Source of the DNA: Cyanobacteria bacterium P01_D01_bin.156
Lineage (GTDB): Bacteria; Cyanobacteriota; Cyanobacteriia; Phormidesmidales; Phormidesmidaceae
NCBI GenBank assembly: GCA_039024555.1
Contig: JBCCQQ010000011.1
Location: 32,001 to 96,000 of the forward strand
Direction: 5' to 3'
Length of the DNA: 64,000 nucleotides
Of the stretch, positions 1-64,000 are shown piece by piece. The notes beneath the pieces are model-generated. The model was given only the letters and a program-made list of their open reading frames with translations, searched no databases and was not told where the DNA came from. A program made the position numbers and the translations under genes. Each line of letters begins with the position of its first letter. Positions within the stretch are counted from its first letter, which is position 1.

Positions 1-187
1 TGCGGTGAAATCCCAGGGAAATACCAAGGCCCTGAGTTAATGCATGCAAACCAACGGCAACACCGATAGCGCTCCAACTAAAATTACTTGGCAGCAGCGC
101 TAGAAGAGCTAAAACATGAAGAATAATTGTTGAAATTACCACCGACCAGCGTAGCCGGGGCGTGGGTAAGGCTGCTGTAGAAACCAA
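1..187 (-). CDS. desC: Acyl-lipid delta-9 desaturase, N-terminal part (runs off the window edge; not in the ORF track)
   Basis: Manual translation from TTG at 187 gives LVSTAALPTPRLRWSVVISTIILHVLALLALLPSNFSWSAIGVAVGLHALTQGLGISLGFHR. The PSNFSW and GLGI(S/T)LGFHR motifs lead into His-box 1 of cyanobacterial DesC-type desaturases. Confidence 0.8.
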   Translation of the reverse strand, partial: MVSTAALPTPRLRWSVVISTIILHVLALLALLPSNFSWSAIGVAVGLHALTQGLGISLGFHR

Positions 188-397
188 AGACTTATTACCT
201 GATTCAAGATAGATATGGCAGGGTATTCCCCTTAGGGCAGGGTAACATATCCCTTTTGCTGTAGCGTGATATCACGGGCATTGCGCCACGGCTCTATGTC
301 GCCCATTGCCTTATTCAATTGCTATTAGCGACCCTATGGCTTGGCAAGAGGAATGAAAGCGATAAGCTAGTTATGCAAAGTCGCCTCGCTCCGTTGC

Positions 398-1765
398 ATG
401 CAGACGTCAGAAAACGATACCAACTCAACCCTCAAACTGGATACTAGCCTAGCATCCAATACCGCTGGGTTTGATGCCCATGAACCACCCGACCCGTCAT
501 TGATTAATGCCTGTGTTCACTGTGGTTTTTGTCTGACCACCTGCCCTAGCTATCGGGTAATTGGTAAGGAGACTGACTCTCCGCGAGGGCGAATTTATTT
601 GATGGATGCCATCAACCAGGGGGAAGCTCCTTTATCAGAGGTGGCCGTAAGTCATTTTGAGTCATGTCTAGGATGTTTAGCCTGTACCACGGCCTGTCCA
701 TCGGGGGTTCAATATGACCGGCTAATCGATTCGGTGCGATCGCAGGTAAACCGCAACCATCAGCGCCCTCTGCCTGTTCAACTATTGCGCCAATTAATCT
801 TCTCCCTATTTCCCTATCCAGATCGAATTCGGCTACTGCTGAGTCCCCTGGCCCTGTACCAATGGTCAGGGGTTTCTAGACTAATTCGTAGAACTGGCCT
901 ACTTGACCGCTTTACGCCTCAGCTAGCCGCGATGGAGTCCCTGCTGCCCACTGTGACCCCCCAGTGTTTTCAAGATAATTTGCCAGATATCGTTCCAGCC
1001 CAGGGCCAACAGCGCTATCGCGTAGGCATGATTTTAGGCTGTGTGCAACGGGTCTTTTTTTCTAATGTCAACGAAGCCACTGCCCGAGTGCTCAGCGCCA
1101 ACGGCTGTGAAGTGATCATCCCCAAAAGCCAGGGATGCTGTTCAGCGCTGCCTGCCCACCAGGGAGAAACAGCGCAGGCCGAGGCACTGGCCCGCCAGAT
1201 GATCGACAGCTTTGCCGACACCGATGTCGACTACATCATCATCAACGCCGCTGGCTGTGGCCACACACTTAAGGATTACGGTCACATTTTGAAGGACGAT
1301 CCAGCCTACTGTGACCGGGCTAAAGCCTTTAGTAATAAGGTTAAGGACATCCAAGAATTTTTAACAGACGTAGGGTTAACGGCTAAACTATCGCCCCTTA
1401 CTCAGGAGCCCCTAAAGCTGGTTTATCAAGATGCCTGTCATCTCCGCCATGGTCAGGGAATTACCCAGCCTCCTCGACAGCTACTCAGGCAAATCCCCAA
1501 CGTTACTGTAGTCGACCCTATCGATGCTGAACTGTGTTGCGGCAGTGCAGGCGTGTACAACATGCTGCAACCCGATGTGGCCAACCAACTGGGACAAATG
1601 AAGGCCGCTAACCTAGTCAATACAGGGGCAACTCTAATTGCCTCATCAAACCCTGGCTGCGCTCTCCAAATTAAGAAGCATCTGCCTAATCAAAGCCGAG
1701 TCTTACCTCTGATGCATCCCATTGAATTGTTGGACAAGGCGATTATGGGTGAATCTTTAGACTAA
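398..1765 (+). CDS. glcF: Glycolate oxidase iron-sulfur subunit
   Basis: Two 4Fe-4S motifs (CVHCGFCLTTCP, CLGCLACTTACP), SPRGRI, and two cysteine-rich CCG-type domains (GCCSAL, CCGSAGVYN). Confidence 0.9.
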   Translation: MQTSENDTNSTLKLDTSLASNTAGFDAHEPPDPSLINACVHCGFCLTTCPSYRVIGKETDSPRGRIYLMDAINQGEAPLSEVAVSHFESCLGCLACTTACPSGVQYDRLIDSVRSQVNRNHQRPLPVQLLRQLIFSLFPYPDRIRLLLSPLALYQWSGVSRLIRRTGLLDRFTPQLAAMESLLPTVTPQCFQDNLPDIVPAQGQQRYRVGMILGCVQRVFFSNVNEATARVLSANGCEVIIPKSQGCCSALPAHQGETAQAEALARQMIDSFADTDVDYIIINAAGCGHTLKDYGHILKDDPAYCDRAKAFSNKVKDIQEFLTDVGLTAKLSPLTQEPLKLVYQDACHLRHGQGITQPPRQLLRQIPNVTVVDPIDAELCCGSAGVYNMLQPDVANQLGQMKAANLVNTGATLIASSNPGCALQIKKHLPNQSRVLPLMHPIELLDKAIMGESLD

Positions 1766-1919
1766 GCTCCTCCAGCTTGTGCTCCCAAATATTGATAACG
1801 AAACAACTCTCTCTGGCCATAGGTTAGTGCTGTTTCTCTCCAACGTTTTCAAATTCTCTCCTGCACCCTGGGTATCCTAAGCCAGGAATACACCCTATAG
1901 GTGTTGAGGAGCTAGGCAT

Positions 1920-4070
1920 TTGTGGCAGTGGTTTTCATCCAATCAATACATGCCCCATGGGCATTGTTACCTATGGCAAACGCCGTTGGTGAGCTTACAT
2001 GTGGTCAGCAATATAGTGATTGCCCTGGCCTATTTTTCCATTCCATTGACCTTATTTTATTTTGCATTTAGGCGCCGCCACGAAATTGCCTCTGTTCAGG
2101 TATTCTGGCTATTTGGAGCTTTTATTACTCTTTGTGGCACAGGTCATCTCTTAGATGTTTGGACTCTATGGTATCCAGACTATTGGGTATCAGGCATCGT
2201 TCGAGCCTGTACGGCTCTTGTATCAGCACTTACAGCTGTTGAGCTGATCACCCTGTTACCTAAATTTTTAACCCTCAAATCACCCTCTGAACTGGCCCAA
2301 GTCAACCAACAATTAAAAATAGAAATCAACCGTCGCCGTAATGCCCAAATCGCTTTTCAAAGCTTAGTTGCCTGCACCTCTTTAACCACAAGCGAAGAAT
2401 TCTTTTCGACGCTTGTGGTCAGTTTGGCGATGCTGCTAAATGTGAAAACTGTTGTCATGGCAGAGCGCGCTGACTTGGAGACTTTTGAGCTGCGGGCCCT
2501 AGCCATATGGCACCATAACAAGCTACAGGCCAATAGGTCTATGGCGGCGGCTCAAGTGCTCTGCACAGAGGTCCTCGAAACGGGCAAAATGTTGCACTGT
2601 CGGTCTTCTCAACCCGATGAGAACTTGCCCATAGAACAGTTTGAAGCCACCACATATCTGGGAGTTCCCCTACTAGATAATCAAGGTCAGGTAATTGGCG
2701 TACTGTTCATTCTCCACAGCAAGCCTTTGGAAGATCTTGACCTAGCACAATCGTTTTTACAGGTGTTTGCGGCTCGTTCAGCGGCAGAACTTAAACGTAC
2801 CCATGCCGAACGAGCGTTACAAAATGCCCATGATGATTTGGAAAATCGGATTCAACAACGTACGGCTGAACTACAAACTGCTAAAGATACTGCCGAGGTA
2901 GCCAATCGCGCTAAAGGTATATTTTTAGCAAAAATCAGCCACGAGCTACGCACTCCCCTCAATGCAATTTTGGGCTTTACCCAAGTTATGGCTCAAGATG
3001 CTGCTCTGTCTACAGAACATAGTCGTTCCCTAGAAATCATAGAGTCTAGTGGTTCTCACCTACTCGATTTAATTAACAATATTTTGGACTTTATTCAGTT
3101 AGACATGGACCATGCTCAGCTCCAGCTCCATGAAATCGATTTGTCGAGGCTTTTTTATCAGTTGGGGGGAATGGTTCAGCTAAAAGCTCAAGACAAAGGG
3201 TTAAAGCTACGGGTAGAGTGCGATCGCACTTTACCCAAACGTATTCGTATCGATGCCAGTAAACTAAGGCAAGTTGTTCTAAATCTGCTGGATAATGCCA
3301 TCAAATATACCGACGTGGGCCATGTGTCGCTCAAAGCCCACTCCATTCATCAAGCCAGTACTGTTTACTTAGGCATAGAAATCTCTGACACCGGCCGAGG
3401 CATTAATGACCGTGAACAAAAGAGAATCTTTAATCCCTTTTACCAAGCCACCCTACCCTCTACAGTACATGACGCCAGCGAGCAGGGGGTAGGGCTAGGA
3501 CTCGCGATCTGTCAGAGCTTGATCAAACTCATGGGCGGTGAAATCCGCTGCCACAGTACCCTTAACAAAGGCTCCACATTTTATATTCAGCTGCCAATAG
3601 AGGTAGTCCAGCCAACGACTACTCAGCCCCCCAAACAACCCTTAGCCCCATCTGCAAATATCGTCCAACACCACCATGAGATTTTGGTTGTTGAAGATGC
3701 CCCCACCAACCGTCTGCTATTGCGCAACATATTGGGTGCCTCGGGTTTCCAGGTGCGCGAGGCTGAAAATGGTCAACAAGCGATTGAACAATGGCAGATT
3801 TCCCGACCATCCCTTGTTTTAATGGATATCCAGATGCCGGTTATGAATGGCTATGATGCCACCACCCATATCAAAAAGAAGGATCCCAATTTACCCATCA
3901 TTGCCCTAACCGCCAGCACCTTCTCCGCTCAGTTAGAAGAGATTTTCGCTGTCGGCTGCGATGCTTGTATTCACAAACCCTTCAAACGGGGGCATCTGCT
4001 AAAAGTTATTCAAGCACATCTGCCAAAGGTTGCTCCACTGGAAACGCCCCCCATCACTCAATTGGCATAA
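1920..4070 (+). CDS. Hybrid histidine kinase: ethylene-receptor-like 3-TM input, GAF, HisKA, HATPase, receiver
   Basis: N-terminus AYFSIP...FGAFITLCGTGH; H-box SHELRTPLNAILGF; N/G boxes NAIKYT, DTGRGI, GVGLGL; receiver LMDIQMP...KP. Confidence 0.9.
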   Translation: MWQWFSSNQYMPHGHCYLWQTPLVSLHVVSNIVIALAYFSIPLTLFYFAFRRRHEIASVQVFWLFGAFITLCGTGHLLDVWTLWYPDYWVSGIVRACTALVSALTAVELITLLPKFLTLKSPSELAQVNQQLKIEINRRRNAQIAFQSLVACTSLTTSEEFFSTLVVSLAMLLNVKTVVMAERADLETFELRALAIWHHNKLQANRSMAAAQVLCTEVLETGKMLHCRSSQPDENLPIEQFEATTYLGVPLLDNQGQVIGVLFILHSKPLEDLDLAQSFLQVFAARSAAELKRTHAERALQNAHDDLENRIQQRTAELQTAKDTAEVANRAKGIFLAKISHELRTPLNAILGFTQVMAQDAALSTEHSRSLEIIESSGSHLLDLINNILDFIQLDMDHAQLQLHEIDLSRLFYQLGGMVQLKAQDKGLKLRVECDRTLPKRIRIDASKLRQVVLNLLDNAIKYTDVGHVSLKAHSIHQASTVYLGIEISDTGRGINDREQKRIFNPFYQATLPSTVHDASEQGVGLGLAICQSLIKLMGGEIRCHSTLNKGSTFYIQLPIEVVQPTTTQPPKQPLAPSANIVQHHHEILVVEDAPTNRLLLRNILGASGFQVREAENGQQAIEQWQISRPSLVLMDIQMPVMNGYDATTHIKKKDPNLPIIALTASTFSAQLEEIFAVGCDACIHKPFKRGHLLKVIQAHLPKVAPLETPPITQLA

Positions 4071-4169
4071 CCCTGCTTCATCCTTGCCAGAATACCAAAA
4101 GCACCCAGCAGGAATTAGAAAAACCCTTTACACTACGAGCAGAAAGCAGCCTTAGCTCCATTTTCATTC

Positions 4170-4595
4170 ATGGCCAACTGGAAAATTAAGCTCCTGTACG
4201 ATAGCGATTGCCCCCTATGTTTGCGCGAAGTGAGTTTTTTGCAAAAAAAGGATAAGGGGCGCGGTCTTATTAACTTCGTTGATATTGCAGCTGACGATTA
4301 CGACCCTCAAGATAATGGAGATGTCTCCTTTGAAGCAGCTATGGAGCGAATCCACGGCATTCTTCCTGATGGTAGCGTCATTCAGAACGTTGAAGTTTTT
4401 CGTCAGGTTTACAGCATTCTCGGTATGGGCTGGATTTATGCTCCCACCCAATGGCCCGTGATCGGACCTGTTGTGGATCAGCTCTACAACATTTGGGCCG
4501 TTTGGCGCTTAAAGTTAACTGGCCGCCCGGACCTAGCTACCATTGTGGCCCAGCGCAACCAACGCTGTTCAGTAGCCGCAGATTGTCGACTCTAG
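4170..4595 (+). CDS. DCC1/DUF393 thiol-disulfide oxidoreductase family protein
   Basis: N-terminal LLYDSDCPLC (DxxCxxC) motif and typical length. Confidence 0.85.
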   Translation: MANWKIKLLYDSDCPLCLREVSFLQKKDKGRGLINFVDIAADDYDPQDNGDVSFEAAMERIHGILPDGSVIQNVEVFRQVYSILGMGWIYAPTQWPVIGPVVDQLYNIWAVWRLKLTGRPDLATIVAQRNQRCSVAADCRL

Positions 4596-4635
4596 CTTTT
4601 CACCTGTGGGACTTTTCAATGCCCCTTAGCCCCTT

Positions 4636-5664
4636 ATGCCCATTGATCTTAGAAGCGATACAATCACTCAGCCAACCTCTGGCATGCGGGAAGCCATCGC
4701 CACTGCCCAGGTGGGAGATGATGTTTTAGGAGATGATCCAACCGTACAAGAGCTAGAGAAGTTAGTAGCCAGCTTGCTAGGAAAGGAAGCGGCTGTCTAT
4801 ATGCCCTCTGGAACCATGACCAATCAGGTAGCCCTGCGTGCCCATACGGAACCTGGGGATGAAGTGGTGTTAGAGTCTCAAGCTCACATTTATTATTATG
4901 AAGGGGGGGGACCAGCTGCCCTTTCAGGCGTGATGTGCCGTTTGATCAAGGGGGAAAACGGCATTTTTACAGCGACGGAACTCCAAAAAGCATTACGCCC
5001 CAACGACGTACACTTTCCAAGAACTAAGCTGGTCTGCTTGGAAAATACCCACAATCGTGGTGGTGGAAAGATCTATCCACTTTCCGACATTGCAGACATT
5101 GCCCAAGTATGCAAAGCAAACCAACTCAAATTGCATTTGGACGGGGCCCGGTTCTGGAATGCTTGTGTAGCCACAGGTATTTCTGAAGCTAGTTACAGTG
5201 AGCCCTTTGACTCCATAAGTGTCTGTTTTTCTAAAGGGTTGGGGGCACCTGTCGGTTCTGCTCTAGTGGGCTCTCAGGCATTTATCGATCGAGCCCGACG
5301 GTTTCGCAAAATGTTTGGTGGTGGCATGCGCCAAGCAGGCATGATGGCGGCTGGTGCTATCTATGCCCTTAAACACCATCGAGCTCGTCTAGAAGACGAT
5401 CACATTAATGCAAAATATTTGGCTGAGCGTTTGCAGGCCATTCCCGGCATTGAGATTGATGCCAGAAGTGTACAAACCAACATTGTTGTTTTTAAAACAA
5501 CCACGGTACCTGCCGCTGTATTGGTTGAACGCCTTCGACTTAAAGGTGTTTATATGTTAGCTATCGGCCTGGGGTCTGTTAGAGCAGTTACAAATCTCAT
5601 GGTCAATGACCAGCAAATCCAAAAGGTCCCAGCACTGATTGAGCTAGCATTGAACGGAGAATAA
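4636..5664 (+). CDS. ltaE: Low-specificity L-threonine aldolase
   Basis: IDLRSDT, SGTMTNQ, ENTHN, HLDGAR, PLP-lysine CFSKGLGAPVGS, GGGMRQAG. Confidence 0.93.
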   Translation: MPIDLRSDTITQPTSGMREAIATAQVGDDVLGDDPTVQELEKLVASLLGKEAAVYMPSGTMTNQVALRAHTEPGDEVVLESQAHIYYYEGGGPAALSGVMCRLIKGENGIFTATELQKALRPNDVHFPRTKLVCLENTHNRGGGKIYPLSDIADIAQVCKANQLKLHLDGARFWNACVATGISEASYSEPFDSISVCFSKGLGAPVGSALVGSQAFIDRARRFRKMFGGGMRQAGMMAAGAIYALKHHRARLEDDHINAKYLAERLQAIPGIEIDARSVQTNIVVFKTTTVPAAVLVERLRLKGVYMLAIGLGSVRAVTNLMVNDQQIQKVPALIELALNGE

Positions 5665-5721
5665 CCGACTAGGTGTACCTAGCAAGCTGCAGAATATATT
5701 CCGCAGCTCAGTGTCCCATGG

Positions 5722-6282
5722 CTAGAAGTAAACAGCACCGACAGTGTCGTAATAAACAACTGTGGACGTCTCTAAAATACTGGGCCATTTAGCATCTGCT
5801 TTAGCAATATTTCCAGGAACATCCCCTTGCCACTGCCGTTGTACATCCAGGCTGTAATTGAGGTATAGCTTACCCTCTACAATATCCCAAGCTTCCGGTA
5901 CTGTAGATGCCATATTTCCTTCACTGAGTGCCTTTGCGCAATACCCTCCATACTGGGGGGCATAGGCGTCAGGATTGTTAGCAAACAATTGCTTATGGGC
6001 AGCACTGGAAAACCGCCAAGTTGCACCATTCCATTCATATTCGTAGTCACTGCTGCCTTCTACTGGAGCACCCACAGTGAAATAAGCAACCGGATCGTAC
6101 CCCCGAATAGCTAGGCTATCACCGGTCTGGGGGTCTGAAAATACAGCTGGAATATCGTCACTTGTTTGAGTCTCAATAACAGCTGCACAGGGATTGGCCT
6201 GGGCGGTTGTAAATTGAGCAGGCACAGCCATCAAACTGACTAAAGATGCCGCAATTAAAGTGGATAGATAAGTAATTTTCAT
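5722..6282 (-). CDS. Secreted YHS-domain protein
   Basis: Signal peptide from ATG 6282 (MKITYLSTLIAASLVSLMAVPA); AIRGYDPVAYF and YAPQYGGYCA family motifs. Confidence 0.85.
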   Translation of the reverse strand: MKITYLSTLIAASLVSLMAVPAQFTTAQANPCAAVIETQTSDDIPAVFSDPQTGDSLAIRGYDPVAYFTVGAPVEGSSDYEYEWNGATWRFSSAAHKQLFANNPDAYAPQYGGYCAKALSEGNMASTVPEAWDIVEGKLYLNYSLDVQRQWQGDVPGNIAKADAKWPSILETSTVVYYDTVGAVYF

Positions 6283-6668
6283 GGACCTAACAATACATAG
6301 CAACCAAACCAGATAACCGCTCAATTCGCCGCTAGCAACAAAATCAACCGGTACACGGCTATCCTGACATCAATGTCTGTCTTCAACCTGAGAGTCTGCT
6401 GAATTGAACCTAAACTTTTTCGCAGTTGAATAATTAGCTGTTACTCATACCCGGCTGAGTCACGCCGTTGGTATCTACTTTGGTGGGTGTCCCAGCAGGA
6501 AACCTTGACGGCTGCTGCCGCCGCGATGGGTCTCGGCTATGATGACCGCTCGTCGCATCGTGGGCACTTTCACCAGGGAATTCATTGTTGTCAAAAACAC
6601 TCACGGACTCTCTTCTCAACTAAGGGTGTAAGGAAGGACTCTATCTCAATCAGAGGAATTGAGTGAGA

Positions 6669-7160
6669 CTACATGTTATGACAGGATTCCTGGCTCTCTT
6701 TCTGATATTCGGCAACCTTGTAAGTGGCTAACGACTGTTGTACCATCCTACGTGTTGTTATCTCTGGAAATATGCGATAACTCGGCGCAATAATTTCCTC
6801 AATCGCGGTTGGCTCAACCTCAATTACGGCAAGAATTCGAAAGGTATCTCCCACTATTTTTGCTAAGGTAACCGATGGCTCTAGATAGCGCTTGTGAGAT
6901 TCTCGAAGCACCATAGCCGTCCCACGAACTTTGTACCCTTTTTGCGTAAACACATCAATGAAACTGAGACAGACGCATGGATTGTTTTCTATATTTTGAA
7001 TAGTTTGAGGTGAGGTAATATGGGCAACAATAATTTTTCCTTTTCCATCATGCGTAAAAGCCTCTTTGGGCGATACGTTTGGGCTCCCATCCGGTGCAAC
7101 AGTTGCAAACCAGCAGAGCACGCTCGATTCTATTGATTGTGCAACTTCTCTGGAAATCAT
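6669..7160 (-). CDS. Pyridoxamine 5'-phosphate oxidase family FMN-binding protein
   Basis: WFATVAPDGSPNVSPK...NIENNP...GYKVRG pattern. Confidence 0.8.
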   Translation of the reverse strand: MISREVAQSIESSVLCWFATVAPDGSPNVSPKEAFTHDGKGKIIVAHITSPQTIQNIENNPCVCLSFIDVFTQKGYKVRGTAMVLRESHKRYLEPSVTLAKIVGDTFRILAVIEVEPTAIEEIIAPSYRIFPEITTRRMVQQSLATYKVAEYQKESQESCHNM

Positions 7161-7288
7161 AATTTCACCAAAACATTAAACCGGCCGACCTGAGCAATCT
7201 TAAAATCAACCTCTAGTTATAGAGCGGCCTTAGATTTTCTTGCTAGGTTGATGCTGAATGTAGCAATCCCTAACTATGGAGTCAACAG

Positions 7289-8245
7289 ATGGTCAGTGTA
7301 GTTAAGTTTGGCAACGGCGATCAAATGCCCATGTTGGGATTGGGTACATGGAAATCTGGCCCTGGTGATGTATATAATGCTGTAAAGCATGCGATCGCAG
7401 CCGGGTATCGCCACATTGACTGTGCCCACATCTATGGCAACGAAGCCGAAATTGGTCGTGCCCTCTCAGAGTCTTTTCAGAGCGGTATGGTCAGTCGAGA
7501 ACAACTGTGGATCACCTCCAAACTGTGGAACGATGCTCATGCACCGGAGGATGTACAACCAGCTCTAGAAGTGACCCTCTCAAATTTGCAACTAGACTAT
7601 CTGGACTTATACCTTATCCATTGGCCTGTCGCTATGAAAAAGGGCAGCTCATTTCCCCTCACACCAGAGAAGTTAATCTCCTTAAATGAACTATCCCTTT
7701 TGGCTACCTGGCAGGCAATGGAACCTCTTGTAGATAAAAGGCTTTGCCATCACATTGGGGTGTCTAATTTTAGCGTTGCAAAATTACAAAATCTGTTAGA
7801 TGACGCCAAAATCAAACCCGAAATGAACCAGATTGAGCTGCATCCTTACCTGCAACAGTCCGCAATGTTGGATTTTTGCAACGCCAACAATATCCATCTG
7901 ACCGCCTATTCTCCGCTGGGATCTTCAGATCGTCCCAGCAGCTTAAAAGCAGAGGATGAGCCAGTTTTACTAGAAGAACCCACTATTGCTGCCATTGCTG
8001 AACGCCATGGGGTAACTTCCGCCCAGGTTCTTTTAAGCTGGGCTATGCAGCGAGGGACTGTAGTGATTCCAAAATCAGTAAATCCGGACCGAATTCGACA
8101 AAATTTAGCGTCAGCTGATGTTGTTTTAACTCCGGAAGACATGCAAACAATTGCCAGCCTCAATTTAGATCGTCGCTATGTTGATGGAGCATTTTGGCAG
8201 GTCGAAGGAGGTCCCTATACGATGGCAAACATTTGGGATTTATAA
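7289..8245 (+). CDS. Aldo/keto reductase
   Basis: GLGTW, GYRHIDCAHIYGNE, LDLYLIHWP, IGVSNF, IPKS motifs. Confidence 0.93.
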   Translation: MVSVVKFGNGDQMPMLGLGTWKSGPGDVYNAVKHAIAAGYRHIDCAHIYGNEAEIGRALSESFQSGMVSREQLWITSKLWNDAHAPEDVQPALEVTLSNLQLDYLDLYLIHWPVAMKKGSSFPLTPEKLISLNELSLLATWQAMEPLVDKRLCHHIGVSNFSVAKLQNLLDDAKIKPEMNQIELHPYLQQSAMLDFCNANNIHLTAYSPLGSSDRPSSLKAEDEPVLLEEPTIAAIAERHGVTSAQVLLSWAMQRGTVVIPKSVNPDRIRQNLASADVVLTPEDMQTIASLNLDRRYVDGAFWQVEGGPYTMANIWDL

Positions 8246-8431
8246 TTTTGCGCGTTATCTATCGGCCAAAAGGCGGATTTAATCTAGTGAAAACTAGCAG
8301 CATATTGAACATAGGCTTAAATGGAGTAATGAGAGTAAGCCATCCAAGTTGACGGGAGACGACCCATAAGACAACCGAGACAAATTCAAAATTCAGTAAT
8401 CAGCGGGTTAAGGTTATCTACACCATTACCG

Positions 8432-10282
8432 TTGCGCCTTGTCTTACTCGTACCCATTCTACTGCAGATTGTAATTGCTGTTGTTTTAACAGGATATTTC
8501 TCCTGGCGTAACGGGCAAAAAACAGTCGATGACCTAGCCAGTCATTTGAGTCGGGAAATTACGGCCCATGTAGAAGACCATATCCAGAGCTATACAGAAA
8601 TACCGCCATTGTTAATGCAAATCAACAAGTTAGCTGTTGAGAATGGCAACCTGGATGTGAACAACTACCCGGTGATGACCCAGTACTTCTGGAATCAAAC
8701 TCAGCTATCGCCAGCGGCCCCCTACATGTATTTTGCTAATTCGGCAGGAGATTTTGTTGGCGTTTGGCGCGAAATCGATCAACTGACGACATTACGATTA
8801 AGAACTGAACAAACTGCCCCAAACCGTGAAATCTATCGCCTCGATCGCCAAGGAAATCGTCAAGAACTGCTCAGGCAAGAAACCTTTGACCCAAGAATTC
8901 GTCCCTGGTATCGGGTGGCCCTAGCAAGCCAACAGCCCACTTGGTCAGACATCTACGTCTTCGCCTATCCACCGAGACTGGGCATGACCTATGCTTCTCC
9001 AGTTTACGATGATGCCAATTCCTTACTTGGGGTATTGGCCATTGATTTAACCTTGGCTGATATTAGCAAGTTTCTGCAGCAGCTACATGTAAGCCAAGCC
9101 GGTCAGGTGTTTATCATTGAGCGCTCAGGTAATTTGGTGGCAAGCTCCACCATAGAGCTCCCCTTTGTTCAAGTGGGGAATCAGGAAACTCGCCTGGCCT
9201 CTACAGAAAGTGACAATCCCTTAATTCGTGAGACAACCCAAGCTCTGATTACAAAGCATGGCAATCTAGCTAACCTAACAACAGATAAACAGTTTATTCA
9301 TAGTATTGCAGGGCAACATCAATTTATTCAGGCTGTTCCCTTTAGTCCACAGCCCGGTCTAGATTGGTTAATTGTTGTAGTAATTCCTCGATCAGAGTTT
9401 ACTGACTATATCCAAGCGAACAATTACACCACCTTAACGATTTGTTTTCTCACCCTAGTGATTGCATCAATCTTAGCGATTGTGACAGCCCAATGGATTG
9501 CTCGACCTTTACATTTCCTTAGCAAAATATCTGAGTCATTTGCCCAACGGGCCATTGCTACGGATTTTATGGAGAATAAGACATTTTCTACGCCAGTGTC
9601 ATCTGTTATTCGAGAAGTTCAATTGCTAGCCTTGGCGTTCAATAATATGTCTCAGCAGCTAAGAACCGCTCTGCAAGATCTCGCAAACAATAATGCTGAA
9701 CTTGAACAGCGTATTGCACAACGCACTGAAGAGCTTGAAGCGGCCAATAAAGAGCTACAGCAATATGCCACTATAGATAGCCTGACCCAGGTTGCAAACC
9801 GGCGTCGATTTGATGAATATCTCGACTATGTGTGGCGGTGGTTAATACGCGAGCAACAACCCTTGGCTTTAATTTTTTGTGATGTTGATTATTTCAAGTT
9901 ATATAACGATACCTATGGCCACCCGGTAGGAGACAGCTGTCTGCAACAGATAGCAAAGGCTATGCTGGCCGTGGCTGAACGTCCCACAGATTTAGTAGCA
10001 CGGTATGGAGGTGAAGAATTTGCAATTATTTTGCCCAAAACTCAGTTTGAAGGAGCTGTAAAAGTGGCTGAACAATTACAGCAACATATTCAACAGCTTA
10101 ATATTCCTCACTCAGCTTCTGAGGTTAGTGATCGGGTAACGGTGAGCATTGGCGTTGCCTGGATTTTTCCACACCCCCACCAACTTCCGAAGACGTTAGT
10201 GACCTATGCCGATCAATCGCTGTATGAGGCTAAGGCTCAAGGGCGAGATCAGATTATTAGCGTTTGTGTTGTGTCTGAGTAA
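8432..10282 (+). CDS. Diguanylate cyclase (TM-Cache-TM-HAMP-GGDEF)
   Basis: Two TM helices flank a Cache domain (FDPRIRPWY); intact RYGGEEF with RPTD (RxxD) I-site. Confidence 0.9.
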   Translation: MRLVLLVPILLQIVIAVVLTGYFSWRNGQKTVDDLASHLSREITAHVEDHIQSYTEIPPLLMQINKLAVENGNLDVNNYPVMTQYFWNQTQLSPAAPYMYFANSAGDFVGVWREIDQLTTLRLRTEQTAPNREIYRLDRQGNRQELLRQETFDPRIRPWYRVALASQQPTWSDIYVFAYPPRLGMTYASPVYDDANSLLGVLAIDLTLADISKFLQQLHVSQAGQVFIIERSGNLVASSTIELPFVQVGNQETRLASTESDNPLIRETTQALITKHGNLANLTTDKQFIHSIAGQHQFIQAVPFSPQPGLDWLIVVVIPRSEFTDYIQANNYTTLTICFLTLVIASILAIVTAQWIARPLHFLSKISESFAQRAIATDFMENKTFSTPVSSVIREVQLLALAFNNMSQQLRTALQDLANNNAELEQRIAQRTEELEAANKELQQYATIDSLTQVANRRRFDEYLDYVWRWLIREQQPLALIFCDVDYFKLYNDTYGHPVGDSCLQQIAKAMLAVAERPTDLVARYGGEEFAIILPKTQFEGAVKVAEQLQQHIQQLNIPHSASEVSDRVTVSIGVAWIFPHPHQLPKTLVTYADQSLYEAKAQGRDQIISVCVVSE

Positions 10283-10471
10283 ATACAGGGTTATCGATGT
10301 GGTAAACGCCCATAGGCACACCATAAAGACGTACAGGCAATGACAACAGCGAAGGCTAAACCTGTAGCCATTCATATCCGACCCAATTTCACCATAAACC
10401 TATTCCCGTTTTATAAAAAGCCGTCATTAGAATAACGAAGTAATCTGATATCAACCTGAGAGCGCCTACAT

Positions 10472-13400
10472 TTATGTCGCAACTCCTTCTAATGCTTCAT
10501 CGGCCACATCGTAGAGATTTTGTAGCTTCTCTAGGGTCTCCTCTTCAGCCTGCCACAAACCACGACCATTGGCCTCAATCATCCGCCCAACAATGTTACG
10601 AAAAGCTTCTGGATTAGCCTCCCGCAGACGATTAGCCATAGCCTCATCTAGGGCATAGGTCTCGGCGGCCTGGTCATATACCCAGCTGTCTTTAAATCCG
10701 GTAGTGCCCCCCCAGCCAATCAGGGCCGTCATTCGTTGAGAGATTTCATACGCTCCACCAGAACCCTGGTCTGCCATGGCTTCAGCCCATTTAGGATTGA
10801 GCAACTTAGTGCGGTATTCCATACGCAACACATCCTCCAGTTTGCGGGGTGTTGTATCTTTAGAAAAGCTCTCCACAAAGCTGGCGGTGACCCGTTTACC
10901 CTGACGTTTCTCTGCGGCCTTTTTGAGGGCACCGGTATTGGCGTAATACTCTTGAATATCGGTGAGACCATATTCCACCGAGTCGATTTGCTGCACAATG
11001 CGTCCAGTGCTTTGCAACAGTGTGTTCAATACCTCCGGACGGGCCTGCCCTTTGTCACTACGGCCATAGCTAAAGGCGTTGCGATCGCGCCATGTATCCG
11101 CCAGTTCATCCCCTGTTTCCCAGTTAGAATCCACCACTCGGTCATTGACTAGAGAACCATAGTCCCCAGCCGGGTTAGAGAACAACCGCGCCGATATATT
11201 TTCCACTCCCTGAGCCTTGAGTTCCAGAGCGTGTTTCCGAATAAAATTCTGTTCCGTTGGTTCATCGGCTTCCGCCGCCCGCAGGAACAGATCGTCCAAC
11301 AGCTCAATGATATTTACAAAGCTGTCGCGAAAGATGCCAGAAAGATTGCCCAAAATATCGATTCTGGGATGATGCATCTGTTCCAAAGGTATCAGCTCGT
11401 AGCGCACAATCCTGCCTGTACCTTCCTTGACCGGTTCTGCGCCCACCAGCTCTAGCAAAATTCCTAGGGACTCTCCTTTAGTTTTAATCGCATCTAACCC
11501 CCACAGCATCACCGCCACTGTTTCAGGATAATCCCCTAAATCTTCTAGATTTTGAGCAATGAGCTTACGACCAATGGCGCGCCCCCGTTCATAGGCAGCA
11601 GGGGAGGGCATTCGGTAAGGGTCCAGCGCGTGGATATTACGCCCCGTAGGGAGGGCACCGGGACCATCCCGCAACAGATCGCCACCGGGGGCAGGTGCAA
11701 TATATTCACCATTCAGTCCACGCAATAGATTAGTGAGTTCATCCGTCGTTTGAGTCAGTCCCTGACAGATAATCTGGGCTTCTTCCAGCAAAGCTACGGT
11801 GAGGGGTTCACTGGCTGGGTAGCGCTTGGCCAGGCCTTCAACCTGGGGTTTATCTGGCAAGGTGTCGGTGGCAATTTGTTCTAATAGCTCAGGGTGTAAC
11901 CGCTCACCAAAGTAGGCGGCAAGATAGCTGATAATCTCTTCTGTCGTAGGCTGCTGCCCCAGCACATGGAGACCGCTGGAAAATAGACGATTTTCTAAAA
12001 CCTGTAGATACTCATAAACGGCAACAAAATAACTATCTAATACCGCATTGCTAAACAACTTAGCATTGTCGGATGTGAACTCCAGCCCCTGAGCCTTTAA
12101 CTCCGGTAGCGGGCAGTCTGTGGCTAAGCCCGTGTCAGTGATTTTTGTAAGAATGGTATTCTGCAACACTCGGTTTGCGTGAGGATCTTCTCGAAACTCA
12201 GCGATCAGCTCCCGTAAGGTCATCAGTTCTTTGTAAAGTCCGGCTCGACCGTAGGGGGGAACATTGTGGGAGACCAGCACCCCATAGCCCCGACGCTTTG
12301 CCAGAATTGACTCCGACGGATTGTTAGCGGCATAGGCATACAGATGGGGTAGATTCCCCAATAAAATATCAGACCAGGAATAGCCGGTATTGCCTAGAGG
12401 AGAACCCGGTAGCCACTCCACAGTGCCGTGCATGCCAAAGTGTAATACAGCATCCGCCTGAAAATCTTCCTGCAGCCAGGTGTAGAATGCGGCGTACTGG
12501 GGATGGGGCGTTAAATCCCGCTCAAACATCAGACGCATGGGGTCTCCGGTCAGTCCCAGCGGCGGCTGCACACCAATCCACACGTTACCCAGATGAATTC
12601 CTCCCACATAAAAGTCTTCTCCTACAGTTTTGATACCACTCTGGGTGAGAGACTGCCACTGCTTTTCAATTTTGGAGGTTTTTAGATATCCTAGCCACTT
12701 TTCTAGGGTTCTCACATTAACGGTGGCTGGTACCGACTGTTCGGACAGGCCGTCGCCGTTTGCCTTCCGTTGACCTTTACACACCAGCCACTGATTCTCA
12801 TCATCTGCCGTTTTTACCCAGTCAATGATAGTTTCTCCGTCCTCAGGTAAATCTCCTACCTGGTACCCTTGGTTTTTCAAAGCATGTAAAAGCGATAAAA
12901 GAGATTTGGGTACATTGAGCAATGCCGCTGTGCCAGTGGCTCCGTAGCCGGGTGGAAATCCGTAGAGAATAATGGCTAGCTTGCGATCGCGCCGTTCTTT
13001 TCGTCTCAGCTCAATCCACTTTTTCACCCGTCCGGTCAGTCGACGCACCCGTTCTGGCACCAGATAAATCTTGTCTCCCACCAATCCCCCCAGAGGTATG
13101 GGGTCAATGGCTCCATCCAGTTCTGGCAGAGCATAAAGCACCACACTTTGCAATCCACCCACCCCTTTGCGTGTCCAGGAGTGAATATCTTGAATCAACA
13201 ATGGTGCTGCCACAAAGTAGGGAACATTCTTAGCACCTAAAATCTTTTTAGCTACTGCTACCTGGCGTCCAGCTTCCATGGAACCTGCTGGACCACCTAC
13301 TAGGGGAAACCCAATGGTGGAAACAATAGCATCCACCTGCACCGCTTCTTTGGAAAGAGAAGGGCATTCCACATGGCCCAATGTTCGCTGAGCTTGCTCG

Positions 13401-14281
13401 TAGCCCGTGGTCATCAGGTCCCGTACGGCTACATGACCTTCCACCCCGTTAATGAATATGGGTACCGGAACTAGCCCTGCTACTTCAAAGTAGCGAATCA
13501 GCTGCGGGATATAGGCCTGCTTGGTAATGACATGTTTGCGATAGAGCAAAATGCCTACGCGGGGCTTTTCTTCCTTTACCCCTTCCCCTGTTGTCCTTTC
13601 CCCGTACCATTCAGCATATGCCTTTGGTGACTCAAAATACCCCTCATACTCTGGATGTAACAGTCCAATATTAGGGGTTTCGATTACCGCTGGAATATCT
13701 CCTACGGTCAACCCCAAATACTTTTCTGCCAGTACCCACAGCATGGAGGCAACATTCTCAGTACCGCCTGCATTCCAGTAGCTGTAGATGATTAACCAGT
13801 TGCGCAGATCCTGCACCTTCCGTGCAGGAATATATTTCAGTAGCTTGGGACCAACTTTGAGAAAGCTAAGATATCCAGCCAGTTTGTCTTCTTCTTTACC
13901 ACTGCCAAACTTGCTAAGGATAAATTTGACGGGTTTGGGCATGCCGCCCCCTTGCTTACCTGGCTTTTCGCCGATAACAAATTTGCCCAGCTGGGTGAGG
14001 GCCATTAGCTCCAGGGCTGATTCGAAAACTAGACGAATGGGAATTTGCTGTGCCCGCTCTCGTAGCCAGAGGACTTGGTCATAGTCAAAGATAAGACTGG
14101 CAAAGAAGACATCGGCACTGTCCAAGGCAGCTGCAATGGCATCAGGCTGGGTGGTGAGGTCGCGATCGCAAAATACTCGAATGTCCAAATCGGGACAGCG
14201 CTGCTGGGCCAGATCTGCCGCCTGCTGATACAGCTGTGTATTAAAGGCTTCAAACCCGGCAATTAGAACAATTCGAGGCAT
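10472..14281 (-). CDS. bchH: Magnesium chelatase subunit H family protein (BchH-type paralogue)
   Basis: 1269 aa; LHFGMHGTVEWLPG, NNPSESILAKRR, LPTGRNIHALDP, RTKLLNPKW motifs of the CobN/Mg-chelatase H family. Confidence 0.88.
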   Translation of the reverse strand: MPRIVLIAGFEAFNTQLYQQAADLAQQRCPDLDIRVFCDRDLTTQPDAIAAALDSADVFFASLIFDYDQVLWLRERAQQIPIRLVFESALELMALTQLGKFVIGEKPGKQGGGMPKPVKFILSKFGSGKEEDKLAGYLSFLKVGPKLLKYIPARKVQDLRNWLIIYSYWNAGGTENVASMLWVLAEKYLGLTVGDIPAVIETPNIGLLHPEYEGYFESPKAYAEWYGERTTGEGVKEEKPRVGILLYRKHVITKQAYIPQLIRYFEVAGLVPVPIFINGVEGHVAVRDLMTTGYEQAQRTLGHVECPSLSKEAVQVDAIVSTIGFPLVGGPAGSMEAGRQVAVAKKILGAKNVPYFVAAPLLIQDIHSWTRKGVGGLQSVVLYALPELDGAIDPIPLGGLVGDKIYLVPERVRRLTGRVKKWIELRRKERRDRKLAIILYGFPPGYGATGTAALLNVPKSLLSLLHALKNQGYQVGDLPEDGETIIDWVKTADDENQWLVCKGQRKANGDGLSEQSVPATVNVRTLEKWLGYLKTSKIEKQWQSLTQSGIKTVGEDFYVGGIHLGNVWIGVQPPLGLTGDPMRLMFERDLTPHPQYAAFYTWLQEDFQADAVLHFGMHGTVEWLPGSPLGNTGYSWSDILLGNLPHLYAYAANNPSESILAKRRGYGVLVSHNVPPYGRAGLYKELMTLRELIAEFREDPHANRVLQNTILTKITDTGLATDCPLPELKAQGLEFTSDNAKLFSNAVLDSYFVAVYEYLQVLENRLFSSGLHVLGQQPTTEEIISYLAAYFGERLHPELLEQIATDTLPDKPQVEGLAKRYPASEPLTVALLEEAQIICQGLTQTTDELTNLLRGLNGEYIAPAPGGDLLRDGPGALPTGRNIHALDPYRMPSPAAYERGRAIGRKLIAQNLEDLGDYPETVAVMLWGLDAIKTKGESLGILLELVGAEPVKEGTGRIVRYELIPLEQMHHPRIDILGNLSGIFRDSFVNIIELLDDLFLRAAEADEPTEQNFIRKHALELKAQGVENISARLFSNPAGDYGSLVNDRVVDSNWETGDELADTWRDRNAFSYGRSDKGQARPEVLNTLLQSTGRIVQQIDSVEYGLTDIQEYYANTGALKKAAEKRQGKRVTASFVESFSKDTTPRKLEDVLRMEYRTKLLNPKWAEAMADQGSGGAYEISQRMTALIGWGGTTGFKDSWVYDQAAETYALDEAMANRLREANPEAFRNIVGRMIEANGRGLWQAEEETLEKLQNLYDVADEALEGVAT

Positions 14282-14435
14282 TCATTAGGACCAGTGGCGG
14301 CCCTTTGATTTTAACGAATTTTAACACTGCGAGCTTAACCCAATAACCATATCTGAAAGGCCGTAAATTACCCTCAGATAACGCCACCACCGATGACACG
14401 ACAGTTAACCTTTAAATTACTGTATTGATCAATGC

Positions 14436-14710
14436 TTAGAATAAGCTCAATACATCAATACCCACTCCTAGAACAACACCAATATCCGTTTCATCATCAA
14501 AGGCTGCATTAACCCGAGCAGTGCCAGTTATCAAATCATTAATAGGCACATCCACACCAGCCATAACCAGTGGACTGATCTCAAAATCATCCACTTCTAC
14601 ACCAATTCCAGCACCAACAAAGGGAACTAAGGTAACTTGCTCACCAATGCCCACCTGTGAAAAGCTATTAGTTAATGCAAACGATGCAAAACTATCACCC
14701 CCAAGACTGA
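14436..14710 (-). pseudogene. C-terminal remnant of a small outer-membrane beta-barrel protein
   Basis: The frame encodes amphipathic strands (LVPFVGAGIG, PLVMAGVDVPI, GTARVNAAF, IGVVLGVG) ending in Phe. No signal peptide or N-terminal half is present before the neighbouring gene's stop at 14744. Confidence 0.55.
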
Positions 14711-14743
14711 AGCAGAAGGGATAGCTACCAGTAACATTAGTAG

Positions 14744-16516
14744 CTATATGTTGGCATCATTATCAGCAACAATTGCAAGTACAACTTTATTGCGTCCTGT
14801 TCGTTTCGCTTGATAGAGTGCTTGATCAGCTCTGATTAAGGTTTCGGTTAGGGACTGTGGTGTATTTGCCAAGCGCACAGCCACCCCGCAGCTAATACTG
14901 ACATAGGCGCTGACTTTGGAGGCAGCATGAGGAATTCGACAGTTTTGAATTCCCTCTCGCATACGTTCGGCAATTTCATACGCCTTACTGCTAGAAACAG
15001 ATTGTAGAATGATGGCAAATTCTTCTCCACCATAGCGAGCCACCAGATCGTGACCATGTACCGATTGCTGAATTGCTCTGGCTACTCTTTGCAAACAGCT
15101 ATCTCCCACGGGATGCCCGTAAAAGTCATTAAATCCTTTAAAGAAATCAATATCACATAGAATAATCGCTAAATCCTTTGACTGCTGCTGAGCCTCTACC
15201 ATGTGCTGATTAAAAGACCGACGGTTTAATACATTGGTTAAATCATCTACATAAGCTTCTTTGAGTAGTTTTAGATTATTGGTAGTCAACCCCACCGTCA
15301 CAGATGTAATCAAACCCAGTAGCGCTGGTATAGTTGGCACCCACCAACCATTCAGAAACCAGATACCATTAATGACAACTAAGCTAAGGCTAAGTCCTAG
15401 AACTGGGATTATTAATGCTAACAAGGCATTGAACCCTCTGAGTTTTTGCCAACGGGACATTAAGATTAGCCTGCTACCGAGACTACACCAAAGAAAAGCC
15501 CACCCCCATTCCATTATTGTTATCCATGTTCGAATAAGAGAACGACCCTCCAAAACAGTACTAACAATTTGGCTAGCAATATGAGCATGAATAGCAACGC
15601 CAGGACTCTGGGTGGTATTTGTGAGATGACTTCTGCTGTAAGGGGTATATACAAAGTCGTTGAGACTAGGAGCAATGGAACCTATGAGTACAATGCGATC
15701 TCGGATTAAGTGAACGGGAACCCGATCTTCTAAAACATCAATAATAGAAACTGTGTCAAACCGACTCTCCGCTCCCCTAAAGTTGAGCAGTATCTGATAG
15801 CCTCGAACATCAGCACGAATATATCCCCCATCATTCATCTGCAGCCTTGGAAATAACGTATCTCCTAGACGGGTTAACTGTTTGCTTGGTAAACTCTCCG
15901 GTGAAATTCCTTGGGATTCTAAATAATGCAACGCAACAGCAGAGCCCAATGACTGTCGAACTTTACCCTCATCACTAATGGATAATAGTGCTCGCCGCAC
16001 CTTACCATCATCATCCATTACAAGATCGGCCATAGCTACTTGCCCTTGTTTTGCCAATATAGGCGGTGGCGGTACAGGAGTTCCTCCAATTTTCTCCACA
16101 CCGTACAAGTGAGGCATGGTTCTAAACAGCGTTTCTAACGTAGACGTGCCTGGTGGGATAGGAAAATCACGGTAAAGATCTAAACCAATTACTGTAGGAC
16201 GATACTGATCAATCTGAGCTAAGGCATCAGCCAATAGATAATCTGAGAGGGGCCATTGGCGAAGCTGTGACAAATCTGGCTCATCGATAGTAACAATCAG
16301 TAGGCGAGGCTCAACACTCTCCTCAGGACGTAGACGAAAGTATTGATCAAAAATTAGCCATTCAAGAACCTGAAAACAGCCTGTTGAGTTCAGTAACAGT
16401 AAACAGATAGTAACAACAAATGAAATAATTAACGATACAACCTGAGGCGATAGAGACGTCTGTCTTCGCGATTGCCATTGCGAAAAGAGTAGTAAATCGC
16501 TAAACCGGATGGCCAT
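14744..16516 (-). CDS. CHASE2-domain diguanylate cyclase
   Basis: CHASE2 motifs (LLIVTIDE, IGLDLYRD, DDDGKVRR, PGVAIHA), three TMs, RYGGEEF. Confidence 0.9.
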   Translation of the reverse strand: MAIRFSDLLLFSQWQSRRQTSLSPQVVSLIISFVVTICLLLLNSTGCFQVLEWLIFDQYFRLRPEESVEPRLLIVTIDEPDLSQLRQWPLSDYLLADALAQIDQYRPTVIGLDLYRDFPIPPGTSTLETLFRTMPHLYGVEKIGGTPVPPPPILAKQGQVAMADLVMDDDGKVRRALLSISDEGKVRQSLGSAVALHYLESQGISPESLPSKQLTRLGDTLFPRLQMNDGGYIRADVRGYQILLNFRGAESRFDTVSIIDVLEDRVPVHLIRDRIVLIGSIAPSLNDFVYTPYSRSHLTNTTQSPGVAIHAHIASQIVSTVLEGRSLIRTWITIMEWGWAFLWCSLGSRLILMSRWQKLRGFNALLALIIPVLGLSLSLVVINGIWFLNGWWVPTIPALLGLITSVTVGLTTNNLKLLKEAYVDDLTNVLNRRSFNQHMVEAQQQSKDLAIILCDIDFFKGFNDFYGHPVGDSCLQRVARAIQQSVHGHDLVARYGGEEFAIILQSVSSSKAYEIAERMREGIQNCRIPHAASKVSAYVSISCGVAVRLANTPQSLTETLIRADQALYQAKRTGRNKVVLAIVADNDANI

Positions 16517-16721
16517 AGCACATCGTCCTAATTACCTGAGTTATCAACAGATACTAAAAGATTCCCTAATTTTTTCTTAACCACGATGTAACTAATTTGG
16601 GCTACGACAACGAAAATCAAACGATGTAAGTCCAGTCAATAATTGTTGCTACCTAGAAAAGATGAGGAGTTCAAAAAGCAACATCATCCCAAAATTTTCA
16701 TCATAAACAAGTCAACATATT

Positions 16722-17492
16722 TTAAGGAAGACTGCACAGAGAATCTCTACAGTCACTGACTGGAGCAGCATTTAAGGTCAAATCAAACTGTGTTAGCTCT
16801 CCAATAGCAAGCAGCATATTCCAAGCTGCATTGACACTCCCAAAAGTAGGATCATCACGTAATGTTTGTTCTAAGAGCACTAATGTGTCATACCAAATAC
16901 CAGACTCTGCGTACATCATCGCTTCTTCAAAAGCAGATCTAAAGGAGTTAGTACTCTGAAATGGGAGATTTGAAATCCGTTTTACATAGCCAACTAAAGC
17001 TGGATCATCAGGACGCAAAATATCTGCGCAGACAGGCACAACAGTGATCTTATAAATGATATTCGGAGTAAGACTAGATGCATCTTCAGGAAAGATTATT
17101 CTGATGAGTCCTGTATCTGTCGGCAATGATTGATATCCAGAATATGCAACCTCTCCCCGCTCGTTCTCAATATTAACAAAAACCTTTTGCGCCAACGTAG
17201 CCTCAGCATAAAGAAAGAAAGCAGGCTGGGCTGAGATTGTGTGCCCCATAAAAGAATTAGGAGCTAGTAAGGTAATATTTGATGCTTTAGTTGCTGTTTC
17301 TTGATGACGACAACGATCAGGGTTACGAGATGCACCACCTGTAGTGTTATCTGGAATACCATCCTTAGGAGGATTAAAATGGAAACTTTCTATATCGGTT
17401 GGCAACTCCGCTGCGTAAATCGCTGAGGCATTTAACGTACCTCCTATATAAACAAGGCTAGACAATAAAACAAGTGCGATAGATCGAATCAT
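16722..17492 (-). CDS. DUF928 domain-containing exported protein
   Basis: Signal peptide, GGASR...C, T(I)SAQPAFFLY, YAESGIWYDTL; adjacency to a CHASE2 gene is typical in cyanobacteria. Confidence 0.8.
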   Translation of the reverse strand: MIRSIALVLLSSLVYIGGTLNASAIYAAELPTDIESFHFNPPKDGIPDNTTGGASRNPDRCRHQETATKASNITLLAPNSFMGHTISAQPAFFLYAEATLAQKVFVNIENERGEVAYSGYQSLPTDTGLIRIIFPEDASSLTPNIIYKITVVPVCADILRPDDPALVGYVKRISNLPFQSTNSFRSAFEEAMMYAESGIWYDTLVLLEQTLRDDPTFGSVNAAWNMLLAIGELTQFDLTLNAAPVSDCRDSLCSLP

Positions 17493-17564
17493 CGTAGAGT
17501 TTCTGGAACATACAAGTCATATAGTACAGCTAGCTAAATTACCCAGAAATCTTTTTGCAGATCA

Positions 17565-18755
17565 TCAACAAACCAATGGTAACTCTTCTTTACATAAGGG
17601 TCTTACAGTTTGTTCCTGCGCAGTACATGGATAAAATTTTGATAAGAAATCAACTACGGCATTAGCCCTTAAAGGACGAGAGAAATAGTAGCCCTGCATA
17701 TACTGAAAGCCGATTTCTTTCAGCATATCAACATCTTCCCGAGACTCAATCCCTTCAACAATCACACTTAGACTTAGCTTTTCCGCTAAAGCATAGATAA
17801 TCTCACAAATATCCCAATTTTGATTCACGACAAATGAACGATCCACTTTTAGGGCATTGAGTGGCAGGGATTTTAATCGTGAAAGAGCTGAGTAACCAGT
17901 TCCAAAATCATCTAAATGAAGTCTAATTCCAAGATCTCTGAGCTTTTGCAGTACCAATGTCACTATGTGGCTATTTTCAACCAAGGCACTTTCCGTAATT
18001 TCCAGTTTGAGATGACTGGGATCCACATTACTGGATTGAAGCACTTGCTCAACATGATCGGCTAATGCCAGCTGACCAAGCTGTAAAGGAGATAAGTTCA
18101 CACTCATCGTCAAAGGTTGAGCCTGGGGAAACGCACGTTGCCATTGACTTAACTGATTACAGGCCTTAGTAATCAAGTCTTTTCCCATTTGATGAATCAA
18201 ACCATCTTCTTCTGCAAGCGGAATAAAGACAGTCGGCGAAATTTCTCCATAGGTGGGATGATCCCAACGGGCTAAAGCTTCGAAACCATATACGATTGAC
18301 GTTCTATTACAAACAATGGGTTGATAAACCAGGTATATTTCTTTTTGCTCGATAGCTATAGGCAAATCTTGCTTTAACTTGAACAAACGCACTTGTTCTG
18401 GGGAAAGTAAAGCCGACAAAGCCGATGGTTGAGCCTCAACAGCATTAGCTAAACGGATCAACCGATCTAAATCCATCATAGCGGCCATGAGCAGATGATT
18501 ACCTTCGCCAGAGAGCTTCCCAAATCGTCCAGAACTCAATCTTTGAACTACACCTTGTAAGCTACTCAGGGGATGCTTAAGTTCATGCTGCACTAAGGCA
18601 GACAAATCACCAAGATAATTACTAGAAGACAACGTAGTTAGAGATTTCATAGTCTGACCCGATGTGGACGGCGTTGATAGAGCCGCTTTCTTTCTATGGC
18701 CGATACCATTGGTGGTGGTAACTGTTCCTTTTTCTGGCTTCGGCACATTATTCAT
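17565..18755 (-). CDS. EAL c-di-GMP phosphodiesterase with N-terminal HisKA-like helices
   Basis: HELKHPLSSLQG followed directly by YQPIV, FEALARW, EITES, DDFGTGYS, KVDRSF, EGIE, QGYYFSRP. Confidence 0.85.
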   Translation of the reverse strand: MNNVPKPEKGTVTTTNGIGHRKKAALSTPSTSGQTMKSLTTLSSSNYLGDLSALVQHELKHPLSSLQGVVQRLSSGRFGKLSGEGNHLLMAAMMDLDRLIRLANAVEAQPSALSALLSPEQVRLFKLKQDLPIAIEQKEIYLVYQPIVCNRTSIVYGFEALARWDHPTYGEISPTVFIPLAEEDGLIHQMGKDLITKACNQLSQWQRAFPQAQPLTMSVNLSPLQLGQLALADHVEQVLQSSNVDPSHLKLEITESALVENSHIVTLVLQKLRDLGIRLHLDDFGTGYSALSRLKSLPLNALKVDRSFVVNQNWDICEIIYALAEKLSLSVIVEGIESREDVDMLKEIGFQYMQGYYFSRPLRANAVVDFLSKFYPCTAQEQTVRPLCKEELPLVC

Positions 18756-20078
18756 AAGTTATCGCTATTAACACCTTGATAACCTGAAGTAAAAAATACT
18801 TCCATAATACTTTTACAATCTTTTTATCACCTTTGAAAAAGAGAACCAATTACGTAATATCACTCAGATATTTTGTTAGAGTCTTTCTTGATATAACCTG
18901 AAAATTACGTACAAATAGACCCCTTTAACTCAAAACATATAACAACAGAATGCAGTAATCACTAATACACGTATTTTTCAAAGCAGAGCGTAGCAGATAA
19001 AAAATACAGCACACTCTAGAATTCCCAAGAAAAAGGCTTACTAAAACTGCTGAATGAGCACCTAAACTTCTCAATATCCCTTAGGCAGTTTAGTTTAAAT
19101 TTGAATATTATTATGCATAGTTTTAGCCAATCTACTTATTTAAAGTAAGCGCTCAGCCACCTATTAATAAATATCCTGAAATTTCACTTAGGTTTAAGCC
19201 ATAACATTTAGCAACTAAGCTGATTAGCTGACTTAGCTCAATGACACCACAATGGCTTGAAGTAAGCTATAGCAAGGTCTAACAGCCCTTTTAAGTATTG
19301 ATTTAGAAAGATATATTCTCAATAAGTATTTTTAACAATTCAAATAAAAGCACTCTTACTTATTTTCACTTTTGCTTACAACAATAATGTCTTGAATGCA
19401 ATAGTTCACTAAGCACTTTGCTGTAGTAACATTACTATACAGAAAAATATACAAAACACGTCAATATGCTGAACAGCATGCAAAAAATGCATGTCAATTA
19501 ATTATTTATTTATTTTTAATACGATCTTGAGCACTAAGGTTTGAAACGGCAACTATTTCACTTAAGTGAAGAGAGTTAAAGTAGCCACTGATTATGTTTA
19601 AACGGTATTCCATATTTATCTTCGCTATGGAATTCAATTGTTTAAAGAGAATAATTAAATTAGTATTAAATATTGTTTATTTGTGCAGAAATATCAAAGC
19701 ATTAGTCACACAACAACAGCTGATTTAAGCAATTTGGAAAATTTAGTAGTGTAAGATACAAAATCTATCATCTACTTCTTTAGGGGGGAAGTGACACCGT
19801 TACTGACTTAAGGGTGCATCTAAATAATATCTATTGGTTATTTGATCAGCTAGCTAAGGGCTTGTTAAAAATTAGAACCATGACCTTGTGCATTTAAATC
19901 ATGGCTTAACAAGCTTTTCAGGCTTAAATCGTGAAGTCGTTTCTTAACAGCTTCTAAGCATTTCAGAAGAAATTTGCCGTTGCTGATTATGCATATGAAA
20001 TGCTCCATAAAACAAAGTATGTGTCAGCATCGTTTGCAAAAAAGCATACCGGGGGTCAGCAATGCCCAAAAATCTCTA

Positions 20079-20375
20079 CTACTCATCAAACTGCTCTAGA
20101 ACCTCTGGTTGCAGAGTCAGTAGAGGGTGTATTGATTCATCATCATCACCAGCTGATAGCTGGTGAATAGCTTGCTCAAACTGGGCTTTACCTTCTTCAA
20201 AGAATCGCCGAGCATTATTTGAATAGAGTAGAGCAGATGTGACGTTAGCTGGTAGTTGAACAGTTTGGATGGGTTCAGTTATAACTGTTTGGGCCTGAGC
20301 CCATGAAGCGGCATTTAAGGTAACCAGCATGCCCACTACTGCGAAGTTTACGGTACGTAAATTAAAGAACATCAC
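20079..20375 (-). CDS. Small secreted hypothetical protein
   Basis: SD-like GGAAAA before ATG, signal peptide ending AQA, and a RRFFEEGKAQFE helix. Confidence 0.65.
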   Translation of the reverse strand: MMFFNLRTVNFAVVGMLVTLNAASWAQAQTVITEPIQTVQLPANVTSALLYSNNARRFFEEGKAQFEQAIHQLSAGDDDESIHPLLTLQPEVLEQFDE

Positions 20376-20806
20376 ATTTTCCTTTTCCGAAATTGCATTA
20401 GTAATTGTTCTAGTAGTCCATACCTATCATAACAATTGCCATGGGCCGACTTCCCAAGTTTTAATCGTACTTACTGCGCCTACTTACAAAACTGAAGTAG
20501 GTGCTACTAGGGTGATGGGATTATCCACGCTATCTTCAATCACCTGTCGCAGATTAGCCTGGTTTTCTATTGTTTTTCGAGAAGAAGTTCTGACAAGTTT
20601 CCCCTCTCACGAGTCTCAGAAGAATCCAGGTGACCAACAAAAGCATCTAAAATCTCCATTATTCAAAGCAGTAACAACCATCAACAAGCTCCTTAATAGA
20701 CTACGTTTAAGCTGCTGAATTAAGCATTTAGGCGTCAGAGGCTAAGGTGCTCAAGGAATAGGGACTTTTATCTCAAAAATGTACGGCTTTGCAAAAGTTT
20801 CTTCAT

Positions 20807-21151
20807 CTATTGGACCTGACCTTTCATTTTTTCCAAATGTTGTAAGCCCCAGGTTCGAAGAGCACAAATTATAGGTTCTAAGGTCTTTCCGTACTCTGTT
20901 ATCGAATATTCGACCTTGGGTGGAACTTCAGCATAAACTTTCCTCGAAATCAGGTTCTCAGCTTCTAGTTCACGCAGTTGTTTTGTCAGCATCCGCTGGG
21001 TGATGTCCGGCATTAACCGACGCAGCTCATTAAAACGACTGGTCTCCGATAGTAGGTGGTATAAGATAACACCTTTCCACTTACCACCAATCACATGTAA
21101 AGTTGCCTCTACAGGACAACCTTGGGCGCAGTCATATCTAGTATGAGCCAT
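20807..21151 (-). CDS. HxlR-family winged-helix transcriptional regulator
   Basis: CPVEATLHVIGGKWK, RFNELRR, LTKQLRELE, VPPKVEYS. Confidence 0.93.
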   Translation of the reverse strand: MAHTRYDCAQGCPVEATLHVIGGKWKGVILYHLLSETSRFNELRRLMPDITQRMLTKQLRELEAENLISRKVYAEVPPKVEYSITEYGKTLEPIICALRTWGLQHLEKMKGQVQ

Positions 21152-21164
21152 TAGTAGAATCCAA

Positions 21165-21208
21165 TAGTATACAAAAGGGTACTACGTATCAAAAAAGTGC
21201 GTACTTAC
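21165..21208. promoter_or_regulatory. Putative HxlR operator in the divergent promoter
   Basis: TAGTA-N10-TACTA palindrome followed by GTATCAAAAAAGTGCGTACTTAC, between the HxlR gene and its divergent ABM/oxidoreductase operon. Confidence 0.5.
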
Positions 21209-21261
21209 CTAAGGTGTTTGCATAGTTTATGCTCGTTATGCCCTGACAGCAACACAGTGAA

Positions 21262-21555
21262 ATGAGCACACCACTAACCATCGTGGCGAAAATCGAAGCA
21301 AAAACCGGCAAGGTTGAATTTGTTAAAGCTGAACTCCTCAAGCTGATTCCCATTACGCTTAAAGAAGCTGGCTGTATTCAATATGATTTGCACCAGGACA
21401 ATGATAATCCAGCGATCTTTTTGTTTTATGAAATCTGGGAAAGTCGTGAGCTTTGGCAACAGCATATGAACAACACTCACCTGGTCGAGTATATGAAGGC
21501 AACAGAAAATGCGGTTGCAGCCTTTACCTTAAACGAGATGACAAAGACCCCATAG
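21262..21555 (+). CDS. Antibiotic biosynthesis monooxygenase (putative quinol monooxygenase)
   Basis: EAGCIQYDLHQD, FLFYEIWES, HMNNTH; 97 aa. Confidence 0.88.
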   Translation: MSTPLTIVAKIEAKTGKVEFVKAELLKLIPITLKEAGCIQYDLHQDNDNPAIFLFYEIWESRELWQQHMNNTHLVEYMKATENAVAAFTLNEMTKTP

Positions 21556-21604
21556 CTCTAGATAAACTCTGTGAATTGTAATTGTCTGCACCTGGAGATT
21601 AACT

Positions 21605-22615
21605 ATGAAGGCCATTGCCTACAAAACCGCTGGTCCCATTGACCGTGACGATGCCCTACTGGACATTACCCTGGATATGCCCACAGCCCAAGGCAAAGAT
21701 TTACTCGTTAGGGTAAATGCGGTGTCAGTTAATCCAGTGGACACCAAAGTGCGTAGGCAGATGAAGCCCGAGGGTGAATGGCGGGTTCTAGGATTTGATG
21801 CTAGCGGCATTGTTGAAGCCGTGGGACCTGATGTGGAGAATTTCCAACCCGGTGATGCAGTCTTCTATGCGGGATCTTTGGTACGTCCTGGCACCAACAG
21901 TGAATACCATCTGGTGGATGAACGCATTGTTGGCCGCAAACCCAGCAGCCTAAGTGATGCAGCCGCAGCCGCCCTACCGCTAACGTCAATCACTGCGTGG
22001 GAAATGTTATTTGACCGTCTAGAGGTCAATCGCCCCACCCCTCAAGGCGGCGACGTTATTCTGATCATCGGTGGTGCTGGCGGTGTGGGTTCTATTACCA
22101 TTCAGCTGCTAAAGGCATTGACAGACCTGACCATTGTTGCCACCGCTTCACGGCCTGAAACCCAAGATTGGGTAAAGGAATGCGGCGCTCACCACGTGAT
22201 TAACCATCGCCAGCCCATGGCTCCCCAAATTAAAGAGCTGGGTCTGGACGCACCTGGCTTTGTGTTTTCCACTACCCATACCGACAAACATTTAGCCGAT
22301 ATCGTTAAGCTGATTGCTCCCCAGGGACGTTTTGGTCTAATTGATGACCCAGAAACCCTGGATGCCAAAGTTCTAAAAACCAAAGCCATATCGCTGCACT
22401 GGGAACTGATGTTTACGCGATCGCTATTTGATACGCCCGATATTGCAGAACAGGGCAAGCTGCTCAACGAAGTAGCTGATTTAGTAGATGCCGGACGTAT
22501 CCGTTCCACGGTTACTGAGGTAGCCGGTAAAATTGACGCAGCCACTTTGCGCAGTGCCCATGCCCAAATTGAAAGCGGTACGGCACGGGGCAAAATTGTG
22601 CTGGCAGGGTTTTAA
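21605..22615 (+). CDS. Zinc-binding alcohol dehydrogenase family / quinone oxidoreductase-like protein
   Basis: SVNPVDTKVR, LPLTSITAWE, GGAGGVGS, HWELMFTRS. Confidence 0.9.
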   Translation: MKAIAYKTAGPIDRDDALLDITLDMPTAQGKDLLVRVNAVSVNPVDTKVRRQMKPEGEWRVLGFDASGIVEAVGPDVENFQPGDAVFYAGSLVRPGTNSEYHLVDERIVGRKPSSLSDAAAAALPLTSITAWEMLFDRLEVNRPTPQGGDVILIIGGAGGVGSITIQLLKALTDLTIVATASRPETQDWVKECGAHHVINHRQPMAPQIKELGLDAPGFVFSTTHTDKHLADIVKLIAPQGRFGLIDDPETLDAKVLKTKAISLHWELMFTRSLFDTPDIAEQGKLLNEVADLVDAGRIRSTVTEVAGKIDAATLRSAHAQIESGTARGKIVLAGF

Positions 22616-22720
22616 GGTGTGGCGGAAAAATGTTTCACAGTTGCTCAAGCTCAAACGCTGTGGAGCGCTAGCGACCATAGCATCTGGTGACAGACCGACG
22701 CGGTTCATTCACCGGCTGCA

Positions 22721-25192
22721 CTAGGCAAAATTTACCGGCTCAGCATTTTGCACTAGATAATTTTCGGCTTTTGCAGCTGGTAGGGGTTTAGAAAATAGAT
22801 ATCCTTGGCTCGCATCACAGCCGAGCATTTGTAACTCGGTTAATTGGTCGAGAGTTTCCACCCCCTCTGCAATGGTTTTAAACCCTAATGCTTTGGCTAG
22901 ATTCACAATCGCACTCGTAATTCTAAAATTGCGATCGCTACTATTTAGCTTATTTACAAAAGAACGATCAATTTTGATGGTACTTATGGGAAATTGCTGC
23001 AAATATCGTAACGATGAAAACCCAGTCCCAAAGTCATCAAGACTAAGCTCAATCCCTCGACTGCGAATCAAGTCCATAATCTCGGTAGCCGCTTGAATAT
23101 TATGGATAAGACTACTTTCAGTGATCTCTAATTTAAGACATTGTGGATCTAATTGAGTCTCCATCAGAATAGTATCAAGGGTATCAATCAGAGAAGGATC
23201 TCGAAACTGCTGTCCAGACAAATTCACACTGAGGTATAAATCTGTTGAGGCTTTACCTTCGACCTGCCAAGTTTTGAACTGTTGGCAAGCATTACGTAAA
23301 ACCCAAGTACCAATAAAATGAATCTGTCCTGTTTCTTCAGCAATGGGAATAAATTCAGAGGCTGGTATCATGCCCTTTTCTGGCTGATACCAGCCCAGTA
23401 AGACCTCAAAACCTTCAAGCTGATGGGAGTTGTCTAAGTTAACAAGGGGTTGGTAGTACAGGCAAAACTCTTGCTTATCAATCGCTTTACGTAAAGCCGT
23501 TTCGGTTTCTACTAAATGTAGCGTTTGCAAATACATGGTCTGATCAAACACAACATAGCTGGCTTTTCCCTGACTTTTGGCCTGATACATAGCAATGTCA
23601 GCATCACGGATAATTTCATCCACTGATTGATACGATAAATTGGAAAAAACAACACCGATACTGGCACTGGTAAAAATCTCCCGAGCCTCTAAGTGAAACG
23701 GTTTTTGTAACTCATTTTGCAAGCGATACACCGTCTTTAGAGCATCTAAATGATGCTCTAGATTCTCTAATAGAATCAGAAACTCATCCCCCCCCAAGCG
23801 GGCTACGCTATCGACGCCTCTAACCATCGCCTTCAGCCTTTGGGAGACCTGAACCAGAAGCTGATCGCCCACCAAGTGCCCAAGACTGTCATTGATATGT
23901 TTAAAGTTATCGAGATCTACAAACAGAACAGCAAAATGTTTATGGGAATGCCGTTTCAGATGCTTGATTGCCAGTCCCAATCGATTTAGACAACAGACTC
24001 GGTTATCCAGACCTGTCAGGCTATCGTGTAGTGTTTCGTAGGTTAAACGAGCTTCAGAAGCCTTTTGCTGAGAAATATCACGCCCACTGCCATACAGTAA
24101 ATTCTCTTGGGGAAATGGCACTAAATTCCATGCTATCCAATGATAATATCCGTCTGTTGAACGCACTTTGCATTCCAGAGCGTTAATTTCTTGTCCTTGG
24201 GCTAGGGTGTCTTGCAACCTGCGTTTACTATTCTGATCATCTGAAAGCATTAATTGCCAGAAGGACTGGCCTAACAGATCATCAGCCGCATACCCCAATG
24301 TGGTAGCCCAAGAAGGATTGATGCGCCTAAATATACCGTCCGCATCTGCAATAAATAACAAATCAATAGCGATGTTAAAAAAACGATCACGCTCTAGTTC
24401 GGCTTGCTTACGTTCGGTGATATCATGAATCATCCCAAATCGTAAGGTTTGTTGTTGCGCTTTTACCCACGACTCAGATAACAATACCGTTCGATCGAGT
24501 CCTATGGAAGACTTTAGGGAAAGTTCAGTTTGGAATATTGTGGACTTTTGCGTTTGACGCTTTCGGTTTCCCTGAGATAATATTTTTTGTAGTATTGGAT
24601 ACTGGGATAATTCTGCCCCATGTCCCAGTGTAGTTTTAGGAGAAAAAGTACAGAGCTGTCTGAGAGATTGATTTAAAAATAGCAACTCTCCTTCTTCGGT
24701 GGTCATGTACACACCATCATGAATACTCTGTAGCACATGGGTCAATAAACATATTTCAGCCGCTGCTTGAGTTCGTTCTATCGCATGTAGAATCGAACGT
24801 TCCAGCAGTGGCCCCGTCAACAGATCCCCTTTAACTAAATAATCTGAAGCCCCCATAGCCATACATTGACGATCAATGTCATAGTTACCCAACCCTGTCA
24901 ACAGGATTATCGGCTTACGTAGACCAGACTCTACAGCAGTTTGCAACAGCTTTAACCCCGTTTCTGCCCCCAAGCGATAGTCTAATAAGTAAACATCATG
25001 AAAATCCTTATGCAGTGCTTCAAGTCCGGCCTGAAACGTGCTTACCCAGGTTAACTCAAAGGATGCTTGCTCCGATTCTTGTAACAAGTCTCGGGTAACA
25101 ATGTAATCATCTTCATCATCGTCGATTAGTAAGACTCGGTAAGCTAAATCACTCATTGTTACGACTTCCCTAATATCTATGACGATAAGCAC
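22721..25192 (-). CDS. REC-PAS-PAS-GGDEF-EAL response regulator
   Basis: LLIDDDEDD...LLDYRL receiver; PAS domains; RLGGDEF; EAL domain with EVL, DDFGTGFSS, AEGVE. True start is probably the Met at 25156. Confidence 0.9.
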   Translation of the reverse strand: MLIVIDIREVVTMSDLAYRVLLIDDDEDDYIVTRDLLQESEQASFELTWVSTFQAGLEALHKDFHDVYLLDYRLGAETGLKLLQTAVESGLRKPIILLTGLGNYDIDRQCMAMGASDYLVKGDLLTGPLLERSILHAIERTQAAAEICLLTHVLQSIHDGVYMTTEEGELLFLNQSLRQLCTFSPKTTLGHGAELSQYPILQKILSQGNRKRQTQKSTIFQTELSLKSSIGLDRTVLLSESWVKAQQQTLRFGMIHDITERKQAELERDRFFNIAIDLLFIADADGIFRRINPSWATTLGYAADDLLGQSFWQLMLSDDQNSKRRLQDTLAQGQEINALECKVRSTDGYYHWIAWNLVPFPQENLLYGSGRDISQQKASEARLTYETLHDSLTGLDNRVCCLNRLGLAIKHLKRHSHKHFAVLFVDLDNFKHINDSLGHLVGDQLLVQVSQRLKAMVRGVDSVARLGGDEFLILLENLEHHLDALKTVYRLQNELQKPFHLEAREIFTSASIGVVFSNLSYQSVDEIIRDADIAMYQAKSQGKASYVVFDQTMYLQTLHLVETETALRKAIDKQEFCLYYQPLVNLDNSHQLEGFEVLLGWYQPEKGMIPASEFIPIAEETGQIHFIGTWVLRNACQQFKTWQVEGKASTDLYLSVNLSGQQFRDPSLIDTLDTILMETQLDPQCLKLEITESSLIHNIQAATEIMDLIRSRGIELSLDDFGTGFSSLRYLQQFPISTIKIDRSFVNKLNSSDRNFRITSAIVNLAKALGFKTIAEGVETLDQLTELQMLGCDASQGYLFSKPLPAAKAENYLVQNAEPVNFA

Positions 25193-25344
25193 TGCGTCTT
25201 TAAGATGGGCATCTCTACCAGGAAAACTTTTAATACTTTAGACCTTTAAAGAGCTCTGGAAAGTCGTAAAGTTTTAACGTATGGGAGATTAAATTAGCCT
25301 TGACATATTATTCAAAGAGTTGCTCTAAGTAGTCCTTAAAACCT

Positions 25345-25809
25345 CTAAGCTGAGCTGACCTCATCTGGTAAATGTACAAGTTGAAACCAGTATGTGCCAA
25401 GAATTTTTACAATATCAACCATGGATTGAAAGTTTACAGGTTTAGTAATAAATGAACTAGCACCTAAATCATAGGTTTTCAGAATATCTTCTTCGGCTTT
25501 GGAGGTGGTTAATACTACAACTGGGATGCTACGTAACTCAGGATTATTTTTAATCTCTTCTAGAGCTTCACGACCATCTTTTCGAGGCATATTAAGATCC
25601 AATAAAATTATCGAAGGGCGAGGGGCAATGCCAGGTTCACTATAATTTCCCCGTCGATATAGATAATCCATAAGGTCTTCTCCATCTTCAACGAAGTACA
25701 GTTCGTTGACAAGTCGATTTTCGGCTAAAGCCTCCCGAGTAAGAAGGCGATCGTCTTCATCATCATCAGCCATTAGAATAATGACAGGTTTACTCCGTTG
25801 TTGAGACAT
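25345..25809 (-). CDS. Single-domain response regulator (Rcp1-like)
   Basis: ILMADDDEDD, LLDLNMPRKDGRE, VVVLTTS, FITKP; start overlaps the end of the upstream kinase. Confidence 0.9.
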   Translation of the reverse strand: MSQQRSKPVIILMADDDEDDRLLTREALAENRLVNELYFVEDGEDLMDYLYRRGNYSEPGIAPRPSIILLDLNMPRKDGREALEEIKNNPELRSIPVVVLTTSKAEEDILKTYDLGASSFITKPVNFQSMVDIVKILGTYWFQLVHLPDEVSSA

Positions 25810-28800
25810 TCTCTTCTCCTTGAAAATGATGAACTGGGAGGGTAGCAATAAAAATTGATCCCTCTCCAGGCTGGCTTTCTGCTCGGAGCGTGCCCCCGTG
25901 GCGACGAATCACCTTACGACAAATTGCTAAACCAATACCGCTGCCTTCATAGACTTTCCGCCCATGGAGGCGCTGAAATGGTTGAAAAATGCGATCGCAA
26001 TACTTAACATCAAAACCTATACCATTATCGATTACCCTCAATTCACAAACCTCCTTTTCTCCTACAAGTGAATGTAATACCCTCACCTGAATCTCGGGTA
26101 TTACATCAGGTTTATGAAACTTGAGGGCATTACTCAGAAGATTTTGAAAAACCTGTTGCATTTGCGTACGGTCAGCATCGATCGTCGGTAGCGGATCTAC
26201 ATCTACGGTAGCTCTAGTTTGCTCAATACGAACCTCTAAATCTGATAAAACCCCCGCCATAACTTGTGCTAAGTCCGTAGGAGTAAAGGGTTTAGCTTGC
26301 GTTGTCACTCGCGAAAAACTCAGCAAATCATTAATAAGTGTCTGAGCACGTACTGCCGCATTTAGCATTCGGGCTAAATAGTCTTGCCCCCTTTCAGACA
26401 GTCCATCTTGGCAGGTATGGCTTAACCGATCGCCAAAGGCTTGCACTTTTCGTAAGGGTTCCTGAAGATCGTGGGACGCCACATAGGCAAAGTCCTGAAG
26501 TTCCTGATTACTTTCCTCTAATCGTTCGGTAGTATGCTGCAGAGTCTTAATTACTTGCTGACGCGCTATGATTTCAGTCTTAAGTTTTTGCTCTGCTACC
26601 TTACGCGCAGAAATGTCCCGCATGATTGTTGAGTCACCAATGATCTGACCAGACCGATCCCTAAGGGGAGAAATGGTGAGCGAGACGTCTAACAGTTTAC
26701 CGTTTTTATGGCGTCGCGCTGTTTCAAACTGTTCAATGCCCTTACCTTGTTTGAGCTGTTCAAAACTTTGACTAGCTTCAGCAACGTGATCCATCGGAGA
26801 AAGCATGGTCACCGGTTGCCCAATGGCCTCTAATGCCGAATACCCCAATAGTTTTTCGGCCCCCGCATTCCAGCTGGTCACAACCCCACTGAGATCTTTT
26901 GTGATAATGGCATCTTCGGTAGACTGAACCACTGCTGCCAGCAACCGGGACGTTTGTAACGCTCGATAATGCTGCACCGTGCGCCAAACCAAGTTGGCAA
27001 TTAACTGCACCGTTTCAACATCCATATCGGTGTAGTTATTGTTCTTGATGCCCACTCCTGTGAGCATCACAACTTTGCCATTTTCAATAACAGGAACACT
27101 CAAGAGACGATTAAGCTGCTCATGTTCTTTAAGTTCCCGTTCTTTAAGAAGCCCTTGGTCATGTGAAGAGGGATCACAGGGGCAATTGTAGATCACAGGC
27201 TGACGCTGATGTAGAACATCGGCCAAAATCCTCGCCTGATCAATAGAAGGTTGAGGCTTACAGACAGTATTCCCCAAGGCAGTTAATGGTCTTTGTTCCC
27301 CATTCACCAGTTCAAACGTTTCTTGATCCCCATGCACCAGATACAGAAATGTCATCTGGCTACCCGTTAGGGTCTTAGCAATGTCCTGAGCCTGCTGCAT
27401 AAATTCCTGTTCATCCAACTGCTCAGCTAACTGTGGTAGCTCTAATAAAGCCTCTGCCCGACGTGCCTGGTGGGTCAGAGCTAACTCAGCGGCATAAATT
27501 TTTGAGATATCTCGCACGCTAACTACGGCCCCGGTAATGGTTCCATCTTCTTCGCAATAGGGAACATAGGTAACATCCAGATACTCCTGTAGCTCATCGG
27601 TCAGGGAAAATAGGCTCTGATAGTTAACTTTGTCCCCGGCAAAGGTACGGTCCAAATTAGGTTTTACAGTTTGCAAAAATGCATCCTCGCCTAGAAGCTC
27701 CGCCACTGAATGACCAATAATCTCGGCTTTAGATTTACCAAACTTTCGAGCATAGGCATCATTGACCATGGAATAGATATAGTTGCAATCTATAAACGAC
27801 ATATGGTCAGGCGTGGTACAAATTGCTCTCTCATAGAGGCGCAACATCTCTTCCGTTTGCTTTCGAGCATTAATATCTTCAACAATGCCAATCAAGTAAC
27901 CTGGTTTACCACTGTGTCCGCTTACTAATGAACAGGTCAAATTAGTCCAGGTTACAGTCCCATCTTTGCGAAGATAGCGTTTTTCCATGCGGAACGTGTC
28001 AACCTGACCGGTAAGTAGCTGTTGCACATTATCCAAATCAGTCTCCAAATCCTCTGGATGCGAAATATCTTGGAACGAAAGATTTAAAAGTTCTGCTTTG
28101 GCATAACCAACAATCTCGCAAAAGCGCTGATTGACGCGCAAAAGCTTGCCAGTAAGAGAAACATGACCAATTCCTACAGCCGCTTGCTCAAAGGTATTTC
28201 GGAACAGGGCCTCTTGTTGTGCGACTTCATTTTTAGCCGCTTTCAGTCGGATTTCTGTTTGTTTACGCTCAGTAATATTAGTGAGGCATCCTATATAGCC
28301 AACCGCTTCATGGGCATGGTTGAATTCTGGGACAGCTTCCTCATATACCCAGGTTACTGGCCCCGATGGACGGCCAAACCGATATTCCAACTTAAAGGGA
28401 AGATTCTGGCTAGTAGCTTTATGCCATTCTGCCAAAATGTTGTTTCGATCCTCTGGATAAAGCCCCTGGGTCCACCCCGTCCCTAACATTTGCTCACGAG
28501 ATAACTGAGCAATACTACACAGATGTTCATTAACGTAGATACAGTTGCCATGAGTATCTGCACGAAAAATTCCTACCGGGGCAGTAGCCGCAAGGCTAGT
28601 AAAGCGTTTTTCAGTCTCTATCAACAGGTTTTCGGCGTTTTTACGAGCGGTGATGTCGTAGTTAGTTCCAATCATCCGCATGGGGGTTCCTTGGTCATCC
28701 CATTGAACTAGACCATCTGCTTTTCGATAGTGGATTGTGCCATTGGCATGAATAACTCGATATTCAATGTCATAAATAGCTTCATCACGTAAAGCACTCT

Positions 28801-29440
28801 GTATAGCAGCTTCTACGGCTGTGCGATCCTCTGGATGAATACGCCTAACCCAAGCGTCGTAATCTTCCCCAAATGTCTCTGGAGAAGTGCCGTATAGTCT
28901 GTGCAGCCGATGATCCCATACCACCCTATTGCAAGGGATATCCCAATCCCAAATACCAATACCTGCGGCTTCTAAAGCTAAGTCCAATCGGGTAGATAAT
29001 TCTCGCAACTCAGCCTCAGTGTGTCGATGTGCAACGATTTCCTGCTCCAATTGTTGCCTTAAAGCCTCTAGTTCAGCGGGAGTGCGCAACTCTAACGCTT
29101 TGGGAATCAACGGAATGATGGCAATCGCTGCATATGCAGAGATCCCGGCTGTTATCGCTTTAAGAATACCGGCAACCCAGTAGCCCGAATGCCATAGATT
29201 CGAAACTCCAACCAAATGCGTAGTTCCACAAAAAATGATAACTACCGCAAAAAGTAGAAAATATTTCGAAAAGATCACATTGCGGCGCTTTCTGAGGAAA
29301 TATAAAAGAATAATGAGAATAAAATAGTAAACCAGCCCAATCAGGGTATCGGATACTAAATGTAATCCAACCAAGCTAGATGTCCATAAATTACAATAGC
29401 CACGGGGTATGTACTGGCTAAGCAAAAGGATACTGAACAT
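25790..29440 (-). CDS. Multi-sensor histidine kinase: ethylene-receptor-like TM, multiple PAS, GAF, PAS, HisKA, HATPase
   Basis: SDTLIGLVYY...IFCGTTH input; several PAS/PAC repeats; FAYVASHDLQEPLRK H-box; NALKF, DNGIGF, GSGIGLA. Confidence 0.9.
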   Translation of the reverse strand: MFSILLLSQYIPRGYCNLWTSSLVGLHLVSDTLIGLVYYFILIILLYFLRKRRNVIFSKYFLLFAVVIIFCGTTHLVGVSNLWHSGYWVAGILKAITAGISAYAAIAIIPLIPKALELRTPAELEALRQQLEQEIVAHRHTEAELRELSTRLDLALEAAGIGIWDWDIPCNRVVWDHRLHRLYGTSPETFGEDYDAWVRRIHPEDRTAVEAAIQSALRDEAIYDIEYRVIHANGTIHYRKADGLVQWDDQGTPMRMIGTNYDITARKNAENLLIETEKRFTSLAATAPVGIFRADTHGNCIYVNEHLCSIAQLSREQMLGTGWTQGLYPEDRNNILAEWHKATSQNLPFKLEYRFGRPSGPVTWVYEEAVPEFNHAHEAVGYIGCLTNITERKQTEIRLKAAKNEVAQQEALFRNTFEQAAVGIGHVSLTGKLLRVNQRFCEIVGYAKAELLNLSFQDISHPEDLETDLDNVQQLLTGQVDTFRMEKRYLRKDGTVTWTNLTCSLVSGHSGKPGYLIGIVEDINARKQTEEMLRLYERAICTTPDHMSFIDCNYIYSMVNDAYARKFGKSKAEIIGHSVAELLGEDAFLQTVKPNLDRTFAGDKVNYQSLFSLTDELQEYLDVTYVPYCEEDGTITGAVVSVRDISKIYAAELALTHQARRAEALLELPQLAEQLDEQEFMQQAQDIAKTLTGSQMTFLYLVHGDQETFELVNGEQRPLTALGNTVCKPQPSIDQARILADVLHQRQPVIYNCPCDPSSHDQGLLKERELKEHEQLNRLLSVPVIENGKVVMLTGVGIKNNNYTDMDVETVQLIANLVWRTVQHYRALQTSRLLAAVVQSTEDAIITKDLSGVVTSWNAGAEKLLGYSALEAIGQPVTMLSPMDHVAEASQSFEQLKQGKGIEQFETARRHKNGKLLDVSLTISPLRDRSGQIIGDSTIMRDISARKVAEQKLKTEIIARQQVIKTLQHTTERLEESNQELQDFAYVASHDLQEPLRKVQAFGDRLSHTCQDGLSERGQDYLARMLNAAVRAQTLINDLLSFSRVTTQAKPFTPTDLAQVMAGVLSDLEVRIEQTRATVDVDPLPTIDADRTQMQQVFQNLLSNALKFHKPDVIPEIQVRVLHSLVGEKEVCELRVIDNGIGFDVKYCDRIFQPFQRLHGRKVYEGSGIGLAICRKVIRRHGGTLRAESQPGEGSIFIATLPVHHFQGEENVSTTE

Positions 29441-29940
29441 TTTGGAGAATAACCTTTGGATTTCTCAAATCAGCTCAATGCACTCCTAATTATTAATTAT
29501 TTTTGATTAGTATTCTCGTCTGAAAAACGGTTTAAATCTGTCAATATCAATCTCATAAAATCGACTTATTTTTATTCAAAAGCTATATTCAATAGTCACT
29601 TCACGCTCTAAGAAACCATTTTTCCCCTTGCAAACATTCAAATAAGTTTACAAGAGGAAATGTACGCCAACAGGGAGTTAAGAAACCTCTGTTGACAGCC
29701 AACAGAGAATAGTTGATGGATACCAATAGATAGCCAAAACATCTAAAAATGAAGTGTTCTAGGGAATCAGAAAAAGACTTTTCACTGAGTCATCCAAATC
29801 CTTAAATTATTAAAAAAATGTGAAACAGATTTACAGACCATCCATTTGTAAAAGGATTCGATAAACGTTCTATCTATAATGATATTGTTAGGGTCTGAAC
29901 ATAATTCTATAAGTGAGTTGTTAATTTTCCTTAGCTTGTG

Positions 29941-30004
29941 AACGAAATGTTGTTAATTAACTTATAAGGGTGCACTGCCAGAAGTTAATTAACAACATTT
30001 CGTT
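29941..30004. repeat. Perfect 23-bp inverted repeat with 18-nt spacer
   Basis: AACGAAATGTTGTTAATTAACTT (29941-29963) and AAGTTAATTAACAACATTTCGTT (29982-30004). Confidence 0.95.
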
Positions 30005-30234
30005 TTATCGATATCTTTAAGCCATTAAAGAAGCTTTTGAAGATATAAGAAAGTTAGCTAAGTCACCTCGTATTTTTATCTGTACACGTTTATAACAAAG
30101 TACATAGGCTTGCTACAAAGGCTCAGATCTTACTGGCAAAGTTTCACATGCGGCGGAAATTTGTGTGGCTAAAGTTACCATTGGCGAGGTAAACCTACGC
30201 TAAAGTCACACTTAATCGTTAAGCTAGCTCTGCT

Positions 30235-31341
30235 GTGCCTAATCTTACATCCCAGGATTTGGATGTTTCTCGCTTATTGTTTGATCTTAAGCGCTGTGGA
30301 GAGCTGGTGAGCAGATTTACAGGCTGGTTAGATCCGGATGCGATCGCAACCTGTGTCACCAACGGATTAGTAGAGCAATTTGGCTGTGCCTTTAGCCGCA
30401 TCTGGCTAGTGGAGCCTGACCGCACCACGCTGCGACTGGTATCTTCGTCGGGGTTATACACCCGCCTGGATGGGGACTTTGCTCGGGTCCCCATGGGCGC
30501 CTTTAAGGTGGGCAAAATCGCCCAGCACTGCATCCCTTTTTTAAGCAACTGCCTACCGGACGAAGACTGGGTCAAAGACCGGGAATGGGCCATCGCCAAT
30601 AATATCCAAGGATTTGCCGGACTGCCCTTGATGGTAGACAAGCAGGCCCTGGGGGTACTGGCAATCTTTAGCCATCAACCCATGGCACCGGAATTTTTAG
30701 AGGTGTTGCAAATCCTCTGTTTGTCTGTGTCTGGGGCGCTGGCCAGTGCCGTTAACCACCAAGCCCTATTACAAACACCGGAAACCGCCCACCTATCGGA
30801 ACAGATGGCCGCCATTTTGGGAGGACAACGGCTCAGCTTATTGGGAACAGAACAACCCCTGACGCTACCCGTTACTCAACTACTGCTCCAGATGGCCGAA
30901 CGTTTAGTACAGCTATCTTGCCAATACTGCCGTCTGGTGTACGACAACGACACAGTGGTGCTAGAAGCCATGGTGGCAACAACTCTGCGGCAGCCCCTCG
31001 ATCAAAGAGAGCTATTGGAGACGTTTCAGGACATTTTACTCACAGGACAGGCCCTAGGGGGTGAATTACAGCTACAGACGGGGCCTGACGTGGCTCAGCT
31101 ACGGTTACAGCTACCGCAGAAGGTTAGCCAGCCGGTTCGGATGCCGTCTCCACTGTCTGAACGGGAGTTGGAAGTGATGCAGCTATTGGCCCAGGGACAT
31201 CGCGATCGCGACATTGCAGAACAGTTATTTATCAGTGAGCGAACAGTTAAGTTCCACGCAAAAAATATGCTGGAAAAATTGGATGTACGGACACGGATTC
31301 AAGCCATCTTTGAAGCCACCCGCAAAGGGTGGTTAAGCTAA
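30235..31341 (+). CDS. GAF + LuxR-HTH transcriptional regulator (probably Sll0782-like, Nit1C-cluster associated)
   Basis: N-terminal GAF (RIWLVEPD...GFAGLPL); C-terminal LSERELEVMQLLAQG...IAEQLFISERTVKFH LuxR HTH. Confidence 0.85.
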   Translation: MPNLTSQDLDVSRLLFDLKRCGELVSRFTGWLDPDAIATCVTNGLVEQFGCAFSRIWLVEPDRTTLRLVSSSGLYTRLDGDFARVPMGAFKVGKIAQHCIPFLSNCLPDEDWVKDREWAIANNIQGFAGLPLMVDKQALGVLAIFSHQPMAPEFLEVLQILCLSVSGALASAVNHQALLQTPETAHLSEQMAAILGGQRLSLLGTEQPLTLPVTQLLLQMAERLVQLSCQYCRLVYDNDTVVLEAMVATTLRQPLDQRELLETFQDILLTGQALGGELQLQTGPDVAQLRLQLPQKVSQPVRMPSPLSERELEVMQLLAQGHRDRDIAEQLFISERTVKFHAKNMLEKLDVRTRIQAIFEATRKGWLS

Positions 31342-31353
31342 GCACGAATTCAC

Positions 31354-32304
31354 TTAATATCCCTGTTGTCGATTCACCGCTGTTGGCATCGTCCCCTTGG
31401 ATAGAAACACCATAATGTTCTCCATGGCAATTTTTGACGCTGTGGTTTTGTTGGTAGGTGCAGAAATGTGGGGTAAAACCGTAATCTGCGGATGGCTCCA
31501 AAATACATGGTCCTTGGGTAACGGTTCTTGGGAAAAAACATCTAGCACAGCATGATTGAGCTGGCCTGCATTTAAGGCATTGAGCAACGCTGTGTCATCA
31601 ACAATGGGTCCCCGAGCAAAATTAATTAGAGATGCCCCCTCTGGCATATTGTTAAAGGCATTCGCATCTAACAAACCGTGGGTTTCATGGGTCAGCGGCA
31701 GAAGAATCACCACAATATGGCTACTTTGCAATACGTGTCGCAGACCGTTAACACCAGAACAACTATTAATGCCCAGACAATTGCCTCCACTGCGACTCCA
31801 ACCATAGACGGTAAATCCATTGTCAATCAATCTAGACGCTGCTTTTATCCCCAGCTTGCCAAGGCCAAGGATGCCAACAGTGCGGTCTTGAGGTAACGGC
31901 ACACAATGCTGAGCCCAAATATGTTGTGCTTGCTGCTGACGATATGTGGGCATATCTCGATGCAAATAGAGCACCCAGGCCAACACTGCCTCAGCCATGG
32001 TTTCTGCTAACTGCGGATCGGTCATGCGAACAATCTGTAGCGTATCAGGAACACTTTTCAGCAAGGTTTCTACCCCCGCCCAAAGACTCTGCACCCACTT
32101 TAGGTTAGGCAATTGTTCTAGCTCGGCGGGATCAGGATTGGCTACTATCGCTACCTCAACAATGTGTTTTTCCTCTTCACTACACTCAGCCAAGGGCGCT
32201 ACACAGATATCTAGATCAGCAGGTGCAGCCTGGGTAAGGGCCGTAATCCATCGGTTTCGTTCATTGGCATTAATACGACCAATAAAAGGAATTTTGACAC
32301 TCAT
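31354..32304 (-). CDS. ghrA: Glyoxylate/hydroxypyruvate reductase A (D-2-hydroxyacid dehydrogenase)
   Basis: SLWAGVE, GILGLGKLG, LINFARG, LDVFSQEPL, LPHISA. Confidence 0.85.
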   Translation of the reverse strand: MSVKIPFIGRINANERNRWITALTQAAPADLDICVAPLAECSEEEKHIVEVAIVANPDPAELEQLPNLKWVQSLWAGVETLLKSVPDTLQIVRMTDPQLAETMAEAVLAWVLYLHRDMPTYRQQQAQHIWAQHCVPLPQDRTVGILGLGKLGIKAASRLIDNGFTVYGWSRSGGNCLGINSCSGVNGLRHVLQSSHIVVILLPLTHETHGLLDANAFNNMPEGASLINFARGPIVDDTALLNALNAGQLNHAVLDVFSQEPLPKDHVFWSHPQITVLPHISAPTNKTTASKIAMENIMVFLSKGTMPTAVNRQQGY

Positions 32305-32726
32305 AATGCAAATACATCCTCAAGTTTGGCAAAACTTTTAACCTCAATGGGGTTACCTGACGGGTCGCAAAAGAACATTGTCCATTGTTCTCCTGGCTGC
32401 CCTTGAAACCGAACCGTGGGTTCTAACACAAAATCAATATCTGCCTTGACTAGGCGACTGGCTAATTGATCCCAATCATCCTTGGTCAAAATCACCCCCA
32501 GATGAGGTATGGGAACCCGATATTCATCAACATGTCCGGTGTTTTTTACGGTAAAGGGTTTTCCTAAGTGGAGAGATAGCTGATGGCCATAGAACTCAAA
32601 GTCGATCCATGTTTGGGTGCTGCGTCCTTCTCGACAGCCTAGAATACCTCGATAGAAATGTCGTGCTTCGTCTAAATCTGTCACGTTATAGGCAAGATGA
32701 AAAAGCGATCGCATCTTTTTGCACAT
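32301..32726 (-). CDS. VOC/glyoxalase family protein
   Basis: FHLAYNV, GHQLSLH, PHLGVIL, DPSGNPIEVK; stop/start overlap with ghrA. Confidence 0.88.
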   Translation of the reverse strand: MCKKMRSLFHLAYNVTDLDEARHFYRGILGCREGRSTQTWIDFEFYGHQLSLHLGKPFTVKNTGHVDEYRVPIPHLGVILTKDDWDQLASRLVKADIDFVLEPTVRFQGQPGEQWTMFFCDPSGNPIEVKSFAKLEDVFAL

Positions 32727-32937
32727 TTCCTAGAAGACTGAGCCATTAATGTAGCATCCATATCCTCTGTGTTTAGAATAGACGGGCATCACTGAATGTC
32801 AGAATGATTTTAGTATTCAAATCCTGACTATTGAAAGATTTTATGGACCCGGCAAATCAGCACGGCGTAAAAGCATTCTAATCAGGAATGATTGATTTAT
32901 TTTGTGAGGCATTTAATGATTCCTCTGCTTTCTGACC

Positions 32938-35925
32938 ATGACCGACGTCTTCATTTCCTACTCACGAAAAGACGAGACCTTTGTGCAGGTGCTGAATCAG
33001 GCTCTGATAGATAGCAAATACGATGCCTGGGTAGATTGGGAAAGTATTCCCCTCACTGCTGATTGGTGGGAAGAGATTAAAACCGGGATTGAAGGGGCGG
33101 ATACGTTTATCTTTGTAATTAGTCCTGACTCGATTGCGTCTAAAGTCTGTGGTCAGGAGATTGACCATGCGGTAGAAAATAATAAGCGATTGCTGCCGAT
33201 TGTGTATCGGGAAGGCTTTGACCAGTCTCTAATGCGTCCAGCATTAAGTAAACACAACTGGCTGTATTTCAAAGAAGAGAATGACTTTGACCAAGCATTT
33301 ACATCTCTGGTGGAAACGCTCAATACAGATTTGTCCCATGTGAAAACCCATACGCGATTACTAGTTAAAGCTCAGGAATGGGATAAAAAACACCGTCGAG
33401 ATGATTTGCTGCTACGGGGAGATGAGTTTGTCATTTCTGAAAATTGGCTACTGGAAGCGTTAGAACAGCAAAAGGAGCCGCTGCCAACATTTCTACATAA
33501 GGACTACATTCAGGCTGGGCGAGAAGCTCAGGACCGCGCACTTAAGCAAGAAAAACGGCGGAATTTTCTCCTCAGGGGGCTCCTGGCCATCATGACTTTT
33601 ACCTCGGTCGCCGCCTCAGGAGCCAGTATCTATGCCTATCAACTATGGCGCGGTGGACAAATTGAGCAAATTGAGTCACTGGCTAAGCAGTCTAATGCTG
33701 AGTTTTCAGCAGGGCAAACTACCGAGGCCCTAATTAGGGCCTTACAAGCAGCACATCAGTGGCAAAAGTATCCGGGGAGCGATCGCAACCTCGTTCATCA
33801 AAGCTTGCAGCAAGCCGTCAACGGTATTCGCGAAAGCAACAGCTTAGGTGACCATATCGCTGCAGTTAATGACCTTGCAATCAGCCCAGATGGCGAAACC
33901 ATTGCGGCTGGGACAATTGCAGGAAGCATCAAGCTTTGGAGCAAAGACGGGACATTACTTTATACCATCTATGGCCATGCGGAACGCCTGACTAATGTGG
34001 CCTTTAGCCCCGATGGGCAAATGCTGGCCTCAGCAAGTGCAGATCAAACAGCTAAGCTGTGGAATCTTCAAGGGGAACTGCTCCATACCCTTTCAGGACA
34101 TAATGCACGGGTCTCAGACATTGACTTCAGCCTAGACGGGAAAAAGATTGTTACCACGAGTGACGATAGCACGCTGAAGTTATGGACCCAAGACGGCAAA
34201 CTGTTACGCACACTCAACAGTCATGAGGCACAGGTTTACCGGGTGGCCTTTAGTCCTGATGGCGAAATGTTTGCCTCAGCTAGCGACGACAATACGATCA
34301 AACTTTGGAATCTGGAAGGAGATTTACTGCATACGTTAGTTGGACACACCAATGTTCCGGTGGAGCCAGTTTTTAGCCCAGATGGACAACTCTTAGCGTC
34401 GGGAGGGGACGATAAAACTGTACGACTTTGGAATCGTGATGGAGAATTGTTGAAGACCTTAACCGGCCATGAAGACAGAGTCAGAGAAGTTGTTTTTAGT
34501 CCAGATGGGCGAACATTAGCCTCAGCAAGTGATGATAAAACGATTAAACTGTGGACCCGAGAAGGACAACTTATCACCACTCTGATTGGACATTCGGATG
34601 ACGTTCGACGGATACGCTTTAGCCCCGATGGCCAAACGTTTGTATCTGCTAGTGGTGATCAAACTATTAAACACTGGACTTTAGACGGCAGGCTTATCCA
34701 AACCCTGACAGGACACCAAAGCTGGGTCCGAGATCTTGCCTTTAATCCTAATGACCACACCCTTGTCTCTGCTAGTGGTGATCAAACAGTAAAACTTTGG
34801 CAGCTCGAAAGAGGCGTTTCAACTGCTCTACACCATGGAAATGTAGTTAGAAAGATTCTATACAGCCCCAATGGCCAATCTCTTGTGGCGGGGGATGGTC
34901 GTGGTCTCCTCAAGTTTTGGACACCGGACGGAGAACTGATTAAAACGGTAAAAGCCTATGGTCAAGATAATGATGTAAATGATCTTGTCTTTAGCCCCGA
35001 TGGCCAACGGTTGGCGATAATCGGTGAGTCAAGGGGGGATGACCAGACTGCCAAAATTTGGAGTGCTAAGGGAGAACTGCTGCATACCCTTGAGCATCCA
35101 GGTGGTTTAGACGGTTCAGGCTATGCTGTGGACTTTGGCCCCGATGGTAAAACCCTGGCTTCAGCGAAGGGCAATACGGTCAAACTTTGGAGTGCAAATG
35201 GAAATCTTCTCCATACGTTGTCTGGCCATTCAAATAAGGTTCCATTTATCTCCTTTAGCCCTGATGGGAAAACCTTAGCGTCTGCCAGCATAGATGGCAC
35301 TGTTAAACTGTGGAATCTTGAAGGAGAACTGCTTGATACCCTTGGCAATGGAGAAGAGATTTATACGGCAGTGGCCTTCAGCCTCAATGGTCAGTATCTT
35401 GTCGCTGGCAGTGCAGATGGCACATTGCGGCTCTGGAATAACAACGGTGATTTGTTACATACGATGGAAGGCCACACCGGTGTAGCAAACCAAGTCCTCT
35501 TTAGTACTGACGGTCAGACCATTATCTCTGGCAGCGCTGATGGTACAGCTAAGTTTTGGAATCTAAAAGGTAAGCTACTGACTACCCTAAAAGGTCATGA
35601 AGGAGGAATTTGGACTATGGCCCTTAGCCCTGATGGAAAGACGTTAGCAACAGCTGGGAAAGGCCACACAATTAAGCTATGGTCGATAAATGGTGATTTT
35701 TTGCAGACTTTGGTTGGCCACACAGACTCCGTACTTCATATAGAATTTAGCCCGGACGGTAAAACCCTGGCCTCCAGTAGTGTCGATGGGAATGCCATTG
35801 TGTGGGACTTAGAAGCAGTGAAATTTGATGCGCTGATACAGCGGGGCTGTGAGTGGTGGCGCGAGTATACTAAATATCAAGACATCTCACCCGATCAGCA
35901 ACAAGCTATCTGTGATGAAGTTTAA
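32938..35925 (+). CDS. TIR-TM-WD40 protein, copy 1
   Basis: TIR (DVFISYSRKD, WVDWE, FVISPDSIASKVCGQE); LLRG helical linker; TM after KRR; 16 WD40 repeats counted; C-terminal Cys pair. Confidence 0.92.
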   Translation: MTDVFISYSRKDETFVQVLNQALIDSKYDAWVDWESIPLTADWWEEIKTGIEGADTFIFVISPDSIASKVCGQEIDHAVENNKRLLPIVYREGFDQSLMRPALSKHNWLYFKEENDFDQAFTSLVETLNTDLSHVKTHTRLLVKAQEWDKKHRRDDLLLRGDEFVISENWLLEALEQQKEPLPTFLHKDYIQAGREAQDRALKQEKRRNFLLRGLLAIMTFTSVAASGASIYAYQLWRGGQIEQIESLAKQSNAEFSAGQTTEALIRALQAAHQWQKYPGSDRNLVHQSLQQAVNGIRESNSLGDHIAAVNDLAISPDGETIAAGTIAGSIKLWSKDGTLLYTIYGHAERLTNVAFSPDGQMLASASADQTAKLWNLQGELLHTLSGHNARVSDIDFSLDGKKIVTTSDDSTLKLWTQDGKLLRTLNSHEAQVYRVAFSPDGEMFASASDDNTIKLWNLEGDLLHTLVGHTNVPVEPVFSPDGQLLASGGDDKTVRLWNRDGELLKTLTGHEDRVREVVFSPDGRTLASASDDKTIKLWTREGQLITTLIGHSDDVRRIRFSPDGQTFVSASGDQTIKHWTLDGRLIQTLTGHQSWVRDLAFNPNDHTLVSASGDQTVKLWQLERGVSTALHHGNVVRKILYSPNGQSLVAGDGRGLLKFWTPDGELIKTVKAYGQDNDVNDLVFSPDGQRLAIIGESRGDDQTAKIWSAKGELLHTLEHPGGLDGSGYAVDFGPDGKTLASAKGNTVKLWSANGNLLHTLSGHSNKVPFISFSPDGKTLASASIDGTVKLWNLEGELLDTLGNGEEIYTAVAFSLNGQYLVAGSADGTLRLWNNNGDLLHTMEGHTGVANQVLFSTDGQTIISGSADGTAKFWNLKGKLLTTLKGHEGGIWTMALSPDGKTLATAGKGHTIKLWSINGDFLQTLVGHTDSVLHIEFSPDGKTLASSSVDGNAIVWDLEAVKFDALIQRGCEWWREYTKYQDISPDQQQAICDEV

Positions 35926-35940
35926 GGCTAGAGGAGTTTT

Positions 35941-36009
35941 ATCACCAGCCCGGAGTCTTTCGTTTCTAAAGTCTACAGACAGGAGATTAATTATGTGGTG
36001 GAACACAAC
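35941..36009 (+). pseudogene. Degenerate fragment of a fifth TIR copy
   Basis: Translates ITSPESFVSKVYRQEINYVVEHN versus VISPDSIASKVCGQEIDHAVENN in the intact copies; directly follows the inter-copy junction GGCTAGAGGAGTTTTATC. Confidence 0.85.
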
Positions 36010-36678
36010 ATTCTCAGTGAATTAAAGGCTGCTGACAGAATGGGTACTTTTGCAATTTGTCGTCATCTGGGCTGCCATAGGGCCTGACACACAGGACAAA
36101 CGACAGAGCTGTACCCAGGCAAAGCCACAGCCCTAACCTAAATAGAGCATTCATCTCACTCGATTCGTTGAGGTTGACGGTAGGTTAGTTCAAACGCGGT
36201 AATTGAACTTTAACCGCACCCATGGCGGGGGAATACTTAACAGGCATTGAACCTGTAATCACCTAACACAGAATCGGACAGAATACAATGCAGTCAATTG
36301 TCAGCACTGCAAACAGCTTGATCATGATAAAAGTTTCAGGTGTCATGAGAATCGCCTCCTGGAAATATGCATTGAAACAGAGGCGCGTTCCTTCGGGGAA
36401 AAGACCCTACTTCCGTCTCTTGTGAGTCAGATTTTGACTCTGTAAAAGATGAACGTTATTTATTTCTGTATCCTATGTTACTCCTTTGCCTTTAGGTGTC
36501 AATAGGGAAACTCTGTAATGTCTAAAATTCATAACAAGACGGGTCATATGTCCTCGAAAATCGCCTGGGATAGGCAACGTATGCCCGATAAAAAACAGCT
36601 TCTGTTTTCTTGAGTAGAGAAAAATGTCAGAATAGTGCGTATGTGAAAACTGTAGCATTCTACTGCCATTCATCGGTC

Positions 36679-39648
36679 ATGACGGACGTATTTATCTCCT
36701 ACTCCCGCAAAGACAAAGCCTTTGTGCAGGTACTCAATCAGGCCCTGGCCAATAGTAAATACGATGCCTGGGTGGATTGGGAGAATATTCCCCTGACGGC
36801 GGACTGGTGGGAGGAAATTAAAGCCGGGATTGAAGGTGCGGATACGTTTATTTTTGTTATCAGTCCCGACTCCATAGCCTCTAAGGTGTGTGGTCAAGAG
36901 ATTGACCATGCGGTGGAAAACAATAAGCGATTGTTGCCGATTGTGTACCGGGAAGGGTTTGATATGTCTCGGGTACGTCCGGCCTTGGGTAAACACAACT
37001 GGCTGTTCTTTAAAGAAGAGAATGACTTTGACCAAGCATTTACTTCGCTGGTGGATGCCCTCAATACGGATCTATTCCATGTGAAGACCCACACACGATT
37101 GCTGGTTAAAGCTCAGGAATGGGATAAAAAGCACCGTCGGAATGATCTGTTGCTGCGGGGGGATGAGTTCGTCATTTCTGAAAACTGGCTAGTGGAAGCC
37201 CTTGACCAACAAAAGGAGCCGCTGCCAGCCACACTCCATAAAGAGTATATCCAGGCGGGACGAGAAGCTCAAGAACGGGAGGTTAAGCAAGAGAAGCGAC
37301 GGATTTTGATTCTCAGGTCGCTCCTGGCCATCATGAGTTTTGCCTTTTTAGGCGCTGCCGGTCTTGGAGCCCATGCGTATAACCTGTGGCGAAAGGGAGA
37401 AATTGCTCAAATCACTAACCTGGCAGAAAAGTCCAACGCAGAGTTTTTGGCAGGACGAAATACCAATGCGTTGATTACAGCACTGGAAGCAGGTCATAAG
37501 TGGCAGCAATATCCGGGTAGCGATCGCAACCTCGTTCATCAAGTATTGTCGCAGTCCGTTAGCGGCATCCGCGAAATCAAAACATTAGAAGGCCATGATG
37601 GTGTTGTTCGTGAGATAGCCATTAGCCCTGATGGCCAGATAATTGCTTCTGGTTCACAAGACGGAAAAATTAAACTTTGGAACCTGCAAGGTCAACTGTT
37701 GCATACAATTGCAGCTCATGAAGATGATGGTCTATGGCTTAGCTTTAGTCCTGATGGCGAAATTTTGACGTCTGTCAGTGAAGATCACACAGCGAAACTT
37801 TGGAATCTTCAAGGGCAATTATTACATACGCTTTCAGGCCATCAGGATACAGTACACGATCTTATCTTTAGTCTAGATGGTCAAACAATCATAACCGCCA
37901 GTCATGATACTACACTCAAGCTGTGGAACCGAGAAGGAAAGTTGCTAAACACCCTTAACGATCATAACGATATTGTTTGGCGTGTTGTTCTTAGTCCAGA
38001 TGGCCAAACTTTAGTGTCCCATAGCGAAGATAAGACTCTTAAGCTATGGAATTTGCAAGGAGACTTGCTTCACACGTTAGACGCTCATACTGATGTTCCC
38101 TGGAGTGAGGCGTTTAGCCCAGATGGAGAACTGCTGGCATCGAGCGGGGCTGATAATACTGTTAGGCTTTGGAATCGTGATGGTGAATTACTGAAAACCT
38201 TGACTGGTCATGAAGATACCGTTTTTGAAGTGGTCTTTAGCCCTGATGGGCAGACAATAGCCTCAGCCAGTCGAGATACAACCATTAAACTGTGGACCCG
38301 AGAAGGACAGCTCATTACGACGCTCAATGGACATACCAGTGCTGTTAATTGGATCAGGTTTAGTTCTGATGGTCAAACGTTGGCTTCTTCGAGTAATGAC
38401 AACACGATTAAACAGTGGAGCCTGGATGGCACACTTCTACAAACATTAACAGGTCACCAGGCTTGGGTAGGTGATTTGCTATTTAGCAAAGATGGACAAA
38501 CCCTGATATCTGCCAGTGGCGATCAAACAGTCAAGTTTTGGCAACTTGAAGGAAACGTTTCCAAGTCTCTTCGGGGGCATACAAGTTTCGTTCGCAAGGT
38601 TCGATACAGCCCTGATGGTCAAACTCTGGTGACTGGCAGCTCCGACGGCACCCTAAAATTCTGGACTCCCGATGGAGCGCTAATCCGCACTGTGAAGGCG
38701 CACAAAGATGAAGTCCAGGATGTTGCCTTTAGCCCAGACGGAGAAATCATCACGTCGATTAGTCGTGAGGGAATTACCGCTAAACTCTGGAATTCTCAAG
38801 GAGAGCTATTGCATGTTCTAGAAGGTCATGAAGGCAAAGGCTCTTGGACGATCTTTAGCCCAGATGGGCAGACCATCGCCTCAGCCAGCGGCAATGTCGT
38901 CAGACTCTGGAACTTAAACGGTGAACTTCTGCATACTCTAAAGGACCATACGGAAAAAATTAGATACATTGCCTTTAGCCCGAATGGCAAAATCCTGGCA
39001 TCTACGAGCGACGACGGCACGCTCAAGCTATGGAACCTGCAAGGCGAGCTGCTACGAACCCTGGGTAATGGAGAAAAACGCTATTTTGAAGTCACGTTTA
39101 GCCCAGACGGCAACTACCTTGTTGCGGCTAACGGTGATCATACCCTACAACTCTGGAACGCTAGCGGAGACTTACTCCATACCTTAGAAGGCCATACGGA
39201 TGAGGTCATTCGAGTTCTCTTTAGCCGCGATGGTAAAACGATTATCTCAGGAAGTGATGATGGTACTGTCAGATTTTGGAATTTAGAAGGGAAAAACTTA
39301 AAGACTTTCCAGGGCCACGAAGGTGCAATTTGGACTATGGCGATGAGTCCAGACGGTCAAACATTTGCGACTGGTGGTAACGATGGAACTATCGCACTCT
39401 GGTCAATTGAAGGAAAATTAATACAAATCCTGGAGGGACATAAAGACTGGATGATACATCTAGAGTTTAGCCCTGATGGCAAAACCCTCGCTTCCAGTAG
39501 CGCCGACGAAACCGCTATGTTGTGGGACCTAGAAGCGCTAGAGTTTGATGCGCTGATGCAACGAGGCTGTGAGTGGTGGCGCGAGTACACCGAGTATCAA
39601 GACATCCCACCTGACCAACAAGCTATCTGTGGTGAAGTTGAAGGCTAG
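36679..39648 (+). CDS. TIR-TM-WD40 protein, copy 2
   Basis: Same architecture; start corrected to ATG 36679 (MTDVFISYSRKD) by comparison with the paralogues. Confidence 0.92.
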   Translation: MTDVFISYSRKDKAFVQVLNQALANSKYDAWVDWENIPLTADWWEEIKAGIEGADTFIFVISPDSIASKVCGQEIDHAVENNKRLLPIVYREGFDMSRVRPALGKHNWLFFKEENDFDQAFTSLVDALNTDLFHVKTHTRLLVKAQEWDKKHRRNDLLLRGDEFVISENWLVEALDQQKEPLPATLHKEYIQAGREAQEREVKQEKRRILILRSLLAIMSFAFLGAAGLGAHAYNLWRKGEIAQITNLAEKSNAEFLAGRNTNALITALEAGHKWQQYPGSDRNLVHQVLSQSVSGIREIKTLEGHDGVVREIAISPDGQIIASGSQDGKIKLWNLQGQLLHTIAAHEDDGLWLSFSPDGEILTSVSEDHTAKLWNLQGQLLHTLSGHQDTVHDLIFSLDGQTIITASHDTTLKLWNREGKLLNTLNDHNDIVWRVVLSPDGQTLVSHSEDKTLKLWNLQGDLLHTLDAHTDVPWSEAFSPDGELLASSGADNTVRLWNRDGELLKTLTGHEDTVFEVVFSPDGQTIASASRDTTIKLWTREGQLITTLNGHTSAVNWIRFSSDGQTLASSSNDNTIKQWSLDGTLLQTLTGHQAWVGDLLFSKDGQTLISASGDQTVKFWQLEGNVSKSLRGHTSFVRKVRYSPDGQTLVTGSSDGTLKFWTPDGALIRTVKAHKDEVQDVAFSPDGEIITSISREGITAKLWNSQGELLHVLEGHEGKGSWTIFSPDGQTIASASGNVVRLWNLNGELLHTLKDHTEKIRYIAFSPNGKILASTSDDGTLKLWNLQGELLRTLGNGEKRYFEVTFSPDGNYLVAANGDHTLQLWNASGDLLHTLEGHTDEVIRVLFSRDGKTIISGSDDGTVRFWNLEGKNLKTFQGHEGAIWTMAMSPDGQTFATGGNDGTIALWSIEGKLIQILEGHKDWMIHLEFSPDGKTLASSSADETAMLWDLEALEFDALMQRGCEWWREYTEYQDIPPDQQAICGEVEG

Positions 39649-39663
39649 AGGAGTTTTATCACG

Positions 39664-42645
39664 ATGACCGATGTATTTATTTCATATTCTCGCAAAGATA
39701 AAGCCTTTGTTCAAGTGCTCAACCAGGCCCTGGCGGATAGCAAATACGATGCCTGGGTGGATTGGGAAAATATTCCTCTGACAGCGGACTGGTGGGAGGA
39801 AATCAAAGCAGGGATTGAAGGGGCGGATACGTTTATCTTTGTCATCAGTCCCGACTCTATTGCGTCTAAGGTGTGTGGTCAAGAGATTGACCATGCGGTA
39901 GAAAACAATAAGCGACTGTTGCCGATTGTGTACCGGGACGGGTTTGATATGGACCTGGTACGTCCAGCATTAGGTAAACATAACTGGCTGTTCTTTAAAG
40001 AAGAGAATGATTTTGATCCAGCATTCGCTTCTCTCGTGGAAACGCTGAATACAGATCTGTCCCATGTGAAGACCCACACACGATTGCTAGTTAAAGCTCA
40101 GGAATGGGATAAGAAACACCGTCGAGATGATTTGTTGCTGCGGGGTGATGAATTTGTTATTTCTGAAAACTGGCTAGTGGAAGCCCTTGACCAACAAAAG
40201 GAACCGCTGCCAGCCACACTACATAAAGAGTATATCCAGGCCGGACGGGAAGCCCAGGAGCGAGAGGTTAAGCAAGAAAAGCGGCGGATTTTGATTCTCA
40301 GGACAATGCTTGCCATCATGAGCTTTACCGCAGTTACTGCAACGGGAGCTGGTATTTACGCCTACCAACTGTGGCGTAATGGCGAAGTTGCCCAAATTGA
40401 GTCCTTGGCTAAGCAGTCAAACGCGGAGTTTTTGGCGGGGCAAAATACTGATGCGTTGATTACGGCGCTGAAGGCAGGACACAGGTGGGAAAAGTATCCA
40501 GAGAGCGATCGCCAACTCGTGCCTCAGGTGTTACTTCAAGCTGTAGACGGCATTCGGGTAATTAAAACCTTAGGCGGACAAAATAACGTAATCCTCAGAT
40601 TAGCCTTCAGCCCTGACGGGGAGATCATGGCTGAAGGCAGTGCCAGTGGAATCATTAACTTATGGAATAAACAGGGAAAGTTACTCAATACTCTCACAGA
40701 GCATGAAGGCTCTATTCGAAGGCTTATTTTTAGTCCCGATGGGCAAGTTTTAGCATCTGCAAGTGGAGATAAAACTGCTAAATTGTGGAACTTAAATGGA
40801 GAATTACTGCACACGCTTTCAGGCCACACGGACCAAGTACGGGATCTAAGATTCAGTCCTGATGGTCAAACGATTGTGACCTCAAGCCACGACAGCACCC
40901 TCAAGCTCTGGACCCGAGAGGGAAAATTGTTGAAAACACTCGATAATCATGAAGACCGAGCATGGAATTTAGCATTGAGCCCCGATGGCACGATGATAGC
41001 TTCTCACAGCGACGACAGTACTGTAAAAATCTGGAACTTTGAAGGGGAGTTGCTTCATTCGCTACCTCATACCCGAGTCCCTTGGCACACCACATTTAGT
41101 CCTGATAGTGAGCTTATTGCCTCAGGTGGCTATGATCAAACAGTTTCGCTCTGGAATCGCAATGGAGAACTGCTTCATACCTTGACTGGACATGAAGGTA
41201 TCGTTCGGAGAATAGCCTTCAGCCCTGACGGTCAACTATTGGCCTCAGCGAGTGCTGACAACACTATTAAATTGTGGACGAGACAAGGGCAACTTCTTAA
41301 AACGCTTACAGGACACACTCGTACTGTGAGGGGAATAAAGTTTGCGAGTGATGGCAAAATGTTTGCGTCAACTAGTGCTGACAATACCATTAAGCTATGG
41401 GCACGAGATGGCACGCTTTTACAAACTTTGACTGGACACCAAGCATGGGTAGATGCCCTTGAATTCAGCCCTAATGGGCAGATTCTTGCATCAGGCAGCG
41501 GCGACCAGACGGTAAAACTGTGGCAGATGGAAGGAACTGTTTCAACTTCTCTGCAAGGACACACCAGTTTTGTCAGAACCATTCAACACAGCCCTGATGG
41601 ACAAACTTTAGTGACTGGAGGTTCTGATGGCACGTTCAAATTTTGGACAACCGAGGGAGAATTAATCCGCACTGTTGATGGTCACAAGAAAGAAAATGAA
41701 GAAGATGAAATTGAAAATGCTACCTTTAGTCCCGATGGACAAGCCATTGCGACTATCAGCCGTAATGGGGCTAACGCCAAACTCTGGACTTCAGACGGTG
41801 AACTACTGCATGTTCTGGAAGGCCATGAAGGCCAAGGTGGTCGGATAACGTTTAGTCCAGACAGTCAAACTATTGCCTCTTCCAGTGGAAATGTTATTAG
41901 GCTATGGAACTTAGATGGTGATCTGTTACATACTCTAAACGGCCATACAGAATTCATTAGATTTATTGTCTTTAGCCCCGATGGTCAAACGCTAGCCTCT
42001 ACGAGTAACGATGGCACCCTTAAGCTTTGGAACTTAAATGGTGAACACCTAAAAACCCTCGGTAATCGAGAAGAGCGATACTTGGAGATGTCGTTTAGTC
42101 CTGATGGGCAATATCTTGTGGCCGCAAATGGTGACCAAACATTACAACTGTGGAATGCTAACGGTGACCTACTTCGTACTCTGGAAGGCCATGAAGATGA
42201 AGTGATTAGAGTTCTCTTTAGTCGTGACGGAGAAACTATCATTTCTGGTGGCGATGACGGTACTCTACGATTCTGGAATTTAGACGGAGAACTGTTAAAG
42301 AGTATCGAAGGCCATGAGGGTCAGATTTGGCACATGGAATTGAGTCCCGACGGTCAAACTATTGCTACAGGAAGTAGCGATCACACCATCAAGCTGTGGT
42401 CAATCGACGGAGAGCTGATACAAACTCTCGTAGGTCATAAAGGCTGGATCCTGCGTTTAGAATTTAGTCCTGATGGCAAAACTCTTGCGTCTAGCAGTGC
42501 CGATGAAACGGCAATTCTGTGGGACTTGGAATCGCTGAAATTTGATGCCCTAATGCAGCAGGGCTGTGAGTGGTGGCGCGAGTACACCAAGTACCAAGAC
42601 ACTCCACCCGACCAGCAAGCTATCTGTGGTGAAGTTGAAGGCTAG
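39664..42645 (+). CDS. TIR-TM-WD40 protein, copy 3
   Basis: Same architecture; GAGGAG SD in the 15-nt junction after copy 2. Confidence 0.92.
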   Translation: MTDVFISYSRKDKAFVQVLNQALADSKYDAWVDWENIPLTADWWEEIKAGIEGADTFIFVISPDSIASKVCGQEIDHAVENNKRLLPIVYRDGFDMDLVRPALGKHNWLFFKEENDFDPAFASLVETLNTDLSHVKTHTRLLVKAQEWDKKHRRDDLLLRGDEFVISENWLVEALDQQKEPLPATLHKEYIQAGREAQEREVKQEKRRILILRTMLAIMSFTAVTATGAGIYAYQLWRNGEVAQIESLAKQSNAEFLAGQNTDALITALKAGHRWEKYPESDRQLVPQVLLQAVDGIRVIKTLGGQNNVILRLAFSPDGEIMAEGSASGIINLWNKQGKLLNTLTEHEGSIRRLIFSPDGQVLASASGDKTAKLWNLNGELLHTLSGHTDQVRDLRFSPDGQTIVTSSHDSTLKLWTREGKLLKTLDNHEDRAWNLALSPDGTMIASHSDDSTVKIWNFEGELLHSLPHTRVPWHTTFSPDSELIASGGYDQTVSLWNRNGELLHTLTGHEGIVRRIAFSPDGQLLASASADNTIKLWTRQGQLLKTLTGHTRTVRGIKFASDGKMFASTSADNTIKLWARDGTLLQTLTGHQAWVDALEFSPNGQILASGSGDQTVKLWQMEGTVSTSLQGHTSFVRTIQHSPDGQTLVTGGSDGTFKFWTTEGELIRTVDGHKKENEEDEIENATFSPDGQAIATISRNGANAKLWTSDGELLHVLEGHEGQGGRITFSPDSQTIASSSGNVIRLWNLDGDLLHTLNGHTEFIRFIVFSPDGQTLASTSNDGTLKLWNLNGEHLKTLGNREERYLEMSFSPDGQYLVAANGDQTLQLWNANGDLLRTLEGHEDEVIRVLFSRDGETIISGGDDGTLRFWNLDGELLKSIEGHEGQIWHMELSPDGQTIATGSSDHTIKLWSIDGELIQTLVGHKGWILRLEFSPDGKTLASSSADETAILWDLESLKFDALMQQGCEWWREYTKYQDTPPDQQAICGEVEG

Positions 42646-42660
42646 AGGAGTTTTATCACG

Positions 42661-45639
42661 ATGACAGACGTATTTATTTCCTACTCCCGCAAAGACAAAG
42701 CCTTTGTTCAGGTGCTCAACCAGGCACTAGCCGATAGCAAATACGATGCCTGGGTGGATTGGGAGAATATTCCCCTCACTGCTGACTGGTGGGAAGAGAT
42801 TAAAGCGGGGATCGAAGGGGCGGATACGTTTATCTTTGTCATCAGCCCGGACTCGATTGCGTCTAAGGTATGTGGTCAGGAGATTGACCATGCAGTAGAA
42901 AACAATAAGCGGTTGTTGCCGATTGTGTACCGAGAAGGGTTTGATATGTCCTTGGTGCGCCCGGCTTTGGGTAAACACAACTGGCTGTTCTTCAAAGAAG
43001 AGAATGACTTTGACCCAGCATTTGCATCGCTGGTGGATGCCCTCAATACGGATCTATCCCATGTGAAGACCCACACACGCTTACTGGTTAAAGCTCAAGA
43101 ATGGGATAAAAAGCACCGACGGGATGATTTGTTGCTACGGGGTGATGAGTTTATCATTTCCGAAAACTGGCTAGTGGAAGCCCTTGATCAACACAAGGAA
43201 CCACTGCCAGCCACACTACACAAAGAGTATATCCAGGCGGGACGGGAGGCTCAGGAACGGGAGGTTAAACAAGAGAAGCGACGGATTTTGATCCTTAGGT
43301 CGCTAGTCGCCATTCTGAGTCTTGCCTTTGTAGGGGCTGCTGGTCTTGGTGCTCATGCTTATAATTTATGGCGTAAAGGAGAAGTTGAACAGATTGAGTC
43401 TCTGGCAAAACAGTCTAATGCTGAATTTTTAGCAGGACGAAATACCGATGCGTTGATTACGGCTCTAGAAGCAGGGCATCAATGGCAAAAATATCCAGGT
43501 AGCGATCGCATCTTCGTTCATCAAGTCTTGGCACAAGCCGTCAACGGCATTCGCGAAATCAAAACCTTAGGTGACAACTATGATGTTATTTGGGACATTG
43601 CTGTTAGCCTCGACGGTAGCATCATTGCCTCTGGCGGCCACGTCGGAGAAATGAAACTCTGGAGCCGGGAAGGGAAGTTGCTCCATACCGTCTCGGCCCA
43701 TGAAAAGGGGATTCGTCAATTGGCTTTTAGCCCCGATGGCGAGATATTAGCGTCGGCGAGTGATGACCAGACGGCTAAGCTTTGGAACCTTCAGGGTGAG
43801 CCCCTAAAGACGCTCTCAGGTCATGAGGATAATGTTGAAGGTTTGGGATTCAGTCCCGATGGTCAAACCCTGGTGACATCTAGCAAGGATGCCACGCTTA
43901 AGCTCTGGAATCGAAACGGTGAGCTGTTGCAGACCTTGAACGATCATAAAGGCCCCGCTTGGGATCTGGTCTTCAGCTCCGATGGTCAGATATTTGCATC
44001 CCATAGCGATGACGACACCGTGAAGCTTTGGAATTGGGAAGGAGAAGTCCTCCGAACCCTCTATGAACCTAACGCTGATCCCTGGAGCAAAGCCTTTAGC
44101 CCAGATGGAGAACTGATCGCGACTGGTGGAGCCGATAAAACCATTAGACTATGGAATCTTGATGGCGAGCTATTACACACCCTGACAGGCCATGAAGATA
44201 CTGTACGCCAGGTCGTTTTCAGTCCAGATGGACAGTTGCTCGCCTCGGCGAGCTACGACAACACAATTAAACTCTGGAACCGAGAAGGAGAGATCATTAA
44301 AACCTTGGCAGGGCATACTCAAAATGTCAACTGGATGCAGTTTAGTCAGGATGGCCAAACCTTCGTCACCTCTAGTAGCGACGGCACGATCAAGCAGTGG
44401 AGGTTAGATGGAGCTTTACTGCAAACATTGACGGGACATACAAGTTGGGTCGGAGATGTTGTTTGGAGTCCAGATGGTCAAACGGTAATATCTGGCAGCG
44501 GCGACCGAACCGTTAAGCTTTGGCAATTGACAGGCAATACCTCAACCACGCTGAAAGGCCACAATTCATGGGTCAGCGCCGCTCAATATACTCCTGACGG
44601 TCAGATGCTGATCACAGGAGAAGGGTATGGCCCACTGAAATTTTGGACTGCCGACGGCGAGCTGATTCGCACGGTTGATGGACATAGTTATGATGATGGA
44701 CTCGGTGCCTTTGCCGTGAGTCCAGACGGTCAATTCATTGCTTCCATCAGCAATAATGGGCCAGTTGCCATCCTCTGGAATGCCCAAGGGGAAATACTAC
44801 ACACGCTCGAAGTCGAAGACGGATCTAAACCACGGGTAAGGTTTAGCCCTGATGGAGAAATCCTGCTTACCGCCCGGGGTGGTGTTATCCACCTCTGGAA
44901 TTTGGACGGAGAGCTCTTGCACACGCTGACTAGCGATACAGAGTCCATTCAAGACATCACCTTCAGTCCTGACAGTCAAATCCTGGTATCGACTAACAGT
45001 AATGGCCCCCTCAACATTTGGAGTGTTGAGGGTGAATTGCTAAATAGTTTAGGCGATCGGGAAGAACCTTATTATGCAGTAACCTTTAGCCCCGATGGAC
45101 AGTATCTGGTGGCGGGCAGCAAGGACAACACAGTGCAACTTTGGACTGCCAACGGCGAGTTGCTACACATGCTCGAAGGCCACACCGATGCAATAAACGA
45201 TGTTCTCTTTAGTCACGACGGTCAAACGATCATCTCTGCCAGCGAAGATGGCAACATCAAATTTTGGAGCCTAGAAGGTGAGCTAGTGAATTCAGCCAAG
45301 GCCGAGGAAGCAGAAATTTGGGAAGGAATATGGGATATTGCTTTGAGCCCTGACGGAGAGACGTTAGCGACCGCTGGAGACTATATCGTTAAGCTCTGGT
45401 CGATGAATGGCGAGCTTTTACAGACCTTAGTCGGTCACATTGGCTCGGTAAGGGATCTAGAATTCAGCCCCGACGGCAAAACCCTCGTCTCCAGTAGCGC
45501 TGATGAGACCGCTATTGTGTGGAATTTAGAAGCGCTGGAGTTTGATGCCCTGATGCAGCGAGGCTGTGAGTGGTTCAAAAACTACGAGGCCAACAAAACA
45601 GACGAAGACAAACATGAGTCTCTCTCCCTTTGCAATTAG
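42661..45639 (+). CDS. TIR-TM-WD40 protein, copy 4
   Basis: Same architecture; identical 15-nt junction; distinct C-terminal tail. Confidence 0.92.
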   Translation: MTDVFISYSRKDKAFVQVLNQALADSKYDAWVDWENIPLTADWWEEIKAGIEGADTFIFVISPDSIASKVCGQEIDHAVENNKRLLPIVYREGFDMSLVRPALGKHNWLFFKEENDFDPAFASLVDALNTDLSHVKTHTRLLVKAQEWDKKHRRDDLLLRGDEFIISENWLVEALDQHKEPLPATLHKEYIQAGREAQEREVKQEKRRILILRSLVAILSLAFVGAAGLGAHAYNLWRKGEVEQIESLAKQSNAEFLAGRNTDALITALEAGHQWQKYPGSDRIFVHQVLAQAVNGIREIKTLGDNYDVIWDIAVSLDGSIIASGGHVGEMKLWSREGKLLHTVSAHEKGIRQLAFSPDGEILASASDDQTAKLWNLQGEPLKTLSGHEDNVEGLGFSPDGQTLVTSSKDATLKLWNRNGELLQTLNDHKGPAWDLVFSSDGQIFASHSDDDTVKLWNWEGEVLRTLYEPNADPWSKAFSPDGELIATGGADKTIRLWNLDGELLHTLTGHEDTVRQVVFSPDGQLLASASYDNTIKLWNREGEIIKTLAGHTQNVNWMQFSQDGQTFVTSSSDGTIKQWRLDGALLQTLTGHTSWVGDVVWSPDGQTVISGSGDRTVKLWQLTGNTSTTLKGHNSWVSAAQYTPDGQMLITGEGYGPLKFWTADGELIRTVDGHSYDDGLGAFAVSPDGQFIASISNNGPVAILWNAQGEILHTLEVEDGSKPRVRFSPDGEILLTARGGVIHLWNLDGELLHTLTSDTESIQDITFSPDSQILVSTNSNGPLNIWSVEGELLNSLGDREEPYYAVTFSPDGQYLVAGSKDNTVQLWTANGELLHMLEGHTDAINDVLFSHDGQTIISASEDGNIKFWSLEGELVNSAKAEEAEIWEGIWDIALSPDGETLATAGDYIVKLWSMNGELLQTLVGHIGSVRDLEFSPDGKTLVSSSADETAIVWNLEALEFDALMQRGCEWFKNYEANKTDEDKHESLSLCN

Positions 45640-45660
45640 CCTGCGTCTATTCCCCAACAA

Positions 45661-46950
45661 CTATGAACCCAAAACCATCTCATTAACCGTTTGTCCCATC
45701 TGCAGAGGCGACGCTTTTCTCTTAATTGAAATACAGTCAGCTAAATAATTAGCATCACGCGCAATGCCAGAAAAACGACCCGAACCCCAGGTATACAACC
45801 AAGGTAACCCCAAGAAATAAAGCCCCGACACAGGAGTCACACCCCGCTCATGACCGGGATAACCCTTGCCATCAAAAACAGGAACATCCACCCAGCCAAA
45901 ATTAGAGTGGTAGCCCGTGGACCAAATAACCGTCGAAATATTTGCCGCCTCTAGATCGAGAGAAAGTGTGCTGGTTTCCGGTTGCCACACTGGACAATAG
46001 TCGGCCTCCACAGGTGCATCCAGCTGATGTTTTTCAATGTAGTCATCAATGGTGCTTTTAATGCTTTCAGACACGGCATCGGCCTGATCTAAATTTTGTC
46101 GAAGATTATCTTGAAATGTTAAATCGCTTCCTTGAATACTATCGAGTTTGCCATAGAGCTTCATCCCTTCTAGGGCAAAATGTCGCAAGTCAATCTCTCG
46201 TCCACCATCGCGACCGGTAACATAGTGATTTGTTTTAGTCCGAACAGATTCTTTTTGGGGATGATCATCAATGGACATATCGTAATAGCCCATCTGATCC
46301 AGCCAGTCCACCACATCCTTCCCGCGATACACACGGGGAGACCGGGGCGCACCCCCAACACATAAATGTACCTGTTTGCCTGCCAGGTGCAAGTCTTCAG
46401 CAATTTGGCACCCGGATTGCCCCGTACCTACCACTAGCACAGCCCCATCGGCCAAAGCCTCAGGATTCTTATATTCCGAGGAATGGATCTGGGTAACCGA
46501 TTGGGGTAACCGTTCCGCCATTCTAGGAATTTTGGGCGTATGGTAACCACCGGTGGCAATCACCACCTGGTCAGCAACATAGTGACCAATGGACGTTTCA
46601 ATATCAAATACGTTTTCAGGTTTACTGATTTTCTCAACCGTTACCCCTTCTTTTACTAACGGCTGAAACGATTGAGCATAGTCTTCTATATATTGCACAA
46701 TCTCATCCCGCTGCATAAAGCCGTTGGGGTCACCACCCGGATAGTGATACCCCGGCAACGTGCACTGCCAGTTAGGGGTTACCAGACAAAACGTATCCCA
46801 ACGCTTAGAACGCCACGAATGGGCAATTTTGTGCTTTTCAAAAATTATGTTGTCAATGCCTCGCTGCTTGAGGCAGTAGCTAATGGCTAAGCCCGCCTGA
46901 CCGCCACCGATAATGGCAACTGGAAAATGGGAACTGGTTAATGCTCGCAT
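45661..46950 (-). CDS. nitH: MSMEG_0569-family flavin-dependent oxidoreductase (Nit1C cluster)
   Basis: IIGGGQAGL, RWDTFCLVTPNW, VVGTGQSGCQIAEDL, GLPWLYTWGSGRF; cluster context. Confidence 0.88.
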   Translation of the reverse strand: MRALTSSHFPVAIIGGGQAGLAISYCLKQRGIDNIIFEKHKIAHSWRSKRWDTFCLVTPNWQCTLPGYHYPGGDPNGFMQRDEIVQYIEDYAQSFQPLVKEGVTVEKISKPENVFDIETSIGHYVADQVVIATGGYHTPKIPRMAERLPQSVTQIHSSEYKNPEALADGAVLVVGTGQSGCQIAEDLHLAGKQVHLCVGGAPRSPRVYRGKDVVDWLDQMGYYDMSIDDHPQKESVRTKTNHYVTGRDGGREIDLRHFALEGMKLYGKLDSIQGSDLTFQDNLRQNLDQADAVSESIKSTIDDYIEKHQLDAPVEADYCPVWQPETSTLSLDLEAANISTVIWSTGYHSNFGWVDVPVFDGKGYPGHERGVTPVSGLYFLGLPWLYTWGSGRFSGIARDANYLADCISIKRKASPLQMGQTVNEMVLGS

Positions 46951-47067
46951 GGCTTTAGTAGCTAGAGAATGAGTAACCTGCCCCACTATCCACACTCGTA
47001 AGAGTTCAAAGACAGCAGCATTTGAAGGCAGGGCAATTTGCTTCGATGGCGAAATTGCTATAGTTCA

Positions 47068-47109
47068 ACCATAGGAATCTCAACGGTGAGTACCTGTATC
47101 GAGAGTTAC
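47068..47109 (-). promoter_or_regulatory. NtcA-activated-type promoter for nitH
   Basis: Minus strand reads GTAACTCTCGATAC (GTA-N8-TAC, 47096-47109), exactly 22 nt, then TATGGT (TAN3T -10 box, 47068-47073). Confidence 0.7.
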
Positions 47110-47192
47110 CAAACACACAAGTCTCGGACTATGGTCAGGGCAGATCTGCAGGCGCTAGCTTAAATAACAGCTCATCATAGGTTAATCGCGAT

Positions 47193-47216
47193 TTACCTGC
47201 ACTTTTTGACAGGTAA
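47193..47216. promoter_or_regulatory. Lux-box-like palindrome upstream of nitB
   Basis: TTACCTG-CACTTTTTGA-CAGGTAA, i.e. an ACCTG-N10-CAGGT core, overlapping a TTGACA hexamer (47206-47211). Confidence 0.5.
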
Positions 47217-47361
47217 CTGTCTTTTTAGAATATCTCTCATCAGTATTAAATCTGTTTCCCTGTCTCATTTGTCAGGCTTTATCGCTTTGTAACAACAGAT
47301 ACGAGAAAGAGAACTTAGACCTTTTAAGCTGCTGACAAATCCATATGTGGGAGTAACGTAA

Positions 47362-47844
47362 ATGCCTGAAGTAACCGCTCCAGCTCATCAGGCCGGTGAC
47401 TTTTTCGTTGACTACGAAGAAAAAGTGTTTCCAGATGTTCAAGCAGAACCTGGAGAGAAAGCGCTGGTGGCTTTTCACACGGTCGCTTTTGAGGGGTCCA
47501 TTGGTTTAGTCAATCTGTTACAGGCGACTCGCTTAATCCGTAAAGGGTTTGAAACCTCTGTATTGCTCTACGGTCCCGGTGTGACACTAGGTGTACAGCG
47601 TGGTTTCCCAAAACTAGGTGACGAGGCATTTCCAGGACACTTGGCCATGAATAACCAGTTGGTCAAGGTGATGGAAGAAGGCGGTAAGGTTTATGCTTGC
47701 CGGTTTGCGCTCCAGGCCCTTTATGGTCATGGTGAACCTTCTTTAATTCCCGGCATCACGCCGATTAATCCTTTGGATGTATTGGATATTATTCTGTTAC
47801 ACCGTAAGGAAGGCGCATTTGTTCTGGATACTTGGACAATGTAG
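47362..47844 (+). CDS. nitB: MSMEG_0572/Sll0783-family nitrogen-starvation protein (DsrE-like)
   Basis: [35 protein letters not shown]; directly upstream of the nitrilase. Confidence 0.9.
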
Positions 47845-48067
47845 GAAATCGAAGAAAAATTGTTTAGGCAATTTTCTTTTGAAATCTTGCATTTGGCAAA
47901 TCCTGAACAAGCAGCAGTGCACAAGATTCTATTCTGCTCTTTCTGAAGGGCTTTAGGAGAATTACTGGGGCGGGAGCTTCTACCTAGGAGTATTGGCCCC
48001 CTCTCTCTCAGTCTCTCTTGTGAAGGCTACTCATCTAAAGATTATTGACGTTGAGGATGATAGCAAC

Positions 48068-48162
48068 GGTCCCCCTTAAATAAGGGGACCAACGGAGGGG
48101 TTCTTGATCGTTAACGCTGACATCGAGCCCCCTCCCTGACGGTTCCCCTTAGTAAGGGGAAC
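48068..48162. repeat. Palindromic intergenic repeat (CCCCTT-N3/4-AAGGGG family), inverted copy
   Basis: Two CCCCTT..AAGGGG hairpins; the reverse complement of 48121-48162 closely matches 50611-50653. Confidence 0.75.
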
Positions 48163-48406
48163 TATTAGCAGGCTATTTTGAGAGCCATGAATCTCAAGAG
48201 TTTTAGCTATTGAACCATGCATACTCGTTACCCTCATAACGAGGAAATGAATATCGTCAAATCTCATAACGATATTTTTTCAGAACCATTCATAGCTGTT
48301 CTCTCAAACGTCAACGTAGGCCAATCGGCACCATTGATTTTGACCTCTTGAATGTTCTTTATATCTCAAATAGAATGATCGTTCTATTTCATACGCTTTA
48401 GCCACT

Positions 48407-49423
48407 ATGGACTACTCTCGCACAGTGAGAGCGGCGGCTGTACAGATTGCCCCTGTGCTGCATAGTCGTTCCGGCACAATGGAAAAGGTACTTAAAGCCA
48501 TTGATGATGCGGCCAAGGAGGGCGCACAGTTAGTGGTTTTTCCAGAAACCTTTGTGCCCTATTACCCATATTTTTCCTTTGTGTTGCCAGCGGTGCTGAT
48601 GGGTAAGGAGCATATGAAGCTCTACGAGGAAGCGGTGGAAGTGCCGGGACCGGTTACGGAAGCCGTCAGTGCAGCAGCGAGAACCCACGGTATAGTAGTT
48701 GTTCTAGGGGTAAACGAACGTGATAAGGGCTCTCTTTACAACACTCAGCTGATTTTTGATGCGGATGGTAGCTGTCTGCTGAAACGACGCAAGATTACGC
48801 CCACCTACCATGAGCGCATGGTGTGGGGACAGGGGGATGGCTCTGGGCTGCAGGTGTGTGATACGGCGGTGGGCCGCGTTGGTGCCCTGGCCTGTTGGGA
48901 ACATTACAATCCCCTGGCGCGATACAGCCTAATGGCGAACCATGAACAGATTCACTGCGCCCAGTTTCCTGGCTCCATGGTCGGGGAGATTTTTTCAAGC
49001 CAAACAGAGGTGACCCTACGCCACCATGCGCTAGAGTCCGGTTGTTTTGTGGTGAATTCTACCGGTTGGCTGACGCCTGACCAGGTCAGTGAGATTGCCC
49101 CCAATGAAGGTTTAGAGAAGGTTTTACGGGGTGGCTGCTATACGGCCATTATTAGCCCAGAAGGGGTGCCGCTGTGTGAACCGATTCGGGAAGGTGAGGG
49201 AATTGCGATCGCAGACCTAGATTTCTCTCTGATCACCAAACGTAAGCGGATGATGGACTCCGTGGGCCACTATGCTCGACCTGACTTATTACAGTTATCG
49301 GTGAATAAAGCCGCCTATTCTGTTGTTTCTTCTGATATAGCAACACCGGCTGAAGATAGTGGGGCCTGTTATCCACCTGAATCATCTTTTCCAGAGGCTT
49401 CTCCTGAGACAAATCCGATGTAA
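48407..49423 (+). CDS. nitC: Nit6803/Nit1C-family nitrilase
   Basis: Catalytic triad E (VFPETF), K (RRKITPT), C (LACWEH); [10 protein letters not shown]. Confidence 0.93.
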
Positions 49424-49477
49424 AACATTCGGCCTCCAACACATTTCAATTTTAGATATATCTCTTTTTATCCGACC

Positions 49478-50563
49478 ATGAACCAAAAGCAGGTGATTAC
49501 CGAGCTTCAAACCAAAGGCCTTAACCTGGTGACCGACACCGTTGGCGCATCCGGGCGAAAAGGGGGCGCGGGGCCATCGGACCACAAAGCCATCACCATT
49601 GGTGAAACCACGTTCATGGTACCGGTATACACCGATGGAGCTGCCCAGTCTCCCTACGGTGTTAACAACGACTCGGGTCAGGCTGTTTTAACCAAAGATA
49701 ATCAGGCCATTACCGAGCTAGACTTTCCAGAGAAACCCAAGTTTTACGACCTCACCACAGCAGAGGGCATCCCTTACTGGAAAATTGCCCTGTTGCACAG
49801 TCGTAATGTTCTCGCCACCACCGTTCTTCAAACGTGCATCCGCTACGACAATCGCAAAACCGCCTGTCAGTTCTGCGCCATTGGACAATCCTTAGAAGCC
49901 GACCGCACCATTGCTAAAAAAACACCTGAACAACTGGCAGAAGTGGCGGAAGCAGCGGTGCGTCTGGACGGCATAGAAAATATGATCATGACCACAGGAA
50001 CGCCCAACGTCACCGATCGGGGGGCCGCTTACCTAACAGAATGTGCCCAGGCGATTCGGGCTCGGGTCAGTCATCTCCCCATACAGGCCCAGTGCGAACC
50101 CCCCAATGATTTTACCTGGTTTGAACGCATGCGCTCGGCGGGCATTGATAGTTTAGGCATGCATTTAGAAGCCGCCGACCCTGAAGTGCGAGCTAAAATT
50201 ATGCCGGGTAAGGCAAAGGTGCCACTTTCCTATTATTTCAAAGCGTTTGAAGCCGCAACAAAGGTCTTTGGCCGAGGACAGGTCAGCACCTACTTGTTGG
50301 CAGGGCTGGGGGACAGTCAAGAAACGCTGCTAAACGTGAGTGAGCGCCTCATTGATATTGGGGTGTATCCCTTTGTGGTTCCCTTTGTGCCCATCGGGGG
50401 AACGCCGTTGGCAGACCATAAGCCCCCGAGCAGTGACTTTATGTACGACCTGTATCAGGGTATTGGGCAAATGCTAAAGCAGGCAAATCTGTTGTCCAGT
50501 GAGATGAAGGCTGGCTGCGGCAAGTGTGGAGCTTGTTCAGCGTTGTCGTTGTTTGAGAGTTAA
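49478..50563 (+). CDS. nitD: MSMEG_0568-family radical SAM protein
   Basis: GGAGPSDHK, Cx9Cx2C (CIRYDNRKTACQFC), C-terminal CGKCGAC. Confidence 0.9.
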   Translation: MNQKQVITELQTKGLNLVTDTVGASGRKGGAGPSDHKAITIGETTFMVPVYTDGAAQSPYGVNNDSGQAVLTKDNQAITELDFPEKPKFYDLTTAEGIPYWKIALLHSRNVLATTVLQTCIRYDNRKTACQFCAIGQSLEADRTIAKKTPEQLAEVAEAAVRLDGIENMIMTTGTPNVTDRGAAYLTECAQAIRARVSHLPIQAQCEPPNDFTWFERMRSAGIDSLGMHLEAADPEVRAKIMPGKAKVPLSYYFKAFEAATKVFGRGQVSTYLLAGLGDSQETLLNVSERLIDIGVYPFVVPFVPIGGTPLADHKPPSSDFMYDLYQGIGQMLKQANLLSSEMKAGCGKCGACSALSLFES

Positions 50564-50610
50564 AAGATTTTATAAACCGATGGCCCATCAGGGACTCGGT
50601 GATTTTTTGG

Positions 50611-50712
50611 GTTCTCCTTAGTAAGGGGAATCGTCAAGGAGGGGGAATCGATGATTAGCACAGACGACAAAGACCCCTCCGCCTACGGCACCTCCCCTTA
50701 CCAAGGGGAGGA
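50611..50712. repeat. Palindromic intergenic repeat (CCCCTT-N3/4-AAGGGG family)
   Basis: 30 nt AAGACCCCTCCGCCTACGGCACCTCCCCTT (50670-50699) identical to 57346-57375, followed by a 3-nt loop and AAGGGGAGGA. Confidence 0.85.
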
Positions 50713-50759
50713 CGTTGCAGAACATAATCCTTGCTTTTTGTTTTTCGCTTTCTAAAACT

Positions 50760-51272
50760 ATGAAAAAACGTACCTATAGTTTTCAACTGGCCCTTTCTAA
50801 ACCCGATATTGCCGATTATTTTAATTTACGGCAACAAATTTTCTGTGCAGAACAGGGGCTTTTTCAAGACCACGATCGCGATTCCATCGATGAGACCTCC
50901 TACCCGATTGTCTCTATTGCCCATACGCTAGAACAGCCCGACCAGGTTGTCGGAGTAGTGCGCATCTATGAAGAAAAGCCACGACTCTGGTATGGCGGAC
51001 GTTTGGGGGTACATCCAGACTTTCGTCGGGTCGGTCGCATTGGTAAGGGGCTGATTCAAAAAGCAGTGACAACAGCAAATACCTGGGGTTGCGATCGCTT
51101 CCTAGCTACGGTTCAATTGCAAAACGTGCGTTTCTTCACCCGACTGCACTGGCATAGTTTGGAGGAGATTGAGGTGATGGGGCACCCTCATCATTTGATG
51201 GAAGCCGATTTGGCATACTATCCTGCAACAGATCAGCCACGTCCAGTGTTACCGCTTAAACAAGTTGCTTAG
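50760..51272 (+). CDS. nitE: MSMEG_0567/Sll0786-family GNAT protein
   Basis: LRQQIFCAEQGLF, VVGVVRI, WYGGRLGV, FLATVQLQN; cluster order. Confidence 0.88.
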   Translation: MKKRTYSFQLALSKPDIADYFNLRQQIFCAEQGLFQDHDRDSIDETSYPIVSIAHTLEQPDQVVGVVRIYEEKPRLWYGGRLGVHPDFRRVGRIGKGLIQKAVTTANTWGCDRFLATVQLQNVRFFTRLHWHSLEEIEVMGHPHHLMEADLAYYPATDQPRPVLPLKQVA

Positions 51273-51711
51273 GAAAGTCATTACTAATAAAAAATTTTCC
51301 AAATTTGGTAGGGATAACCTGATTAATCGACACCGCCGTAACCCCAACCTTACCGATATTTTCGATATGAAAGATAACTTCCTTTCGGGGGAACCCCAAT
51401 ATGCCTAACTAAGATAACTTGATTATTTCCGAAAGGGGAGTCTAGGCCCCCACATTAGGAGGGGTTCGGGGAGGAAAGCCCTGAGCAACATTTATCACCA
51501 TTTGCCATTTTGCTGCTGTACTTTTTAGATATTGATTAAAAGCAAAACCGGTTGCGTGGGGTCCCTCCGAGTTCCCTTTCCGGAAGTCGTTACATTATCC
51601 TCATCAGCATATTGGGGCTTCCCTATGTCCAGGGCGTTCCGCCGCCCTACAACCCTACGGAAAAATATAAAAGATATCCCTCGTAGGCGGTTTGAGTGAT
51701 CGGTAAGGTAG

Positions 51712-51745
51712 TTTAGAATTTTGCGCGCTGCGACAAAATTCTAAA
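51712..51745. repeat. 12-bp stem-loop between nitE and nitF
   Basis: TTTAGAATTTTG-N10-CAAAATTCTAAA. Confidence 0.6.
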
Positions 51746-51849
51746 AAAGGTAGGTTATCTACTTTCTGATAAATAGGCAAAATCATCGTTCGGATTATGA
51801 TTTCTTTTAACTCTTGAGAACGTCAGAAAATATAGCTTTATAACAACTA

Positions 51850-52821
51850 ATGAGCGAAAGCCTTTCTGAGCTAGTTTCTTCTCTCCAAGAATCTGTCAGC
51901 ATCCTTAACAAAAAAGATATCCAAACTGCAGCCAATACCATTGGCCAATATGTCCCCTCTGCCAACGGACAACCTATCCACCTTGGCGATGACTGCGCCG
52001 CTATTCCCGACAATGACAGCTATCTCCTCCTCGCTGCCGAAGGCATCTGGCCCCAGCTTGTTACCCAAGAGCCTTGGTTTGCCGGATGGTGCGCCATTAT
52101 GGTCAACATTTCCGATATTGCTGCCATGGGGGGCACTCCCATCGCCGTCGTTGATGCTCTGTGGAGTCAGTCGGTTAAGGCTAGCACGCCCCTATGGCAA
52201 GGTATGCAAGCAGCTGCAAAGGCTTACAATGTGCCGATTGTGGGCGGCCATACTAATTGCCATAGTCCCTACGATGGTCTTGCCGTTGCCATTCTCGGTC
52301 GGGCGCAGAGACTTATTACCAGCTTTGATGCCCAGCCTGGGGATGATTTGGTCATGGTGGTCAATATGGCAGGTAGTTACTACGGCGACTATCCATTTTG
52401 GAATGCAGCGACAACAGCAGAGCCGGAGTTGTTGCAACAGCACATTGCGCTACTGCCTAAACTGGCAGCAAGTGGCCTATGCAAGGCGGGTAAAGACATT
52501 AGCATGGGTGGGCTGGCAGGTACGTTGCTGATGCTGACCGAAGCATCAGGTGTAGGCGCAGTGTTAGATCTGGATTTAGTACCTCCTCCATCGGGTGTGC
52601 CGTGGCGGAAGTGGTTGACTAGCTTTCCTAGTTTTGGTTTTTTGTTCAGTGTATCGCCAGAGAATTTGGGGCAGGTACAGGCGTTATTTCAGCCCCATGG
52701 GTTGATGTGTAAGGCGATTGGTAAAGTGACAGCCGGGTCTCAGGTGATTTTTCAGCAGACCGGAGCACAAGAAGTATTCTGGGATTCCAGTTATCCATTA
52801 ACAGGGTTCGGAAAAAGATAA
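51850..52821 (+). CDS. nitF: Sll0787-family AIR-synthase-like protein
   Basis: LGDDCAAI, VNISDIAAMGG, IVGGHT, KDISMGG, FPSFGFL. Confidence 0.9.
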   Translation: MSESLSELVSSLQESVSILNKKDIQTAANTIGQYVPSANGQPIHLGDDCAAIPDNDSYLLLAAEGIWPQLVTQEPWFAGWCAIMVNISDIAAMGGTPIAVVDALWSQSVKASTPLWQGMQAAAKAYNVPIVGGHTNCHSPYDGLAVAILGRAQRLITSFDAQPGDDLVMVVNMAGSYYGDYPFWNAATTAEPELLQQHIALLPKLAASGLCKAGKDISMGGLAGTLLMLTEASGVGAVLDLDLVPPPSGVPWRKWLTSFPSFGFLFSVSPENLGQVQALFQPHGLMCKAIGKVTAGSQVIFQQTGAQEVFWDSSYPLTGFGKR

Positions 52822-52825
52822 TCTT

Positions 52826-52949
52826 GTAGGGGTGGTGCCTCGTGCCCACCCTGCGACATTGGGCGGTACCAACCGAGATTTGATTTATACGCGGTTAGCA
52901 AAATGATCATCTGTAGGTATTGAGGGCACCCACGAGGGGATGCCCCTAC
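52826..52949. repeat. GTAG-type REP doublet (REPIN-like)
   Basis: GTAGGGGTGGTGCCTCGTGCCCACCCT ... AGGGCACCCACGAGGGGATGCCCCTAC in inverted orientation between convergent genes. Confidence 0.65.
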
Positions 52950-53539
52950 GGGTTTTCTCTAAATGCCCTAAACGCAACAGCAATTCGTCTACCCTGCAAT
53001 TTCGCAGATTTCGGTACCTCATGGGTCCATGCCAAATTTGTCCCATAGGGCATTACAAAAACAGTGCCATGGTCTGCCGGAAAATCTTGATATCCCTTTC
53101 TTTGCCAGGGACGCAACCGAAACACCCTAGACTGCCCCAACGACAAAGTAACAATGGGTGCGCCGTCGAGCATATTCTGGGTACTGTCGCGGTGTTTGCC
53201 GATGTAGTGGCCCAGTTTGCCGTCGTACCAGGTTAGTAAGATGCCATTAAGGCGGGCATCGATGGTGGTTTTGGCCCAGTGCCAGATGGGGTGAATCTGG
53301 TCGGGAACGGGCAAGGCGGAGTTGGTGGCACCGGAGTAGCTATAGGCTTTATTGTAGGCTTGTTCCCAGCGTGGGGTGGCGACGGTGCGACCGTGGATTT
53401 TGATGGTGTTGTAGTTTGGTGGATGGAGTGCCCAGAGGGTTTCGAACTGTTGGATAGTGGGTAAAAGGGCATCTGGCAGGCTGCCCTGCCAGAGATGGTG
53501 GTGAGGATCTAAAGAATGGCGTTGAAATTCGGGATACAT
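52946..53539 (-). CDS. AlkB-family 2OG-Fe(II) oxygenase
   Basis: YIGKHRD (HxD), IVTLSLG, WTHEVPK, RIAVAFR (Rx5R). Confidence 0.85.
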   Translation of the reverse strand: MYPEFQRHSLDPHHHLWQGSLPDALLPTIQQFETLWALHPPNYNTIKIHGRTVATPRWEQAYNKAYSYSGATNSALPVPDQIHPIWHWAKTTIDARLNGILLTWYDGKLGHYIGKHRDSTQNMLDGAPIVTLSLGQSRVFRLRPWQRKGYQDFPADHGTVFVMPYGTNLAWTHEVPKSAKLQGRRIAVAFRAFRENP

Positions 53540-53572
53540 GAGTGATTATCCACATTATGCATAGATCCCGAA

Positions 53573-53660
53573 GGCCCCCTTTTCCCAATCCTGGGGGAGA
53601 CTAGACTCAAAGCCCCCAGAATATAGCCCAAGGGGCATTCAAGAAAGGGGGGTTGGGGGC
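53573..53660. repeat. C/G-tract intergenic repeat element
   Basis: GGCCCCC...GGGGGAG...GCCCCCAGAAT...GGGGGGTTGGGGGC; a similar string lies at ~51436-51472. Confidence 0.45.
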
Positions 53661-53706
53661 AAATTCGAAGAAGTCAAACAGCGCAATATTCAAAGACTCC
53701 CACACC

Positions 53707-56388
53707 TCAGCCAATCTGTTCTTCTAACTCCGCAATCTCTCCATTTCGCCGATGATATCCAACAATCTCCCCTTCCTTAAACAAGCCAATGTACTCCGGG
53801 GGCTCCCATTCATCCCTTGTAGACACATAGGGTATATAAGGCTGCTCTGTTTTTTTAACCAAAGCTTTTGCCTCGTCAAGTTTAATGCGAGCTTGGGCCT
53901 TATCGTCCAGAATCAGCGCTAAGCGACAGCGCTCAAGAGCCGCTTCGATTTGAAAGATAACCATATTGCTGCGACCTGAAATTTGTTCAATTTCAGTAAG
54001 ATCGCGTTCGGCTTGTTCCAAATAATCTTTTTTTCCTAATTGTGCGCTTACTCTCCATAATACTGAGCGCGACAATAAACTTATAGAAGTGTACTGTTGA
54101 GTCCCTGATTGACGAAGTAAGATAACACTTTTATCAAGATATTCTGTGGCTTTTTTAAGGGTATCTGTATGAATTGATTTGCTGTCACTAAATCCAAATG
54201 TCTTTCGCATTTTAATTATTACTTCCAACAACCAATTATTGCCTAGTGTTAAATTGCTGAGTCCCATATGGTATATGGATTTCTTTTGGTCAGAAATTTC
54301 AAATGAAAGTTTTGCTAATTTACGAACTTTCTGGCAACGAGACAAAGCTATATTAATTCTATTATGCTTTGATTTCGTTTTATTTTTAAGAATAGCTCTT
54401 GAAATTTTTTCCATTAAAAAATCATAGTAATAGAACCCCTGTAATGAATAGAGAAATGGGGTTTTTGGTTGATATTTAATTTGTCTTTTTTCTGCATCCT
54501 TAAAGACTTCCAAAGCCTCATCATATCGAGCAGCCTGATGAAGAGTCTGAGCAAACCTAACTCTTCCAAATATTTGTTTAGCTGAATTATGACTACAATC
54601 AGCTAGTTCCATACATTGTTCAGCCACTTGCACAGCACTGGCTATATTTCCTTGCGACCAGTACAATCCACTAAGGTTGTTCGAACCTTGAGCTGCATTT
54701 CTAATATCCCCTAACAATATTCTGGCTTCTATACCACGCTGTATTGGTTCTGTTGCTTCTGCCAAATGGCCTAAAGTTTGCAAGCAAAAACCAGCTTCAT
54801 CAAGAAGCCAAGCATGATCTTCGGCAGTCAATCCAGGCACGGTTGAGTGCCAAGATTTCTCAAAAAACATATTGACTAGAACTAACTGATTACTAACTGC
54901 TCCAAGAGTAAAAATAGAGAAGTGCAAGTTATCGCGCCGAATACGTTTTCTGAATATATGATCGTAAGCTTGTTTGTGTAAGTTAGCTTTGCAGCCATGG
55001 ACTACAGCATGATACAGCGGCATCATTTCTTTTAGCGTATCTGGTAGTTCTGGAGTTGCTTTTTTTAGATGTTCATAAATACGAGAATGTGCTTTTTGAG
55101 TTTCACTTTTGTAATGAGTAGAAAGTTGGGTAGAAAAGTACTCACGAATAAGTGGATGAGCATCCAAAAAAAGTGGAATTTCAGCTTGTTTATTTATTCT
55201 ACTAGAGTAGCTATCTGTACTCAATAAACCATACTCTATTAGGTTGGAGATAGCCCAATTCCATTCCTCAGACTTGAGCCCTACTAGAATGTCAGTAAGC
55301 CCGGAAATAGCTGGAGCTACGCATACTGCTTCCAGACAATCTACTTCGGCAGGACGATCAAAAAGGCCCAATAATCTTAAAATTGATAGCTCTGGGCCTT
55401 CGCCTAACCATATCTCGTATTTTTCCACTAATTTACGAGCATGACCACCTTGTAACTGATCTACCTGTGTCAAATCCAATTCTCTGATGCGACGAACATC
55501 ACCATAACAAGCTTTTCGTAAATAATTGCCTAGTAGCCTTAGCGCTAGTCCATGCCCATGTACCTGTTTTGAAGCCTCTTCTAATTCCTGTGGGAGTCCT
55601 TTGACTCCTAATGCCTTTAACAATACAGCTCCTGTTTTCTCTGATAATGTCTCTAACTCAATCTCTTGAGCTGTAGGAATATCAGGGACAGAATATCGAG
55701 TTGTAATGATACATAGTCCTGAGTTGTCTGCTGCTAATTCTCGTACCAGAGCCTTTAGACCTTGATCCTTAATTCGGCCTGTTTCAGCTACCGCTGTTGC
55801 CCCCCATTGCAATGGTTCCATTCCGTCTAGAATCAATAAAGTCTTATGATGCCGTACTAACCTTGCCAAGCGTTCGCCTTTATCCCAGGTAGAACCCATT
55901 TCTGGACTGAGATCACCAAAAAATTGCAAAGCTCTATCAATAAACACATCTGCTGATGAGTGAGTATCATCTTGCGAACCTTGGCTGTAAAACGAATGAC
56001 CTAAGACGTACTGAGCACCACGCCAATCATCACGCTGAAGACTTTCAAGCCATGCAGCTACCAATGAGCTTTTGCCAACACCTCCAAAGGCCACAAGGCT
56101 TATCAACGTAGTATTTGGATCATCCCAAGCTCTATCAAGTTGTTCTAGTTCCTTTTCTCGACCAACAAAATGTGAAACAGCAGGCGGTAAATGGGCAATA
56201 GAAATAACAGGAGCATTTTTATTGAGATTTGATTGCAATGGCTTTGACAGCTCAGCGATTTTGGTATGACATTCAGTAATTTTCTGATGCAGTTCGAACT
56301 TTTGAGCCGCATCAGCTGCAATAGCTTCCTGAGCTTGCAAATACTCAAGCTTCTTTTGCCAGACCTCAAGAGCTTGTTGACTTGCCAT
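53707..56388 (-). CDS. STAND-class (NLR-like) ATPase with N-terminal helical coupling module and C-terminal TPR-like sensor
   Basis: FVGREKEL, Walker A GGVGKS, Walker B LLILDGME, sensor-1 IITTR, GHGLAL (GLPLA-equivalent), HPLIRE winged-helix motif, then helical repeats. Confidence 0.85.
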   Translation of the reverse strand: MASQQALEVWQKKLEYLQAQEAIAADAAQKFELHQKITECHTKIAELSKPLQSNLNKNAPVISIAHLPPAVSHFVGREKELEQLDRAWDDPNTTLISLVAFGGVGKSSLVAAWLESLQRDDWRGAQYVLGHSFYSQGSQDDTHSSADVFIDRALQFFGDLSPEMGSTWDKGERLARLVRHHKTLLILDGMEPLQWGATAVAETGRIKDQGLKALVRELAADNSGLCIITTRYSVPDIPTAQEIELETLSEKTGAVLLKALGVKGLPQELEEASKQVHGHGLALRLLGNYLRKACYGDVRRIRELDLTQVDQLQGGHARKLVEKYEIWLGEGPELSILRLLGLFDRPAEVDCLEAVCVAPAISGLTDILVGLKSEEWNWAISNLIEYGLLSTDSYSSRINKQAEIPLFLDAHPLIREYFSTQLSTHYKSETQKAHSRIYEHLKKATPELPDTLKEMMPLYHAVVHGCKANLHKQAYDHIFRKRIRRDNLHFSIFTLGAVSNQLVLVNMFFEKSWHSTVPGLTAEDHAWLLDEAGFCLQTLGHLAEATEPIQRGIEARILLGDIRNAAQGSNNLSGLYWSQGNIASAVQVAEQCMELADCSHNSAKQIFGRVRFAQTLHQAARYDEALEVFKDAEKRQIKYQPKTPFLYSLQGFYYYDFLMEKISRAILKNKTKSKHNRINIALSRCQKVRKLAKLSFEISDQKKSIYHMGLSNLTLGNNWLLEVIIKMRKTFGFSDSKSIHTDTLKKATEYLDKSVILLRQSGTQQYTSISLLSRSVLWRVSAQLGKKDYLEQAERDLTEIEQISGRSNMVIFQIEAALERCRLALILDDKAQARIKLDEAKALVKKTEQPYIPYVSTRDEWEPPEYIGLFKEGEIVGYHRRNGEIAELEEQIG

Positions 56389-56460
56389 ACTTCTTCTTCA
56401 TCCCATTACCTGCAAGCACCATATACCTATCTATTTGATTAACCTCCATCCTGACTCGAT

Positions 56461-57120
56461 TCATTCACTCAGTTCACGATTTTTTTGCTGAGCCTCTTCA
56501 ATCTGTTTTTTCAGTGCAAACTTCTGACTAGGATCAACTGTAATCGCTTCCTGCTCTTGCAAAAACGCTAGCTTCTCTTGCCAAATAGCCACCGCGTCAC
56601 TGCAGGCCAGTGACGCGGTGGCTGATTGTGGGGCAACCGCTGCCGACTGAGAAGCTATAGCTTTCGACAAGGGTGGATGATGGGAAGCCACCCGAAGCGC
56701 TCGAATCAGTTTTTGAAAAACGACGTCTCGCCGGTCATCTGGAAATAGATCTACAAATTGAAGCCGATCCAACGTACGAATACCATCGATCTCGATCATC
56801 GGAATCTCACACTCCGATAACCGCACCGGAATCAAAAAAATATCACCAGGCGGATAATCCCGTAGCATATTGATCGCATCCAACGCCTCTGGATAAATCC
56901 CAGATGTAGTCCGGGCTGACGTTTCTTTTGATAAACAGAGTAAGACCGCATAGGCATCCCGCATCGCCTTACGAATTTCTAGCTTCCAATCCTGCCCCGG
57001 CAGAATATCTTGATCCCACCAGACTGATTCGCCTGCAGCGGTCAGCTCACCATGGAGACGGCCTACCTCATCAGCATTGTCTCGACAGTAGGAGAGAAAA
57101 ACATGCTTCTTAGCCATCAA
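56461..57120 (-). CDS. TIR-domain protein with C-terminal helical coupling module
   Basis: HVFLSYCRDN, VWWDQDILPGQDW, VLLCLS...GIYPE, FLIPVRL, FVDLF; Ala/Ser/Pro linker; 44-aa tail homologous to the STAND N-terminus. Confidence 0.9.
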   Translation of the reverse strand: MMAKKHVFLSYCRDNADEVGRLHGELTAAGESVWWDQDILPGQDWKLEIRKAMRDAYAVLLCLSKETSARTTSGIYPEALDAINMLRDYPPGDIFLIPVRLSECEIPMIEIDGIRTLDRLQFVDLFPDDRRDVVFQKLIRALRVASHHPPLSKAIASQSAAVAPQSATASLACSDAVAIWQEKLAFLQEQEAITVDPSQKFALKKQIEEAQQKNRELSE

Positions 57121-57289
57121 CTTTCAGGGGGCACAATTTACCAGCTACTCCCAGTTTGCGCGGGGATTCTTGGAGTGTCAAGGTATGTAGTTACATTGAT
57201 ATTTAAGTTTTGTAGCCATTCGAATTTAGGCCGCTGCATCGCTCTTTTTTGCGACGGTTCCCCTAAAGCCCTGCGGGCATGGGCTAAAG

Positions 57290-57388
57290 CCTAAGGCAAG
57301 GGAAACCAACGGAGGGGTCTCCTCAATCGCTAGCGCCAAATACCGAAGACCCCTCCGCCTACGGCACCTCCCCTTGGTAAGGGGAGGA
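57290..57388. repeat. Palindromic intergenic repeat (CCCCTT-N3/4-AAGGGG family)
   Basis: Shares 30 identical nt with 50670-50699 and ACCAACGGAGGGGT with ~48088. Confidence 0.85.
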
Positions 57389-57483
57389 AGTTCTACAACA
57401 TTTCTTTCGCAGGAAAACTAACCTTTCTCAGGAACTCTGCAAGTACTCACCAACCCCTGATAGCATCAGAAAAAACCTTCCCC

Positions 57484-58617
57484 ATGCCCCTCCGCATCGC
57501 CCTCCTCACCTACTCCACCAAACCCCGTGGCAGCGTCATCCACACCCTAGAACTCGCCCAGGCCCTCGCCGAACTCGGCCACCACCCCTGCGTTTTCGCC
57601 CTCGATAAAGACAACCAAGGCTTTCACCGCCCCACCCCGTTCAACACCTACCCAGTCCCCGCCGCCACCTGCAACAAAAGCATCGACCAGCTCATCCAAC
57701 AACGCATCCAAGAATTTGTCGCCTTTTTCCAAAACCACCCACAACAGTACGACATCTACCACGCCCAGGACTGCCTCAGCGCCAATGCCCTAGCCATCCT
57801 CAAAGCCCAAGGCCGCATTCCCCACTTTGTACGTACCGTTCACCACATCGAAGACTTTCAAAGCCCCTATCTACAAGACTGCCAAGAGAAATCTATCTAC
57901 CAGCCAGACCGCTGCCTATGCGTCAGCCATATCTGGCAACAGGCACTGGCAAAAGACTATGGCATCCACGCCCATCGAGTAATCAACGGCGTTAGCAGTC
58001 GGTTTTCTGCCCAACTCGATGGTTCAGAAACCCAGTTAGCACAAGCCTACGGCATTCACGATGGCCCTATTTATCTCACCGTGGGCGGCATCGAACCCCG
58101 CAAGAATTCGATTAATTTACTCAAGGCATTTCACCAGGTCAAACAGCAACAGCCCCAGGCTCAGCTAGTCATTGCCGGTGGGGCCACCCTGTTTGACTAT
58201 CAACCCTACCGAGACAAGTTTATGGGGTTGTTAGAATCTTACGATTTAACCGATAGTCTGGTGCTGCCCGGTGTGGTTCCCGACAAGGATTTGCCCACAC
58301 TCTACCGGCTGGCCGATGTGTTTGTGTTTCCCTCAGTGCAGGAAGGCTGGGGTCTGGTGGTACTAGAAGCGATCGCATCTAATCTCCCCGTCCTCACCTC
58401 AAATCAGCCACCGTTTACTGAGTTTTTGTCACCTGACTCAGCCATGCTGGTCAATCCTGAAAATGTGGATGCGATCGCATCCGCCATGGTCACACTTCTC
58501 AATCCTGATATTGCCCAGCCGCTAGTTCACAACAGCCGCTCTATTGTCGAGACTTACAGCTGGAAACGATCCGCCCAAATGCACCTGGACCTCTATACTG
58601 AACTGGTTTCTAGCTAA
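57484..58617 (+). CDS. MSMEG_0565-family glycosyltransferase (GT4)
   Basis: YSTKPRGSVIH, HAQDCLS, RTVHH, GGIEPRKN, FPSVQEGWGLVVLEA. Confidence 0.9.
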   Translation: MPLRIALLTYSTKPRGSVIHTLELAQALAELGHHPCVFALDKDNQGFHRPTPFNTYPVPAATCNKSIDQLIQQRIQEFVAFFQNHPQQYDIYHAQDCLSANALAILKAQGRIPHFVRTVHHIEDFQSPYLQDCQEKSIYQPDRCLCVSHIWQQALAKDYGIHAHRVINGVSSRFSAQLDGSETQLAQAYGIHDGPIYLTVGGIEPRKNSINLLKAFHQVKQQQPQAQLVIAGGATLFDYQPYRDKFMGLLESYDLTDSLVLPGVVPDKDLPTLYRLADVFVFPSVQEGWGLVVLEAIASNLPVLTSNQPPFTEFLSPDSAMLVNPENVDAIASAMVTLLNPDIAQPLVHNSRSIVETYSWKRSAQMHLDLYTELVSS

Positions 58618-58622
58618 TGCAT

Positions 58623-59855
58623 TTAGTCTCTTAGAAACGTACGCTGTACTTGGGTGGTGGAAACAACCTGGCCGTTTTTGATGGTGGTGCGACTTGGGGG
58701 CGCGGTTGCGATCGCTGCCGAAACAGATGGGGCATCCAGAATCACGAGATCTGCCACATTACCTGGTGCAATTTTGTGATTACTCACACCAATGGCGCGG
58801 GCAGCCTGGGTTGTGACCATCTCTAAACACCGCTGATGGCTTTGGGCTGTTCCCATCTGTAGCGTTTGCCCAAGCAAGTTGCACATCTTTAGTACATCCC
58901 CATCTCCAAACGGGGTAAACAGATTTTGCACATTGTTGGTGGCAATGCCCACCGTCACCCCCCTATCCATTAGCTGATGAATGGGGGCAACGCCACGACG
59001 CATATTGTGGGTATCCCTGCGGGCCATCATATAGAGATCCGTAGCTGGCAATGCCAAAACAGAAATACCCGCTTCCTGCAGCATCGTCGATGATTCCTGA
59101 AGCTCTTGGGGAGTAAGACCTGCCAATTTTGTCATATGCCCTAAACACACTCGCCCCTGCCAGCCCCGCTTCAATGTCTCCTCAACTACCAGCGGCAACA
59201 GCAGTGGAGCATCATCATCTAGAAAATCCAGGTGAAAGTCAACATTGCAGTCAAACTCCTGGGCAAGGTCTAACACAATGCGAATGTTCTCATCCGGGGC
59301 CGGATCAACATAGGGGGCAGAGCCAATCACATCGCCACCCATTAACATCGCCTGTCGTAATAGATTTGTCGTATTTGGCTGGTTAGTAATGCCCTCCTGG
59401 GCAAAGATGGCCAACTGCAGCGTAAGTCCCCAGGCATAGTCTTGCTTTAGCGGCAGCAGGGCTTCTAGCGCTGTTAGTTGAATGATTGGATCTACTTCCA
59501 CATGGGTACGCATCAACGTTGTACCAAAGGCAATCTCATTTTCAATCACCCGTTGCGCCCGGGTTTGAATATCTTCAATGGTAAATTCTCGCTTCAGTTT
59601 GCCAGTTTCAGCTAAGGCTTCTTGAAACGTGCCAGTCTCAGCAGGGCGCTGGGCAAGTAATAGGGCTTTATCCAGATGCAGGTGGCCATCTACTAAACCA
59701 GAGATAACCAGTTTTCCCTCAACGTTTATGGTGTTTTGGGCAGCTAGTTCCATATTCGGCGCAACCTGTTTGATTACCCCTCCTTCTATAAAAAGAGACC
59801 AGAGGCCGCTGCGGTCAGCTAAGGTGGCGTTATCAATTTTAAGCGTTGCTGACAT
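58623..59855 (-). CDS. Amidohydrolase family protein (cytosine-deaminase-like)
   Basis: DGHLHLDK (HxH), RTHVEVD, DFHLD, LGHMT, ADLVILD. Confidence 0.85.
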   Translation of the reverse strand: MSATLKIDNATLADRSGLWSLFIEGGVIKQVAPNMELAAQNTINVEGKLVISGLVDGHLHLDKALLLAQRPAETGTFQEALAETGKLKREFTIEDIQTRAQRVIENEIAFGTTLMRTHVEVDPIIQLTALEALLPLKQDYAWGLTLQLAIFAQEGITNQPNTTNLLRQAMLMGGDVIGSAPYVDPAPDENIRIVLDLAQEFDCNVDFHLDFLDDDAPLLLPLVVEETLKRGWQGRVCLGHMTKLAGLTPQELQESSTMLQEAGISVLALPATDLYMMARRDTHNMRRGVAPIHQLMDRGVTVGIATNNVQNLFTPFGDGDVLKMCNLLGQTLQMGTAQSHQRCLEMVTTQAARAIGVSNHKIAPGNVADLVILDAPSVSAAIATAPPSRTTIKNGQVVSTTQVQRTFLRD

Positions 59856-59967
59856 GGCTGTTCCTGTGAGTGATTTTGTCTCTGTGGCATCAGTTATAGG
59901 GCCACTGTTTCCGTTATAGTGAAATATGCCGCATTGAATATTCGCTCTTTATTTTTTCCCTATTACC

Positions 59968-60252
59968 ATGCCCGAAATTCGGTTTCATATCCAATGGCCC
60001 GATGGACAACAGGAAAGTTGTTATTCTCCATCCCTAGTTGTGAAAGATTATTTTCAGGTGGGAGAATCCTATACAATTACTGATTTTTTGCAGCGCTCTA
60101 GAGAATCTCTTCAAATTGCCAGCGAGCGAGTTAAAGCTAAGTATGGCTTTCCCTGCGGTTTAGCCATGGGGCAATTGCAAAAAATTGAAGATACGGCTCA
60201 GCAATATTTAGAACAACCCGATAGCAAGGTAACCGTTCTACAGTTTCAATAG
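59968..60252 (+). CDS. nitG: MSMEG_0570-family nitrogen-starvation protein
   Basis: MPEIRFHIQWPDG...CYSPSLVV...ASERVKAKYGFPC. Confidence 0.9.
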   Translation: MPEIRFHIQWPDGQQESCYSPSLVVKDYFQVGESYTITDFLQRSRESLQIASERVKAKYGFPCGLAMGQLQKIEDTAQQYLEQPDSKVTVLQFQ

Positions 60253-60328
60253 CACATTTACCTGAGCTGTAATTTGAACGGTTTCATGAACAATTGCTCT
60301 GCTAAACTCTAACTTTTTATGGCGTGGC

Positions 60329-61168
60329 TTATTGCTCCACGCGTTCAAACATCTGCTCTTTTTCCCTAAGCCTGTCAAGTTCAAACAACCAAACATCTAA
60401 CAATGAAATGTCTAAATTGTTAGCCCCTTTTTTAGCCCCTTGCTCCAGGTATTCCATAATCTGCTGAAGATCATGCTCTAACCTTATTTCGGTCCGACAG
60501 AGACTGTCATTTAAGGTGGCTACATTTTTTTGTAGCGTTGATGATTCATAGTGGACTATTGACTGCAATGACCGTTTTTCAAACGGCTTTATCTGTTCTA
60601 AATTTCTAATACCAGAAAAATCAACCGCCATCAATTTCGACAAGACTTTCTGTTCAGTTGATGTCTGAGCACATTTAGCAGCAGCGATAACCTCACCAAT
60701 AAGCATTTTGATATCGTGTTCATAGCGCTTTACTGCGTCATGCTTAAGTTTATTATTTCTAGCAACTAGTCTTTCTAATTTATCTGCCTGAATTGCTTCA
60801 TACTTAGTCGATAGAAAAATAGGGTCTAAGGTTAATCCGTCGACAGCACATTCTGTTTTAGAGTTGGATACATCTCGTTTTCTTTTACGATGCAATCCTC
60901 CCAGAGTATAGGCAGCAAGACCAACTGAAGAAATAGCTACCAGGGCAGTAACTGGATTCAGATGCCAATGACTTGATAATCTGCTTAGATTGCTTGCAAA
61001 GCTTGCTTGCTTGCTATTCGTGAGATACCACTTGTCGTTACTAATAACGCTGTCATTCCAGTTTTTGTAGCTAGAAAAATTAGATCCTGCTCTGACCTCT
61101 GATGGTAAGCAAGCAGAATTAAACATTACAGCTAATGCAAACGCGTGAGCTAAGAAATGTTTTTTCAT
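60329..61168 (-). CDS. Hypothetical membrane-anchored protein
   Basis: Signal-peptide-like start MKKHFLAHAFALAV, one TM (VTALVAISSVGLAAYTLGG) followed by a basic stretch and a helical tail; no family recognised. Confidence 0.55.
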   Translation of the reverse strand: MKKHFLAHAFALAVMFNSACLPSEVRAGSNFSSYKNWNDSVISNDKWYLTNSKQASFASNLSRLSSHWHLNPVTALVAISSVGLAAYTLGGLHRKRKRDVSNSKTECAVDGLTLDPIFLSTKYEAIQADKLERLVARNNKLKHDAVKRYEHDIKMLIGEVIAAAKCAQTSTEQKVLSKLMAVDFSGIRNLEQIKPFEKRSLQSIVHYESSTLQKNVATLNDSLCRTEIRLEHDLQQIMEYLEQGAKKGANNLDISLLDVWLFELDRLREKEQMFERVEQ

Positions 61169-61458
61169 GTCTTTGCTACCAAGGATCTTTGGGCAGAATT
61201 TGAGCTTAGTGTAGCTTGTTTTCAATTCATAGCTTCCGAAAAGAATCTTTAGCTTATGTTCGCTTTTCTCTTTTAAGAAGAAGAGTGCAATAAAAGAGAT
61301 GGGCAACCGGAAGATTTTAACAAAGTCAACAAATATTTCCGAAAATTAGAAATGTCCAAATAGAGCTATTGCTGATTCCAAAGATCAACCCATTCATAAA
61401 ACCAGATACGGTTTGAATATGACAGACAAAATCATCCCGAGGATAAGCAATGCCGCAA

Positions 61459-61491
61459 TAAAAAAGCTGGCTCATGGAGTAGAGCCAGCTT
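61459..61491 (-). terminator. Intrinsic terminator of the ycf46-ycf35 operon
   Basis: Stem AAGCTGGCTC/GAGCCAGCTT with an A-tract (U-tract on the minus strand) just downstream of ycf35. Confidence 0.75.
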
Positions 61492-61533
61492 AAACTTGCG
61501 TGGGAACGCGTATAGGAAGCAGTAACCTTTCTT

Positions 61534-61884
61534 CTACTGAAGGACTAGCTTTACGTTAGCGTTCTGAAGACCAGGGCGCTTAACTTCAGCTAGTGTGCGG
61601 TTAACAGCATACTTTTGGTTGATGGAGTTGATAAGCTCAGTCTGGTTGTGCTTCTTAGCAACACCCCAAAGGTCAGCAATCAGATCAAAGGAACCATCTG
61701 TGTTGCGAGACCAGCCTAGATCATACTCACCTTCTAGAACAGCTACGATGTCAGCACGTACACGCTGACCGTTGTAACCGCGAACATCAGCATCAGTCTT
61801 AACGGAAATACCAAGGTCCTTTAGGGAAGAAGTAAGGATTTCAGATTCAGTGATCTTAGTGCGTAGAGTACTAAAGTGAGACAT
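61534..61884 (-). CDS. ycf35: Ycf35 / DUF1257 protein
   Basis: MSHFSTLRTKI, VRGYNGQ, FDLIADLW, INQKYA. Confidence 0.9.
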   Translation of the reverse strand: MSHFSTLRTKITESEILTSSLKDLGISVKTDADVRGYNGQRVRADIVAVLEGEYDLGWSRNTDGSFDLIADLWGVAKKHNQTELINSINQKYAVNRTLAEVKRPGLQNANVKLVLQ

Positions 61885-62043
61885 TGTGTTTCCTCCAGTA
61901 GGAAAATGAGAGATTGAGAAGTGAAAAAACGCAAAGTCAATAGATTAACAAACCAATATTGATAATTTGCTAAGCCATTGCCTCAAAACTGCTAACCCAA
62001 TAAGTTAGCCCCCTGCCAGGGAAAAGTCCCTAACAAAAGTCTG

Positions 62044-63555
62044 TCAAAACTCCATCCGCTGATATTCAGCGACGGATGAAGCCGCGGGACGAGCACGCTG
62101 TCGTGCCCAATCGCGAAGCGCTGTTACCTGTTCATTCATTGTCTTAGACAACGGTAACGTAGCCCGAATGGCCGCAATTATATCGAGTTGGTTAAACTCG
62201 CGACCCTGGGCAAACGCCTCATACATTGCAGAAATCAAACCCTGTTCAATCTCCGCTCCCGAAAAACCTTCGCACACCTTTGTAAGCTGTTCGAAATCAA
62301 ATCGTTCCACATCTCGACGACGCTTACTTAGATGAATCTTAAATATCTCTTTGCGTTCTTCTTCATTGGGTAGGTCAACAAAGAAGATCTCATCAAATCG
62401 CCCCTTCCGCAAAAACTCACTGGGCAGCCGCTCCACTCGGTTTGCTGTAGCCATGACAAATACCGGTGATGTCTTCTCTTGCATCCAAGTCAAAAAACTA
62501 CCAAATATGCGACTGGATGTGCCACCGTCAGAATCTGCAGACCCCGCTCCACCTGCAAAGGCTTTATCAATCTCGTCAATAAAGAGAATCGCCGGAGAAA
62601 TAGATTCAGCAGTCCGCAGGGCACTGCGCAAATTAGCTTCCGAACGACCCACCATAGAACCGTCGTATACACGGCCAATATCTAACCGCAGCAGAGGCAA
62701 CCCCCAGAGACGGGCAGTGGTTTTTGCAATCAGGGATTTACCACAGCCGGGCACGCCCAAAATTAACATTCCCTTAGGTTGGGGCAGACCGTATTCACGG
62801 GCTCGCTCGGTAAAGGCATTGGAACGCTGCCGCAACCAGTGCTTTAATTCTTCTAAACCGCCCACTGAATCGAGAGTTTCATCCTCTTCGATATATTCCA
62901 AAATACCGTTGCGACGGATGAGCTGTTTCTTCTCAGAAAGAACAATATCGACCTCAGACTCGGTTAGCTTCCCTGAAACCACCTTAGCCTTGCGAAATAC
63001 TTTCTCAGCTTCATCCTCAGTCAGACCCAAGGCTGCCTTTAGAAGCTTCTCCCGGACGTCAGTAGTAATGTTGTTGCCGACACCAGCCTTACCCAGCTCA
63101 GCGGTCAGCACCTGGTTGAGCTCACCCATGCTGGGCATATCAAAGTCTAAAACAACAACTTCCTTCTCTAACTCCACCGGAATTTCTTGAACCGGAGACA
63201 TCAATATAATAGTCTTGTTTGTTCCTTTGAAACTTGCGATCGCATCCCGCAAACACCGCGTCACCGCCGGAGAATCCATAAATGGATGCAGATCCTTAAA
63301 CAAGTAAATGCCCGGATCTTTCTGACGAATTGCCCAGTCTATAGCCGCTTCAGGAGATACCGTATTGCTGTTTTGAGAGCTGCGCGCTTGGCCATATTCC
63401 ACAACACCATGGGTAACGGTCCAAGAAAACAACCGCCTCTGTGGGTGTTGCCGAGTAATCGCAGCCACTGTTCGCTCGGCCCGCTCCTCCTCAAACGTGA
63501 GTAAGTAGATCAGAGGATATTGAGCTTTAACTAGAACCTCTAGCTCTTCCTTCAT
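62044..63555 (-). CDS. ycf46: Ycf46-family AAA ATPase (Slr0374-like)
   Basis: GVPGCGKS Walker A, FIDEIDK Walker B, RKGRFDEIFFVDLP. Confidence 0.92.
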   Translation of the reverse strand: MKEELEVLVKAQYPLIYLLTFEEERAERTVAAITRQHPQRRLFSWTVTHGVVEYGQARSSQNSNTVSPEAAIDWAIRQKDPGIYLFKDLHPFMDSPAVTRCLRDAIASFKGTNKTIILMSPVQEIPVELEKEVVVLDFDMPSMGELNQVLTAELGKAGVGNNITTDVREKLLKAALGLTEDEAEKVFRKAKVVSGKLTESEVDIVLSEKKQLIRRNGILEYIEEDETLDSVGGLEELKHWLRQRSNAFTERAREYGLPQPKGMLILGVPGCGKSLIAKTTARLWGLPLLRLDIGRVYDGSMVGRSEANLRSALRTAESISPAILFIDEIDKAFAGGAGSADSDGGTSSRIFGSFLTWMQEKTSPVFVMATANRVERLPSEFLRKGRFDEIFFVDLPNEEERKEIFKIHLSKRRRDVERFDFEQLTKVCEGFSGAEIEQGLISAMYEAFAQGREFNQLDIIAAIRATLPLSKTMNEQVTALRDWARQRARPAASSVAEYQRMEF

Positions 63556-63615
63556 GGTGTTTTATCCTCTTACGCCGACCGACGACAACAACAGATCAAC
63601 TAAGTCCAACACGCT

Positions 63616-63948
63616 CTAACAGGGAACCAACTCACCTTCATCAGACCGTACCGAGCTAGGCACAACATCAGGAACCTCGCTTAGGGCCTCCACATGCAAA
63701 TCACCGTGGGATTCAACAGCCATAAGATCATTATCTTTAAGCACTACAGCGGTGGCACAGGAAGGACACTCATACACCAAATGGGCTGAACCCTGCACAC
63801 CCTCAACCACATCAGAATGACTGAGATAAAACCCGATGGCCCGCTCGGCCAAAGTAGACATTGGCTCTCCGTCTACCGCGGCGCGAATCTTAAGCTGGCG
63901 GTGCAGGTCATCGTGCATATAGAGCGTGACCTTTTGCTTGCCTTGCAT
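63616..63948 (-). CDS. Conserved cyanobacterial protein upstream of ycf46 (ribbon-helix-helix-like N-terminus, CxxC)
   Basis: KQKVTLY...LHRQLKIRAAV...ECPSC; position matches the first gene of the slr0373-slr0374-slr0376-type operon. Confidence 0.75.
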   Translation of the reverse strand: MQGKQKVTLYMHDDLHRQLKIRAAVDGEPMSTLAERAIGFYLSHSDVVEGVQGSAHLVYECPSCATAVVLKDNDLMAVESHGDLHVEALSEVPDVVPSSVRSDEGELVPC

Positions 63949-64000
63949 ATCAACCCTAACTAATAAATATCAATAAAACCTGGGGTCTAAACCCATGTCG

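Follow-up and report, generated by a model that had tools for sequence, protein, structure and literature searches.

Known TIR receptors and WD40 sensors

Animal Toll-like receptors combine a cytoplasmic TIR domain, one transmembrane (TM) helix and an extracytoplasmic repeat domain, and form paralogue families in which the TIR is conserved and the ectodomain variable (PMC7075850, accessible text). The bacterial TIR immune systems described so far, in the literature covered and the portions of it available, sense inside the cell; a 2024 survey of E. coli states, in its accessible part, that some features of Toll-like receptors (membrane association, TM domains, LRRs) are seemingly absent from bacterial TIR systems (PMC11350192). 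The window analysed here, a 64,000-nt stretch of cyanobacterial DNA, carries four genes that are best regarded, by comparison of architecture, as an analogue of the Toll-like receptors and not a member. They have a TIR domain (PF13676 and fold) with an inferred N-in orientation and a single predicted TM helix in a similar receptor logic. They differ in lacking an N-terminal LRR ectodomain with a C-terminal TIR: the orientation is reversed, the ectodomain is WD40, the catalytic Glu is kept, no MyD88-type adaptor is known and the sensors are probably exchanged horizontally.

Cyanobacterial AAA_35 (PF14516) and nSTAND1 (PF20703) proteins possess a homologous stalk, TM and post-TM helices, the same WD40 or CHASE2 sensors and the same terminal Cys pair. 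Unlike these proteins (nSTAND1 conflict systems are treated in the available part of PMC8195603), the array has its TIR directly on the stalk without an NTPase, and therefore no nucleotide threshold switch; the central P-loop NTPase of STAND/NLR proteins (Avs, nSTAND1, AAA_35, HNWD) is absent. Cat1, SPARTA TIR-APAZ, AbTir and Thoeris ThsB share the TIR fold and catalytic Glu, whereas the array proteins are membrane-anchored with an outside sensor, Val for the WxxxE aromatic and no linked effector gene. EACC1/EACC2 and membrane caspase-CHASE2 systems, which occur in multicellular bacteria, likewise join a constant N-terminal enzyme to interchangeable C-terminal sensors, some of them extracellular (PMC7159879, PMC8195603 and PMC3501461, as far as their text is available); the constant module of the array is TIR plus stalk rather than caspase, there is no EACC partner gene and the genes stand in tandem.

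Fungal HNWD/HET-E NLRs have WD40 sensors that vary at few top-face positions and are exchanged between genes (PMC13449251, text seen in part), as in the array. The parallel drawn in the original prediction fails on two features. The array proteins lack a NACHT domain, and their blades are on average only 39-44% identical within a gene (maximum 66%, 13 regular blades per copy), against 80-100% in the accessible text of PMC13449251, so that a HET-type homogenisation of repeats within the gene was rejected. The array proteins also span the membrane, have no dN/dS above 1, and exchange the whole double propeller where HNWD/HET-E genes exchange single repeats.

Organization of the array

Four paralogues of ~990 aa had been predicted, and four intact ORFs, all on the plus strand and none with a disrupted frame, were found (989-995 aa, Table 1). 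Each encodes, in the same order, a TIR, a helical stalk, one membrane helix, 16 WD40 blades and a terminal Cys pair, the last also as predicted in 4/4 copies. Copies 2-4 are packed in an operon-like manner. The ORF listing for copy 2 begins at a TTG (36610), upstream of the ATG. Features of the spacer between copies 1 and 2 are a glutamine riboswitch, an NtcA-like box and, on the minus strand, an ORF of 27 codons; spacers of this type are found again between other receptor genes within the arrays of genomes G012 and G007. A promoter and terminator scan stayed at chance level (14 found, 16.6 expected). In a check for mis-assembly, long contigs of run X1, possibly the source of the window, showed 0 differences over the four propellers and their flanks; these contigs break within the TIR modules, and among the listed pieces none covers the entire array.

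Table 1. Features of the receptor array (positions within the window)
Feature	Position	Strand	Remark
Copy 1	32938-35925	+	995 aa
Copy 1 TIR	32938-33327	+	
Copy 1 stalk	33328-33552	+	
Copy 1 TM	about 33562-33636	+	
Copy 1 double propeller	33826-35814	+	16 blades
Copy 1 Cys pair		+	Cys971/Cys992
Spacer copy 1/copy 2	35926-36678	.	includes copy 2 leader
Copy 2	36679-39648	+	989 aa counted from ATG
Copy 2 TIR	36679-37068	+	stalk follows
Copy 2 TM	about 37303-37377	+	
Copy 2 exchanged sensor cassette	37519-39325	+	13 differences in about 1,800 nt from G012 gene L025:6505-9504
Copy 2 double propeller	37567-39534	+	Cys pair follows
Copy 2/copy 3 junction	39646-39663	+	stop, GAGGAG ribosome site, ATG 15 nt past stop
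Copy 3	39664-42645	+	993 aa
Copy 3 TIR	39664-40053	+	stalk follows
Copy 3 predicted catalytic Glu74	39883-39885	+	Val at -4 position
Copy 3 TM	about 40288-40362	+	
Copy 3 double propeller	40552-42531	+	Cys pair follows
Copy 3/copy 4 junction	42643-42660	+	identical to 39646-39663
Copy 4	42661-45639	+	992 aa
Copy 4 TIR	42661-43050	+	stalk follows
Copy 4 TM	about 43285-43359	+	
Copy 4 double propeller	43549-45531	+	Cys pair follows

The TIR domain and its active site

TIR_2 (PF13676) was detected at residues 4-124 in all four copies (E 1e-27 to 6e-26), and structure searches matched Hydra TRR-2 (Z 18.7), SARM1 (Z 18.1) and MyD88 (Z 17.6). The claim that TIR and linker are nearly identical in protein despite synonymous changes is borne out: identity between copies is 90-97% for the TIR, 87-97% for the linker (stalk) and 87-97% for both together, at pS 0.35-0.65 and dN/dS 0.02-0.07. 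SKVCGQE, said to be retained, is found in 4/4 copies. Glu74 lines up with the WxxxE Glu of Cat1, is kept in at least 90% of 78 aligned modules and would, by alignment, be the helix alpha-C Glu of TIR NADases; we infer a catalytic role from this homology.

The original prediction overlooked a variant of the active site, in that Val70 occupies the -4 position in 4/4 copies to give VxxxE rather than WxxxE, and the aromatic residue of cyclising TIRs (ThsB, AbTir type) is thus missing. In the accessible text of bioRxiv 2022.05.07.491051, all surveyed cyclase TIRs have an aromatic residue at -4 and AbTir W204A has reduced activity. Given Val in this place, NAD+ hydrolysis or scaffolding is predicted instead of a cyclic signal, and the predicted product is ADPR with nicotinamide, not cyclic ADPR; Val could also mean that enzyme activity is low or absent. 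Among relatives the -4 residue splits cleanly, with Val or Ile in 57/61 single-TIR proteins (VxxxE in 52/61) and an aromatic in 21/23 TIRs of multi-TIR proteins; Tyr occurs in 508 multi-TIR domains of a wider set. This split, the aromatic in all surveyed cyclase TIRs and the presence of at least five multi-TIR membrane proteins in genome G000 would suit a receptor and amplifier network, in which the array members are enzymatically weak nucleators recruiting multi-TIR membrane proteins, of YxxxE type with 3-5 repeats of TIR and stalk, that make cyclic ADPR. We consider such a network improbable, however, with the genes unlinked, the multi-TIR proteins bearing sensors of their own and no cyclic-ADPR effector found in the genome.

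Stalk, membrane helix and topology

A single hydrophobic helix follows KRR in each copy, as had been claimed (KD maximum 1.53-2.34, next best elsewhere 0.94-1.12); it is weak in copy 1 (KD 1.53, plus an Arg in the helix region). Among 261 untruncated homologues, mostly top hits of the multi-TIR type, 247 have a predicted TM after the last stalk, and in 233 of these 247 more K/R residues precede it, following the positive-inside rule. The post-TM slot may also hold CHASE2 (G000, L063) or Cache (L076) in place of WD40 after the same helix, and the available parts of PMC3501461 and PMC8195603 count CHASE2 among extracellular receptor domains. Because of this charge bias and these replacements, the predicted topology of TIR inside and propeller outside is well supported from sequence. 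That the propellers lie in the thylakoid lumen, or that the helix is re-entrant or coiled-coil and the protein a cytoplasmic TIR-WD40 sensor, seems scarcely credible: the weak helix of copy 1 and the 14/261 homologues without a TM fit such a protein, and sequence cannot separate plasma membrane from thylakoid, but the biased TM and the CHASE2/Cache swaps argue against it, as does the occurrence of the family in the thylakoid-free Anaerolineae, Bacteroidota and Beggiatoaceae.

An AF2 model of residues 1-300 built on 78 sequences (pLDDT 92.8) contains one helix, 185-257, running through the TM; a first model on four sequences had left residues 1-297 under pLDDT 50. Profile comparison shows homology between the stalk and its counterpart in AAA_35/nSTAND1-TM-WD40 membrane receptors (HHalign 99.0%, E 5.6e-18, at most 0.6% in 20 column shuffles; the partner alignment holds three proteins of the same genome), a relationship overlooked in the original prediction, and the segment from stalk through TM to the following helices is common to both. 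The stalk is probably a continuous helical transducer shared with these receptors. An ESM Atlas feature search of the stalk returned unnamed clusters, with an nSTAND1 link in 13% of one cluster (score 0.80) as a lead only. The predicted absence of an NTPase was confirmed: the four copies have no P-loop GxxxxGK[ST], residues 1-300 match no NTPase family and there is no space between stalk and TIR, so a hidden NTPase was rejected.

Variation of the double propellers

About 16 WD40 blades had been claimed; copy 3 has 16 by count, and each copy 15-16 HMM hits. The longer linker after blade 8, from which an 8+8 arrangement had been proposed, proved to be a diverged junction of normal 41 aa spacing; the arrangement itself keeps its support, as residues 297-622 of the model can be superposed as a single propeller (Z 46.2, rmsd 1.4 Å, 326 residues; search limited to this half). 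Propeller identity between copies is 54-73% against 87-97% for TIR plus stalk, which supports a constant output with variable sensors. The blade-1 (AAVND/GVVRE/NVILR/DVIWD) and blade-2 (ERLTN/DDGLW/GSIRR/KGIRQ) strings reported earlier are in the alignment, and variation is concentrated on one face as expected: variability is highest at positions 12, 14, 15 and 30 (0.73-0.80; bottom loops 0.49, sides 0.40), and the top face varies more than the rest in 16/16 blades. Positions 12, 14 and 30 are the R1-2/R1/D-1 top-face hotspots of PMC3419727 (available text).

The expected elevation of dN/dS on the top face was observed (0.49 and 0.59, against 0.07-0.2 elsewhere and 0.07-0.09 in the core) in GY94 fits written for this analysis on 16 genes, with the indel-bearing loops of blades 5, 10 and 11 excluded. 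Values did not pass 1: no site class above 1 appeared in either propeller in these fits, whose power is limited by near-saturated dS and recombination. Hotspot dN/dS was 0.21-1.15 in seven NG86 pairs, and neither analysis gave support for a top face under positive selection. Top-face constraint differs by lineage (11/43 changed in one pair, 37/44 in another, p 3e-8), while the two pairs have similar synonymous distances and no difference is seen on their remaining surfaces (p 0.16). Of the 13 amino-acid-changing differences that separate copy 2 from its G012 twin, 5 fall at top-face hotspots, which make up 7% of sites (p 0.002).

Saturation of the synonymous sites in the propellers led to the rejection of a very recent origin of the four copies by duplication. 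It is very unlikely that the array is a set of redundant duplicates without distinct specificities, whose exposed loops drift as constraint on them is relaxed. Frameshifted or split relatives (G000 C86, L076) and dN/dS below 1 throughout are what such drift would leave, whereas no frame is broken in any of the four copies, synonymous sites are saturated, the core is constrained, exposed bottom loops are far less variable than the top face, and in one lineage pair the top face itself is strongly constrained.

Probable exchange of sensor cassettes

TIR and propeller modules have separate histories, a point new here, and exchange between species had been overlooked. A 99% identical cassette is shared by copy 2 and a gene of G012, a species with 78.6% rpoB identity. 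Positions 37519-39021 of the cassette have 6 differences in about 1,500 bases, whereas the flanks of the cassette are 13-16% different and the TIR parts differ by 16%; at four-fold sites the two genes differ at 12/293 in the propeller and 43/79 in TIR plus linker. AU tests reject copy 2 with G012 in the TIR tree (p 0.0003) and copies 2, 3 and 4 together in the propeller tree (p 9e-67). In the TIR tree copies 2-4 are weakly grouped (67/90, unstarred), and copy 4 with G024 (p 0.059) and copy 1 with G015 are unrejected; the copy 4 propeller is sister to a propeller of G024 (79-87% aa). One contig of run X2 crosses both cassette junctions, and cassette pieces 99-100% identical are present in runs X3-X7 from four further studies; these runs are of low depth and gave contigs only, and missing cover of flanking genes was kept out of evidence. 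Pooled over six non-independent pairs of copies, four-fold sites differ at 197/456 in TIR plus linker and 757/1113 in the propellers; the constancy of the TIR is therefore partly due to a common ancestry more recent than that of the propellers, beyond purifying selection.

Homologous recombination likely swaps propeller cassettes both within a species and from one species to another. For the G012 bin, completeness is 89% and contamination 6%; its contig may accordingly stem from a relative closer than the bin's rpoB indicates, in which case the exchange would be within species.

Proposed mechanism and role

The four genes are likely a receptor repertoire for outside molecules, with sensor parts likely traded between species. 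Each receptor would hold a predicted cytoplasmic TIR and, likely, a periplasmic double propeller, whose variable top face likely binds a different outside ligand. TIR activation through clustering or assembly is the rule in this family and is established for SARM1, AbTir and SPARTA. By analogy, ligand binding would bring the shared TIRs together in an assembly that consumes NAD+, the role likely being non-self defence; the foreign ligands might, by conjecture, be tail or injection proteins of phages, effectors of predators or competitors, or surface glycans, and the outcome a growth arrest local within the filament, with cassettes likely renewed by recombination within and between species. We regard this scheme as a whole as an evenly balanced proposition. 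Observed directly are the domain architecture, the constancy of the N-terminal module, a divergence biased to the top face, the 99% identical cassette in G012, module trees that conflict and a copy number that varies.

The alternative of ordinary environmental, host or developmental signalling keeps the same receptors and topology, with host, biofilm or self ligands and a TIR acting as scaffold or making low-level ADPR without killing. CHASE2 and Cache in the sensor slot point to small-molecule sensing, and the absence of dN/dS above 1, the closeness of the adaptor MyD88 in fold and the prevalence of VxxxE in single-TIR members are in keeping with signalling; so are the surroundings, where most neighbours have housekeeping functions or belong to the Sll0783-0787 nitrilase cluster, nitrogen-starvation genes are found nearby, and a glutamine riboswitch and NtcA-like box lie within the array. 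The riboswitch, however, serves the small ORF and points away from the receptors, and 0-7 copies in one genus, recent cassette transfer and a kept catalytic Glu are more typical of conflict loci. We hold ordinary signalling to be rather unlikely. The housekeeping neighbours, the lack of a curated defence model match beyond partial hits and the absence of a dN/dS class above 1 count against defence.

If the array is immune, extracytoplasmic non-self sensing in multicellular bacteria becomes directly testable, and a modular transmembrane NADase switch is on offer. The wider idea is that filamentous bacteria practise Toll-like surveillance: arrays of membrane TIR receptors would detect foreign molecules already in the periplasm, ahead of entry or as it happens, would keep one homogenised signalling module and would renew their specificity by taking in whole propeller cassettes that sweep across species, with single-TIR VxxxE and multi-TIR YxxxE receptors providing two distinct NAD-derived outputs. 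It is put forward tentatively, as possible and still doubtful. In any case the family joins receptor topology with very large size; the array is a natural experiment of four sensors on one output module, in which natural recombination joints mark where cassettes can be exchanged. It offers a cassette that has recently reached several species and habitats, and a prediction of the TIR product that depends on one residue.

Relatives and neighbourhood

The family comprises 7,127 clusters at 50% identity (E <= 1e-30), and it appears unstudied: no description of the TIR-stalk-TM-WD40 family or its cassette exchange was found in a literature search that left subscription papers and supplements outside (supplements of two eLife papers may list the layout), nor any of this architecture in the available parts of PMC13581612, PMC8195603, PMC7159879, PMC10907252, PMC7075850, PMC5587647, PMC3501461, PMC11350192 and bioRxiv 2025.12.03.692087. 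Comparison across related strains, as had been suggested, revealed 0-7 close copies per genome in the genus, repeatedly in arrays of 2-6. Matches occur in 6/72,556 plasmid records, and one protein query of viral_contigs returned no relative. Sensors of immune type among 35 scanned members are FGE-sulfatase/C-lectin (four), WG repeats (two), TPR (one) and LRR (one), which fits a role in defence.

Curated defence models gave partial matches at TIR and WD40 level only, and no PADLOC system model matched. No effector gene of the Thoeris kind adjoins the array, and no conserved neighbouring partner was seen in the mapped loci. STALD and SIR2_2 searches of the genome itself gave no match, but the STALD control matched nowhere either, which makes this negative uninformative. 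The array is flanked by genes for a glyoxalase and an MSMEG_0569 oxidoreductase, and a TIR and STAND-TPR gene pair lies 8 kb from it.

Organization of the receptor array

The four tandem paralogues of the original prediction are real, each an intact ORF on the plus strand. Consecutive copies 2-4 are separated by an identical 15-nt gap with a GAGGAG site; copies 1 and 2 are set apart by a 753-nt spacer, the whole of which is found again in the arrays of two compared genomes, G012 and G007. Each protein consists of a TIR_2 domain (residues 4-124), a helical stalk with the LLRG motif (131-205), a single hydrophobic helix after KRR (209-233), predicted to be the transmembrane (TM) helix proposed there, two further helices and 16 WD40 blades, the number claimed; the terminal Cys pair is present and there is no P-loop, in line with the predicted absence of an NTPase. 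In the AF2 model of residues 1-300 (78 sequences, pLDDT 92.8), the TIR is followed by a stalk of two helices, and a single helix (185-257) passes through the TM. In a model of copy 1, blades 1-8 superpose as one closed propeller (Z 46.2, rmsd 1.4 Å, 326 residues), while WDR5-type propellers in the same search give about 286 residues at rmsd above 3 Å; an 8+8 double propeller is therefore likely on modelling grounds, as proposed earlier, but the longer linker proposed after blade 8 is absent.

Features in the window and multi-TIR paralogues elsewhere in the source genome (G000)
Feature	Coordinates	Strand	Remarks
Copy 1	32938-35925	+	intact ORF
Copy 2	36679-39648	+	intact ORF
Copy 3	39664-42645	+	intact ORF
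Copy 4	42661-45639	+	intact ORF
27-codon ORF	36263-36346	-	downstream of riboswitch; GGAGG site
Glutamine (glnA) riboswitch	36382-36457	-	51 bits
GTA-N8-TAC box	36468-36481	-	overlaps promoter-like site
Sll0783-0787 / MSMEG_0565-0572 nitrogen-starvation nitrilase cluster	45661-52821 and 57484-59855		right flank; with glycosyltransferase, amidohydrolase
TIR gene, then STAND-TPR gene	53707-57120	-	eight kb beyond array
Multi-TIR membrane protein	L063:4138-8619		G000
Multi-TIR membrane protein	L065:4402-8589		G000
Multi-TIR membrane protein	L066:6763-12111		G000
Multi-TIR membrane protein	L067:5760-9842		G000

Probable cassette exchange and module histories

The main new result on the array is probable cassette exchange. 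Of the 190 bases at which copy 2 differs from a G012 gene (L025:6505-9504), 135 fall in 36679-37518; the next stretch, 37519-39021, has only 6, the part up to 39325 another 7 and the remainder 42. Between G000 and G012, rpoB identity is 78.6% and nitrilase cluster identity 75-82%. The propeller tree unites copy 2 with the G012 gene (100/100) and spreads the four copies over separate lineages, copy 1 by a G015 gene and copy 4 by a G024 gene; in the TIR tree copies 2-4 come together, weakly (67/90). The TIR and stalk data reject a clade of copy 2 and G012 (AU p 0.0003) and do not reject copy 4 with G024 (p 0.059); for copy 1 with G015, TIR and propeller do not conflict. Four-fold differences pooled within the array are fewer in TIR and stalk (197/456) than in propellers (757/1113), which is what partial homogenisation of the TIR module would produce. 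Recombination of the copy 2 propeller cassette, between or within species, is indicated; the 6% contamination of G012 leaves room for a within-species transfer.

One propeller lineage is carried by a single-TIR gene (G005) and by triple-TIR genes (G004, G014), at 77-86% amino acid identity. In sequencing run X2, one 2,951-nt contig, perhaps dependent on G012, spans the divergent TIR part into the propeller. Short, low-depth cassette pieces (99-100% identical) occur in runs from four further studies, covering microbial mat (X3, X5), biofilm (X4), plant (X6) and macroalgae (X7); other copy 2 pieces in X3-X5 are 91-97% identical, and copy 4 pieces, among the matches listed, mostly 90-95%.

Propeller variation and selection

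Variation among the four copies is concentrated rather than even, as anticipated. With blades compared in a 41-position register, positions 12, 14, 15 and 30 are the most variable, differing in a fraction of 0.73-0.80 of the pairs; this fraction falls to 0.49 at bottom-loop positions outside the motifs and to 0.40 at side positions. Each of the 16 blades is more variable on its top face than elsewhere, and twelve non-redundant genes have the same pattern. Passages of PMC3419727 identify positions 12, 14 and 30 as the binding hotspots R1-2, R1 and D-1, and passages of Hu et al. (PMC5587647) report variation at the same sites in repetitive bacterial WD40s.

The positive selection expected on the top face did not emerge. 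In codon models fitted to 16 genes, hotspot dN/dS is 0.49 and 0.59 in the two propellers, respectively (bottom loops 0.19-0.20, core 0.07-0.09), and values above 1 receive no weight in the free-mixture model for either propeller. Drift as the source of the array's divergence is very improbable in our judgement. At equal synonymous distance, hotspots differ at 11/43 sites in one pair and 37/44 in another (p 3e-8; pairs chosen post hoc), a poor fit to simple relaxation. This inequality, with non-hotspot surfaces differing alike in both pairs, suggests that specificity changed in bursts and was then conserved.

Topology and stalk origin

After removal of 4 truncated sequences from 265 retrieved homologues (mostly multi-TIR top hits), a TM directly follows the last stalk in 247/261, and K/R is richer before than after it in 233 of these 247. 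The post-TM slot holds CHASE2 in one G000 paralogue and Cache in locus L076; CHASE2 is described as an extracellular receptor domain in passages of PMC3501461 and PMC8195603. Among G000 WD40 proteins, a regular expression for the terminal Cys pair matches 11/16 with a TM and 5/15 without, 4 of the latter five being fragments lacking the N-terminus. From the K/R bias, the occupants of the post-TM slot and the Cys pair distribution we strongly infer the extracytoplasmic propeller originally claimed, and give hardly any credence to another topology. A C-terminal scan of 35 proteins picked from 72 without a WD40 profile match found diverged propellers in 11, other domains in 8 (FGE-sulfatase 4, WG repeats 2, Cache, CHASE2, TPR and LRR one each, some combined) and no named C-terminal domain in 16.

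The stalk, TM and next helices have a counterpart in G000 proteins of the AAA_35- and nSTAND1-TM-WD40 types, to which they align over the corresponding region (HHalign 99.0%, E 5.6e-18, template of 3 sequences; at most 0.6% in 20 shuffles), and the LLRG motif recurs in an AAA_35-CHASE2 protein. These alignments favour reading the array receptors as STAND-type membrane receptors with a TIR where the NTPase would be.

TIR chemistry and proposed mechanism

In fold, the TIR most resembles Hydra TRR-2, SARM1 and MyD88, which are tied (Z 17.6-18.7, a spread of about 1), and the best sequence match is the Cat1 NADase (E 2.7e-5). The nearly invariant Glu74 occupies the catalytic position, with Val four residues before it. 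Across 91 family TIRs, 7 of which lack a motif match, this -4 residue is Val (52), Ile (5), Tyr (3) or Asn (1) in single-TIR proteins and aromatic in 21/23 TIRs from multi-TIR proteins. Passages of Manik et al. (bioRxiv 2022.05.07.491051) report an aromatic residue there in all cyclase TIRs surveyed, and a shift from cyclic product towards ADPR with lower activity in AbTir W204A. Given the Val, the prediction for the array TIR is NADase activity without cyclisation, or a scaffold role. That the array instead serves as a nucleator for multi-TIR cyclases seems unlikely.

The most likely reading, which we put at about an even chance, is that the array encodes ligand-clustered, NAD+-consuming, cell-arresting receptors. 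A periplasmic ligand would bind the propeller top faces, bound receptors would cluster, the continuous stalk helix would bring the TIRs together, and clustered TIRs would consume NAD+ and arrest the affected cell; new receptor diversity would come from duplication, loss and the recombination of cassettes, with joints in the conserved post-TM helices and the last blade. TIR enzymes such as SARM1, AbTir and SPARTA require assembly, and by analogy the array TIR may too. The putative defence role is drawn from evolutionary pattern and domain company; non-immune signalling is less probable, yet a rival of some weight. The array would work like the Toll-like receptor family but falls outside it on the features tested, and likewise outside NLR/STAND, HNWD and Thoeris. 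No description of the TIR-stalk-TM-WD40 family was found in the literature passages searched.

Distribution of the family

The source genome is a 99% complete, 6.6-Mb cyanobacterium. Over the first 300 residues, 81-91% identity is found in Leptothoe spongobia and unclassified cyanobacterial MAGs; more distant relatives include Crinalium, Nodosilinea and Anaerolineae. The close TIR and stalk module (E <= 1e-80) occurs in 10/22 genomes of the genus, some of them incomplete, at 1-7 copies each. Arrays comprise six tandem genes in G015, five plus three in G007, four and a fragment in G012 and two in G024, encoding 12-16 blades, often with a TPR tail. Outside the genus the family is very large: 2,398 of 8,000 candidates scored match it, and it forms 7,127 clusters at 50% identity (E <= 1e-30), with members in Microcystis, Moorena, Parabeggiatoa, Bacteroidota and Gemmatimonadetes. 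The layout as such is thus common, and what is special in the window is the array and its dynamics, as first suggested.

G000 encodes nine additional TIR-stalk proteins, six with 2-5 TIR-stalk repeats. Those in the table carry 3-5 tandem repeats, mostly YxxxE, ahead of WD40 or CHASE2; two of the four genes adjoin genes for TPS-domain secreted proteins, and homologues reach 7 TIRs. In homologue P0245, three TIRs are combined with an FGE-sulfatase domain and, at the C-terminus, leucine-rich repeats, which makes its receptor-like layout literally one of TIR plus LRR; P0163, P0239, P0243, P0259 and P0260 have a nucleoside deoxyribosyltransferase-like domain N-terminal to the TIR repeats. Members in two ORFs (L069:5860-10084, G000 protein C86; L076:10001-12973; L089:57-3028) are apparently frameshifted or interrupted, a sign of turnover. 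The 14 blades of paralogue L071:162-2768 (G000 protein C95) look nearly identical to one another, unlike those of the array, and repeat homogenisation is possible there.

Flanks and spacer

A glyoxalase, a 2-hydroxyacid dehydrogenase and a GAF-LuxR regulator lie left of the array; the nitrilase cluster on its right is ordinary. In the TIR/STAND-TPR pair, the C-terminus of the first protein and the N-terminus of the second have a common, adaptor-like helical segment of roughly 45 aa, resembling effector-associated adaptor pairs. G016 has a comparable pair (L031:3-2782); there, a TIR-TM-WD40 gene is flanked by the pair, glycosyltransferase and amidohydrolase as in the window. The same AAA and RecQ genes border the G015 array, and receptors of this kind thus turn up repeatedly in the region. 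The neighbourhoods compared revealed no conserved effector partner, and PADLOC returned partial TIR and WD40 matches only. In the spacer, the 27-codon ORF had no match in a Pfam search, and the GTA-N8-TAC box resembles the NtcA consensus. Elsewhere in the window, 14744-17492 encodes CHASE2-GGDEF with DUF928, a common cyanobacterial pair.

Follow-up and report, generated by a model that had tools for sequence, protein, structure and literature searches.

How could a STAND protein that carries no enzyme of its own act through the product of a neighboring gene? The question is raised by two genes in a 64,000-nucleotide stretch of DNA from Cyanobacteria bacterium P01_D01_bin.156 (contig JBCCQQ010000011.1, positions 32,001 to 96,000; hereafter the window). 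The original prediction was that the STAND protein recruits a TIR effector in trans through a short module present in both proteins. We consider it fairly probable that the locus encodes an NLR-like conflict system that is split over two genes and belongs to the effector-associated domain (EAD) kind, with a STAND-TPR protein as sensor and switch, a TIR protein as effector, and a helical hairpin as the adaptor that replaces a covalent link. This reading is built on the anatomy of the pair, the selection acting on both hairpins, their recurrent pairing with exchangeable effectors, and the interchange of this arrangement with direct fusion, all of which are seen directly.

Anatomy of the gene pair

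The two genes are unbroken minus-strand ORFs, running from 57120 (TTG) to 56461 for the TIR protein and from 56388 to 53707 for the STAND-TPR protein, with 72 nt between them (Table 1). Because homologues begin at ATG 57117, the TIR protein is probably 218 aa long. Pfam assigns TIR_2 (70.5 bits) and AAA_16 (33.4 bits), with NB-ARC, NACHT, and TPR all sub-threshold. The features expected of a STAND-TPR protein are present: Walker A, Walker B, a sensor-1 Arg, a winged-helix His (we take R231 and His411 to be the residues that bear the last two names), and helical repeats. The best fold matches of the STAND model are the STAND-TPR structure 6mfv (E 6e-13) and Apaf-1 (E 5e-9). By Pfam and in the model, the N-terminus ahead of the NTPase consists of the module and a short linker and nothing else, so the protein indeed has no enzymatic effector there. 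Read-through or a programmed frameshift joining TIR and STAND was rejected, because the spacer holds three stops and its length (70-73 nt in three relatives) is not frame-preserving. The frameshifts of fused relatives are differing events (an 11-nt insertion, a 1-nt deletion). Promoter and terminator scans gave only chance-level results.

Table 1. Features of the TIR and STAND-TPR gene pair (positions in the window)
Feature	Position	Strand	Evidence or remark
TIR-module gene, 218 aa from ATG 57117 (219 aa from TTG 57120)	56461..57117	-	ORF; Pfam TIR_2, E 2.3e-19
TIR domain	56707..57102	-	Pfam TIR_2, residues 7-138 of the 219-aa ORF
Glu77 codon, likely TIR catalytic residue (GIYPE)	56887..56889	-	Conservation; profile alignment with AbTir and other solved TIRs
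Ala/Ser/Pro-rich variable linker, TIR to module	56599..56673	-	Orthologue identity 8-50%, dN 0.35-1.09
Module, C-terminal copy (TIR protein), predicted two-helix hairpin	56464..56595	-	AlphaFold2 helices 2-24 and 28-49, pLDDT 91
Intergenic spacer, 72 nt	56389..56460	-	In frame, three stops
Module-STAND NTPase-TPR-like gene, 893 aa	53707..56388	-	ORF; Pfam AAA_16; model pLDDT 90.5
Module, N-terminal copy (STAND aa 6-49)	56242..56373	-	Helices 2-23 and 27-48 in full model
STAND switch (NBD, helical and winged-helix part)	55101..56202	-	Motif positions; conserved family columns
Switch motifs: Walker A K106 (codon 56073-56071), Walker B D188, presumed sensor-1 R231, presumed His motif His411		-	Positions and conservation
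TPR-like helical repeats, presumed sensor, strongly diverged	53851..55098	-	Sub-threshold Pfam TPR; structure model
AT-rich mid-STAND segment, ~aa 51-790	54019..56238	-	GC3; pS

The shared hairpin

The C-terminal 44 aa of the TIR protein align without gaps to aa 6-49 of the STAND protein, with 22 of 44 residues identical, and the best ungapped match in 2000 STAND shuffles is 14/44; the likeness on which the original prediction rested is thus real. At the DNA level the copies are identical at 83 of 132 positions (first codon positions 29 of 44, second 31, third 23), and this identity, lowest at third positions, indicates an old duplication rather than a recent repeat. A search of the genome (6.6 Mb, 99% complete) found no module matches besides these two copies. 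Both are under purifying selection: against orthologues, dN/dS is ~0.05-0.21 on the TIR side and ~0.04-0.19 on the STAND side, whereas linkers reach up to ~1 (modules ~0.04-0.21). The TIR domain itself gives ~0.06-0.16 with four orthologues.

The module is predicted to be a small, non-enzymatic hairpin of two helices, about 45 aa long. Hydrophobic residues predominate at its best-conserved positions, and Trp, Leu, Phe, and Ile are near-invariant across 155 copies carried by unrelated proteins. A fold search with the module returned only generic hairpins (top Z 8.6, many ties), a kind of result that is uninformative for helical models, and a search of PDB sequences with the module profile gave a single match, to a designed coiled coil (E 0.82). 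In the ESM Atlas there are three unnamed clusters at 0.80-0.81 and no usable named match, which serve as leads only. A death-like adaptor (bDLD, CARD-like) was considered and rejected: it needs a six-helix bundle, and the module has 45-50 residues and two predicted helices. Since the module is modeled as a two-helix hairpin, the comparison with inflammasomes and death folds made in the original prediction survives only as an analogy of role.

The TIR effector

The Glu of the GIYPE motif (E77 when numbered from the first ATG) shows at least 90% conservation across 35 aligned rows. One row (L036) is a wrong, non-TIR region that adds noise to this figure and to the profile comparison. When the family profile is compared with solved TIRs, this residue falls on the WxxxE glutamate of AbTir, in keeping with the catalytic position first proposed for it; a one-residue gap nearby makes the register slightly uncertain. 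A catalytic role is described for E208 of AbTir, and an aromatic residue precedes the Glu by four positions in 12 of 12 cyclizing TIRs (10.1101/2022.05.07.491051). At that position this TIR clade has Gly, which is not what a producer of cADPR isomers would carry, and linear ADP-ribose would therefore be a likelier product than a cyclic signal. With its putative catalytic Glu on helix C, the protein has what the alignment would lead one to expect of an enzymatic (NADase) TIR.

Distribution and pairing of the module

Judged from its protein matches, the module is a widespread mobile domain. It occurs in at least 859 protein clusters, and its fusion partners include TIR, SEFIR, PNPase, CHAT, trypsin, and known EADs, as well as the sensor-like non-enzymes FGE and iSTAND. 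Among the 159 copies in the best 150 matches, it is C-terminal in 102 cases and N-terminal in 27, and in some proteins a single module sits between effector and NTPase (e.g., TIR-module-AAA_35 at L036). Adjacent gene pairs with different effectors, anticipated in the original prediction, do exist: of 47 metagenome loci, 23 (16 non-redundant) have a module-first gene immediately after an effector-module gene. The second gene encodes a STAND or iSTAND protein in 12 of these 16 and a non-STAND protein in the other 4, and the upstream partners are TIR, SEFIR, PNPase, and CHAT. One locus (L129) consists of PNPase-module, module-iSTAND, MoxR-like AAA, and vWA-FGE, which places the module in the EAD slot of Kaur et al. 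(2020), and one protein (P0148) is module-VMAP-C. Single occurrence, named at the outset as evidence against the proposal, is seen in part of the family: there are lone copies with kilobases of partner-free flank (L102, L105, L109, L112), and among the four copies of genome G196 no adjacent pairing was observed.

Copies in neighboring genes appear slightly more alike than non-adjacent ones (0.537 vs. 0.502, permutation p=0.013; 13/19 pairs, close kin dropped and kinship uncorrected), and by cognate similarity the pair in this window comes only 13th of 19. The module was not found in the viral contigs searched. A search without positive control of 301 genomes, sampled from the phylum to which genome G571 belongs, did not find it either; acidobacterial proteins carrying it exist.

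Relatives in which the TIR is fused

Five of the 173 genomes of the order keep the pair, this one included, and in four of them its two copies are the only module matches. The same STAND clade is patchy, with 11 loci in 10 of the 173 genomes. Four of these loci are module-linked pairs, one has CHAT, and one a small other domain; in the remaining five, the same TIR clade immediately precedes the NTPase, joined to it by a short linker and lacking the module. Two of the fused loci are intact and three broken, as are two of the five paired loci in the order; at L003, both modules are kept beside a deleted NTPase and the TIR has a stop. Because close relatives fuse the same TIR and STAND clades without the module, it appears to occupy the place of the covalent linker.

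The same alternation is seen farther afield. Among the best 120 STAND homologues, the commonest form is TIR-first without module (56), eight are module-first, none of them with a TIR, and 11 are STAND-TPR-TIR-module fusions that retain the module beside an attached TIR. Four homologues bear this TIR clade at 61-74% identity. The same effector is fused directly to a core component in P0156 (STAND identity 57%, TIR identity 74%), P0167, P0172, and P0177, and at L165 and L170; across the STAND family the fused effectors are TIR, CHAT, PNPase, and DUF4062. The module was not found in any of the five genomes searched that carry module-free relatives of this TIR. In an NTPase tree (FastTree, 130/130 rows), the 13 module-first rows fall in at least six places among TIR-fused rows. 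Adaptor coupling as originally proposed thus gains from the pairs with swapped effectors, the module-free fusions, the purifying selection, and the EAD slot at L129, and it is weakened by the module's occurrence in single copies and on the 11 fusions.

Comparison with known systems

The principle itself is already published. EADs have been described (Kaur et al., 2020, PMC7159879; Kaur et al., 2021, PMC8195603), as have a locus pairing EAD8-nSTAND1-FGE with EAD8-trypsin (PMC10907252) and the BASS amyloid-motif pairs (Dyrka et al., bioRxiv 10.1101/2020.01.06.895854). In the portion of the EAD literature available to us, the coupling, including homotypic binding, stands as predicted or proposed. 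As Kaur et al. (2020) define an EAD, the module has terminal copies on a core component and on an effector, often in adjacent genes, and is small, non-enzymatic, and, in the models, mostly alpha-helical. As with EADs, one copy lies on the core component (STAND, iSTAND, VMAP-C) and another on the adjacent enzyme, the same enzyme is directly fused elsewhere, and the module co-occurs with EAD1, EAD8, and EAD9 within single proteins. It differs from them in that no Pfam EAD model matches it, and in that this ~45-aa two-helix hairpin is, in the loci considered here, most commonly set in a plain two-gene effector/STAND pair and not in a ternary system.

EAD9 (PF19962) has similar partners (TIR, CHAT, iSTAND), but the module lacks ~15 aa of its length and is marked by a Trp and a Phe that are invariant. 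A direct EAD9 assignment was rejected, as neither copy matches PF19962 (E up to 1; scored candidates E up to 10). No EAD9 match falls on the module in 114 module proteins (E<=5e-4), EAD9 and the module occupy separate stretches in P0083, and when the module is compared by HHalign with 13 core EAD9 sequences, Prob is only 2-8%, near shuffles. The link runs through a fringe subfamily of EAD9 (22-31 bits, cut-off 25) that is clearly homologous to the module. A profile of four fringe sequences, found by PF19962 alone, reaches Prob 97 against the 155 modules and 94.5 against core EAD9, with a 7-column gap; reversed and heptad-shuffled controls stay at or below 27%, or at 33% for a five-sequence set that is partly circular (three of the five are also picked up by the module profile). 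Only by way of this fringe subfamily does the hairpin connect to EAD9, of which it is probably a remote relative in shortened form.

BASS motifs show a similar layout: an effector (Bell, but also TIR2, CHAT, hydrolase, or cyclase) ends with the motif, a collinear NLR encoded next to it begins with the motif, and all-in-one fusions of those effectors exist; however, BASS motifs form amyloid, and the module is predicted to be fully alpha-helical. The STAND switch and TPR-like C-terminal region recall Avs and other bacterial NLR-like sensors (PMC13581612), although most of this STAND family carries its N-terminal effector in cis and here it is a separate gene. No Avs, NLR, or other PADLOC model (2023 models) matches the STAND protein, and NCBIfam matches are sub-threshold only. 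In CARD-like gasdermin and NLR-like systems, a small adaptor domain common to an NLR-like protein and a separate enzyme was put to the test; as far as the part of that report available to us goes, they differ in their six-helix death fold, their protease cascade, and an NLR copy that is C-terminal and seemingly repressive (bioRxiv 10.1101/2023.05.28.542683). Literature searches, and motif searches in part of the supplements of Kaur et al. (2021), gave no account of the module; the Figure 1 source data of Kaur et al. (2020) or bioRxiv supplements could list it. The design principle is that of EADs, and the module is unmodeled by the family libraries searched.

Proposed mechanism

In the model we favor, the TPR region would bind an invader-derived ligand, upon which the STAND protein would swap its nucleotide and oligomerize. 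The clustered N-terminal hairpins would then bind the hairpin of the TIR protein, probably as four-helix bundles held by conserved hydrophobic residues that lie off each hairpin's own heptad core (STAND positions 9, 16, 23, and 31). Clustered TIR domains would cleave NAD+, and the ensuing arrest or death of the cell would protect its neighbors.

More tentatively, and with the odds somewhat against it, the hairpin may form an undescribed adaptor family of its own, a minimal plug of ~45 aa that is neither death fold nor amyloid. Oligomerizing hubs (STAND, iSTAND, VMAP) would use it to draw in, in trans, interchangeable effectors with NADase, nucleosidase, or protease activity, with lineages flipping repeatedly between plugged and fused forms and swapping the sensor cassette between conserved ends. 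If so, it would be a third structural solution to the coupling of bacterial NLRs and effectors, after death folds and amyloid. If the binding is real, a plain helical hairpin would act as a bacterial inflammasome-style adaptor. The locus is about the simplest test of EAD coupling, since it has only two genes, NAD+ loss can be measured as its output, and fused relatives serve as natural controls. A module profile would also account for many STAND proteins that seem to lack an effector and would indicate which enzymes they work with.

Alternative readings

The hairpins might instead serve restraint, in the manner of a guard or antitoxin: TIR hairpins would self-associate, and the resting STAND hairpin would bind the TIR protein and hold it apart until sensing releases it. 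The 11 fusions that keep the module and the many single C-terminal copies would suit such a role, as would the toxicity that follows deletion of a CARD-like domain from a bacterial NLR-like protein, read as auto-repression in the part of the report available to us (10.1101/2023.05.28.542683). We nevertheless find it improbable, as the predominance of module-free TIR-STAND fusions (56/120) fits activation by proximity, and the module also joins non-enzymes; L003 decides nothing here because its TIR has a stop. A regulatory signaling pair with no link to invaders, tied for instance to the surrounding nitrilase cluster, is a good deal more unlikely still. The immediate neighbors are indeed metabolic genes of that cluster, with no defense genes among them; the pair lies inside a cluster of the MSMEG_0565-0572/sll0783-0787 family, as it does at L002 and L003; there are weak matches to AfsR regulators, and defense and non-defense STAND clades are interspersed, according to the available part of PMC13581612. 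Against this, the neighbors are unrelated at L001, L004, L012, and the metagenome loci, the distribution is patchy, the family's effectors are TIR, CHAT, PNPase, and DUF4062, and Pfam finds no DNA-binding domain in the STAND protein.

Two further readings concern the shared stretch and the state of this copy. It is hardly credible that the repeats play no role as protein and are only a trace left in the DNA when duplication divided an ancestral TIR-module-STAND gene, or else a handle for recombination. One-module proteins such as that at L036 do exist and the copies form direct repeats separated by 222 nt, but purifying selection on both largely refutes this reading; the DNA identity, just 63% and poorest at third positions, and the near-invariant residues of the 155 copies also speak against it. 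The EAD-like system that we favor could be real in the family and its sensor dead or decaying here. In the TPR region (aa 431-790), 27 of 103 conserved columns differ, the highest of the scored rows in a 61-row alignment (median ~5%), so this copy may be decaying; its residues are AT-biased (FYMINK share 0.29 vs. 0.13-0.19), and relatives are often broken. We regard decay as unlikely, since both frames are intact, the STAND model is confident, and the switch differs at only 4 of 136 conserved columns, the family median, with synonymous sites saturated. GC3 is 0.10-0.36 in the middle of the STAND gene, compared with 0.42-0.47 at its C-terminus, 0.45 in the TIR gene, and 0.48-0.62 in neighboring genes, and pS is 0.78-0.92 in the AT-rich segment vs. 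0.30-0.67 in its flanks. This middle part was apparently replaced from another lineage, and a swapped-in sensor with a new specificity fits the divergence equally well.

The gene pair and its products

The gene pair is real, conserved and probably functional, and its anatomy is as originally described: a TIR gene lies 72 nt from a STAND-TPR gene, and the last 44 residues of the TIR protein align without gaps to aa 6-49 of the STAND protein (22/44 identical, against at most 14/44 in 2000 shuffles). At the DNA level 83 of 132 positions are identical, third codon positions being the least alike, and no third copy of this module was found in the window's genome, which is cyanobacterial to judge by its nearest relatives. 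The Glu noted at the likely catalytic position of the TIR is also borne out, as Glu77 falls on the Glu of the WxxxE motif in AbTir, where that residue is described as catalytic (10.1101/2022.05.07.491051). Because the aromatic residue four positions upstream, which the same source ties to cyclic products, is replaced by Gly, plain NAD+ hydrolysis would be the likelier output. The switch motifs of the STAND protein are intact, and in fold it is nearest to an archaeal protein of the STAND-TPR type and to Apaf-1; PADLOC, against which novelty was to be checked, holds no model matching it.

Features of the window and of homologous loci (window coordinates unless a locus is named)
Feature	Position	Strand	Content
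TIR gene	57117-56461	minus	intact ORF
STAND-TPR gene, 893 aa	56388-53707	minus	intact ORF
STAND gene middle (~aa 51-790)	54019-56238		AT-rich
Nitrilase cluster around the pair	45661-60252		nitrilase, radical SAM, GNAT, AIR-synthase-like, glycosyltransferase
Four tandem ~990-aa paralogues	32938-45639		near-identical N-terminal TIR domains
Short dispersed repeats	~57295-57392; 53546-53622		
Syntenic relative	L003:3374-3977		STAND middle lost
Insertion between TIR and STAND genes	L004:3907-4430		~500 nt, internal repeats
TIR-module gene, then NB-ARC-TPR gene	L048:604-3140		second gene without module
CHAT-fringe gene, fringe-iSTAND, MoxR-like gene	L052:442-2316		fringe EAD9-like domain

The module as a domain

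AlphaFold2 predicts a two-helix hairpin for the isolated module (pLDDT 91) and the same hairpin at the start of the full-length STAND model. Among orthologues the dN/dS of both copies is ~0.04-0.21, similar to the TIR domain, and that of the adjoining linkers reaches ~1. Conserved hydrophobic residues outside the heptad core suggest a candidate binding face. A nine-sequence profile searched against 1.84 billion representatives retrieves 859 clusters at E<=0.001, 336 of them at E<=1e-10. The 159 copies in the best 150 proteins are C-terminal (102), N-terminal (27), internal (19) or alone (11). Among the 114 longer proteins of this set, Pfam partners are TIR_2 (at least 32), PNPase (5), CHAT (5), trypsin (4) and EAD1 (4), with single cases of EAD8, EAD9, VMAP-C, SIR2, SLOG, calcineurin-like, hydrolase and COR; 50 have no Pfam match at all. 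The Pfam comparison with effector-associated domains (EADs) that had been suggested gave no match over the module itself in any of the 114.

Three EAD criteria apply to the module; in a fourth respect, the mutual likeness of adjacent copies, these are slightly closer than non-adjacent ones (0.537 against 0.502, p=0.013 before any correction for kinship), with the window's own pair 13th of 19. By score the module falls outside Pfam EAD9 (PF19962), and its resemblance to core EAD9 is hardly above that of shuffles. Homology does extend to a fringe subfamily whose scores on EAD9 are 22-31 bits. A profile built from four of its sequences places the window copies first and second genome-wide, at 27.9 and 16.4 bits where the background does not exceed 10.3, and its match to core EAD9 has Prob 94.5 (controls <=27). 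We therefore call the module a putative EAD9-like hairpin subfamily, unmodelled in the libraries searched; that it is a separate family of its own is possible, if less likely than not. The table of the Kaur authors (PMC7159879/PMC8195603 group) connects EAD9 with no death-like domain by profile. The module is undescribed in the literature searched, including passages of PMC13581612 and 10.64898/2026.10.19.760177; the source data of Kaur 2020 may list it.

Adjacent pairing

Adjacent pairs with differing effectors, as sought by the original prediction, do occur: an effector-module gene is directly followed by a module-first gene at 23 of 47 metagenome loci, which collapse to 16 at 90% DNA identity. 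The first gene, where nameable, encodes TIR, SEFIR, PNPase or CHAT; the second encodes STAND or iSTAND in 12/16 and an FGE, TIR-calcineurin, astacin or WD40 protein in the other four. Locus L129, ordered PNPase-module, module-iSTAND, MoxR-like AAA and vWA-FGE, is a canonical ternary system in which the module takes the slot described for EADs (PMC7159879). The fringe subfamily fills this same slot at L052. Unpaired modules, which were to speak against coupling, are found as well. The remaining 24 loci lack such a pair: several of these run into the end of a contig or adjoin a damaged partner gene, four (L102, L105, L109, L112) show no partner within 4.5-5 kb of flank, and no adjacent pair was seen among the four copies in genome G196.

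A second type of partner is a conserved gene of 160-185 aa whose N-terminal part is module-like but divergent; the module-first genes that directly follow it vary at their C-termini (L037, L039, L041, L042, L135, L136, L151, L152, L159); those scanned gave no significant Pfam or NCBIfam match. At L048 the two genes have a short Gly/Asn/Thr-rich stretch in common, reminiscent of an amyloid signalling motif, and both coupling devices may sit on this one effector.

Module, fusion and mechanism

By domain architecture, the module is in the place of a covalent TIR-STAND link. Of 8000 scored sequences, 3677 belong to the STAND family at E<=1e-20. The best 120 homologues comprise 8 module-first proteins without TIR, 56 TIR-first without module, 11 STAND-TPR-TIR-module, 2 with a C-terminal TIR only and 43 with other or missing N-termini. 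Four fusions carry the pair's own TIR clade (61-74% identity); in one, P0156, the TIR is 74% and the STAND 57% identical. Within the order, the window's STAND occurs in 10 of 173 genomes at 11 loci: four module pairs, five TIR fusions without module (three broken), one CHAT fusion and one other. L003 is a fifth module pair, its NTPase lost. In the NTPase tree, module-first rows are scattered over six or more positions between fused ones, and we read no direction of change into this. The pair's TIR clade is also C-terminal on distant STAND-TPR proteins and an LRR-GTPase-type protein (L006, L008, L009, L011), and is thus a mobile effector. The L004 STAND gene is frameshifted, and its module lacks the conserved Trp.

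Adaptor coupling of the STAND sensor to the TIR effector is the best reading, with moderate confidence, the binding of hairpin to hairpin being putative. A ligand would meet the TPR region, the STAND would oligomerise and recruit the TIR hairpin-to-hairpin, NAD+ would be depleted and the cell would arrest. The recruitment originally proposed is likely; the concept itself is already in print. The gene arrangement matches the EAD principle (PMC7159879; PMC8195603), an EAD8-STAND and EAD8-trypsin pair is described (PMC10907252), and amyloid-motif (BASS) pairs, which include TIR effectors, have the same layout (10.1101/2020.01.06.895854); it is the hairpin subfamily that is without a model. The main rival, in which a resting STAND holds the TIR and then releases it, is less likely but has support: the 11 STAND-TPR-TIR fusions still keep the module, single module copies exist, and auto-repression is seen for a bacterial NLR CARD (10.1101/2023.05.28.542683). 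We infer a role in defence from the range of effectors and from a distribution that is patchy and often broken.

Divergence and surroundings of this copy

The STAND gene looks mosaic, its middle flanked by resident-type ends. Synonymous distance to relatives is saturated in this middle; neither saturation nor AT-richness extends to the TIR gene, to the module or to the final 100 STAND codons. The switch is conserved (4/136 departures), and the repeats (27/103) are the most diverged among the rows scored. These data fit both a swapped-in sensor and incipient decay. Nearly the same middle is missing from the syntenic L003.

The neighbours of the pair form a nitrilase cluster of the MSMEG_0565-0572/sll0783-0787 family, known as Nit1C. 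L002 and L003 occupy this same site, and other relatives lie elsewhere. The last of the four tandem paralogues contains a transmembrane-like stretch along with WD40-like repeats, and the set is possibly an expanding receptor array. The short repeats on both sides of the pair are dispersed over many contigs.
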